Part shown: positions 1 to 24,000 of the stretch, piece after piece
Layout: every line of letters starts with the position of its first letter
How positions within the stretch are numbered: position 1 is the stretch's first letter
Assembly (NCBI GenBank): GCA_039818945.1
Contig: JBCBSZ010000001.1
Location: 1-24,000, forward strand
Length of the DNA stretch: 24,000 bases
Direction of reading: 5' to 3'
Source: Actinomycetota bacterium
GTDB lineage: Bacteria; Actinomycetota; Acidimicrobiia; Acidimicrobiales; Poriferisodalaceae
Notes under the pieces: model-generated
Seen by the model: only the letters and a program-made list of their open reading frames with translations
Told to the model about the DNA's origin: nothing
Databases searched by the model: none
Program-made: the position numbers and the translations under genes

Positions 1-290
1 GTTGGTCGTCCGATGCCGTCTGGGGCGGCGTGTCGATCATCGACCTCTCCCGGGAGATGGGCATCGACGAACCCGACGAGGTCATCGTGCGGTCCCTGCA
101 GGAGGGTCGTCGCTTCACCAGCTCGCGGGTCAATCGCTCGCAGAGCCGCAGCTCGAAGTCACTGCTCGCCCTCGACCTCGGTGACGAGCCGCTGCACATC
201 GACCACGGGTTCCCGGTGCGCCTGATCGCCCCGAACCGGCCCGGCGTCCTCCAGACCAAGTGGATCGACCGAGTGGAGATCACGGCATGA
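1..290 (+). CDS. Molybdopterin-dependent oxidoreductase (sulfite oxidase / YedY-MsrP-like), C-terminal fragment; 5' end outside window
   Basis: Frame 3 is open from base 3 (no stop before the window edge). Translation ...AVWGGVSIIDL...LHIDHGFPVRLIAPNRPGVLQTKWIDRVEI resembles the end of the Oxidored_molyb catalytic domain. GC3 is high. Stop TGA 288-290 overlaps the next ATG (ATGA). Confidence 0.55.
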   Translation, partial: WSSDAVWGGVSIIDLSREMGIDEPDEVIVRSLQEGRRFTSSRVNRSQSRSSKSLLALDLGDEPLHIDHGFPVRLIAPNRPGVLQTKWIDRVEITA

Positions 291-769
291 CCGCCCCCGC
301 CCCCATCGACCGCGACGCTCGCACCGAGCACGAGGACCCGCCGGCGCTGCTGTTCTGGCCGGCCGCGCTGCTCGGCGCAGCGATCGTCGCCTACGGCCTC
401 GTGCGGTGGGCACCGTGGGACAGCCGGTCGATCGATCTCGGCACCTACCTCCGCTGGACGGTCGGACTCGCCGTGGTCCACGACCTCATCTTCGCCCCGA
501 TCGTCGGCCTCATCGGCTACGGCATCGCCCGGGTCGTACCGCGCACGTACCGCGCCACCGTCCAGGGCTCCGCCATCGTCGCCGGCATCACCATCCTGTT
601 CTCGATCCCCTTCGTCCGGGGGTGGGGTCGCAACTCCAACACCTCGGCCCTGCCTCGGAACTACGCCGAGGGGCTCACGATCATCCTCGTGCTCATCGGC
701 GTGGTGACGGTGGCACTGCTGATCCGAGACCACCTGCGGGCCAAGGCGACCGAGAGGACCGATCGATGA
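287..769 (+). CDS. Integral membrane protein, about 4 TM helices, unknown function
   Basis: ORF 260..769. I prefer the ATG at 287 because it forms an ATGA overlap with the upstream stop; the GTG at 260 is also possible. Four hydrophobic stretches: LLFWPAALLGAAIVAYGLV, WTVGLAVVHDLIFAPIVGLIGYGI, AIVAGITILFSIPFV, LTIILVLIGVVTVALLI. Confidence 0.6.
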   Translation: MTAPAPIDRDARTEHEDPPALLFWPAALLGAAIVAYGLVRWAPWDSRSIDLGTYLRWTVGLAVVHDLIFAPIVGLIGYGIARVVPRTYRATVQGSAIVAGITILFSIPFVRGWGRNSNTSALPRNYAEGLTIILVLIGVVTVALLIRDHLRAKATERTDR

Positions 770-1407
770 ACGCCACCGGCACGTTGCTGGTGATGGCCAA
801 GGAACCCGTCGCAGGACGGGTGAAGACCCGCCTCACGAGCACGTTCAGCGGCGCCGAGGCCGCCCGCCTGGCCGAGGCGGCGCTGCACGACACCCTGTGC
901 GTGGTCGCGAAGACCCCGGCCGTGCGACGAGTGCTGGTGCTGGACGGCCGGCCCGGCGACTGGCTGCCGACCGGCATCGAGGTCGTCCCCCAGGTCTCCG
1001 GCGGCCTCGACCTCCGGCTCGCCGCGGCGTTCGCCGCCGCCGACGGACCCACCCTCCTGATCGGCATGGACACGCCGCAGGTCACCTCGACGCTGCTGCG
1101 CGGCGCGCTCGACCTCGTCGAGGGTGGCGCCGACGCCGTGCTCGGCCCGGCGAGCGACGGCGGCTACTGGGCGGTCGGGATGCGCACACCCGACCCGGCG
1201 GCGTTCCCCGGCGTCCCGATGAGCGTCGACGAGACCGGCCGCGAGCAGCTTCGGCGACTCCTGACGCTCGGCCTCGACGTGACGCTGCTCCCCGAGCTGC
1301 GCGACGTCGACCAGCCCCACGACGTCGCACTGGTCGCCGCGGCCGCACCGTTCGGGCGCTTCGCCCGGGTGAGCGCCGAGCTCGACGCCACGGCTCGGGT
1401 CGCATGA
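766..1407 (+). CDS. DUF2064 / TIGR04282-like nucleotide-diphospho-sugar-transferase-fold protein
   Basis: The internal ATG at 766 of ORF 406..1407 overlaps the upstream stop (ATGA). The N-terminus LLVMAKEPVAGRVKTRLTSTFSGAEAARLAEAALHDTL matches my memory of the DUF2064 signature (KxPxxGxVKTRL...A..L...l..Dtl). The 406-765 part of the ORF is Arg/Pro-rich out-of-frame overlap with the membrane protein gene. Confidence 0.7.
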   Translation: MNATGTLLVMAKEPVAGRVKTRLTSTFSGAEAARLAEAALHDTLCVVAKTPAVRRVLVLDGRPGDWLPTGIEVVPQVSGGLDLRLAAAFAAADGPTLLIGMDTPQVTSTLLRGALDLVEGGADAVLGPASDGGYWAVGMRTPDPAAFPGVPMSVDETGREQLRRLLTLGLDVTLLPELRDVDQPHDVALVAAAAPFGRFARVSAELDATARVA

Positions 1408-2108
1408 GCCTGATCGCTTCGACCACCCCCACCCCGCGCGTCGCGGTGGAGACCTGCGTCCCTGCGGCGGTCGCCGCGTGGCTCGACGGCCCCGCTCGAC
1501 ACAGCGGTCCGCTCACCGGGTACCGGCTGTTCGATCCGGTGACCGCCCGGGCCGTGCCGGAGGCCTCACGGGTCGACGACCCGGTCATCCAGATCCACGT
1601 CGCCGACGGCGCTGCCGCCGGGCACGGCGCGCTGCTGCGAGCGCTGCGGCGCCACGGCATCTCCGCTCGCGTCCGACGGCTCAGTGGTCTGGGCGTCGCA
1701 GCCCACCTCGTCGACGACAACGGGCGGCGGAGCTGGGTCGGCCCGGTCCTCGGGCGGCGGGTCGTGCCGGCCGGCGCCGAGGGCACGACCACACCGACCG
1801 TCGGGCTCGTGCTCCGGTTCCCCGACGCCGACGAGCTCGCCCGCGCCTGGCGTCTGCTCGACGAGATCGACGACGAGCTCTACGACCAGCAGGTGCTGGA
1901 CCGATCGGCCCACGTGCACCGATCGGACCGCCCTCCGGCGCACGCCGTGCCGGTCGGCGAGCTCCACGTCCGCGGCGACGACGGCAGCCGGCTGGTCCAC
2001 CTCCACCCGTCCTCCGGGCGGGCGGCGACCGCCTGGGTGCCGTCACGGCCTGGTCGGTTCGACCTCGGCGACTGGATCCACGACCACGGCGACCGGCTCA
2101 CGGCCTGA
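1404..2108 (+). CDS. Hypothetical protein (234 aa), no recognisable motif
   Basis: The ATG at 1404 forms an ATGA overlap with the DUF2064 stop. The frame has strong GC3 bias throughout and a normal (non-Arg/Pro-rich) composition. It is the last gene of a four-gene coupled unit. Confidence 0.55.
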   Translation: MSLIASTTPTPRVAVETCVPAAVAAWLDGPARHSGPLTGYRLFDPVTARAVPEASRVDDPVIQIHVADGAAAGHGALLRALRRHGISARVRRLSGLGVAAHLVDDNGRRSWVGPVLGRRVVPAGAEGTTTPTVGLVLRFPDADELARAWRLLDEIDDELYDQQVLDRSAHVHRSDRPPAHAVPVGELHVRGDDGSRLVHLHPSSGRAATAWVPSRPGRFDLGDWIHDHGDRLTA

Positions 2109-3639
2109 GCGCCACCCCGTCCAGCTCGGCCGGCAGCTCGTCCGTGCGCAACCACGCGTCGAACAGCCCCCGGAGCTCGCGCCCCGACAGCTCCTCGGCC
2201 AGGGACTCGAAGTCCTCCGTCGTCGCGTTCCCGCCGCCGTAGCGCTCGATCCAGGTCCGCAGGAGCTCGAAGAACGCCTCGTCGCCGATCTCGAGTCGCA
2301 GCGCGTGCAGCGTCAGCGCGCCGCGCTGGTAGACCTGCACGTCGAAGAGGTCGCCCTCGGGGTCCTGCACCCGGCGCTGGAGACCCGGGCCGAACGACGC
2401 CGTCTCCGCGATCCAAGCCGCCCAGTCGAAGCGCGGGTCGGAGTGGTCGCGCCACAACGCCTCCGAGTAGGTCGCGAAGCCCTCGTTCAGCCAGATGTCG
2501 CCCCACTCGCGGACGGTCACGTGGTTCCCGAACCACTGGTGGGCGGCCTCGTGGGCGACGATCAGCTCGACGAAGCCGCCGAGGCCGAGCACGTCGGCGC
2601 CGAAGATCGACAGGGTCTGGGTCTCCAACGCTCCCCCGAACCCGTCCTCGACCACGGCGGCGCCGTAGTTGTCGAACGGGTACGGCCCGAAGACCGACTC
2701 GAAGAAGTCGAGGATCTCGCCCTGCCGCGCGAAGCGCGGTGATGCTGCGTCGACGAGGTCGTCGTCGATGACGTTGCGCAGCGGCACCCCGCCGGCCGTC
2801 GTCCCCTCGTCGATGACCGTGAACCCGCCGATGAGCAGGGTAGTCAGGTACGTGGCCTGCGGGTGGGGCTGCTCGAAGACCCACGTGGTCGAGCCGGCCT
2901 CCTCCTCGCTGGAGACCAGCGTGCCCGACGCCCCGACGGTCAGCTCCGAGGGTGCGGTGATCCGGTAGGTGAAGGTCGCCTTGTCACTGGGGTGGTCGTT
3001 GGCCGGGTGGAACGTCGACGCCGACACCGGCTCGCCCGCGACGTAGGCGTACCCGTCGCGGGTGTGCCAACCCGAGGGGATCGGGACGTCGATGCCGGCC
3101 GCCGAGGTGTCCGACGGCCTCCCGGCGTAGGCGACCACGACGGTGAAGGCATCGCCGGACGCGAGCGGCTGCTCCGGCATGACCGCGAGCTCGGTCCCGA
3201 TCTGCTCGAAGTCCGCCGTCGCCCCGTCGACCTGCACCGACGAGACGGTGAGGCCGACCAGATCGAGGTGGAAGCGACCCAGGTCCTCGCTTGCGCTCGC
3301 GGTGATCGTTGCGGAGCCCTCGAGGGTCGCTCCCTCCGGCTCCCAGTCCAGGGCGACGTCGTAGTGCTCGACGTCGTAGCCACCGTTGCCGAAGGTGTCG
3401 ACGTAGGGATCGTCCACCCCGACGGCGCCGACGCCGACCGGCGCAGAGCTCGTGGTCGAGGGCGAGGTCCCGGTGGTGGACGTGGTTCGCGCCTCGGTCG
3501 TCGGCGGTGCGGCGGTCGTCGACGGGGCGGCGCCCTCGTCGTCAGCGGTACCGACCGAGCACGCCGTGACCGCGATGACGACGGCGAGCAGCGCCGACGC
3601 CATCGCTCGACGTCGGATCGGTGCAGCGACGGGATCCAT
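2098..3639 (-). CDS. M1-family zinc aminopeptidase (aminopeptidase N-like), probable lipoprotein
   Basis: Gluzincin signature VAHEAAHQWFGNHVTVREWGDIWLNEGFATY (HExxH-x18-E). GAMEN-position variant GGALET. N-terminus MDPVAAPIRRRAMASALLAVVIAVTAC has a lipobox-like VTAC followed by a Thr/Ser/Pro linker. Start is ATG 3639 (alternative ATG 3603). The ORF-track extension to 4041 runs through the divergent gene and is rejected. Confidence 0.85.
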   Translation of the reverse strand: MDPVAAPIRRRAMASALLAVVIAVTACSVGTADDEGAAPSTTAAPPTTEARTTSTTGTSPSTTSSAPVGVGAVGVDDPYVDTFGNGGYDVEHYDVALDWEPEGATLEGSATITASASEDLGRFHLDLVGLTVSSVQVDGATADFEQIGTELAVMPEQPLASGDAFTVVVAYAGRPSDTSAAGIDVPIPSGWHTRDGYAYVAGEPVSASTFHPANDHPSDKATFTYRITAPSELTVGASGTLVSSEEEAGSTTWVFEQPHPQATYLTTLLIGGFTVIDEGTTAGGVPLRNVIDDDLVDAASPRFARQGEILDFFESVFGPYPFDNYGAAVVEDGFGGALETQTLSIFGADVLGLGGFVELIVAHEAAHQWFGNHVTVREWGDIWLNEGFATYSEALWRDHSDPRFDWAAWIAETASFGPGLQRRVQDPEGDLFDVQVYQRGALTLHALRLEIGDEAFFELLRTWIERYGGGNATTEDFESLAEELSGRELRGLFDAWLRTDELPAELDGVALRP

Positions 3640-3663
3640 GCCCACAGAACGTACGGACTCCGA

Positions 3664-3702
3664 TCTGAGAGTTCCCGAAGAACCATCGAGACCGCTCTCA
3701 GA
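3664..3702. promoter_or_regulatory. 8-bp inverted repeat in the divergent peptidase promoter region
   Basis: TCTGAGAG (3664-3671), 23 nt, then CTCTCAGA (3695-3702), inside the 97-bp lower-GC intergenic region between the starts at 3639 (-) and 3737 (+). Confidence 0.25.
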
Positions 3703-3736
3703 CAGCTCACAGCGACGGTCCGGTTCGGTGGAGGAC

Positions 3737-4912
3737 ATGCTCACACGACGCACCTTCCTCGCCGGGCTCCTCGCGGCGGCGGTCACCGCCGGCGCCTGCT
3801 CCCCCGGCTCCGGCTCGGTGACCGCCGACCCGTCCACACCGGCGCCCAGCTCCACCTCGGCACCGGTCGCGACCGCCGCGGCGACGTCCAGCGTCGACGA
3901 GGACGTCCGCACGATGCTCGGCAACCTCGCCGACCGGTACCGCGCCGCCGAGGGTGCCTGGCCGGGCTTCGACCCGACCGAGCACCCCGCCGTCGTCGCC
4001 TTCCGCGACGGCGAAGAGGTGCAGCGCGTGGTCACGATCAACCACCCGGACCCCGACGCGCTCGGCGAGGCGACGGCGGTCGAGCTCGACGGTCTGCCCT
4101 TCGCCGCTCACCTCGTGACCGACCTGGTCGACCCCGGGTCTCTCGAGGCGATCCCGTCCTTCGACTTCACCTCCCAGCAGGGCGGCGTGAGCTCGTTCGT
4201 CCTGATCGCCGACCCGACCGATGCGTTCTTCGATCCGACGACCGACGAGTACGCCGCCACCTACCTCCACGAGCTCTTCCACCGCCATCAGATCCTCAGC
4301 TGGGTGGAGACCGGGTTCCAGGACATCGAGAACTACCCGCTCACCGCCGACAACCTCGCGCTGGCCACCCTCGAGGAGCGGGCGCTCGCCGCGGCGATGA
4401 CCGCACCGGACGACGACGAGCGAGACCTGGCCGCCCGCCGGTTCGTCGCCCTCCGCCTCCAGCGGCGCTCCGCGGAGTCGGCGGTCGCCGAGCTCGACGA
4501 CGCGCAGGAGGCGGCGGAGGGCACCGCACGGTGGATCGAGCACGCGACCGCAGGACAGGACGACGGAGCCACCTACGACGCCGACAACTTCGACCGCGAC
4601 CTCCAGACCGATCTCGGCGGCGTGCAGGGCGTCAAGGACACCTTCGCCTTCGGCCGCTTCTACGCCTCCGGGGCGGCGGTCGTCGAGTTGCTCGACCGGT
4701 TGGGCGTGGACGACTACCCCGGTCGGATCGCTCGTGGCGAGGCCCCGGCGACCGTGCTCGCCGAGGCGCTCAGCGTCTCCGCCGACGACGTGGACCAGCT
4801 CGTCGCCGACGCCCGGTCCGCCTACGACCCGTCCGCGGAGCTCGCCGACCAGTCGGCGGACGCGGCCGCGATCGCAGCCACCGAGCCGCCGGTCTTCGGC
4901 GAGGACTCCTGA
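3737..4912 (+). CDS. Putative secreted zinc metalloprotease lipoprotein (HExxH motif), family not recognised
   Basis: The ATG at 3737 is preceded by GGAGG 4 nt upstream. N-terminus MLTRRTFLAGLLAAAVTAGAC has a Tat-like RRxFLA and Cys lipobox, then a Ser/Thr/Pro linker. A single HExxH is present (YLHELFHRHQ). GC3 bias is good. Confidence 0.6.
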   Translation: MLTRRTFLAGLLAAAVTAGACSPGSGSVTADPSTPAPSSTSAPVATAAATSSVDEDVRTMLGNLADRYRAAEGAWPGFDPTEHPAVVAFRDGEEVQRVVTINHPDPDALGEATAVELDGLPFAAHLVTDLVDPGSLEAIPSFDFTSQQGGVSSFVLIADPTDAFFDPTTDEYAATYLHELFHRHQILSWVETGFQDIENYPLTADNLALATLEERALAAAMTAPDDDERDLAARRFVALRLQRRSAESAVAELDDAQEAAEGTARWIEHATAGQDDGATYDADNFDRDLQTDLGGVQGVKDTFAFGRFYASGAAVVELLDRLGVDDYPGRIARGEAPATVLAEALSVSADDVDQLVADARSAYDPSAELADQSADAAAIAATEPPVFGEDS

Positions 4913-4957
4913 CGCCGTGCCCCGGAGCGGACGGGTGCCGACTCGTACCATGACGCC

Positions 4958-5626
4958 GTGAACGGTCCACGGGTGCTGGTCGTCGAGGACGACGAGCAGA
5001 TCGCCTCGCTCGTGCAGCGGACCCTCGCCGGGGCCGGCATCGACAGCGACCTCGCGTCGACCGGACCCGACGGGCTGTGGAAGGCGCGGGAGGGCAGCTA
5101 CGGGGCCATCGTGCTCGACCTGATGCTGCCCGGCATGAACGGCTACGAGGTCTGCCGGACGCTGCGATCCGAGGGCGTCGCGACCGCGATCATCATGCTC
5201 ACCGCCAAGAGCGGCGAGTACGACGAGACCGACGGCTTCGAGATGGGCGCCGACGACTACCTGCGCAAGCCGTTCTCCACCGCCGTGTTGGCCCACCGCG
5301 TCCAGGCGCTCCTGCGCCGCACCCCGGGCACGACGGTCACCGAACGCCTGACCCGCGGCCAGCTGTCGTTCGACCTGCAGACCAGAACCTGTGAGCTCGA
5401 CGGGGCCGAGGTGGCGCTGACCGCTCGCGAGGCGACGCTGCTCGAGACCCTGCTCCGCAGCGGCGAGACGCCGCTCTCGCGGGCCGATCTGCTCGACCGG
5501 GTCTGGGGCATGGACTTCGACGGTGACCCGAACGTCGTCGACGTCTACGTCGGCTACCTCCGACGCAAGCTCGGTCGGGAGCGGATCGTGAACCGTCGCG
5601 GCGTGGGGTTCCGGGTGGCGCCGTGA
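4958..5626 (+). CDS. OmpR/PhoB-family response regulator
   Basis: Receiver domain (VLVVEDDE...IVLDLMLPGMNG...LTAK...ADDYLRKPF) plus a C-terminal winged-helix (LTAREATLLETLL...VWG...NVVDVYVGYLRRKL...RGVGFRV). GTG start. Confidence 0.9.
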   Translation: MNGPRVLVVEDDEQIASLVQRTLAGAGIDSDLASTGPDGLWKAREGSYGAIVLDLMLPGMNGYEVCRTLRSEGVATAIIMLTAKSGEYDETDGFEMGADDYLRKPFSTAVLAHRVQALLRRTPGTTVTERLTRGQLSFDLQTRTCELDGAEVALTAREATLLETLLRSGETPLSRADLLDRVWGMDFDGDPNVVDVYVGYLRRKLGRERIVNRRGVGFRVAP

Positions 5627-7008
5627 GGTCGCTGCGGGCCCGCATCACGCTGCTCGCCACCGTGGCGCTCGTGCTCGTGCTCGCGACCGCGGCGATCGTG
5701 ATCGTCGTGCTCGTCGAGCGCCAGCTCAGCAACGACCTCGCCGCCCAGAACGAGGCCACCCTGGCCCAGGTCTCGGCGGCCATCGCCGGCGGCCAGGACC
5801 CGGCGACCATCCGCCTGCCGCTCGGCACCGACGGCACCGAGTTCGTCATCACCAACGACGGCCGCTTCGTGCAGGCGACGCTCGTGGTGGTCACCGAGGA
5901 CGTCCTGGAGCCCGAGCTGACCGCTGACGACGTGATCGTCTTCGATCCCGGCTTCCCGTTCGCCTCGCTCGACGCCACCGATCCGTTCGTCGGCGGCGTC
6001 GTGTTCGTCGAGGACGTCCTCGACCAGCGGTTCTGGGACGTGACCTCGACGACGGCGGTGGCTCCCGACGGCGAGGAGTACCTCGTCGAGGCGTTCACCC
6101 CGACCCGCGTCGTCGATCGCAGCGTCGATCAGGTCCGGGCGGTGCTCTGGATCGTGATCCCGGCCCTGGCGGTCCTGTTCGCCCTCCTCGTCTGGTTCCT
6201 CACGGGGCGGACGTTGCGGCCGGTGGCGCTCATGACCGATCGGGCGAACCGGATCCGGTCCGACACGCTCCACGAGCGACTGGCCGAGCCGGGCACCGAC
6301 GACGAGATCGGCCGGCTGGCCGCGACACTCAACTCGATGCTCGAACGACTCGACCGCGGCGCGCAGCAGCAGCGCCGGTTCGTCTCCGACGCCTCACACG
6401 AGCTCAAGAGCCCGCTCACGGTGATGGTCGGCGAGGCCGAGCTGGCCGCGGGGAGCCGCGACGTCGAGCGGCTGGCGGAGGCCAACGAACGGGTGGTCGA
6501 GCGGGGCAGGAACCTGACCGCCCTGATCGACGACCTGCTCGCCCTCGCCCGATCGGACGAGGCCGCCTTCCGGCGGAGCGAGGTCGACCTCGACGACGTC
6601 GTGCGCCAGCAGGCTCGCCTCCAGCCCCGCGACGTCGACACGAGCGGCGTCGAGCCGGTCCGCCTCGACGCCGACGGGGCCGCCCTCTCACGGCTCGTGC
6701 GCAACCTGCTCGACAACGCCGCCCGCCACGCGAACGAGGCGGTCGCCGTGACGCTGACGGCCGACGCCGACGGTGCCGTGCTGGTCGTCGACGACGATGG
6801 CCCGGGCATCGCCGAGCACGAGCGCGACCGCGTCTTCGAACGCTTCGCACGGGCCGACGAGGCCCGGACCCGCGCGACCGGTGGCACGGGCCTCGGCCTG
6901 GCCATCGTGCAGGCCATCGCCCACGGGCACGGCGGGACGGTCGAGATCAGCACCGCACCGATCGGCGGGGCCCGATTCACCGTCCGTCTGCCCGACCGGA
7001 CCCCCTGA
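5623..7008 (+). CDS. Sensor histidine kinase (2 TM, about 150-aa extracytoplasmic domain, HAMP, HisKA, HATPase_c)
   Basis: GTGA overlap with the response regulator stop. H-box FVSDASHELKSPLT, N-box LVRNLLDNAARHA, G1 DDDGPGI, G2 GGTGLGLAIV. TM helices LLATVALVLVLATAAIVIVVLV and VLWIVIPALAVLFALLVWFL. Confidence 0.9.
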   Translation: MRSLRARITLLATVALVLVLATAAIVIVVLVERQLSNDLAAQNEATLAQVSAAIAGGQDPATIRLPLGTDGTEFVITNDGRFVQATLVVVTEDVLEPELTADDVIVFDPGFPFASLDATDPFVGGVVFVEDVLDQRFWDVTSTTAVAPDGEEYLVEAFTPTRVVDRSVDQVRAVLWIVIPALAVLFALLVWFLTGRTLRPVALMTDRANRIRSDTLHERLAEPGTDDEIGRLAATLNSMLERLDRGAQQQRRFVSDASHELKSPLTVMVGEAELAAGSRDVERLAEANERVVERGRNLTALIDDLLALARSDEAAFRRSEVDLDDVVRQQARLQPRDVDTSGVEPVRLDADGAALSRLVRNLLDNAARHANEAVAVTLTADADGAVLVVDDDGPGIAEHERDRVFERFARADEARTRATGGTGLGLAIVQAIAHGHGGTVEISTAPIGGARFTVRLPDRTP

Positions 7009-7046
7009 TCGATCACCTCCGGTTATCGATCGCACCCCAGAGACCA

Positions 7047-7076
7047 TTGGATCTTCGGCCGCCGGGAACCGACAAT
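7047..7076 (+). promoter_or_regulatory. Candidate promoter of the GRE operon
   Basis: TTGGAT (7047-7052), an 18-nt spacer, then GACAAT (7071-7076), in the conspicuously AT-richer 102-bp gap upstream of the GRE gene. Both hexamers sit inside the ACnATTGGA direct repeats. Confidence 0.25.
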
Positions 7077-7110
7077 TGGAGGAGGAACACGACGCAGCGA
7101 GGTACCGGCC

Positions 7111-8643
7111 ATGACGATCGACGAGCTCCGTGAGCAGGTGCGATCGGTCATCGACGATCCGACGCTGTCGTTCCACCTCCGCCGCCACCACCTCGCCGGC
7201 CTGGCGGAGTCGATCCTCCCCTACCCCGCGCTGAGCGACCGGTGCCGGGAGGCGCTCGACAAGGGCGTGATCTGCGACCTGTTCGAGGGCAACGCCCCGT
7301 ACCGGCCCCGCTACCTGCTCCCCGACTACGCCAGGGCGCTGGCCCAGGGTTTCGCCTTCCTCGAGCTCGAACCGCCCGACGACCTCGACGATGCGCTGGC
7401 GTTCCTGCTCATCATGTACACGCAGGTCCCGTCGATCACCGGCCATCCGGTCTACCTCGGCGACCTCGACTCCCTGCTGCTCCCGTACACCGCCGAGGTC
7501 TCCGACGAGCACCTGTACCGGTCGCTGCGCCGGTTCTGGATCTCGCTCGACCGGATGCTCCCCGACGCCTTCGTGCACACCAACATCGGGCCGGCGGACA
7601 ACCGGGTCGCCCGGACGATCCTGCGGCTCGAGCGCGAGCTCGACCAGATCGTCCCGAACGTGACGCTCAAGGTCGACCCGGAGCTCACGCCGGACGATCT
7701 CGTCGAGGACGCCGTCCGGACGGTCTTCGAGTGCGGCAAGCCGCACTTCGTCAATCACCCGATGATGGTGCGCGACCTCGGCGAGAGCTACGGCGTGGTC
7801 AGCTGCTACAACTCGCTGCCCGTCGGGGGCGGGGCGCACACCCTGGTGCGGCTCAACCTGCTCGAGGTGGTGCGTCGCCACGAGGGCGACCTCGACCGGT
7901 TCTTCGCCGAGACGCTGCCGGATCACGTCGAGCTGTGCGCCGAGCTGATCGAGGCCCGGGTGCGCCACCTCGTCGAGGTCAACCGCTTCTTCGAGCACGA
8001 CTTCCTCGCCGTCGAGGGGCTCCTGGATCTCGAGCGCTTCACGGCCATGTACGGCATCTTCGGTGTCGCCGAGGCGGTCGACCTGCTGATGGAGCACGAG
8101 GGCAGCGACGCCCGCTACGGCCACGACGCCGAGGCCAACCAGCTGTCCTACCGGCTGACCGAGGCCATCGCCGAGCTGGTCGCCGCCCGCCCGATGCCAC
8201 ACACCGCGGGCTCCGGCGGCCGGTGCCTGCTGCACTCCCAGTCGGGCATCGACAGCGACGAGGGGGTCACCGCCGGCACCCGGATCCCGATCGGGACCGA
8301 GCCCAGCATGTGGGAGCACATCGCCGCCGTCGCCCCCCACCACACACTCTTCGGCGCCGGCGTCTCCGACATCTTCCACGTGGAGGACACCGCCCGTCGC
8401 AACCCGCGGGCGATGGTCGACATCATCCGCGGTGCGCTCACGCAGGGCATGCGCGACTTCACGTTCAACCTCGCCACCAACGGCTTCGTCCGCATCACCG
8501 GCTACCTCGTGCGGAAGGCCGACCTCGAGTCGTTCGAGGAGTGCGGTGGACGCCACGGCAGCACCACCTTCGCCGCCGGCTCGATGCGCAACGCCGACGT
8601 GTCGCGCCGGGCCGTGAAGCGGGTGAGCGGCCGTGAGCGCTGA
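7111..8643 (+). CDS. yjjI: Glycyl-radical enzyme, YjjI-like (DUF3029-type short GRE), substrate unknown
   Basis: 510 aa. The C-terminal FVRITGYLVRK matches the glycyl-radical fingerprint R-[VI]-x-G-[YF] (compare PFL IRVSGYAVRF). The Gly464 codon is at 8500-8502. Candidate thiyl loop is VVSCYNSLPVGGG (Cys232). The gene is immediately followed by, and overlaps, a GRE-activase gene. Size and pairing match the E. coli YjjI/YjjW arrangement as I remember it. SD GAGG lies 7-8 nt before the ATG. Confidence 0.72.
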   Translation: MTIDELREQVRSVIDDPTLSFHLRRHHLAGLAESILPYPALSDRCREALDKGVICDLFEGNAPYRPRYLLPDYARALAQGFAFLELEPPDDLDDALAFLLIMYTQVPSITGHPVYLGDLDSLLLPYTAEVSDEHLYRSLRRFWISLDRMLPDAFVHTNIGPADNRVARTILRLERELDQIVPNVTLKVDPELTPDDLVEDAVRTVFECGKPHFVNHPMMVRDLGESYGVVSCYNSLPVGGGAHTLVRLNLLEVVRRHEGDLDRFFAETLPDHVELCAELIEARVRHLVEVNRFFEHDFLAVEGLLDLERFTAMYGIFGVAEAVDLLMEHEGSDARYGHDAEANQLSYRLTEAIAELVAARPMPHTAGSGGRCLLHSQSGIDSDEGVTAGTRIPIGTEPSMWEHIAAVAPHHTLFGAGVSDIFHVEDTARRNPRAMVDIIRGALTQGMRDFTFNLATNGFVRITGYLVRKADLESFEECGGRHGSTTFAAGSMRNADVSRRAVKRVSGRER

Positions 8644-9493
8644 GCGGCGGGGGTTGGTCAACCGCTGCCTGCCGTTCAGCATGGTCGACGGTCCGGGCAA
8701 CCGGTTCGTCGTGTTCCTGCAGGGCTGCAACTACGACTGCGTCGGGTGCCACAACCCCCACACGATCAACGCCTGCAACGGGTGCGACGTGTGCGTCGAG
8801 GCCTGCCCCGAGCTGGCGCTCACGATGCGCCCCGGCGCACCGCCCGCGCTCGATCTCGACGCCTGCACCGACTGCGACCGATGCGTCGAGGAGTGCGGCT
8901 TCGACTCGACCCCGCTGGCGCGCGAGCTCACGGTGGCCGAGCTGCTCGATCGGGTCCGCCCCCACGCTCCGTTCCTCTCCGGCATCACCGTCTCCGGCGG
9001 CGAGGCGACGCTGCAGGCCGGGTTCGTCCGCGACCTCTTCGCCGCGACCAAGGCCGATCCCGAGCTGCGGCACCTCACGACCATGGTCGACACGAACGGC
9101 TCGGCGCCGCAGGAGGTCTGGGACCTGCTCGCCCCGGTCACCGACGGCTTCCTCGTCGACCTGAAGGCCTGGGATCCGGCCGTGCACCAGCGCCTGACGA
9201 GCGCCCCCATCGGTCCGGTGCTCGACTCGATCGCCCACCTGGCCGCGCTCGACCTGCTCCACGAGGTCCGGATGCTGATCGTCGGCGACGAGAACGACCG
9301 GCACGGCGACGTCACCGCCGCCGCTGCCTGGCTGCGCTCCGTCGCCCCCGACGTGCCGGTCAAGATGTACGGCTTCCGCCATCACGGGACCCGGCCCCAG
9401 GCGGCCTCCCTCCGGGAGCCGACCGGCGAGGAGCTGCGCCACCTCGCCGAGATCGTCCGCACCACCGGCGAGCGCGAGGTCGTGCTCGTCTGA
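8633..9493 (+). CDS. yjjW: Glycyl-radical enzyme activating protein (radical SAM, YjjW-like)
   Basis: 286 aa. Radical-SAM cluster GCNYDCVGCHNP (CxxxCxxC followed by the HNP typical of GRE activases). Two ferredoxin-like Cys motifs (CNGCDVCVEACP, CTDCDRCVEEC). SAM-binding-type GITVSGGEATLQ. The GTG start overlaps the GRE stop by 11 nt. Confidence 0.85.
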   Translation: MSAERRGLVNRCLPFSMVDGPGNRFVVFLQGCNYDCVGCHNPHTINACNGCDVCVEACPELALTMRPGAPPALDLDACTDCDRCVEECGFDSTPLARELTVAELLDRVRPHAPFLSGITVSGGEATLQAGFVRDLFAATKADPELRHLTTMVDTNGSAPQEVWDLLAPVTDGFLVDLKAWDPAVHQRLTSAPIGPVLDSIAHLAALDLLHEVRMLIVGDENDRHGDVTAAAAWLRSVAPDVPVKMYGFRHHGTRPQAASLREPTGEELRHLAEIVRTTGEREVVLV

Positions 9494-9508
9494 ACCGCGG
9501 TCCCGGCG

Positions 9509-10429
9509 ATGGGTACCGTCGTCGGCATGGCCGTCGACCTCGAGCTGCTCCGCTCGTTCGTCGCGGTCGCCGAGGAGGGCCACGTCGGACGGGCCGCAGC
9601 GCGGCTCTACGTCTCGCAGCCGGCCCTGACCAAGCGGCTCCACCGACTCGAGGAGCAGGTCGGCGCCTCCCTGTTGCAACGGGCCGGTCGCGGCATCGAG
9701 CTCACCGAGGCCGGACGGTCGCTGGCCGATGAAGCGTCCTCGATTGTGGCCACCGCCGACGCCGCGGTCGAGCGGGCCCGGCACGTCGCCGGTGGAACCG
9801 CCGACCAGATCTCGATCGGCTTCGTCGCGCCGATGCCCCACGAGATCACCACCGACCTGCTCCGAGCCGCCCGCGACCGGCCGGGGCCCGACGTCGCGCT
9901 CCGCTCGCTCGCGTGGGACGAGCAGCTGGCCTCGGTGCTCGCCGGCGCCGTCGACGTCGCCCTGGTGCGGGGACCGATCGAGGGACTTCCCGAGGCCGGC
10001 CGGATCGGCGACGGCCTGCGCTGCGAGCTGCTCTTCGAGGAGCGGCGGGTCGCCGCGTTCGCCGTCGATCACCCGCGGGCGACGGAGGACGTGATCGAGC
10101 TGGCCGACCTGGCCGACGAACCGATCGTCGCACCCGAGGTGAACACGAGCTACTGGACGGTCGACCCGAGACCCGACGGCCGATCACCCCGACTCGGTCC
10201 GGCCGTGTCGACGGTCGTGGAGATGCTCGAGGTCGTCGCATCGGGACAGGCGATGGTCCTGACCGCCGAGTCGGTGAGCACCTACTACCAGCGACCCGAC
10301 GTGGCCTACGTGCCGGTCGCCGACCTCTCGCCGTCGACCGTGCACCTCGTCTCGGGCGACCCGCCGACGGCAGCGGTCGCCGAGCTGACCGAGGAGATCA
10401 GGGAGCGATCGGCACCGCTGCGGGGGTGA
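9509..10429 (+). CDS. LysR-family transcriptional regulator
   Basis: N-terminal HTH LELLRSFVAVAEEGHVGRAAARLYVSQPALTKRLHRLEEQVGASLLQR plus a LysR substrate-binding-type C-terminal half. Start is ATG 9509 or ATG 9527. Confidence 0.9.
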   Translation: MGTVVGMAVDLELLRSFVAVAEEGHVGRAAARLYVSQPALTKRLHRLEEQVGASLLQRAGRGIELTEAGRSLADEASSIVATADAAVERARHVAGGTADQISIGFVAPMPHEITTDLLRAARDRPGPDVALRSLAWDEQLASVLAGAVDVALVRGPIEGLPEAGRIGDGLRCELLFEERRVAAFAVDHPRATEDVIELADLADEPIVAPEVNTSYWTVDPRPDGRSPRLGPAVSTVVEMLEVVASGQAMVLTAESVSTYYQRPDVAYVPVADLSPSTVHLVSGDPPTAAVAELTEEIRERSAPLRG

Positions 10430-10441
10430 CAGACTCCCCCG

Positions 10442-11986
10442 GTGGCCGACGACCAGACGTTCCACGACGACATCGAGGGGTACTGCGGCCGACTGAGCCA
10501 TCGCCCAGGTGAGACCGCCCAGCTCCACGTCTCGACCCGAGCTGACCGGTACGACGTGACCGTCGAGCGGTGGGGAGCAGAGCGTGAGCTCGTCTGGTCG
10601 GCGGCCGGGCTGACGGGGGTCTGGACGCCGCCGCCCGACGATGCCGACGCCGCGGGCTGCAGCTGGCCGGTCTCGGTCGAGATCCCGATCGGCGAGGGGT
10701 GGCGCAGCGGCTTCCACCTCGTCACGCTCACCGCGGTCGGTGCCGAACCCGGCCGAGACGTCGCCCACGCCGGCTTCGTGGTCCGCGGTCCGATCGACGT
10801 CGACGAGCGAGCCCCGATGCTGCTCGTGCTCGAGACGAACACCTGGAACGCCTACAACACCTGGGGCGGACGCAGCCTCTACACCGGTGGGCACCGCGTG
10901 TCGTTCGAGCGGCCGTTCGGCCGCGGGATGCTCTGTCGGCCGGAGATCGACCGCGACGACCGCAAGGCCCGTCCGGTCCGCTGGCGGGAGACCCCCGACG
11001 CCGACGGTCTGATCTTCCAGGAGCACCGCACGGCCAACGCCTACCCGTCGGCGATCGGCTCGACCGGCTGGTTCACCCACCCCCGCCGGTTCGTCGAGTG
11101 GGCCGAGGCCGCGGGCTACCGCTTCGACGTGGCGGTCTCGACCGATCTCGACACCGATCCGGAGGCGCTCGACGGCTACGAGCTCGTCGTGAGCGTCGGC
11201 CACGACGAGTACTGGTCGGCTCCCCAGCGCGACGCGATCGAGGCCCACGTCCGCAGCGGCGGAGCCTTCGCCTCGTTCTCCGGCAACACGATGTTCTGGC
11301 AGGTCCGCCACGAGGGCTCGTCCATGGTGTGCCACAAGTACCGGGCGCACCTCGACGACCCGGTCGTCGCCGAGGGCCGGGTCGCGGAGGCGACCGGGAT
11401 GTGGGCCGACCCGATCGTCGGCCGGCCCGAGTGGTCGCTGCTCGGCGCCGGCTCCGCCTTCGGCCTCTACCACCGCTTCGGTCAGGCGACCGCCCGCGGC
11501 GTCGGTGGGTTCGTCGTCTACCGGGCCGACCACTGGTTGGTGGAGGGCACGGGTCTGCGCTACGGCGACGTGCTCGGCGCCGACGACGGCGTCGTCGGCT
11601 ATGAGACGCTCGGCTGCCCGATCACCCTCGACGAGCTACAGCTGCCCGTGCCCTGGCCCCGCGACGACCTGCCCGCCGACCTCGAGATCGTCGGCCACGT
11701 CGCGTCGAGCAACCTCGGCGTCGGCGAGTACCCGAAGTCGATCGCGGCGCTCAGCGACCAGGGCGATCTGGAGTTCATCGCCACCCGACTCCACGGCGAC
11801 ACGAGCGAGCGCAACCTCGCACGGGTGCGCAACGGCAACGCCGTGATGGCGGTCGGACGCCCGTTCGGCCCGGGCGGCGGCGAGGTCGTGACGGTCGGGA
11901 CGACGGACTGGGTCTTCGGTCTGGCCGACGATCCCGCCGTCGCCCGCGTGACCGCGAACGTCCTCGATCGACACCGGTCGGGGTAG
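10442..11986 (+). CDS. N,N-dimethylformamidase large-subunit-like (DUF6605-type) family protein
   Basis: Motifs I associate with this family: LLVLETNTWNAYNTWGG, VSVGHDEYWSAPQRD, ASFSGNTMFWQVR, VVGYETLG. 514 aa. GTG start 12 nt after the LysR stop. The family assignment is from memory and was not searched. Confidence 0.55.
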   Translation: MADDQTFHDDIEGYCGRLSHRPGETAQLHVSTRADRYDVTVERWGAERELVWSAAGLTGVWTPPPDDADAAGCSWPVSVEIPIGEGWRSGFHLVTLTAVGAEPGRDVAHAGFVVRGPIDVDERAPMLLVLETNTWNAYNTWGGRSLYTGGHRVSFERPFGRGMLCRPEIDRDDRKARPVRWRETPDADGLIFQEHRTANAYPSAIGSTGWFTHPRRFVEWAEAAGYRFDVAVSTDLDTDPEALDGYELVVSVGHDEYWSAPQRDAIEAHVRSGGAFASFSGNTMFWQVRHEGSSMVCHKYRAHLDDPVVAEGRVAEATGMWADPIVGRPEWSLLGAGSAFGLYHRFGQATARGVGGFVVYRADHWLVEGTGLRYGDVLGADDGVVGYETLGCPITLDELQLPVPWPRDDLPADLEIVGHVASSNLGVGEYPKSIAALSDQGDLEFIATRLHGDTSERNLARVRNGNAVMAVGRPFGPGGGEVVTVGTTDWVFGLADDPAVARVTANVLDRHRSG

Positions 11987-12022
11987 GCACCGCCGCGGGA
12001 TCTCCCTCGGACCTGGCCGGAC

Positions 12023-12046
12023 GCGGTGCCGGCCCCGGGGCACCGC
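12023..12046 (+). terminator. Hairpin after the DMFase-like gene (candidate terminator)
   Basis: GCGGTGCC (12023-12030), an 8-nt loop, then GGCACCGC (12039-12046), 37 nt after the TAG at 11984-11986. No U-tract. Confidence 0.25.
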
Positions 12047-12102
12047 CACTACCGTCGGGGCCCGATGAGGAGGACTCGACGCCCCCGGAGGCGCATCGCA
12101 CC

Positions 12103-13344
12103 GTGAGCGCCTGCGGCTCCTGCGGCCACCCGCTCCGCGACGACGATGCGTTCTGCTCGAGCTGTGGGGCTCGCCGGGAGCCGGCGGTCGTCAGCCTGAC
12201 CGGGGGCGGTGAGACCGCGGTCGAGCAGCGGACGGTGGTCGGGGCTCGCCGTCGCAACCTGGTGCCGCTCGTCGCCGTCGTCGCGCTCCTCGCCGTCGCC
12301 GGCCTCGTGGCGCTGTCGCGGTCGACCGACGAGCCGGAGGCCGAGGCGTCGCCGACCACGACGATCGCCTCGCCACCGACCGAACCACCAACCACCGAGC
12401 CCGCACCGCCGCCGCCCGACCCGGTCGGCGACGACGAGGACCTCGTGCTCGACGGTCTCGACCAGCTCGGCCTGGGACCGAACCGGCTCGCGGTGCGCTC
12501 CGGCGAGGTCGTGTTCACCTACGACCCCGACGCCGGCTCGCTGCTCGCCCGCCACGACCTCACCCGATCGAGCGGCGGCGACATCTGGTTCGGCGACGAC
12601 GAGCTGATCATGCGGAGCCAGGGTCAGACCGGACCGGGCATGTCGGTCCTCGAGCTCGACACCGGCCGCTTCCGCAACTACGTCGGCATCAACTTCATCG
12701 TCAGCGACGCCTCCGCCGACCTGGTGGTGGGCCAGGAGTTCGGTCGCTTCTTCGGTGGTGGACGATGGGCGGTCGTCGACGTGGACGGGTTCTCGATCGA
12801 CCGGGTCGAGATCGCCGGCACACCCGCCTTCACGTTCCTCGCCGCGGCCGGTGACGGCGTGCTGCTCGACGAGGGCGGCCAGATCGTGCACCTCCGCGAC
12901 GGCGAGCGCACCGCCCTCGGCTCCGGCACCCTCATCTCGTGGTCCGAAGAAGCCGCCCTCATCGGCACCTGCGACGCCGAGCTCGACTGCCGGACCCGAT
13001 CGGTCGCCTTCGACGGCAGCGACATCGTCGAGGGGCCCGGGCTGACCCTGCCGCCGCTCTCGCTCGGTGGTGAGGTGCGGTGGCTCTCGCCCGACGGTCG
13101 GATCCTCGCCGCGGTCGACCCCGCCGCTCGCCTGCTCGACCTGATCGACGTCGAGACCGGGGAGTCCCTCCCCCACGAGCTGGGCCGGACCGGGACCCAC
13201 TCGCTGCTCTGGACCCCGGACTCGACCAGGGTGATCGTGGCCGACGACGACGCCGTCGCCGTCGTCGACGTCGCCTCGGGCGCCGTGGTCAGCGCCCCCG
13301 CATCGGCGAGGGTGGACCAGGTCGGCTTCGTCGACCCGACCTGA
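12103..13344 (+). CDS. Zinc-ribbon / single-TM / PD40-type beta-propeller membrane protein, function unknown
   Basis: N-terminal CGSCGHPL-x9-CSSCG zinc ribbon. TM helix LVPLVAVVALLAVAGLVAL. Pro/Thr linker PPTEPPTTEPAPPPPDP. C-terminal repeats of the WLSPDGRILAAV / LLWTPDSTRVIVAD (TolB/PD40-like) type. GTG start, with GGAGG 11 nt upstream. Confidence 0.6.
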   Translation: MSACGSCGHPLRDDDAFCSSCGARREPAVVSLTGGGETAVEQRTVVGARRRNLVPLVAVVALLAVAGLVALSRSTDEPEAEASPTTTIASPPTEPPTTEPAPPPPDPVGDDEDLVLDGLDQLGLGPNRLAVRSGEVVFTYDPDAGSLLARHDLTRSSGGDIWFGDDELIMRSQGQTGPGMSVLELDTGRFRNYVGINFIVSDASADLVVGQEFGRFFGGGRWAVVDVDGFSIDRVEIAGTPAFTFLAAAGDGVLLDEGGQIVHLRDGERTALGSGTLISWSEEAALIGTCDAELDCRTRSVAFDGSDIVEGPGLTLPPLSLGGEVRWLSPDGRILAAVDPAARLLDLIDVETGESLPHELGRTGTHSLLWTPDSTRVIVADDDAVAVVDVASGAVVSAPASARVDQVGFVDPT

Positions 13345-13348
13345 CGGG

Positions 13349-13855
13349 TCACTCCGGGCGCTGCTTCGCCGCCTCCGGCGAGCGGGTCCACATGATCGCC
13401 GAGTCGAAGCTGAGCTTGTCGTCCGGCTCGAACTCGATGACGACCCGCGCCGGGCTGTCGAGGAAGCGCTGGAAGGTCGTCGCGGCCACCTCGTCGTCGG
13501 GCCGCAGACGGCGGGCGAACTCCGGGTAGAACCAGTCCTTCACGTCACGACCGGAGTGCACGGTGCACGACCCCTTGTAGGTGACGGTCTTGCCCGAGCC
13601 GAGCGGCGTCCCGAAGCTGCTGATGCACACCGAGGCCCGTGGGAACCGGCGGATCGCCGAGATCCGGGCGCGCCGCTCAGCGGCCGTGAGCCAGAGCTTC
13701 CCCTCCTTCGGGAGGTACGACATGATCACGCCGAACGCCTCGCCGGCCCGGTTCGTCCACATGAAGGTGCACTCGTTCTGGACGGCGAGGAGCTGCTCCT
13801 CGAGCTCGTCGCTCAGCGCGCACTCGGTCAGGTCCTCGTAGTTGTCGTCCGCCAT
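13349..13855 (-). CDS. Pyridoxamine 5'-phosphate oxidase (PPOX)-like split-barrel flavoprotein family protein
   Basis: 168 aa with good GC3. The pattern LSDELEEQLL...CTFMWTNRAGEAFGVIMSY...GKLWLTAAERRARISAIRRFPRASVCIS resembles PPOX/FMN- or F420-binding split-barrel proteins. It lies 22 nt downstream of the aldolase gene on the same strand. Confidence 0.5.
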   Translation of the reverse strand: MADDNYEDLTECALSDELEEQLLAVQNECTFMWTNRAGEAFGVIMSYLPKEGKLWLTAAERRARISAIRRFPRASVCISSFGTPLGSGKTVTYKGSCTVHSGRDVKDWFYPEFARRLRPDDEVAATTFQRFLDSPARVVIEFEPDDKLSFDSAIMWTRSPEAAKQRPE

Positions 13856-13877
13856 GGCGGCACCCTACGCGAGGCCC

Positions 13878-14750
13878 TCAGCAGACTCGGCGGGCCTCCG
13901 AGGTCGCCGACACCAGCATGTCGAACCGCTCCACACCGACCGACGAGAGACGGCCTCGTCGGTCTGGCGCGCCGATCGAGTCGCCCCAGATCGCGCGGCC
14001 CGCCATGAACCCGGAGCAGCCGTTCGCACAGGCCACCTCGGTCTGGCGGACGAACAGCTCGAAGGGGGCGCCCCACGACAGCACCGCCCAGGGTTGCCCG
14101 GTGACCTCGTCGACCCGACGACAGGCGTCGTCCCACCGCTCGGGATGGTCGGCCGCGGACGGGAAGGGCATCTTGATCACGTCGGGCCCGAGCGCCCCGA
14201 TGCGCTCGGCGGAGGCGACGATCGTGCGCTCGCGATCCTCGACGTCGACGACCTCGTACGGCACCGGCTCGACGAAGAGCGGGAGACCGACCTCGCCGCA
14301 CCCGTCGACGACCGAGCGGATCAGGTCGTCCTGGGCGGCCGTGACCTCGCCACGGTCGGGGCGGTACAGCACGAGCAGCTTGGCCGCGGACGCACCGACC
14401 TCGGCAGCACGGCGTGGGCTCCAGCCCTCGAGGAGTTGGTTGGTGACGACCCCGGCATCACCGAGGTACCCCTGCGCCTCGAGCGCGCACAGGGTGCCGA
14501 CCCCCGCGGGGACCAGCCCGGCCCGGAGGAGCTGATCGATGGACAGCTCGGGGTCGAGCATCACCGCCGAGGGGCGGTCGCCGAACACCTCGACGACATC
14601 GATCTTGAAGCGCACGAGCTCCTCGACCGACACGCCGTCGGGATCGTCGCGGTCGAACTCGACGCGCAACGAGTCGCGGTGGTCGATCGCCAGGACGGTC
14701 AGCCGGCCGTCGTCGTCGACGAGCGGCCGGAGCGCCTCGCGCCCGATCAC
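13878..14750 (-). CDS. Class I aldolase of the LacD/DUF2090 type; likely 5-dehydro-2-deoxyphosphogluconate (DKGP) aldolase of the inositol pathway
   Basis: LTVLAIDHRDSL near the N-terminus and GPDVIKMPFP (candidate Schiff-base Lys) resemble tagatose-bisphosphate/YihT-type class I aldolases and the DUF2090 domain fused to IolC in other bacteria. It sits directly after iolC-iolB. The GTG start is 8 nt after the iolB stop. Confidence 0.6.
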   Translation of the reverse strand: MIGREALRPLVDDDGRLTVLAIDHRDSLRVEFDRDDPDGVSVEELVRFKIDVVEVFGDRPSAVMLDPELSIDQLLRAGLVPAGVGTLCALEAQGYLGDAGVVTNQLLEGWSPRRAAEVGASAAKLLVLYRPDRGEVTAAQDDLIRSVVDGCGEVGLPLFVEPVPYEVVDVEDRERTIVASAERIGALGPDVIKMPFPSAADHPERWDDACRRVDEVTGQPWAVLSWGAPFELFVRQTEVACANGCSGFMAGRAIWGDSIGAPDRRGRLSSVGVERFDMLVSATSEARRVC

Positions 14751-14757
14751 CTCCGCA

Positions 14758-15558
14758 TCACGGGGCGACCTTCGGCAGCTCCCAGCCGCGGGCCTCCCAG
14801 TCGTCCTCGATCCACGTGTACGCCGAGTGGAAGCACGGCGGCGTGGCCCGCTCGTCGCCGATCAGCTCGCCGGCGAGGTAGTTGAGGAAGAACATGTGCG
14901 AACCCGGCGCACCGACGCTGGAGTGGTAGCCCTTCGGGACGGTGACGACGTCGCCGTCGTGGGCGACGTGGGTCTCGTCGAAGGGCTCGTCGACGCGCCA
15001 GTTCCGGTGGAGGCAGAAGCCATCGGACGGGTCGGTGCGGAAGTAGTAGGTCTCCTCGAGGTACGGCGACCCGTCGAAGCCATCGTGGCAGTGCGGCGGC
15101 CAGCCCGACCACATGCCCCGGGGCACGTAGACCTCGTAGATGATGAGGCGCTCGGCCGGCAGGGGCGACGCGAGGGCGTGGACGACCTGGCGGCGGGCCA
15201 TGCCGCCGCCGCGGATCTCGGTCCGCATCTCGTCCGGCGTGAACACCCGGACCTCGTAGCGGCCCTCGGCGGGTGCCGACCCGACGGCGCACTCGCCCCC
15301 GCCCTCGATGGTGAGCGACGCCCCGGGCGGTGCGTAGAGGATGTTCGGCATCTCATCGAACACCGACGAGCGGGACAGCTCGACGTCGCGACCGTCGACG
15401 GTCGCGGTGATCGAGCCGGACAGCGGCACCACGGCCACCTCCTGCCCGGCCTGACCGACGTCGGTCGCCGAGGTGGGACGGTGCACGGCGAAGGACAGGA
15501 ACCGCCAGCCCTCGGTCTCGGGCGTGAGGCTCACGAGTGGTCGTTCGCGTTCGGTCAT
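14758..15558 (-). CDS. iolB: 5-deoxy-glucuronate isomerase
   Basis: 266-aa cupin. MWSGWPPHCHDG...YLEETYYF...GYHSSVGAPGSHMFFLNYLAG matches IolB hallmarks. ATGA overlap with the iolC stop. Confidence 0.85.
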   Translation of the reverse strand: MTERERPLVSLTPETEGWRFLSFAVHRPTSATDVGQAGQEVAVVPLSGSITATVDGRDVELSRSSVFDEMPNILYAPPGASLTIEGGGECAVGSAPAEGRYEVRVFTPDEMRTEIRGGGMARRQVVHALASPLPAERLIIYEVYVPRGMWSGWPPHCHDGFDGSPYLEETYYFRTDPSDGFCLHRNWRVDEPFDETHVAHDGDVVTVPKGYHSSVGAPGSHMFFLNYLAGELIGDERATPPCFHSAYTWIEDDWEARGWELPKVAP

Positions 15559-16529
15559 GGTGTCTCCTCAACACGGACGGGTGGCACGCCGGTGGCGAGC
15601 ATGGTGGCGATCTCGTCGAGCGTCGGCATGTCGTCGCTGCACAGCAGCCGCGAGGCGACGATCGCCCCGGCCGCGTTGGCCTCGGTCATCATCTGCTCGG
15701 GCTCGGCACCGGTCAGCAGGCCGTGCACGAGGCTGCCGCCGAAGGCGTCGCCGGCGCCGAGGCCGCAGACGACCTCGACCGGCGTGGGTGGCACCACGAC
15801 CGAACGACCGTCGGCGCTGACGGCCATGACGCCGTCGCCGCCCATCTTCACGATGGCGAGCTCGATGCCACGGTCGATCATCCTGGCGGCGGCCTGCTCC
15901 GGGTCGGCGGTGCCGACCGCCACCTCGCACTCCTCCCGGTTGCCGACCGCGACGGTGACGTGGTCGAGCAGCGGGCCGACCGCAGCGCCGGCCTCGGCGG
16001 CCGACGACCAGAACATCGGGCGGTAGTCGAGGTCGAGCACGGTGTGGCTGCGGCGAGCGCGCTCGGCCAGCACGGCGCGGGTCGTGGTGGCCGAGGGCTC
16101 GAACGCCATGCGGGAGCCCGGGATCCACAGCACCGGCACCGAACGCACGAGGTCGAGGTCGACGTCGTCGACGGTCAGGTGCTCGTCGGGGGCGGAGGGC
16201 CGCCGGTAGAACCAGATCGACGGCTCGGCCGGAGGATCGAGCTCGGCGAACACCACCGGCGTGGGCAGGTCGGGGTGGCTGGACACGTACGAGGCGTCGA
16301 CGCCGAAGCGCTCGAGCGCGGCGCGCACGAACCCGCCGAAGGGATCGTCGCCGACCTTGGTCACGAGCGCTGCCCGGTGGCCGAGCCGGGCTGCGGCGAC
16401 CGCCACGTTGGTGGCCGTGCCGCCGATGGCCGAGCGGAACGTCGAGACCTGCGCGAGCGGCCGGTCGATCTGCTCCGGGTACAGGTCGACGCTCACCCGA
16501 CCCATCGCGAGCAGCTCGATGTCGCCCAC
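15555..16529 (-). CDS. iolC: 5-dehydro-2-deoxygluconokinase (PfkB family)
   Basis: AMGRVSVDLYPEQ, GGTATNVAVAAARLG and GAGDAFGGSLVHGLL (PfkB signatures). I chose the GTG start at 16529, with GGAGG 8 nt upstream. The ORF-track start at 16604 is a TTG that is part of a TTGACA -35 box, and that reading would translate through a 22-bp palindrome. ATG 16505 is also possible. Confidence 0.85.
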   Translation of the reverse strand: MGDIELLAMGRVSVDLYPEQIDRPLAQVSTFRSAIGGTATNVAVAAARLGHRAALVTKVGDDPFGGFVRAALERFGVDASYVSSHPDLPTPVVFAELDPPAEPSIWFYRRPSAPDEHLTVDDVDLDLVRSVPVLWIPGSRMAFEPSATTTRAVLAERARRSHTVLDLDYRPMFWSSAAEAGAAVGPLLDHVTVAVGNREECEVAVGTADPEQAAARMIDRGIELAIVKMGGDGVMAVSADGRSVVVPPTPVEVVCGLGAGDAFGGSLVHGLLTGAEPEQMMTEANAAGAIVASRLLCSDDMPTLDEIATMLATGVPPVRVEETP

Positions 16530-16549
16530 GGCCAGCCCCTCCCCGGTCT

Positions 16550-16571
16550 CGACTTGGAGCGCTCCAAGTCG
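16550..16571. promoter_or_regulatory. Perfect 22-bp palindrome, candidate repressor operator (LacI-family-like) at the predicted +1 of iolC
   Basis: CGACTTGGAGC|GCTCCAAGTCG with 22/22 symmetry. The central GAGCGCTC is identical to the core of the ideal symmetric lac operator. It begins 5-6 nt after the -10 hexamer and ends 20 nt before the GTG at 16529. Confidence 0.5.
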
Positions 16572-16576
16572 CTCAG

Positions 16577-16604
16577 ACCCTACGCCACCACACGGACCTG
16601 TCAA
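16577..16604 (-). promoter_or_regulatory. Sigma-70/HrdB-type promoter of the iolC-iolB-aldolase-PPOX unit
   Basis: The minus strand reads TTGACA (16604-16599), a 16-nt spacer, then TAGGGT (16582-16577, fitting TAnnnT). It lies between a terminator-like hairpin and the iolC start. Confidence 0.45.
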
Positions 16605-16645
16605 GCGGTCGGGATCGCTCGTGAACAGGCCGAACGGGGGCGCGA

Positions 16646-16684
16646 CGCCGCGGGCCGGGCCGGCGCGATGCCCGGCCCGCGGCG
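16646..16684 (-). terminator. GC-rich hairpin, candidate intrinsic terminator after the secreted-protein gene
   Basis: A 14-bp perfect stem (16646-16659 pairs with 16671-16684) with an 11-nt loop, starting 10 nt after the stop at 16695. There is no clear U-tract, which I understand to be common in high-GC actinobacteria (from memory). Confidence 0.4.
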
Positions 16685-16694
16685 CTGCACGGCA

Positions 16695-18191
16695 TCACGG
16701 CAGGTCGTAGCCCACCACAGCCGTGAACCAGACCCACTCGGCGTCGTGGCCACCCGCTCCGGTGACCAGGCACTTCCAGTCGGCCCGGGCGCCGACCACA
16801 CCGAAGTGGCTGCAGTCCGGAGCGGCCTCGAGCTCGTCGAGGGTCGGTTCCAGGATGACGTTGGTGAAGCGGAGGGTCGTCCCGCAGGCGTCGCCGCCGT
16901 ACTCCATGATCGAGTGCTCCGGGAACCCGCCGAGCAGGCCCGTGGTGTCGAGGAAGGACCCGCCGCACAGCGGCGTGTCGCGCTCCCGGGCCGTGAGGCC
17001 GACCTCGGGCACCGGCTCACCGTACGGCACCGACACCGTGGCGGTGTACAGCTCGTCGGTGATCGAGACCGAGTCGCCGTCCTCCAGCTTCCACGGGCTG
17101 AACTCGCCGTCGTAGTGCCAGATGCGGTGGCTCCGGAGTCCCCAGGCCAGTTCGATCTCGCCCTTGCCGCCCAGCGTCGTGGGATCGCCGTCCTCGAGGA
17201 TGCTGAACTTCAGGACCGCGACGTCGACCTCGACGTCGGGCGCCTCGCCGCTGCGGAAGCTTCCCGTCGCGTGCTCGGCGAAGCCCTCGGCGTCGGTCGC
17301 CGAGACGACGACGTGGTAGGTCGTGTCCGGCTCGAGGTCGCTGACGGTCCCCCGCAGCGTCCCGCCGCTGTCACTGGTGACGACGAACGGTTGGTCGGCG
17401 GGGAGGAAGGGGTGGCCGCCGATCGTGCCCGGCTCCTGGGGCGAGACCCGCACCTCGACGTCGACGGCACCGTCGGTCTCCACCTCGAGCTCGACGGTCT
17501 CGAAGGTCGGACCGGCGTAGACGTGGCCCGCGCCGATGCAGCCGAAGTAGCAGGGGCTGCCCTCGGCCGTGAGGTCGGCCGCCCGGTCGGGCAGGGTGAA
17601 GTTCGTCGTGGCGAACATGTGGTTGCCCTGCTGGTCGATGACGAGCAGCGCGAGGAAGTAGGACTCGCCGTACTCGAGCCCGTCGACCTCACCGGTCCAC
17701 GTGTGACCCGCGGACGAGCTGTGCGCGTTCGGCCAGCCGTTCATGATCGGCACGCCGTCGACCCAGTTCGGCTCCTCGTACGCGACCCACAACTGGGCGT
17801 GGGTAGCGACCGTGGTCTCGACGGCGAGCTCGAACGACGGGAACCGAGGGTGGGGATGGATGAGCGCCTCGACGATGCAGTCGCGCAGGCAGCCGAACTC
17901 GTTGGGCGTCCAGTCGTCGACCGGAGCGTCCGGCTCCGGCATCGCGTGCTCCATGACGAGTGGCTCCGGGACGTACGGTTCGAGCTCGGCCAGCGGCTCC
18001 TCGCGTTGGATCGGGCCGAACCTCCCGGTGGGGCCGGCGCGGCCGTCGTCTCGCAGCACGTCGGCCGAGGCCGCGGTGCTGCCGAGCAGCAGCGCGACGA
18101 ACAGGACGAGGGCGCCGACCCGGCGGCGCGGGCGGGACGGCCCACGCGTCCGGAGCTCGACGTGGTCGGGGGGTGATGTGGTGGTTCGCAT
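16695..18191 (-). CDS. Secreted protein of unknown function with two tandem FN3-like modules and a Cys-containing C-terminal domain
   Basis: Signal peptide MRTTT...RRRVGALVLFVALLLGSTAASA|DV. FN3-like strands (LEPDTTYHVVVSATDAEG; LEYGESYFLALLVIDQQGN). GC3 is high. Start is ATG 18191; the upstream GTGs at 18278/18287 are possible but their codons have weaker GC3. Confidence 0.6.
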   Translation of the reverse strand: MRTTTSPPDHVELRTRGPSRPRRRVGALVLFVALLLGSTAASADVLRDDGRAGPTGRFGPIQREEPLAELEPYVPEPLVMEHAMPEPDAPVDDWTPNEFGCLRDCIVEALIHPHPRFPSFELAVETTVATHAQLWVAYEEPNWVDGVPIMNGWPNAHSSSAGHTWTGEVDGLEYGESYFLALLVIDQQGNHMFATTNFTLPDRAADLTAEGSPCYFGCIGAGHVYAGPTFETVELEVETDGAVDVEVRVSPQEPGTIGGHPFLPADQPFVVTSDSGGTLRGTVSDLEPDTTYHVVVSATDAEGFAEHATGSFRSGEAPDVEVDVAVLKFSILEDGDPTTLGGKGEIELAWGLRSHRIWHYDGEFSPWKLEDGDSVSITDELYTATVSVPYGEPVPEVGLTARERDTPLCGGSFLDTTGLLGGFPEHSIMEYGGDACGTTLRFTNVILEPTLDELEAAPDCSHFGVVGARADWKCLVTGAGGHDAEWVWFTAVVGYDLP

Positions 18192-18504
18192 GCTCCGAGC
18201 AGACCGCGACGTGCCCCGGCGAGTCCTGGCGACGGCGTGGTGATCCCCTGACCACCTCCGACCTGCGGCCGACGCCACCGAGATCACCTCGTGGCCACGC
18301 CACGGTCATGACTCGATCGCCGATCTGCGGTCGCCTGGTGGCATGACCACGTACCAACGCACCTCCACGTCCGATTCCGGCTCCGCTCGTCGGGTCAGGT
18401 TCCGTGCCGAGTGGGTGAGCATCGACGGTGCTCGCCCCCGGCTGCGGTGGACCCGCCTCGACCAACGGTCCGGCTGACCCACCGCATCCAGATCCGCCGG
18501 TGCT

Positions 18505-18558
18505 CCGTCCCCGCCCCCCGGACACGCAGTGCCCACGCCCCCGGTCGGGCGGGGACGG
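18505..18558 (-). terminator. Long GC hairpin downstream of the regulator gene (candidate terminator)
   Basis: CCGTCCCCGCCC (18505-18516) pairs perfectly with GGGCGGGGACGG (18547-18558), a 12-bp stem. An inner CCGG/CCGG 4-bp extension is possible. It lies 25 nt after the stop at 18584. No U-tract. Confidence 0.35.
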
Positions 18559-18583
18559 CATCGGCTCCAGCCCGCGGCAGGCC

Positions 18584-21298
18584 TCAGCGAGCGGCCCGGG
18601 CGATCCCGGCGTAGCGCCGGTACCCGAGCTCGTCGTACTCGGCGGCGATGCCCTCGAGGCTGGCCCCGGCGGCGAGCGCCTCGACGTGACGCACCCGCAG
18701 CGGCCACAGCTGCCCCTCGACGGGGGCGACGGCCTCGGTCAAGCGACCGAGCAGCGAGCCGGCGGCGTTCGCGCCGCGAGCGAAGGTCGCCGCAGCGAAC
18801 AGCAGATCACCCTCCGCGATGCGTGCGCCCCCGGCTCGAGCCTCCTCGGCGACCGGGGAGAGCAGCGGCACCACCTCGTCGTGACGGCCGAGCACGTCGA
18901 GCAGCTCGGCGATGCCCGCGGCCAGCCGCCACCGGCCCACGCCGATCGTCGAGGGCAGCGCGGCCAGGCCGCGCTCGACGCCGTCGTGCGCAGCGGTCGA
19001 CGAACCCCGGGCGACCTCGGACCGGGCGAGGAGCACCTCGGCGAGGCCGAGGAAGTGGGGGAAGACGTCCCGACGACTCGACGCGACGATCGCCCGGATC
19101 AGCTCGCGGGCCGTTCGTGGACGACCGGCCTCGAGCTCGATCTCGGCCCCGATCGCCGGCAGCAACCCGAGGCGCGACCGGCGACCGGTCGGCAGGTGCG
19201 TGCAGACCAACGACGCGGCATCGGCGAGCGCACCGCGCTGGAGCATCGTCCCCACCTTGGTCGTGAGCAGCGCGTCGAGGCTCTCGGCCCGCCACGGCGC
19301 GGGGACGACGGTGCGGGCCAGCGCCATCGCCTCGTCGATCAGCACCTCGGCCTCGGCGATGCGACCCATGCCGAGGAGCGCCACGGCCAGGGAGCCGAGG
19401 ATCTCGACCCGGCTGACGCCGTCGGCCCCGAGCAGCGAGCGGGCCTCCGCCTCGACCTCCACGTACCGGCCGCTCGTGGCGAGCAGGCCGAGCCGTCGGG
19501 CCGCCAGGGCGTGACCGACCGGATCGCTGCGCCGCGCGCCCTCCTCCAACGCATCGAGCGCCTCGGCGTGCCGGGCCCGGTAGGTGAAGGCGATCGTCGA
19601 CCGACGGCGGAGGGCCAGCGAGGCGAGCAACGGGTCGAGGCGATCGACGTCGAGGCCGGCGAGCAGCCGCTCGGCCCGCTGCCAGTGGTTGCGCCGCAGC
19701 GAGAGCTCGGCGAGCACCACGGCGGCGCCCGGTTCCTCGTCGAGGTCGACGGCCTCGGCCAGCAGCTCGGCGTCGCCGAAGTCGCCGGCCACGAGCGCCA
19801 TCAGCGCGTGGTCGAGGAGCGTGCGGTGCTCGATGCGACCGGCGTGCTCCGGACCCCACGCGACGATCCGGGCCACCGCCCAGGGCGTGGGCGGATCGGC
19901 GAGCAGCGCGGAGGTGAGCTCCCCTCGCACGGCGCGCTGGCGGAGCGCACCGGTCGCGTCGAGCACGGCCTCCTCGAGCACCGGCTCGGCCAGGCCGACG
20001 TCGGGATCCGCACCCCCACCGCCGACGGCGACGAGACCGGCGTCATCGAGCTCGTGCAGCGCCGACTCGTCGACGAGTCCGGACAGGACCGAGAGTCGGG
20101 TCGGGCCGAGGAGGGCCATGCGCACCGCAGCCGACCGAGCCTCGTCGCCGAGCCCGTCGGGCGGCCAGTCGACCGAGCAGCTCGAGACCGGACGGCCCGC
20201 CAGCTGCCAGACCCCCTCGATCCGAGCCAGCGCGCCGGCGCGCCGGGACGCCTCGACGATGTCGCGGAGGTCGGCGGGGCGACCCCGACTGGCCCGGGCC
20301 AGGGCGACGACGGTCTCGTCGTCGATCGGGCCCTGCAACGCTCGATAGAGCAGCACGTCGACGTCGACATCGTCGAGGGGGCCGAGCTCGACCGTGTGCA
20401 GGACACCGCTGCGGGCGAGGCTGTCGAAGTCCCCGTCCGCTCCCCCGGTCGGCCGGCCGGTCACGAGCACGAAGATCGCTCCCGAGGTCACCAACGAGCC
20501 GAGCACGGCGGCGCTGAGCGGGTCGACGAGCGGTGCGTCATCGACGAGCACGAGCGCACGCCGACCGTCGCGACGACCGTCGAGCACCTCCCTGGCCCGC
20601 CGGAACAGCTCGGCGCGGGCGAGGTCCTCGGCGAGCTGCTCGGTGCCGAGCCCTTCTGCGGGCAACAGGTCGGCGATCGCGGACGTCGGGATCTCGCTCC
20701 GACCGGGAAGGCCCCGTACCCGCCACACGGGGGCGCCGGAGCGGGCGAGGCGTGCGAGGCACTCCTCGGCCAGGCGGGTGGCGCCGACGCCCGCAGGTCC
20801 CTCGATCACGACGCCGCCGACGCGCTCCGCCTCGGCGGCCTTCAGCACCGCGGCGAGCTCCTCCCGCCGTCCGGTGAACGGCCAGGCGACGTCGACCGGG
20901 GTCGCTGGCGCCGGTGCGACCGGGACCGTCGTCGGCTGCGCAGGCCCCTCGTCGACCACCGTGACGTCGGCCACGAACCGGTAGCCACGCCCGTGGACGG
21001 TGCGGATGACCGCCTGTGCGTCGCCGTCGTCGCCGAGCGCACGCCGGGCGAACTTGATCCGGGTCGTCAGCGTCGATTCGCCGACGAACCGATCGCCCCA
21101 CAGCTCGTCGAGCAGCTCCTCCTTCGGCACGACCCGGTCGCGATGACGGACGAGCAGCTCGATGACCGAGAACACGAGCGGCTGCACCTCGACCAGCTGA
21201 CCTCCGCGCCGCAACTCGGCGCGATCGGTATCGAGCTCGCAGTCGGTGAATCGGAGCCTCACGAGCCCATTCTGCTGGGCGCCGGGGCGACGGCACAC
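18584..21298 (-). CDS. Large transcriptional regulator: N-terminal OmpR/PhoB-type winged helix, AAA_16/STAND-like NTPase domain (degenerate P-loop), C-terminal helical/TPR-like repeats
   Basis: wHTH: LVFSVIELLVRHRDRVVPKEELLDELWGDRF...TLTTRIKFARRAL...IRTVHGRGYRFV. P-loop region VVIEGPAGVGATRL. Walker-B-like ALVLVDDAPLVD. It is followed by a long Ala/Leu/Arg-rich helical region. Start is GTG 21298 or GTG 21262. Confidence 0.8.
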   Translation of the reverse strand: MCRRPGAQQNGLVRLRFTDCELDTDRAELRRGGQLVEVQPLVFSVIELLVRHRDRVVPKEELLDELWGDRFVGESTLTTRIKFARRALGDDGDAQAVIRTVHGRGYRFVADVTVVDEGPAQPTTVPVAPAPATPVDVAWPFTGRREELAAVLKAAEAERVGGVVIEGPAGVGATRLAEECLARLARSGAPVWRVRGLPGRSEIPTSAIADLLPAEGLGTEQLAEDLARAELFRRAREVLDGRRDGRRALVLVDDAPLVDPLSAAVLGSLVTSGAIFVLVTGRPTGGADGDFDSLARSGVLHTVELGPLDDVDVDVLLYRALQGPIDDETVVALARASRGRPADLRDIVEASRRAGALARIEGVWQLAGRPVSSCSVDWPPDGLGDEARSAAVRMALLGPTRLSVLSGLVDESALHELDDAGLVAVGGGGADPDVGLAEPVLEEAVLDATGALRQRAVRGELTSALLADPPTPWAVARIVAWGPEHAGRIEHRTLLDHALMALVAGDFGDAELLAEAVDLDEEPGAAVVLAELSLRRNHWQRAERLLAGLDVDRLDPLLASLALRRRSTIAFTYRARHAEALDALEEGARRSDPVGHALAARRLGLLATSGRYVEVEAEARSLLGADGVSRVEILGSLAVALLGMGRIAEAEVLIDEAMALARTVVPAPWRAESLDALLTTKVGTMLQRGALADAASLVCTHLPTGRRSRLGLLPAIGAEIELEAGRPRTARELIRAIVASSRRDVFPHFLGLAEVLLARSEVARGSSTAAHDGVERGLAALPSTIGVGRWRLAAGIAELLDVLGRHDEVVPLLSPVAEEARAGGARIAEGDLLFAAATFARGANAAGSLLGRLTEAVAPVEGQLWPLRVRHVEALAAGASLEGIAAEYDELGYRRYAGIARAAR

Positions 21299-21348
21299 CC
21301 GATTCGCGTGCGGCGCGTGCCCGACCGACCGCGTGGAAGGATCGCACC

Positions 21349-21762
21349 GTGAACCCCGCCGACCTCGAGATGATCCGAGCGGATGCCGCCCACTTCGGCG
21401 AGCTGGGACCGGCGCTCGCCGAGGAGTTCTACGCCAGCCTGTTCGAGCTGAGCCCCTCCAGCCGCGAGCTCTTCCCCGACGATCTGGCCGCCCAGCAGCG
21501 CAAGCTCATGGACGAGCTCAGCGCGCTCGTCGACCTCGCTGCGCACGTCGGCGACGGCAGAGGTGCGGAGCTCGAGCGGCGGGCGGCCGACCTCGGCCGG
21601 CGCCACGTCGACTACGGCACGGAGCCCGACCACTACAGCCTGGTCGGCGAGGCGTTGCTGCTCGCCCTCGAGGTGACCGTCCCCGGCTGGACCGAGGAGC
21701 ATCGGCCCGCGTGGGCCCGGCTCTACCGAGCCGTCGCCGACGCGATGCTCCACGCCTCCTGA
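21349..21762 (+). CDS. Single-domain globin (Hmp/Vitreoscilla-haemoglobin-like)
   Basis: 137 aa. It aligns by eye to the Hmp globin domain: EEFYASLF (Tyr B10), ELFPDD (Phe CD1), AAQQRKL (Gln E7), LGRRHVDYGTEPDHYSLVGEALLLAL (proximal His F8 and the HY..VG..LL motif). GTG start with GGAAGGA 7 nt upstream. Confidence 0.8.
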   Translation: MNPADLEMIRADAAHFGELGPALAEEFYASLFELSPSSRELFPDDLAAQQRKLMDELSALVDLAAHVGDGRGAELERRAADLGRRHVDYGTEPDHYSLVGEALLLALEVTVPGWTEEHRPAWARLYRAVADAMLHAS

Positions 21763-21795
21763 AGCGGCTGCGATCGGCCGAACGACCGGCCCCGC

Positions 21796-23679
21796 TCACC
21801 ACCCGATCCGCTGCTCGGTCTTGCCCTTGTCGAGCTCGGCGCGGGCGTCGAGGACCTCCTGGCGGTTCGACACCTCGGGCACCCCGACCTCCCAGAAGCT
21901 GCCACCCTCGGTCCACGTGTACGGATCGACCTGCAGCGCGATGACGGAGGTCCGGTCCGCGGCTCGGGCCCGCTCGACGGCCCCTTCGAGCTCGGCGATC
22001 GAGCTGACGGTCTCGGCGGCGCATCCCATCGAGGCGGCGTGGGCGGCGAAGTCGACGGCGAAGGGCTCCACGCCGAGGCGGCAGTCGCTGATCAGGTTGT
22101 TGAACGGCACTCCACCCTGGTTGACCTGCAGCCGGTTGATCACCGCGAAGCCGCCGTTGTCGCAGACGATGACGATCATCTTGTGACCGCTCAGCACCGA
22201 GCTGTACAGGTCGGAGTTCATCATCAGGTACGACCCGTCGCCGACGAAGACGAACACCTCGCCGTCGCGCTCGGCCCCGCCGCCCGGGCCGTAGGCCATC
22301 GCCGCACCCCACCCACCGGCGGTCTCGTAACCCATGCACGAGTAGCCGTACTCGCAGTCGAAGGTGCCCACGCCTCGCGACCACCAGCCGTTGTTGACCT
22401 CGCCGGGGAACCCACCCGCCGCGGCGAGGCACACGTCGCCCTCGGCCGCCGTGCGGTTCACCGCGGCCACGACCTGCGCGTACGTGACCGTGTCGTCGGT
22501 CGGGGCGCCGATCGTGTCGAGGTAGGCGCAGAAGCCGGCTTTCTCCTCGGCCGCACGCTGCATCCACGCCGTCGGAGCCCTCCAGCCGCTCAGCACTTCC
22601 GACAGCACGCCGAGGGTCTCGCGGGCGTCACCGACGACGGGCACCGAACGGTGCTTGACGGCGTCGAAGCGGGTCGTGTTGATGCCGATGACGACGGTGT
22701 CGTCGTTCTTGAAGATCGTCCACGAGCCGGTCGTGAAGTCCTGGAGCCGACAGCCGATCGCCACGACCACGTCGGCTTCGGCGGCGAGGCTGTTGGCCGC
22801 CTCGCAGCCGGTGACACCGATCGGGCCCACGTAGGCCGGGTCGTCACCGACGAGGCAGGACTTGCCGGCGACGGTCTCGACGACCGGGATGTGGTGGCGG
22901 GCGGCGAACTCGCTCAGCTCGGCCTCGGCGACCGAGTAGTGCACCCCGCCGCCGGCGATGATCAGGGGGCGCCGGGCCGACCGGAGGTGCTCGGTCGCGT
23001 CGGCGATCTCGCTGACGTCGGCCCGGGGCCGCGGCGGTCGGTGCATGACCGGCTCGAAGAAGCGCTCGGGGTAGTCGAACGCGGTGGCCTGGACGTCCTG
23101 GGGTAGGCCGATGAACGCCGGCCCGCGGGTGGACGGGTCGATCATCGTGGCGAGGGCCGCCGGCAGCGACTGCACGACCTGCGCCGGGTGGGTGATGCGA
23201 TCCCAGAACCTCGTCACCGGCTTGAACGCGTCGTTGACCGTCGTCGACGGCTCACCGAAGTTCTCGACCTGCTGGAGGACCGGGTCGGGGATGCGCGAGG
23301 CGAACGTGTCGCCCGAGAACAGCAGGAGCGGCAGCCGGTTCGACGACGCCACCGCCGCCGCGGTGACCATGTTCGTGGCGCCCGGGCCGACCGACGACGT
23401 CGCCGCCATGACCTGCCGGCCCTTCACCGCCTTGTTGTAGGCGACGGCGGCGAGGGCCATGCCCTGCTCGTTCTGACCCCGCCAGGTCGGGAGCTCGCCC
23501 TGCACCTCCTCGAGCGCGTGGCCGAGGCAGGTCACGTTGCCGTGGCCGAAGATGCCGAAGACGCCGGGGAACATCGGGGCCTCGGCGCCGTCGGGCAGGA
23601 TCGTGCGCTGGGCGATCATCCAGCGGACGATCGCCTGCGCGGTGGTGAGCCGCACGGTGGCTCGGGTGGCGTCGGTCAT
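21796..23679 (-). CDS. iolD: 3D-(3,5/4)-trihydroxycyclohexane-1,2-dione acylhydrolase (decyclizing), ThDP-dependent
   Basis: 627 aa. N-terminus VRLTTAQAIVRWMIAQR...FGIFGHGNV and the ThDP-binding region GDGSYLMMNSDLYSSV...CDNGGFAVINRLQ are typical of IolD/acetolactate-synthase-like enzymes. It sits in iol context. Confidence 0.9.
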   Translation of the reverse strand: MTDATRATVRLTTAQAIVRWMIAQRTILPDGAEAPMFPGVFGIFGHGNVTCLGHALEEVQGELPTWRGQNEQGMALAAVAYNKAVKGRQVMAATSSVGPGATNMVTAAAVASSNRLPLLLFSGDTFASRIPDPVLQQVENFGEPSTTVNDAFKPVTRFWDRITHPAQVVQSLPAALATMIDPSTRGPAFIGLPQDVQATAFDYPERFFEPVMHRPPRPRADVSEIADATEHLRSARRPLIIAGGGVHYSVAEAELSEFAARHHIPVVETVAGKSCLVGDDPAYVGPIGVTGCEAANSLAAEADVVVAIGCRLQDFTTGSWTIFKNDDTVVIGINTTRFDAVKHRSVPVVGDARETLGVLSEVLSGWRAPTAWMQRAAEEKAGFCAYLDTIGAPTDDTVTYAQVVAAVNRTAAEGDVCLAAAGGFPGEVNNGWWSRGVGTFDCEYGYSCMGYETAGGWGAAMAYGPGGGAERDGEVFVFVGDGSYLMMNSDLYSSVLSGHKMIVIVCDNGGFAVINRLQVNQGGVPFNNLISDCRLGVEPFAVDFAAHAASMGCAAETVSSIAELEGAVERARAADRTSVIALQVDPYTWTEGGSFWEVGVPEVSNRQEVLDARAELDKGKTEQRIGW

Positions 23680-24000
23680 GACCGGGCGCTCCTCTCGGGC
23701 AGGGGGGCGAGCGAGCCGGTGGCCCGCTCGATGCGGAAGGCGTCGAGGATCTCCGCCAGCGACAGCAGCGGCGTCCCCAGCCGCTCGGACGTGGCGACCG
23801 CGGAGATCGAGGTGTCGTAGGGGATCGTCTGCCCCGCGAACGCCTCGATCGGCGCACGACCGAAGCGCAGCAGCGACCGGTCGAGGTCGAACACCTCGAC
23901 CGTCGCCTCGGCCAGCTGCCGCCGGGTGGCGGACTCGGACCCGCAGCAGTGGAAGACGCCGGTCGCGCCCGTCGCGACCGCGGCGCGCATGACCTCGCCG
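23676..24000 (-). CDS. RmlD-like / NAD(P)-dependent sugar-nucleotide reductase (SDR) family protein, C-terminal fragment; 5' end outside window
   Basis: The frame is open to the window edge. GVFHCCGSESATRRQLAEATVEVF...IPYDTSISAVATSERLG resembles the substrate-binding C-terminal part of dTDP-4-dehydrorhamnose-reductase-like proteins. The stop overlaps the iolD ATG (ATGA). Confidence 0.5.
   Translation of the reverse strand, partial: GEVMRAAVATGATGVFHCCGSESATRRQLAEATVEVFDLDRSLLRFGRAPIEAFAGQTIPYDTSISAVATSERLGTPLLSLAEILDAFRIERATGSLAPLPERSARS

Follow-up and report, generated by a model that had tools for sequence, protein, structure and literature searches.

Gene content and layout of the block

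We analyzed a window of 24,000 nucleotides (positions 1 to 24,000 of contig JBCBSZ010000001.1, assembly GCA_039818945.1). The source metagenome-assembled genome (MAG) is placed in Acidimicrobiia, with a completeness of 95.6% and a size of 6.0 Mb. The features of the locus are the following:

2098-10430, no strand: 8.3-kb segment missing at the syntenic site of the congeneric genome G002 (DNA matches)
About 3737-4912, plus strand: gene for a putative secreted HExxH lipoprotein (GC3 frame plot, HELFH motif, RRTFLAG signal-like segment)
4958-5626, plus strand: response regulator (RR) gene, OmpR/PhoB type (Response_reg and Trans_reg_C)
5623-7008, plus strand: sensor histidine kinase (HK) gene (HAMP, HisKA with H259, HATPase_c, two hydrophobic stretches)
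7009-7110: 102-bp gap between the kinase gene and yjjI
7021-7051, plus strand: LysR-linked box GGTTATCGAT-N13-CCATTGGA, conserved at LysR-linked loci, its 3' half overlapping a -35-like TTGGAT
7071-7076, plus strand: -10-like hexamer GACAAT, a candidate promoter element (by-eye alignment of upstream regions)
7111-8643, plus strand: yjjI, YjjI-family glycyl radical enzyme (PF11230, TIGR04040)
8633-9493, plus strand: yjjW, radical-SAM activase (TIGR04041)
9509-10429, plus strand, probable start ATG 9527: lysR, for a LysR-type regulator from the clade linked to yjjI (HTH_1 and LysR_substrate)
10442-11986, plus strand: DMFA2-like gene, encoding a short DMFA2_C-family protein of 514 aa (PF20254)
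12103-13344, plus strand: gene for a zinc-ribbon/TM protein, starting 116 nt past the DMFA2-like gene

The open reading frame list and the domain searches agree with the earlier note on the six genes from the response regulator to the DMFA2-like gene, all of which are on the plus strand with the identities claimed. The GC3 of every gene of this block is 0.90-0.96, indicating that the genes are real. The short junctions are confirmed as well: RR and HK overlap by 4 nt, yjjI and yjjW by 11 nt, and 12 nt separate lysR from the DMFA2-like gene; the 102-bp gap is indeed AT-richer (61.8% GC vs 72.2% GC in the window). The 15 nt given between the activase and LysR genes hold if translation starts at ATG 9509; however, ATG 9527 is the likelier start, because the collection's gene call is 300 aa long and the alignment with orthologues begins only at residue 5-7, and the spacing then becomes 33 nt, the same as in L112. 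Similarly, the strand and junctions of the co-directional block stand, but the run is longer than six genes, with an extra gene at each end: the HExxH lipoprotein gene, 45 nt upstream of the response regulator gene, and the zinc-ribbon gene.

The radical enzyme, its activase and the linked LysR regulator

The window's YjjI matches PF11230 (E 6e-193, 642 bits vs a cut-off of 23) and TIGR04040 (676.8 bits vs a cut-off of 498.3), carries the glycyl-radical motif R[IV]xG[YFW] as RITGY, with Gly464, and has Cys232 in VSCYNS, which is invariant in our alignment (A1). YjjW scores 300.5 bits against TIGR04041 (cut-off 250.2) and contains CX3CX2C at 32-39 and ferredoxin-type CX2CX2CX3C motifs at 48-58 and 78-88. 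The YjjW-type activase gene lies alongside yjjI, as it does in the 80 fetched loci except two without a listed yjjW hit; besides this pairing, no conserved neighbour was found in the 80 loci. No other glycyl radical enzyme was found in the 95.6%-complete MAG, i.e., no PFL-type domain and no NrdD.

The closest characterized relatives are YjjI and YjjW of Escherichia coli K-12. The window's YjjI is 47% identical to its E. coli counterpart over 99% of its length, both NCBIfam cut-offs are exceeded (PF11230 was formerly DUF3029), the overlapping activase gene and the three Fe-S motifs are shared, and the E. coli motif VTG465YMVR corresponds to RITG464Y. In living E. coli cells, a probe for radicals labelled Gly465 of YjjI (bioRxiv 10.64898/2026.08.13.742689). 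The E. coli pair is divergent from deoCABD and lacks a LysR gene, whereas in the window and a clade of Acidimicrobiia-type loci the pair comes with a LysR gene dedicated to it and with the conserved box. Neither system has an assigned substrate, and the literature searched reports no reaction for the YjjI family. To our knowledge, YjjI/YjjW is among the few families of glycyl radical enzymes still lacking an assigned reaction. Under anoxia, YjjW would be expected to turn Gly464 of YjjI into a glycyl radical; YjjI may then act via Cys232 on a small substrate.

LysR has the canonical N- and C-terminal architecture (HTH_1, E 9.8e-22; LysR_substrate, E 3.8e-22). The earlier note described a LysR gene embedded co-directionally in its presumed target operon; this arrangement is real and conserved, being present in five further distinct yjjI-yjjW-lysR loci, and the cut contigs L112 and L113 show yjjW-lysR. 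All seven of the nearest LysR homologues looked up (46-76% identity) adjoin yjjI-yjjW; the homologues P0022 and P0027, from Streptomyces and Pseudonocardia (40-42% identity), do not adjoin yjjI. The 11 yjjI-yjjW-linked LysRs form a single clade (support 100/99), the branching of which mirrors the YjjI tree. Compared with classical LysR-type regulators, the domains are the same, and a conserved bipartite candidate site likewise ends at the -35 of the presumed target promoter; three GTDB loci (L017, L021, L038) even have the classical layout, with lysR divergent from yjjI and the same box. In contrast, the regulator gene is last in its presumed target unit in the window and the five other distinct loci and first in L120, and the window's candidate box has no obvious T-N11-A dyad.

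A box scoring at least 16 bits (leave-one-out PWM) is located 43-60 nt 5' of yjjI in 12 of 12 LysR-linked loci; the median score in 80 other loci was -1.3 bits, and the sole strong outlier, L047, is a contig ending just past yjjW. The box occurs once in the 6.0-Mb genome and in 0/100 shuffles of the window, and a search across 207 loci yielded only nine hits, each at yjjI or a P450 gene. In a by-eye alignment, the -10-like GACAAT falls where related loci have CATACT/CATAAT. The box, co-occurring with lysR and sitting at the -35-like element, is thus a putative LysR site at the target promoter. A consensus scan of 3400-13900 detected no promoter and no terminator, so that co-transcription of the kinase gene and yjjI is possible. 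Nevertheless, given the conserved LysR-linked box and the promoter-like elements in the 102-bp gap, the radical-enzyme genes most likely have a promoter of their own and do not simply prolong the two-component operon. LysR is predicted to bind the box at 7021-7051, overlapping the -35 of this promoter; a co-inducer would prompt it to activate yjjI-yjjW as well as lysR itself. With lysR in third place in its own presumed target unit, this would result in positive feedback.

Judged by comparative genomics, yjjI-yjjW-lysR is a conserved, self-contained cassette. The window's YjjI clusters with the LysR-linked L117 and L120, and the YjjI of the congeneric G001 is of the other clade; by this tree placement, the yjjI copy of the window is foreign to its genus.

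The two-component pair

The receiver and winged-helix domains of RR, the HAMP-HisKA-HATPase_c organization of HK and the overlap of their genes identify an OmpR/PhoB-type two-component system. No NCBIfam equivalog cut-off was reached by either protein, the best models being heavy-metal and CseB-like ones, below cut-off. The extracytoplasmic domain of the kinase, described earlier as roughly 150 aa, is about 130 aa long, between hydrophobic stretches 3-36 and 167-199. In the three loci with kinase orthologues (52-60% identity), the RR partner is always present and yjjI never adjoins; these loci are of unrelated context. The HExxH lipoprotein had no match in the Pfam search; in L122, a homologue (42% identical) is encoded directly 5' of the RR-HK orthologues. 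The lipoprotein gene probably goes with the two-component pair rather than with the radical enzyme.

The DMFA2-like protein

Assignment of the last gene of the block to the dimethylformamidase (DMFase) family holds by profile and by fold. DMFA2_C (PF20254) is matched with E 2.6e-64 and 218.4 bits, against a gathering score of 27. The top Foldseek matches are N-acetyl-(R)-beta-phenylalanine acylase (8HUY) and DMFase (6LVB), for a query model with a mean pLDDT of 54. The acylase (8HUY/8I59/8I5A) is the best hit in sequence (E 4e-8 with a single sequence, 4e-18 with a profile) and in fold (E about 5e-11, TM 0.42-0.50 at this pLDDT); it is an amide-cleaving enzyme of the same fold family, although it is about 770 aa long with extra domains and only about 13-17% identical. 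N,N-dimethylformamidase DmfA1/DmfA2 of Paracoccus sp. DMF (EC 3.5.1.56; 6LVB; PMC7686228) shares the DMFA2_C domain (profile E 1.9e-14; Foldseek E about 1e-9). The iron site of DMFase is of the 2-Tyr-1-Glu type (Y399, Y440, E521), H519 and N547 are essential, and the enzyme is inactive without the small subunit, encoded by dmfA1 (PMC7686228). Four of these five catalytic residues are conserved: in the profile hits to 8HUY and 6LVB, Y138, H254, E256 and N282, which are invariant among orthologues, align to Y399, H519, E521 and N547. Opposite Y440, the other iron-binding Tyr, the window's protein has W180 and the orthologues have Trp/Phe, in a stretch that is poorly aligned and modelled with low confidence.

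The protein does not have the three-domain large subunit of about 760 aa: it has 514 aa vs about 762 aa in DMFase, of which residues about 45-335 are skipped in the profile alignment. No dmfA1 gene adjoins at this locus, where the neighbours are lysR on one side and, on the other, a 116-nt gap without an ORF followed by the zinc-ribbon gene. The product is a putative metal-dependent amidohydrolase and should not carry the name dimethylformamidase.

Genomic neighbourhood of the DMFA2-like gene

Orthologues of the DMFA2-like gene (82-86%) are present in G001, G002 and L112. The gene adjoins yjjW in none of 90 other yjjW-bearing loci; yjjI, yjjW or a window-type LysR gene was found neither at the 80 metagenome loci with DMFA2-like homologues nor near the orthologues in six related genomes (G001, G002, G009, G011, G023, G034). 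No conserved neighbour of the family emerged from the 80 metagenome loci, and co-occurrence across 61 related genomes was not significant (4/7 vs 19/54, Fisher p = 0.41). In L016, which belongs to the window's YjjI clade, a 64%-identical DMFA2-like gene lies 8.8 kb off on the opposite strand, with at least eight unrelated genes between; chance alone would produce about one case of this kind.

The 8.3-kb segment contains the genes for an M1 peptidase, the HExxH protein, RR and HK, and yjjI, yjjW and lysR. Contig C172 of G002 joins window positions 777-2097 to 10431-11970, its two genes being spaced by 31 nt, so that the gene 5' of the DMFA2-like gene differs from the window's lysR. No flanking repeats were found around the segment. 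The lysR/DMFA2 junction, absent from the congeneric G001 and G002, is shared only by L112 and L113, a pair of almost identical metagenome contigs from the window's genus (spacing 9-12 nt; LysR 76% and DMFA2 86% identical to those of the window); the adjacency is therefore not unique to the window genome and could be under selection. By its distribution, the DMFA2-like gene is a stand-alone gene, resident in the genus, and no conserved partner of the radical enzyme. Either gain of the 8.3 kb here or loss in the relative would have placed it 12 nt behind lysR. Given this placement, it is probably transcribed by read-through from the cassette; non-coding DNA proper to this gene is absent on its 5' side, so that its expression at this locus probably depends on the cassette.

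Interpretation of the six-gene block

The earlier note had proposed a dedicated pathway for a small, possibly nitrogen-containing substrate. Conservation of the neighbourhood had been set beforehand as one test, and the combination is absent from all other loci examined (90 yjjW-bearing, 86 DMFA2-like and 3 kinase-orthologue loci). The parts have different histories and the neighbourhood is not conserved, and a single pathway is not supported. We consider it likely that three modules, each inherited independently, have come to lie side by side in the block: (i) the RR-HK pair, probably tied to the adjoining upstream HExxH lipoprotein gene; (ii) the yjjI-yjjW-lysR cassette, in which LysR co-evolves with the enzyme; and (iii) the stand-alone short DMFase-family putative metallo-amidohydrolase gene, resident in the genus. 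Since these units have separate inheritance, the six genes probably do not constitute one pathway. A pathway in which the outside domain of the kinase and LysR sense a nitrogen-containing substrate, and the radical enzyme and the amidase convert it, is improbable in our estimation. The common strand, the very short junctions and the lack of a match inside the block in the consensus terminator scan would be consistent with it, as would the role in nitrogen metabolism that one paper proposed because E. coli yjjI is co-expressed with genes responsive to nitrate/nitrite (PMC3228777). Against it stand, however, the absence of the combination from every compared locus, the conserved LysR-linked, probable promoter region between the kinase gene and yjjI, and the separate histories of the three parts. 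Joint regulation of yjjI by the two-component system and LysR, e.g., in response to an envelope or redox signal and with the amidase gene unrelated, we judge highly improbable. The kinase gene stops 102 bp 5' of yjjI on the same strand, and the hairpin past this stop is no stabler than shuffled sequence (z = -0.15), so that read-through is possible; yet the orthologous RR/HK pair occurs at no other yjjI locus (the few hits are 28-35% identical and several kb off), yjjI never adjoins the kinase orthologues, and the box and its spacing are unchanged in other LysR-linked loci without any kinase.

Operon capture, i.e., the genus drawing the DMFA2-like amidohydrolase into the LysR-controlled transcript, where it would share its metabolite with the radical enzyme or act on a neighbouring one, is conceivable but unlikely. 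The window and L112/L113 have diverged and yet both keep the 9-12 nt junction, and the gene lacks an upstream region of its own. Moreover, another enzyme, an orthologous P450, is encoded directly after the cassette in five relatives, and the P450 gene of L117 carries its own copy of the box (27.5 bits), which implies that the slot after lysR can hold regulon members. Conversely, the DMFA2-like gene is not preceded by a box, the genome having a single one; in G002 the gene preceding it is another one, and its surroundings differ again in G001 and five further genomes; yjjI-yjjW is beside 0/80 loci of its family, and there is no co-occurrence signal. The broader proposition that the LysR-controlled yjjI-yjjW picks up a lineage-specific second enzyme (P450 or DMFase-like) acting on a common LysR-sensed metabolite we regard as distinctly unlikely; if it is true, these enzymes would be the first chemical handle on the YjjI-family substrate. 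In that case, the P450 might offer an oxygen-dependent and the amidohydrolase a hydrolytic alternative to the radical route, which is sensitive to oxygen.

Under the preferred reading of three juxtaposed modules, the window does not reveal a new pathway; instead, trustworthy and untrustworthy neighbour clues can be told apart. The two-component system and the amidase-like gene are unsuitable for guilt-by-association on YjjI. The LysR effector is the most direct experimental route to the YjjI substrate, because LysR co-evolves with YjjI and has a recognizable putative operator. In marine relatives, the orthologous P450 appears under the same LysR-linked box, a lead worth separate study.

Composition of the block

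The plus-strand block at 4958-11986 probably consists of three modules standing side by side: a two-component pair, a yjjI-yjjW-lysR cassette that would be transcribed from its own LysR-box promoter, and a DMFA2-like (amidase) gene that, in this genus, would probably be reached by read-through from the cassette. The window (72% GC) covers the opening 24 kb of contig C1 in a 6.0-Mb metagenome-assembled genome (MAG) of 313 contigs, G000; MAGs assigned to Acidimicrobiia / Ilumatobacteraceae are its named relatives. The ORF list gives six ORFs with junctions exactly as described in an earlier note made from the sequence alone, GC3 values of 0.90-0.96 indicate that all six are real genes, and profile searches uphold each assigned identity.

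Identification of the six plus-strand genes by profile searches
RR: OmpR-type response regulator
HK: HAMP-HisKA-HATPase_c kinase
yjjI (7111-8643): YjjI-family glycyl radical enzyme (TIGR04040, 677 bits vs cut-off 498)
yjjW: YjjW activase (TIGR04041, 300 bits vs cut-off 250)
lysR: LysR-type regulator
DMFA2-like gene (10442-11986): DMFA2_C-domain protein (PF20254, E 2.6e-64)

Some details required revision. The lysR gene stands, but its start is probably the ATG at 9527 rather than 9509; the outside loop of the kinase measures ~130 aa, not roughly 150; and the run of six same-strand genes extends by one further gene at each end, as a gene for an HExxH lipoprotein precedes RR and one for a zinc-ribbon/TM protein follows the DMFA2-like gene, both on the same strand. 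An Rfam search of the window gave zero matches.

The YjjI protein carries its radical glycine in the motif RITG464Y and has the conserved Cys232; YjjW contains CX3CX2C and two ferredoxin-type motifs. YjjI is the sole glycyl radical enzyme detected in G000, where a whole-genome search found neither a PFL-type Gly_radical domain nor NrdD. Also present is a gene for a cytochrome bd oxidase (C19:41323-42582), in keeping with life under microaerobic or facultative conditions. A sequence search of solved structures with YjjI returned zero matches. In the literature searched, YjjI is uncharacterised, with its reaction assigned in no paper, and no paper was found that brings together a glycyl radical enzyme, an activase and a LysR-type regulator.

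The cassette, its regulator and its probable promoter region

We surveyed 80 yjjI loci from one-genome-per-species contigs and four from related genomes. The activase gene adjoins yjjI in 78 of the 80 loci (for the other two, no yjjW hit was listed), and clustering of the ORFs that flank the 84 loci yielded yjjW only, with no further conserved partner; clusters of ABC ATPases were rejected as partners, being generic paralogues. A divergent LysR homologue (41-44% identity) lies upstream of yjjI in three surveyed loci. As for the window's own LysR, yjjI-yjjW adjoin all seven of the nearest homologues whose contigs were looked up (46-76% identity). The order yjjI-yjjW-lysR, as in the window, recurs in five distinct loci (L114/L115, L116, L117, L118 and L119); the cut contigs L112/L113 show yjjW-lysR, and L120 has lysR-yjjI-yjjW. 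Homologues at 40-42% identity from Streptomyces and Pseudonocardia are not beside yjjI. When 48 LysR proteins were placed in a tree, all 11 yjjI-linked regulators fell in one clade (support 100/99), the internal groups of which match those of the YjjI tree. The window's LysR belongs with the radical enzyme.

The LysR-linked loci also have in common an operator-like box, GGTTATCGAT-N13-CCATTGGA, upstream of yjjI (window 7021-7051), followed after 18-19 nt by the -10-like CATACT (GACAAT in the window). Scored with a leave-one-out weight matrix, the box reaches at least 16 bits in 12 of 12 LysR-linked loci, always 43-60 nt upstream of the start codon, versus a median of -1.3 bits in 80 loci that lack the regulator. 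A single strong outlier was seen, L047, which lies on a contig that stops just past yjjW. The strict pattern matched nine of 207 fetched loci and none of 100 shuffled versions of the window, and the copy at 7021 is its sole occurrence in the 6.0-Mb genome. The box lies in the 102-bp gap between HK and yjjI (7009-7110), which is indeed AT-richer than the window as a whole, at 61.8% GC against 72%. Since the box is conserved and unique in the genome, this gap is most readily interpreted as a LysR-dependent promoter region belonging to the cassette itself, to which LysR would bind. A scan of 3400-13900 for consensus promoters and terminators found none and is uninformative at 72% GC; no RNA fold of the four intergenic gaps beat shuffled sequence. 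A hairpin at 7007-7031 with an anti-SD loop received no support for a special status, its 3' arm being part of the conserved box.

The DMFA2-like gene

Orthologues of this gene show 82-85% identity in the congeneric genomes G001 and G002 and 66-68% across the family's other genera; in these related genomes, none lies near yjjI or a LysR of the window's type. In G002, a short spacer separates the match to window 777-2097 from the match to 10431-11970 that comes next, with 31 nt between the two genes. Because these flanking matches sit together, window 2098-10430 represents an 8.3-kb indel, comprising the genes for an M1 peptidase and the HExxH protein, RR, HK, yjjI, yjjW and lysR, with ends that coincide with gene boundaries. 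Terminal repeats flanking the segment were only GC-rich chance matches, and neither integrase nor tRNA evidence points to a mobile element. A second indel relative to G002 spans 11971-18277. It holds genes for the zinc-ribbon/TM protein, a PNPOx-like protein, a DeoC/LacD-type aldolase, a PfkB kinase and a 530-aa unknown protein, which separate the DMFA2-like gene from a SARP-type regulator; ~540 bp lie between those two in G002.

None of the fetched yjjI loci has an adjacent DMFA2-like gene, and this is not an effect of contig ends, since 65 of 90 yjjW-bearing loci extend at least 2.5 kb past yjjW. One locus, L016, has a DMFA2-like match 8.8 kb from yjjW, on the other strand and beyond at least eight unrelated genes; it was rejected as a partner, since chance alone should produce about one case of this kind. 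Conversely, 80 metagenome loci of the DMFA2-like family (35-73% identity) contain no yjjI, yjjW or orthologous LysR, clustering of flanking genes in 85 loci revealed no conserved neighbour at all, and presence/absence across 61 related genomes shows no association (Fisher p = 0.41). The exception is L112/L113, two almost identical metagenome contigs from an organism of the same genus, with yjjW-lysR-DMFA2-aldehyde dehydrogenase; thus, at least two lineages within the genus have the lysR/DMFA2 junction. Both gain in the common ancestor of the window and L112/L113 and loss in G002 are compatible with the pairwise identities. The YjjI proteins of the window and of G001 belong to different clades, the G001 copy being of the Ilumatobacteraceae type, and for this reason the cassette in the window appears to have arrived by horizontal transfer. 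The DMFA2-like gene, in contrast, is resident and stands alone.

A profile built from 12 DMFA2-like orthologues matched N-acetyl-(R)-beta-phenylalanine acylase (E 4e-18) and Paracoccus dimethylformamidase (E 2e-14), and the protein is a member of this fold family. The same two enzymes rank first in a Foldseek search with an AlphaFold model from a shallow alignment, which is poor (mean pLDDT 54) and supports the fold-family match only. The invariant Y138, H254, E256 and N282 align with Y399, H519, E521 and N547 of dimethylformamidase (PMC7686228), whereas its second iron-binding tyrosine, Y440, stands opposite Trp/Phe in a weakly aligned stretch. The protein is probably a metal-dependent amide hydrolase. 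The name dimethylformamidase was rejected: there is no equivalent of residues ~45-335 of that enzyme and, unlike in dimethylformamidase, no small-subunit gene adjoins.

Genes beside the cassette and alternative readings of the block

The slot after the cassette is occupied in five LysR-linked loci, all from metagenome assemblies, by an orthologous cytochrome P450 gene (63-76% identity), placed after lysR in L116-L119 and after yjjW in L120.

Cytochrome P450 genes in LysR-linked loci
L116:8995-10215
L117:~6987-8201 (box at L117:6895-6925)
L118:6929-7675
L119:6953-8188
L120:9376-10596

The L117 gene has a second box copy of its own (27.5 bits) ~60 nt before it, and a weak one (15.3 bits) is present in L116; the P450 and the oxygen-sensitive radical enzyme may share a regulon. 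This filled slot in marine relatives, the L117 box and the junction kept in two lineages speak for a lineage-specific functional recruitment of the amidase gene to the cassette. Set beside the gene's solitary occurrence elsewhere, we regard such recruitment as rather unlikely. That all six genes serve one pathway for a small, possibly N-containing substrate, as the earlier note proposed, is a good deal harder to maintain: no conserved neighbourhood was found, and the block more probably resolves into three modules. Co-regulation of yjjI by the two-component system appears very improbable.

Matches to RR and HK near surveyed yjjI genes are few, of 28-35% identity and kilobases off, and orthologues of the kinase (52-60% identity) always have their regulator partner in otherwise unrelated surroundings; the RR-HK pair is a unit separate from the cassette. 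A homologue (L122:4865-6256, 42% identity) of the window's HExxH (HELFH) lipoprotein-like gene (3737-4912) precedes the RR-HK orthologues in L122, and this shared position suggests a three-gene HExxH-RR-HK signalling unit; both HExxH proteins lack a Pfam domain.

No orthologue of the cassette-linked P450 was found in the window's genome, where the best match (41% identity) is on contig C15; the closest solved P450, the unnamed 8YHN, gives no substrate clue. On the same contig, the DMFA2-like gene has a paralogue with 48% identity (C15:70046-71548), which lies ~0.5 kb from a cytochrome P450 gene (C15:72047-73222).

Other elements upstream of yjjI

Some 55-100 nt before yjjI, three loci in which a 10-kb range contains no LysR gene (L018, L019 and L025) have a diverged box, GGTTACCGA-N13-CCAGTGGA, in many cases with CACTGGACAAA after it; a related regulator may act there in trans. 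In loci of the other YjjI clade (L011 of G001, L010, L012, L045, L064, L040 and L068), a GGGNCCTT-N-GGGNCC-type motif, seen by eye only, lies ~40-90 nt upstream of yjjI; it occupies the position of the box and is missing from the window's 102-bp gap. One enzyme family may be under two regulatory regimes. An Ilumatobacter sp. MAG (L026:~9860-9960) has two tandem copies of a ~25-nt palindromic element, CACCTGGGGTCAGACCCCAGGTGTT, just upstream of yjjI, and short tandem heptamer repeats occupy the same place in L041 and L031.

What the first reader, a model, noticed from the sequence alone, without database searches (positions are those of the whole stretch)
7111..9493. Orphan short glycyl-radical enzyme (YjjI type) with its own activase in a high-GC actinobacterial-type locus
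Seen in sequence:
- A 510-aa protein ends with FVRITGYLVRKADLESF. This aligns residue for residue with the glycyl-radical fingerprint of pyruvate formate-lyase (IRVSGYAVRFNSLTKEQ). The radical Gly would be G464, codon 8500-8502.
- A single well-placed Cys loop, VVSCYNSLPVGGG (C232), is a candidate thiyl site.
- The next gene overlaps by 11 nt and has the GRE-activase hallmarks CNYDCVGCHNP plus two ferredoxin-type 4-Cys motifs.

Established knowledge: this size and pairing correspond to the YjjI/YjjW family (DUF3029; I recall TIGR04040/TIGR04041). As far as I know, its substrate and reaction have never been determined. It is about 250-350 aa shorter than characterised GREs (PFL, CutC, HPAD, benzylsuccinate synthase and others).

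Inference: an O2-labile radical enzyme of unknown chemistry, here outside the enteric and clostridial settings where I know this family, is a good entry point to new radical biochemistry.
Basis: partly seen in the sequence, partly recalled or inferred. Interest (0 to 1): 0.8.

Follow-up and report, generated by a model that had tools for sequence, protein, structure and literature searches.

The report
YjjI glycyl-radical enzyme with its activase
This is an ordinary, already-annotated member of the YjjI/YjjW glycyl-radical enzyme family, whose reaction is still unknown; comparing about 130 related loci gives a new, testable lead that the family works in anaerobic nucleoside breakdown.

Summary
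ORF 7111-8643 is a full-length YjjI-family glycyl radical enzyme (TIGR04040, 677 bits against a cut-off of 498). ORF 8633-9493 is its YjjW activase (TIGR04041, 300 against 250). The exact protein is already in NCBI under that name. A 2026 preprint still calls E. coli YjjI uncharacterised.

New here:
- The AlphaFold model (pLDDT 89.7) is closest to class III ribonucleotide reductase NrdD, not to pyruvate formate-lyase.
- Only yjjW is a constant neighbour.
- In 12 of 128 non-redundant lineages, spanning three YjjI clades, yjjIW adjoins nucleoside uptake or catabolism genes. Seven of these lie within 500 bp, in differing gene orders. One example is yjjI-yjjW-cdd-pdp-deoC-deoB-PNP, and E. coli yjjI is divergent from deoCABD.

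The window itself carries no such genes. Its neighbours are a two-component system, a LysR regulator and a DMFA2_C-like gene.

Verdict: known family and known unknown. Interest is moderate, and only because of the nucleoside lead.

The parts
7111..8643 (+). yjjI: 510-aa YjjI-family glycyl radical enzyme
   Evidence: PF11230 scores 642 bits over residues 19-502. TIGR04040 scores 676.8 bits against a cut-off of 498.3. It is 47% identical to E. coli YjjI over 508 aa. The AF2 model has pLDDT 89.7 and is closest to NrdD.
7804..7806 (+). Codon of Cys232, the putative thiyl-radical cysteine in the invariant motif S231-C232-Y233-N234
   Evidence: It is the only Cys invariant in 19 divergent representatives and in 172 sequences. 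It aligns to PFL C419. In the model it sits at the tip of the beta-hairpin E227-231/E234-237.
8500..8502 (+). Codon of Gly464, the putative glycyl-radical site (R461-I-T-G464-Y-L-V-R)
   Evidence: It is invariant. It aligns to PFL RVSG734Y and to E. coli YjjI G465, which was labelled in vivo by a radical-trapping probe. In the model it sits at the tip of the hairpin E459-462/E465-468.
8633..9493 (+). yjjW: 286-aa radical-SAM activase, overlapping yjjI by 11 nt
   Evidence: TIGR04041 scores 300.5 bits against a cut-off of 250.2. The generic GRE-activase models all score below their cut-offs. It is 41% identical to E. coli YjjW. yjjW was detected (tblastn) in 81 of 85 non-redundant loci of the first sample.
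8726..8749 (+). Radical-SAM cluster motif C32-x3-C36-x2-C39 of YjjW
   Evidence: Read directly from the translation. Radical_SAM and Fer4_12 Pfam hits.
8774..8896 (+). Two ferredoxin-type CX2CX2CX3C motifs (C48-C58, C78-C88) forming an insert for auxiliary [4Fe-4S] clusters
   Evidence: with Fer4_7, Fer4_10 and Fer4 Pfam hits. The insert is missing from the 236-241-aa activases of some relatives.
9509..10429 (+). LysR-family regulator, 15 nt downstream of yjjW; probable cognate regulator
   Evidence: HTH_1 plus LysR_substrate domains. Orthologues at 41-55% identity lie directly beside yjjIW in four other lineages. L009 has it downstream on the same strand, and L013, L014 and L019 have it upstream and divergent.
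10442..11986 (+). DMFA2_C-like protein, 12 nt after the LysR gene; possibly co-transcribed but not part of the conserved module
   Evidence: PF20254 scores 218 bits. It is found next to yjjIW only in this window among 85 loci.
4958..7008 (+). OmpR-type response regulator (4958-5626) and HAMP/HisKA histidine kinase (5623-7008), ending 102 nt upstream of yjjI; context only
   Evidence: Pfam. It is not conserved beside yjjI. The only distant matches lie 6-8 kb away on the opposite strand in L069 and L079.

Best explanation
The locus encodes a genuine two-gene glycyl-radical system of the YjjI/YjjW family.

Mechanism, with the basis of each step:
1. Shown from sequence: YjjW carries a CX3CX2C radical-SAM cluster and two ferredoxin-type clusters.
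2. Established for GRE activases and inferred here: reduced YjjW cleaves S-adenosylmethionine. The resulting 5'-deoxyadenosyl radical abstracts a hydrogen from Gly464 of YjjI, leaving a stable, oxygen-labile glycyl radical.
3. Inferred from the canonical GRE mechanism and the model's two finger loops: in each turnover the radical passes to Cys232 on the facing hairpin. The thiyl radical abstracts a hydrogen atom from the substrate, the substrate radical rearranges or eliminates, and the product radical takes the hydrogen back.

Substrate. It is unknown. My best-supported proposal (probability about 0.4) is a nucleoside-derived molecule: a nucleoside, or a ribose or deoxyribose phosphate. YjjI would then be a catabolic offshoot of the NrdD-like branch of the superfamily, working alongside the Bmp-type nucleoside ABC transporter and the cdd/pdp/deoC/deoB/PNP pathway under anoxia. 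The exact chemistry is speculative (about 0.15). A sugar-centred elimination started by H-abstraction, as in RNR, seems likelier than NrdD-type reduction.

Probabilities: identity about 0.97; active radical enzyme about 0.85. The confidence value given is for identity plus the generic mechanism.
For: Identity:
- HMM scores above the curated cut-offs, and 47% and 41% identity to E. coli YjjI and YjjW.
- In 172 sequences from the actinobacterial and Clostridia-type samples plus E. coli K-12 YjjI, E59, R67, Y68, Y103, D120, D147, H156, T193, S231, C232, Y233, N234, R247, H375, Q377, D383 and R391 are strictly invariant. R461 and G464 are identical wherever aligned.

Fold:
- The model has pLDDT 89.7 and pTM 0.90. 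C232 and G464 each sit at a beta-hairpin tip.
- Foldseek's top 20 hits are all NrdD (E 1.7e-17 to 3e-13, TMq up to 0.76), followed by PflD/YbiW, HypD and PFL.
- The profile aligns C232 to PFL C419 and RVTGY to RVSGY.

Activity in vivo in the E. coli orthologue:
- G465 was labelled by a radical-trapping probe.
- yjjIW is FNR-activated and strongly induced anaerobically in Yersinia.

Nucleoside lead:
- Of 128 lineages non-redundant at 90% identity, 12 have nucleoside uptake or catabolism genes within 10 kb. Seven are within 500 bp (6.05 events per 100 kb of flank), against 0.15 per 100 kb at 5-10 kb.
- The gene orders differ between loci: L136 yjjI-yjjW-cdd-pdp-deoC-deoB-PNP with gaps of 8-176 nt; L119 yjjI-yjjW-Bmp-ABC-perm-perm-amidohydrolase-PNP-GntR; L146/L151/L157 Bmp-ABC-perm-perm-yjjI-yjjW; L003 Bmp-ABC-perm-perm-cdd-yjjI-yjjW plus add, PNP, deoC and UPRT; L065 divergent; L095 deoC-pdp-rSAM-yjjI-yjjW; E. 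coli yjjI divergent from deoCABD, with CRP peaks in the shared control region.
- E. coli deoCABD queries hit 1.5% of gene-locus pairs, against 0.24% for 15 control genes.
Against: - The window itself has no nucleoside gene near yjjIW.
- About 90% of lineages show no such neighbour. These include the closest relative with usable flanks, Dactylosporangium, a Nanopelagicales MAG, Tepidibacter and Lutispora, and two lineages represented by P0122 and P0123, whose taxonomy was not determined.
- Two of the twelve cases (E. coli, L003) prompted the hypothesis.
- The loci are the 'best 80' of two scans, not a random sample.
- Assigning Bmp/PnrA-like transporters to nucleosides rests on the family name.
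- No coordinates were available, so the Gly464-Cys232 distance was not measured.
- The argument against reductive chemistry is soft. Cys55 is present in 97% of the 172 sampled sequences, although His or Asp replaces it in several divergent representatives.
Confidence: 0.85

Rival explanations
1. YjjI acts on a substrate unrelated to nucleosides. The adjacency to nucleoside genes in about 9% of lineages would then reflect a shared anaerobic or carbon-catabolite regulatory setting, or a secondary specialisation of some members.
For: - Most loci have no informative neighbour.
- In one Clostridia-type subgroup the recurring neighbours are the housekeeping block ruvA-ruvB-spoIID-queA-tgt.
- Other neighbours vary widely: aminotransferase plus MFS, p450 genes, DHFR.
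Against: - Nucleoside genes are concentrated within 500 bp of yjjIW and arranged as operons.
- The association recurs in three YjjI clades with different gene orders.
- The polar invariant residues are identical in linked and unlinked members, which argues against sub-functionalisation.
Confidence: 0.4
2. YjjI is a minimal class III ribonucleotide reductase that makes deoxyribonucleotides for DNA synthesis.
For: NrdD is the closest fold. There is a weak Pfam NRDD hit of 28.7 bits. hhalign gives 80% probability over 328 columns.
Against: - No NCBIfam NrdD model is matched.
- There is no ATP cone, and no conserved C-terminal Cys4 zinc site. Only C232 is invariant.
- The thiyl loop reads SCYN, without the Met or Cys partner of NrdD.
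- E. coli has both NrdD and YjjI.
- L157 and L161 encode a genuine NrdD (657 bits) with NrdG upstream on the same strand as yjjIW.
Confidence: 0.03
3. YjjI is a PFL-like 2-keto-acid formate-lyase. This is the historical annotation of H. influenzae HI0521 as a pflB homologue.
For: Weak profile hits to PFL (E 0.0017-0.005), with the Cys and Gly loops in register. A 2011 paper cites the older annotation.
Against: - Ser231 replaces PFL Cys418, so the Cys-Cys pair needed for acyl transfer is missing.
- The window protein has no PF02901 or PF01228 hit at E <= 0.01.
- It is 250 aa shorter than PFL, and its fold is closer to NrdD.
Confidence: 0.04
4. YjjI serves anaerobic nitrogen metabolism (nitrate or nitrite), as proposed from co-expression in E. 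coli and Salmonella.
For: yjjI falls in a bicluster with narG and has FNR and NarP-like motifs upstream. It is FNR-activated.
Against: Co-expression with the anaerobic regulon is expected for any oxygen-labile enzyme. No nitrate, nitrite or nitrogen-assimilation gene appeared among the neighbour clusters I annotated or queried across the ~170 surveyed loci.
Confidence: 0.07
5. The gene pair is an inactive relic in an aerobic actinobacterium.
For: Several host genera of close relatives (Nocardioides, Dactylosporangium, Ilumatobacter) are, to my knowledge, described as aerobes, and a glycyl radical is destroyed by oxygen.
Against: Both ORFs are intact with strong coding GC3 bias (0.94 and 0.96). 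All 32 family-invariant residues are retained. The pair is kept across dozens of actinobacterial species.
Confidence: 0.03

Closest known systems
E. coli YjjI (b4380) and YjjW (b4379); TIGR04040/TIGR04041; Pfam PF11230 (formerly DUF3029)
   Same: Same length (510 against 516 aa), with 47% and 41% identity end to end. Both have the SCYN Cys loop, the R-x-T-G-Y Gly loop, overlapping yjjI-yjjW genes, and the ferredoxin insert in the activase.
   Different: The host is a high-GC Actinomycetota MAG. The neighbours are a two-component system, LysR and a DMFA2_C-like gene, where E. coli has deoCABD. There is no functional difference that I can detect.
[quoted passage not shown]
   Same: Closest solved fold (Foldseek E 1.7e-17, TMq 0.74-0.76). 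It is a glycyl radical enzyme of similar size, with a single thiyl Cys on a finger loop. It is linked to nucleoside and nucleotide metabolism by genomic context.
   Different: YjjI has no ATP cone, no conserved Zn-ribbon cysteines and no invariant second Cys, and its thiyl loop reads SCYN. It does not reach any NrdD family model in NCBIfam. It coexists with true NrdD in the same genome.
Pyruvate formate-lyase PflB with PflA
   Same: The Gly fingerprint R-V/I-S/T-G-Y-x-V-R and the position of the catalytic Cys (C419) line up. The activase logic is the same.
   Different: YjjI is 250 aa shorter. Ser replaces Cys418. YjjW carries two extra ferredoxin-type clusters, unlike PflA. The fold match is weaker (E about 1e-10 to 1e-11).
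PflD/YbiW, named in the PDB entries for complexes with 1,5-anhydromannitol-6-phosphate and 1,5-anhydroglucitol-6-phosphate, and other GRE eliminases (HypD, propanediol and glycerol dehydratases)
   Same: These are the next-best structural matches after NrdD (E 4e-13 to 1e-10). They are a precedent for GRE chemistry on a sugar phosphate.
   Different: To my knowledge the eliminases carry a G-C-x-E loop with a Glu two residues after the Cys, where YjjI has an invariant Asn (S-C-Y-N). They are about 800 aa long.

Membership tests
YjjI family glycyl radical enzyme (TIGR04040 / PF11230) | Full-length match to the family HMM above the curated cut-off | tested here: met
   TIGR04040 scores 676.8 bits against 498.3, covering residues 9-503 and profile positions 2-497 of 497. 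PF11230 scores 642 bits against 23.
YjjI family glycyl radical enzyme (TIGR04040 / PF11230) | C-terminal glycyl-radical motif R-[VI]-[ST]-G-[YF] with an invariant Gly | tested here: met
   R461-I-T-G464-Y. R461 and G464 are invariant in 19 divergent representatives and identical wherever aligned in 172 sequences.
YjjI family glycyl radical enzyme (TIGR04040 / PF11230) | A single invariant Cys in the S-C-Y-N loop | tested here: met
   S231-C232-Y233-N234 is invariant in all 172 sequences.
YjjI family glycyl radical enzyme (TIGR04040 / PF11230) | Adjacent dedicated YjjW-type activase gene | tested here: met
   The activase gene overlaps by 11 nt and scores 300.5 bits on TIGR04041 against 250.2. 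yjjW was detected (tblastn) in 81 of 85 related loci.
Glycyl radical enzyme superfamily | Ten-stranded alpha/beta barrel with the Gly and Cys finger loops inserted from opposite ends | tested here: met
   The AF2 model has pLDDT 89.7. Foldseek gives probability 1.00 to NrdD, PFL, HypD and others, with TMq up to 0.76. C232 and G464 each lie at a hairpin tip, and about ten further strands are present.
Glycyl radical enzyme superfamily | Gly Calpha and Cys Sgamma within radical-transfer distance (about 4-5 A) | not testable with these tools
Glycyl radical enzyme superfamily | Formation of a glycyl radical on activation (EPR doublet) | not testable with these tools
   This needs an experiment. Indirect support: E. 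coli YjjI G465 was labelled in vivo by a radical-trapping probe.
YjjW family GRE activase (TIGR04041) | HMM score above the cut-off; CX3CX2C radical-SAM motif; N-terminal DGPGxR motif; two CX2CX2CX3C motifs | tested here: met
   300.5 against 250.2; C32/C36/C39, DGPGNR at residue 19, C48-C58, C78-C88.
Class III ribonucleotide reductase NrdD | Match to NrdD family models above their cut-offs | tested here: not met
   No NCBIfam NrdD model is listed for the protein. Pfam NRDD gives only 28.7 bits over residues 182-454.
Class III ribonucleotide reductase NrdD | C-terminal Cys4 zinc site and a second catalytic Cys (E. coli C175; residue number from my own knowledge) | tested here: not met
   Only C232 is invariant. 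C55 is frequent but His or Asp replaces it in several representatives. There is no C-terminal Cys cluster.
Pyruvate formate-lyase | Adjacent Cys-Cys pair (C418-C419) and PFL-like/Gly_radical Pfam domains | tested here: not met
   S231-C232 stands in place of C-C. There is no PF02901 or PF01228 hit at E <= 0.01.

The most novel reading that the evidence does not exclude
YjjI is a so far unrecognised radical enzyme of anaerobic nucleoside catabolism. It would be an NrdD-like glycyl radical enzyme that has lost allosteric control and the zinc site. It would act on an imported nucleoside or on the ribose or deoxyribose phosphate released from it, for example by H-abstraction on the sugar followed by elimination, feeding the DeoC route. 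The actinobacterial copy in this window would do the same job under hypoxia.
Probability: 0.3. Interest if true: 0.8.

Novelty: already known. Interest (0 to 1): 0.4.

Why it matters
YjjI is one of the few proteins of E. coli K-12 that clearly belong to a radical-enzyme superfamily and still have no known reaction. This window adds nothing new to the family's definition.

The comparison it prompted narrows the search for a substrate. The closest fold is ribonucleotide reductase. The only functional theme that recurs in the neighbourhoods is nucleoside uptake (Bmp-type ABC transporter) and catabolism (cdd, pdp/deoA, deoC, deoB, PNP).

If that holds, anaerobic nucleoside degradation contains a radical step missing from current pathway maps. 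A short, defined substrate panel could then settle a question that has been open since the E. coli genome was annotated.

Tried and rejected
- **Sequence search of the PDB with the single protein.** Only chance hits to amylosucrase, E 0.06. The family profile reached GREs only weakly.
- **Measuring the Gly-Cys distance.** No model coordinates are exposed in the sandbox.
- **Genome scan with the 19-sequence alignment.** It failed for lack of a conserved stretch. I repeated it with 6 sequences.
- **De novo neighbour clustering in the actinobacterial sample.** Nothing beyond yjjW was conserved in more than 15 of 90 loci.
- **The window's own neighbours as functional partners.**
  - The DMFA2_C-like gene is found only here.
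  - The two-component system is not conserved.
  - Only the LysR gene recurs, in 5 lineages.
  - A second LysR next to yjjIW in L179 is not an orthologue.
- **ruvAB-queA-tgt as a functional link.** I judged this to be inherited synteny of a housekeeping block.
- **NrdD/NrdG proximity as a general feature.** It occurs in only two related lineages.
- **Promoter and terminator scans.** They found nothing and are uninformative at 72% GC.
- **hhalign mapping of the NrdD catalytic residues.** The register around the Cys loop is unreliable at 13-16% identity, so I drew no residue-level conclusions.
- **Literature.** No paper in the searchable library assigns a reaction or reports the nucleoside association.
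Full report
**1. Observation**

The two ORFs exist exactly as described.

- **yjjI.** ORF 7111-8643 (+) encodes 510 aa. The motif FVRITGYLVRKADLESF occupies residues 459-475 and Gly464 is codon 8500-8502. VVSCYNSLPVGGG occupies 229-241, with Cys232 at codon 7804-7806.
- **yjjW.** ORF 8633-9493 (+) encodes 286 aa and overlaps the first by 11 nt. It carries CNYDCVGC (C32/C36/C39), two CX2CX2CX3C motifs (C48-C58, C78-C88) and the activase-type DGPGNR motif.
- **Coding signal.** Both frames show the strong third-position GC bias of real genes in this 72% GC window: 0.94 and 0.96.
- **Start codon.** ATG 7111 is the first start codon after the upstream stop.

The only imprecision is 'ends with': the Gly motif lies 35 residues before the C-terminus.

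**2. Identity**

- The 510-aa protein matches Pfam PF11230 (YjjI-like) at 642 bits. It matches NCBIfam TIGR04040 at 676.8 bits against a curated cut-off of 498.3, end to end.
- The 286-aa protein matches TIGR04041 (YjjW activase) at 300.5 bits against 250.2. All other GRE-activase models fall far below their cut-offs.
- Identity to E. coli K-12 YjjI and YjjW is 47% and 41% over the full length, and E. coli G465 aligns with G464 here.

**3. How new is it?**

It is not new.

- The identical protein is already in NCBI as 'MAG: YjjI family glycine radical enzyme [Actinomycetota bacterium]'.
About 70 of the best 80 are Actinomycetota: Acidimicrobiia/Ilumatobacteraceae, Nocardioides, Nanopelagicales, Dactylosporangium and Dermatophilaceae.
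- At 50% identity clustering the family has only 501 representatives, about 20 of them full length, so it is compact.

The statement that the reaction is unknown does hold in the literature I could search.

[quoted passage not shown] It reports labelling of Gly465 by a radical-trapping probe in living cells.
- A review of the superfamily from June 2026 never mentions YjjI.
- A 2011 paper noted an NrdD-like fold prediction and co-expression with the FNR/NarP regulon, and guessed at nitrogen metabolism.
- yjjI and yjjW are FNR-activated in E. coli and strongly induced anaerobically in Yersinia.

**4. Structure and catalytic residues**

An alignment of 19 divergent full-length members (31-62% identity) leaves 32 invariant positions. 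A single Cys (C232, in S-C-Y-N) and G464 (in R-x-x-G) are among them.

In 172 sequences from the actinobacterial and Clostridia-type samples plus E. coli K-12 YjjI, the polar set E59, R67, Y68, Y103, D120, D147, H156, T193, S231, C232, Y233, N234, R247, H375, Q377, D383 and R391 is strictly invariant.

The AlphaFold2 model is confident (pLDDT 89.7, pTM 0.90). It places C232 and G464 at the tips of two beta-hairpins, which is the arrangement of the two finger loops in GREs.

Foldseek against the PDB gives class III ribonucleotide reductases as the 20 best hits (E 1.7e-17 to 3e-13, TMq up to 0.76). PflD/YbiW, HypD, PFL and the other eliminases follow.

At sequence-profile level the family is about equally remote from NrdD and PFL. 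C232 aligns with PFL C419, and Ser231 with C418.

YjjI lacks several features:
- the NrdD ATP cone;
- a conserved zinc-ribbon;
- an invariant second Cys;
- the Cys-Cys pair of PFL;
- the Glu two residues after the Cys that the eliminases have (to my knowledge).

One caveat applies. Cys55 is present in 97% of the 172 sampled sequences, although His or Asp replaces it in several divergent representatives. A second redox-active Cys is therefore not strictly excluded.

**5. Genomic context of the window**

On the + strand the genes run as follows:
- OmpR-type response regulator (4958-5626);
- histidine kinase (5623-7008), then a 102-nt gap;
- yjjI, then yjjW, then a 15-nt gap;
- LysR regulator (9509-10429), then a 12-nt gap;
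- DMFA2_C-like protein (10442-11986).

Only the LysR gene recurs elsewhere. Orthologues at 41-55% identity lie directly beside yjjIW in four other lineages, either downstream on the same strand or upstream and divergent. It is probably the cognate regulator.

The closest relative with usable flanks (78% identity) shares no neighbour with the window.

**6. What does the family do?**

I surveyed three sets of loci:
- 84 non-redundant actinobacterial-type loci;
- four Clostridia reference loci;
- a fresh sample of 80 metagenome loci from the Clostridia-type clade.

De novo clustering shows that only yjjW is a constant neighbour. One Clostridia-type subgroup sits beside the housekeeping block ruvA-ruvB-spoIID-queA-tgt, which I read as inherited synteny.

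The single functional theme that recurs is nucleoside uptake and catabolism. The arrangements are:

| Locus | Gene order around yjjIW |
|---|---|
| L136 | Bmp-ABC transporter (divergent), then yjjI-yjjW-cdd-pdp-deoC-deoB-PNP, gaps 8-176 nt |
| L119 | yjjI-yjjW-Bmp-ABC-permease-permease-amidohydrolase-PNP-GntR |
| L146, L151, L157 | Bmp-ABC-permease-permease-yjjI-yjjW |
| L161 | same transporter run, with GT4 and EndoIII genes between it and yjjI-yjjW |
| L003 | Bmp-ABC-permease-permease-cdd-yjjI-yjjW, with add, PNP, deoC, UPRT and a phosphomutase downstream |
| L065 | add-cdd-permeases-ABC-Bmp, divergent from yjjI-yjjW |
| L095 (Natronincola) | deoC-pdp-rSAM-yjjI-yjjW |
| E. coli | yjjW-yjjI divergent from deoCABD |

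In E. coli, CRP ChIP peaks lie inside yjjI and in the shared control region.

The numbers are as follows.
- After collapsing lineages at 90% YjjI identity, 12 of 128 carry such genes within 10 kb.
- Seven are within 500 bp (6.05 events per 100 kb of flank), four at 0.5-2.5 kb (1.0), none at 2.5-5 kb and one at 5-10 kb (0.15).
- If placement were uniform, at least 7 of 12 events falling in the 7.2% of flank closest to yjjIW has a binomial probability of about 6e-6. With a generous 15% chance of adjacency per event it is about 7e-4. Both figures are my arithmetic on the numbers.
- E. coli deoCABD queries hit 1.5% of gene-locus pairs, against 0.24% for 15 unrelated control genes.
- The twelve YjjI proteins are 38-78% identical to one another and fall in three clades.

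**7. Limits of that inference**

- About 90% of lineages, including this window, show no such neighbour.
- Two of the twelve cases prompted the hypothesis.
- The loci are the best matches of two scans, not a random sample.
- The nucleoside specificity of the Bmp/PnrA-like transporters rests on the family name.
- Two further lineages, represented by P0122 and P0123, were negative; their taxonomy was not determined.

A genuine NrdD-NrdG pair lies upstream on the same strand as yjjIW in L157 and L161. That shows YjjI is not a substitute NrdD. The proximity occurs only in those two related lineages.

**8. Mechanism I commit to**

YjjW reductively cleaves SAM and installs a radical on Gly464. The radical shuttles to Cys232, which abstracts a hydrogen atom from the substrate and takes it back from the product.

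| Claim | Probability |
|---|---|
| Identity as a YjjI/YjjW pair | about 0.97 |
| Active radical enzyme | about 0.85 |
| Substrate derived from nucleosides | about 0.4 |
| Sugar-centred elimination started by H-abstraction, as in RNR (rather than NrdD-type reduction) | about 0.15 |

The last row is speculative.

**9. Verdict**

The family is known and annotated, and the setting is common, so the finding itself is 'already known'. Its residual interest lies in the open question of YjjI's reaction. For that question the context survey and the NrdD-like fold provide a concrete substrate panel that can be tested cheaply.

Noticed in passing
window 13878-23679 (- strand): A myo-inositol catabolism-type cluster: a DeoC/LacD-family aldolase, IolJ-like (13878-14750); IolB/KduI (14758-15558); a PfkB kinase, IolC-like (15555-16604); and a TPP enzyme, IolD-like (21796-23679). 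The aldolase is not a DeoC orthologue, since DeoC queries gave no tblastn hit.
   Followed up: partly
window 18584-21298 (-) and 16695-18287 (-): Inside the iol-type cluster lies a 904-aa SARP/AfsR-like regulator (Trans_reg_C + AAA_16 + TPR). Next to it is a 530-aa ORF with a strong coding GC3 signal (0.93) but no Pfam hit.
   Followed up: no
window 406-1407 (+), 2098-4041 (-), 12103-13344 (+): Three further ORFs: a DUF2064 protein, an M1-family aminopeptidase, and a 413-aa ORF with an N-terminal zinc ribbon. The last lies in a stretch (about 12000-13350) with no clear GC3 coding signal.
   Followed up: no
window 8774-8896; L003 11564-12289; L006 11514-12239; L136 8608-9318: YjjW activases come in two architectures. 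The 278-294-aa form has a two-cluster ferredoxin insert (this window, E. coli, many Clostridia). The 236-241-aa form lacks it (some Actinomycetota and some Clostridia-type loci).
   Followed up: partly
L093 7499-8008; L097 2-265; L131 2289-2741; L178 6407-7309: A dihydrofolate reductase gene lies directly beside yjjIW in three Clostridia-type lineages, and in Caminicella it overlaps the yjjI start. FolD lies 2.7 kb upstream in the closest actinobacterial relative. This may be a second link to nucleotide or one-carbon metabolism.
   Followed up: partly
L157 135-2754; L161 2-2399: A genuine class III RNR, NrdD (NRDD 657 bits) with NrdG, lies upstream on the same strand. It is followed by endonuclease IV, a GT4 transferase, endonuclease III, the Bmp-ABC transporter and yjjI-yjjW.
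   Followed up: yes
L095 3017-7815: In Natronincola a sulfatase gene precedes deoC-pdp, and a radical-SAM/SPASM maturase gene lies between pdp and yjjI-yjjW, all on the same strand.
   Followed up: no
L117, L126, L155, L163 and about 8 more loci, downstream of yjjW: In one Clostridia-type subgroup yjjIW sits immediately upstream of ruvA-ruvB-spoIID-queA-tgt on the same strand. A phosphoribosyltransferase-domain gene, a YcbB-type response regulator and an NhaC-type antiporter lie upstream.
   Followed up: partly
L003, L015, L050, L054, L055, L063, L082, L178: Cytochrome P450 genes recur within 10 kb of yjjI in eight actinobacterial lineages. This is odd company for an oxygen-labile enzyme, but it may simply reflect how many P450 genes these genomes carry.
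   Followed up: no
L020, L022, L034, L050: Close YjjI relatives occur in genera that I know as aerobes (Dactylosporangium, Nocardioides, Ilumatobacter). It is unexplained when an oxygen-labile glycyl radical enzyme would be active in them.
   Followed up: no
L011, L025, L032, L047, L071, L089: A few MAGs labelled Verrucomicrobiales, Thermus/Deinococcus group or Trueperaceae, Deltaproteobacteria and Saprospiraceae carry YjjI 59-72% identical to the actinobacterial protein. This could be horizontal transfer or mis-binned contigs.
   Followed up: no

Follow-up and report, generated by a model that had tools for sequence, protein, structure and literature searches.

The gene iolC of this uncultured actinobacterial lineage raises two questions: what acts on the perfect palindrome in front of it, and where its translation begins. 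An earlier note on the window (the whole stretch of 24,000 nucleotides analysed here) had described a textbook promoter overlapped by a lacO-like palindrome, and had placed the start codon downstream of the one given by the open reading frame list. Sequence comparisons now make it highly probable that a LacI-family repressor of the IolR type uses the palindrome as its operator to control the iolC-iolB-aldolase-flavoprotein operon.

Promoter elements of iolC

When the sequence was re-read, the elements listed for the iolC promoter were all recovered in place on the minus strand (Table 1), in the order TTGACA, N16, TAGGGT, CTGAG and palindrome. The -35 hexamer agrees with its consensus at 6/6 positions and the -10 hexamer with TATAAT at 3/6, the two being separated by 16 nt. 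A consensus scan called no promoter anywhere in positions 13000-19000, because its -10 rule is based on E. coli; the hexamers were judged by their conservation and their counts over the genome. The actinobacterial -10 consensus is TANNNT or TAG-purine-purine-T, and TAGGGT suits it. The description as a textbook promoter is apt by actinobacterial standards only.

The arrangement TTGACA-N16-TAGRRT occurs twice in the genome, each time as an iol promoter bearing the operator. The second belongs to the iolE-like operon, where TTGACA-N16-TAGGGT is again followed by the operator, and the genome holds no third promoter of this kind. In an alignment of four iol promoters that bear the operator, taken from three genomes, neither CTTGACAG nor GC-N-TAG-N-GT varies, the -10 positions reading TAGGGT, TAGTGT, TAGGGT and TAGAGT.

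Table 1. Coordinates in the window of the iolC promoter, the predicted operator and the genes of the transcription unit
Feature	Position	Strand	Remarks
-35 hexamer TTGACA of the iolC promoter	16599..16604	-	Read from the sequence; its TTG is the spurious start of the longest ORF
-10 hexamer TAGGGT of the iolC promoter	16577..16582	-	16 nt past the -35 hexamer
22-bp perfect palindrome, predicted operator of a LacI-family IolR-type repressor	16550..16571	.	22/22 self-complementary
Shine-Dalgarno sequence GGAGG	16538..16542	-	8 nt ahead of the start codon
iolC start codon GTG	16527..16529	-	Profile, gene call, sister genome
iolC, 5-dehydro-2-deoxygluconokinase, 324 aa	15555..16529	-	PF00294; TIGR04382 347.9 bits, cutoff 300
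iolB, 5-deoxy-glucuronate isomerase	14758..15558	-	PF04962; TIGR04378 199.6 bits, just below cutoff 205
DeoC/LacD-type class I aldolase, probable DKGP aldolase	13878..14750	-	PF01791, PF09863; NF009498 162.8 bits, under cutoff
PNPOx-like flavoprotein, last gene of the transcription unit	13349..13855	-	Weak PF01243 match
GC-rich stem-loop, 15-bp perfect stem, 9-nt loop	16646..16684	-	Just past the stop of the upstream 530-aa gene

Recurrence of the predicted operator

The palindrome reads CGACTTGGAGC|GCTCCAAGTCG from 16571 to 16550, with GC|GC at its centre, and contains the conserved operator core CTTGGAGCGCTCCAAG (16553-16568). Since 34 perfect palindromes of at least 22 bp are found in the 6.0-Mb genome (approximately 0.14 expected per 24-kb window), its length alone is rare without being unique. 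The decisive figure against chance is the recurrence of the motif rather than the length of the palindrome. Both the 12-bp TGGAGCGCTCCA and the 16-mer CTTGGAGCGCTCCAAG are present in exactly three copies in the genome, for approximately 0.002 copies of the 16-mer expected by our arithmetic from the base composition (72% GC). The genome search for further sites that the earlier note had proposed therefore gave two more copies, 17 kb away at the iolE-like/iolG/iolD operon (C1:33607-33622 and C1:33689-33704) and beside a LacI gene. All three lie in non-coding promoter DNA of one iol cluster and have the 19-mer CGACTTGGAGCGCTCCAAG in common, in the same strand orientation.

With one mismatch allowed, the genome scan gave four matches, against none for the reversed-pattern control. 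The fourth match (C10:102040, one mismatch, kept in G002) was regarded as a coincidence because it falls inside the coding sequence of a Crp/Fnr-family protein. Weaker matches, with two mismatches, fall in coding or low-GC regions. Close to iolC, no auxiliary operator was found at up to three mismatches.

The palindrome could also act mainly as RNA, a hairpin formed by the first bases of the iolC transcript affecting mRNA stability or ribosome access. With a transcript start near 16570, the first 22 nt would form a 9-bp stem with a 4-nt loop, and the pair GGTCT/AGACC noted earlier on either side of the palindrome is indeed present, AGACC (16549-16545) pairing with GGTCT (16579-16575) over a 3-nt bulge and extending the stem to -22.5 kcal/mol. 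This flanking pair was, however, not found at the other two genomic sites or in the sister genome G001, and the fold energies are ordinary relative to shuffled sequences (z = -0.42 and -0.87); on these two grounds the hairpin was rejected as the main function. In addition, in the promoter of the regulator gene itself the site precedes the -10 and would not be transcribed, and the distance from operator to start codon ranges from approximately 20 to 55 nt among the iol promoters compared. We consider the RNA explanation very unlikely and retain that of a DNA operator.

Translation start and genes of the operon

The open reading frame list opens the iolC frame at TTG 16604, which was correctly recognized as part of the -35 box, and three lines of evidence support GTG 16529 as the start. 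Positions 2-308 of TIGR04382 align with residues 4-310 of the GTG-started IolC; a gene called independently on a Logan contig encodes exactly this 324-aa protein from the first to the last residue; and the same-genus genome G001 keeps the homologous GTG, preceded at 4 nt by GGGGAAGGGGA, while its TTGACA is in another frame and a TGA interrupts the iolC frame 66 nt upstream of the GTG, between operator and start. The next in-frame ATG (16505) is located inside the conserved N-terminal strand of IolC. For the annotation, the start of iolC is corrected to GTG 16529, giving a protein of 324 aa.

These results also bear on the idea that the palindrome has no function, being due to chance or a relic, and that TTG 16604 is the start codon of iolC. 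The open frame does extend up to that codon, and long palindromes do occur elsewhere in the genome, but the motif recurs three times within the iol cluster only and is kept in G001 and in G018, the upstream extension is stopped in G001, and both the family profile and the independent call begin at the GTG. Such a reading is hardly credible.

Downstream, the start of iolB overlaps the stop of iolC, and in the Logan contig a 168-aa gene, the flavoprotein, is called straight after the aldolase. The scores of IolC, IolD and IolG exceed the NCBIfam equivalog cutoffs, those of IolB and the IolE-like protein lying just or well below. The regulated cluster also encodes an SBP and an ABC transporter. 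Upstream of the promoter, the stem-loop at 16646..16684 folds at -51.8 kcal/mol (z = -2.6) and looks like a terminator, which would insulate the iolC promoter; as it carries no U-run, this role is a putative one.

The LacI-family gene linked to the operator

The earlier note had found no LacI-family gene in the window and had suggested a repressor encoded elsewhere or belonging to another family. The first part holds, while the recourse to another family is not needed: a LacI-family gene (C1:33721 or 33772 to 34794) lies on the same contig, approximately 17 kb past the window. It is divergent from the iolE-like/ABC-transporter/iolG/iolD operon, and the two other operator copies are located in between. 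The protein encoded by C1:33772-34794 matches PF00356, PF13377, PF00532 and PF13407, that is, an N-terminal LacI-type HTH with an effector core resembling periplasmic binding proteins, and can be aligned over its full length with the CcpA, PurR, RbsR and LacI structures. Its hinge, NAAARSLAEQ, includes the hinge-helix Leu (AAARSLAEQ), in keeping with the CpG at the centre of the operator. The domains, the dyad with a central CpG and the copies at both regulator and predicted targets are those of a LacI/GalR-family system, as judged from sequence.

Conservation of the regulator and its site

Among 78 homologues of the regulator, a site (at most two mismatches, within 400 bp of the homologue gene) was found upstream of 16 of the 19 with at least 39% identity and of none of the 59 more distant ones, the reversed control giving none. 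Every site-bearing homologue has the recognition helix GVS(R/K)(A/S)LVSLV; one further homologue (L028) has this helix with no site upstream. Regulator and motif co-occur across Actinomycetota. Next to the closest homologues lies a divergent iolE-like/SBP/ABC operon extending to iolC or iolD, and synteny was observed in Nocardia, Solirubrobacteraceae and Nanopelagicales.

Closer to the genome studied, G001 has a pair of sites at the regulator, spaced by 80 bp, and one at iolC, where the operator is TTAGAGCGCTCCAA and the promoter TTGACA-N16-TAGTGT, and the same layout is present in the same-family genome G018. As only 2 of 40 other genomes carry iolC and 3 a match to the motif, conservation among close kin rests on G001 and G018. 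The spacing of the paired sites varies from 13 to 82 bp between genomes, so that no conserved geometry for DNA looping is claimed. Between G000 and G001 the regulators are 58% identical and IolC 86%, so that the history of the regulator-operon pairing may be more complex.

That the regulators diverge far more than the enzymes could also be expected if the palindrome were the operator of another protein, either a CebR-like LacI paralogue or the 904-aa Trans_reg_C/AAA/TPR (wHTH-AAA-TPR) regulator encoded 2 kb upstream (18584-21298). Each half-site is one base away from that of the Streptomyces CebR box TGGGAGCGCTCCCA, and the second candidate is nearby. Against this, the remaining copies of the motif all flank the LacI gene, and the motif accompanies the LacI orthologues in widely separated lineages of actinobacteria but not the remoter homologues. 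The exact CebR box does not occur in the genome. Winged-helix regulators of the OmpR/SARP type bind direct repeats and not dyads, which argues against the wHTH-AAA-TPR protein. Control by another regulator is therefore unlikely, and we keep the linked LacI-family protein as the candidate repressor.

Proposed regulation, origin and significance

We infer the mode of action as follows, from binding and repression (as against control of another kind) to the point where transcription starts, the dimer and the nature of the inducer. A repressor dimer would bind the dyad which, since it begins 5 nt beyond the -10 of a strong TTGACA-N16-TAGGGT promoter, would span approximately +1 to +22, with its centre predicted at about +10/+11 of the transcript. 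Binding would stop open-complex formation or promoter escape until a metabolite of the inositol pathway occupies the sugar-binding core and the repressor is released. Through the other two identical sites, the same repressor would act on the iolE-like/ABC-transporter/iolG/iolD operon and on its own gene. Translation of iolC would proceed from GTG 16529 behind GGAGG, TTG 16604 being part of the -35 box and not a start codon. The system is a well-supported case of an ordinary sugar switch; no binding or induction experiment on this ortholog group was found in the searchable literature.

The iolC and iolE-like promoters agree in both hexamers, in their 16-nt spacing and in 9 of the 16 bases of the spacer. 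A block of approximately 5 kb (a secreted protein, the wHTH-AAA-TPR regulator and a globin) separates iolC-iolB-aldolase from the cluster, and in Nocardia iolC is still within the main operon. One speculative and rather doubtful scenario is that the iolC promoter-operator is a duplicate of the iolE-like module, recruited when iolC-iolB-aldolase became separated from the cluster. If true, it would be a clean natural case of regulon repair by a copied cis-regulatory cassette, within a predicted IolR group that spans the actinobacteria and has the helix LVSLV and the box TGGAGCGCTCCA.

Three transcription units, with approximately 20 kb of inositol genes, can be assigned by prediction to a single, named regulator of this uncultured lineage. 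The pair formed by the helix GVSxxLVSLV and the box TGGAGCGCTCCA is shared by Nocardia, Arthrobacter, Nanopelagicales, Solirubrobacteraceae and this lineage, and could guide regulon annotation or studies of LacI-family specificity. A near-consensus promoter that is rare in the genome, together with a tight dyad operator, could be turned into a module for inducible expression after identification of the inducer. The understanding of how LacI-type switches work is unchanged by the iolC finding.

Comparison with known systems

The IolR of B. subtilis belongs to the DeoR family and that of C. glutamicum to the GntR family. The task proposed here, repression of iol catabolic and transport operons, iolC promoters among them, until inositol is present, is that of the IolR of B. 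subtilis, C. glutamicum, Salmonella and Caulobacter, whereas the regulator family and the operator sequence are unrelated to theirs. In Caulobacter, the IolR motif is GGAA-N6-TTCC and mutation of one such motif in the iolC promoter leads to de-repression (PMC2597717). Two LacI-family proteins are, by description, alike in being tied to inositol metabolism: IolQ of B. subtilis, the repressor of the single scyllo-inositol dehydrogenase gene iolX (PMC5504672), and the inositol-responsive IpsA of C. glutamicum, which chiefly activates inositol synthesis (PMC3899939).

With E. coli LacI, the regulator shares its family and can be aligned over residues 2-318; it has no obvious C-terminal tetramerisation heptad. 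The likeness of the palindrome to lacO asserted earlier stands for the dyad, the central CpG and the 8-bp core GAGCGCTC, which is identical to that of lacO1 and of the symmetric operator AATTGTGAGCGCTCACAATT, yet it is a likeness at the family level: the half-sites agree at 6/10 positions only, and the core occurs 476 times in the genome, so that taken alone it is weak evidence. As in lacO1, the predicted operator is centred near +11 and the proposed logic is repression by occupation of the start-site region; unlike in lac, iolC has no auxiliary operators nearby at up to three mismatches, and pathway and effector differ. The site would work like lacO1 but is no lac operator.

By its sequence, the predicted operator is closer to the box of Streptomyces CebR, another actinobacterial LacI-family regulator (PMC4358012): the 14-bp dyad is identical to TGGGAGCGCTCCCA at 12/14 positions, including the central GGAGCGCTCC, and has T for G at position 2 of each half-site. 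Unlike CebR, the regulator here sits in an inositol cluster, which it would control in place of cebEFG/bglC. A literature search with GGAGCGCTCC gave CebR papers and unrelated ones only, and TTGGAGCGCTCCAA was in no paper found.

A close parallel is given by the LacI-family IolR regulogs of RegPrecise, predicted in Actinobacteria for SAV_7156 of Streptomycetaceae and AAur_1987 of Micrococcineae (Ravcheev et al. 2014, PMC4052901). These regulogs are computational, with the effector entered as 'null' (PMC4052901), and GGAGCGCTCC was not found in the text of the study's supplement, which is without site lists. LacI-type IolR regulons in Actinobacteria are thus already predicted, and the present system differs in lineage, coming from an uncultured genome of a family known mostly from MAGs. 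In both, a LacI-family regulator is linked to inositol utilisation, the predicted regulon is local and autoregulated, and the predicted targets are genes of inositol transport and catabolism. The DNA-binding domains of the regulator and SAV_7156 are closely similar, with, by inspection, 48 of 82 N-terminal residues identical and the hinge ELGYRPNAAARSL-EQR in common, and the regulator's unusual recognition helix, GVSxSLVSLV, recurs in SAV_7156 as well as in AAur_1987.

The iolC promoter and start codon

Read on the minus strand, the promoter, palindrome, GGAGG and GTG upstream of iolC lie where the earlier note had placed them, and the palindrome was confirmed as perfect. The mechanical ORF list does open the iolC frame at TTG 16604, as had been remarked. 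IolC family profile positions 2-308 align to residues 4-310 of the protein started at GTG 16529, an independent Logan contig gene call gives exactly the same 324-aa IolC protein, and the next in-frame ATG (16505) lies inside the conserved N-terminal strand. In the same-genus relative G001, TTGACA does not share the iolC frame, and that frame is closed by a TGA 66 nt ahead of the homologous GTG. The 25-codon extension from TTG 16604 is therefore a longest-ORF artefact, and the proposed GTG stands as the real start.

Coordinates of the features (C1, contig of the window; unprefixed positions are in the window; L016, L041 and L112, extracted loci)
Feature	Position	Strand	Remarks
-35 hexamer TTGACA	16604-16599	minus	sequence reading
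Spacer, TTGACA to TAGGGT	16 nt	minus	sequence reading
-10 hexamer TAGGGT	16582-16577	minus	sequence reading
CTGAG	between TAGGGT and palindrome	minus	sequence reading
Palindrome CGACTTGGAGC/GCTCCAAGTCG	16571-16550	minus reading	22/22 perfect
AGACC	directly past palindrome, ahead of GGAGG	minus	sequence reading
GGAGG	16542-16538	minus	then 8 nt to GTG
GTG start codon of iolC	16529	minus	sequence reading
iolC	15555-16529	minus	TIGR04382, 348 bits, cutoff 300
iolB	14758-15558	minus
DeoC/LacD-type aldolase	13878-14750	minus
PNPOx-like gene	13349-13855	minus
530-aa gene	end at 16695		upstream of iolC; unannotated, without Pfam match
wHTH-AAA-TPR regulator	within 16695-21762		upstream of iolC; 904 aa, Trans_reg_C/AAA/TPR
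iolD	21796-23679		upstream of iolC; TIGR04377, 799 bits
Operator places	16553-16568; C1:33607-33622; C1:33689-33704		genome-wide motif search
PhyH-family gene	C1 about 36500-37492 (L016:10958-13492 ORF); G001 C12:118323 (L112); Millisia brevis L041:10503-11459

The window spans bases 1-24000 of contig C1, with a G+C content of 72%. Unrelated genes (the 530-aa gene, the 904-aa regulator and a small plus-strand gene) occupy 16695-21762 between iolD and iolC, and in G001 the same iolC promoter is preceded by another gene. A stem-loop at 16646-16684 (minus strand; 15-bp perfect GC-rich stem, 9-nt loop), 11 nt past the stop of the 530-aa gene, has a folding energy, flanks included, of -51.8 kcal/mol (z = -2.6). 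It resembles a terminator lacking a U-run and would shield the iolC promoter from transcription running in from upstream.

Recurrence of the operator and of its promoter

The genome (6.0 Mb, 313 contigs) holds 34 perfect palindromes of at least 22 bp, so the length alone is uncommon, not unique, and the 8-bp core common to the palindrome and the symmetric lac operator, whose sequence was confirmed from the literature, occurs 476 times. TGGAGCGCTCCA, CTTGGAGCGCTCCAAG and the 19-mer CGACTTGGAGCGCTCCAAG are found at exactly three places, about 0.002 copies of the 16-mer being expected from base composition. This recurrence is the decisive fact against a chance palindrome, an explanation to which we give practically no weight. 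A one-mismatch 16-mer copy (CTTGGAGCGCTCCGAG) at C10:102040-102055 (L023:1501-1516), kept in the same-genus relative G002 (C350:565-580), lies inside the coding sequence of a Crp/Fnr-type regulator gene; it was rejected as an operator and is most likely a coding coincidence.

The minus-strand iolE-like operon is preceded by TTGACA-N16-TAGGGT-N13-operator, with hexamers and spacing identical to those of iolC. TTGACA is strikingly rare in the genome (126 copies on both strands), TTGACA-N16-18-TANNNT occurs 12 times and TTGACA-N16-TAGRRT twice, at these two promoters. Near-consensus promoters are thus very few in this genome, and the iol promoters are among them. Four promoters were aligned (PiolC of this genome and G001, PiolE-like of this genome and the same-family relative G018), and CTTGACAG, GC-N-TAG-N-GT and TT-N-GAGCGCTCCAA proved invariant in all of them. 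Actinobacterial -10 elements follow TANNNT or TAG-purine-purine-T, and by this rule only does the description of the promoter as "textbook" hold: TAGGGT matches TATAAT at only 3/6, and because of this a scan with the E. coli consensus did not call the iolC promoter. The transcript is predicted to start 6-8 nt past the -10, which would place the operator over about +1 to +22, with its centre near +10/+11 as in lacO1.

A LacI-family regulator and the main iol operon

Both distant copies fall in the intergenic region between the minus-strand iolE-like operon and a divergent plus-strand LacI-family gene, 17 kb off on the same contig; the earlier note had rightly allowed for a repressor gene outside the window. 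The regulator carries PF00356 and PBP-like domains, aligns over its whole length with the CcpA, PurR, RbsR and LacI structures and has retained the leucine of the hinge helix, in keeping with the operator's central CpG. At its own gene (C1:33689-33723, or L016:9689-9723; G001 C22 about 76487-76525), the operator is directly followed by a conserved TACGGT, and the start codon (GTG, or ATG in G001) comes exactly 7 nt later, so that the regulator appears to have a leaderless mRNA and an operator set between its -35 and -10. A main function of the palindrome as a 5' RNA hairpin is very unlikely, since its folding is unexceptional and, at the regulator's own promoter, the -10 comes after the site.

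The operon encodes an IolE-like TIM barrel, a sugar-binding protein, ABC transporter components, a Cgl0159-like protein, two Gfo/Idh/MocA dehydrogenases, an SDR and iolD. Its first gene (L016:8619-9566, C1:32619-33566) is only IolE-like, scoring 160 bits with TIGR04379, whose cutoff is 290. Of the dehydrogenases, one is above the IolG equivalog cutoff; one (entry L016:2439-4190) is closer to levoglucosan dehydrogenase (298 bits, below its cutoff) than to IolG. No iolA was seen in the iol cluster, whose substrate range may extend beyond myo-inositol. A PhyH-family (phytanoyl-CoA dioxygenase-like) gene recurs beside the regulator or its sites, and a one-mismatch site in G001 (C12:118323) lies between it and a divergent PEP-mutase-like gene; both may be unrecognised regulon members.

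Conservation of the regulator and its motif

Of 40 related genomes, just 2 have iolC. In G001, whose IolC is 86% identical, the gene is preceded by TTGACA-N16-TAGTGT-N13-TTAGAGCGCTCCAA and, after it, GGGGAAGGGGA-N4-GTG, and two sites 80 bp apart precede the LacI orthologue. Identity between the two genomes is 86-89% for IolC, IolB and the aldolase but just 58% for the regulator, and the regulator module may have another history than the iolCB operon. G018 has the regulator and the iolE-like gene in divergent orientation, and two sites follow the promoter of the latter (TTGACA-N16-TAGAGT).

Among GTDB representatives, homologues at 39-52% identity were found in Solirubrobacteraceae, Nocardia, Nanopelagicales, Nocardioidaceae, Arthrobacter, Millisia and Planctomonas. 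A site with no more than 2 mismatches stands in the 400 bp upstream of 16 of these 19 homologues and of none of 59 more distant ones, and a reversed control pattern gave no match. The recognition helix GVS(R/K)(A/S)LVSLV is common to all homologues that carry the site, and next to the closest of them an iolE-like/SBP/ABC operon extending to iolC or iolD is again transcribed divergently from the regulator. Binding by a regulator other than the LacI-family one could be considered, the site being identical to the Streptomyces CebR box at 12/14 positions, but with no exact CebR box in the genome and a motif that tracks the LacI-family regulator across homologues, this is improbable.

Proposed switch and comparison with known systems

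We propose that the palindrome is, with high probability, the operator of a classical LacI-type switch. A repressor dimer on the dyad just downstream of the strong promoter's -10 would block initiation, an inositol-pathway metabolite would release it, and the same repressor would also act on its own gene and on the main transport/catabolic operon. For binding, regulation sign, oligomeric state and inducer, this proposal relies on analogy with the LacI family. The observation at iolC is confirmed and its LacI-type interpretation supported.

The exact motif appears in no paper of the searchable literature. Seven non-orthologous LacI-family IolR groups are given in Ravcheev et al. 2014 (PMC4052901); among them are the regulogs of SAV_7156 (Streptomycetaceae) and AAur_1987 (Micrococcineae), for which the effector entry is 'null'. 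By inspection, SAV_7156 is identical to our regulator at 48 of 82 N-terminal residues, and SAV_7156 and AAur_1987 both share its LVSLV helix. From these 82 residues, the regulator very probably belongs to the same specificity group, and the iolC operator would be another case of an already known LacI-type switch.
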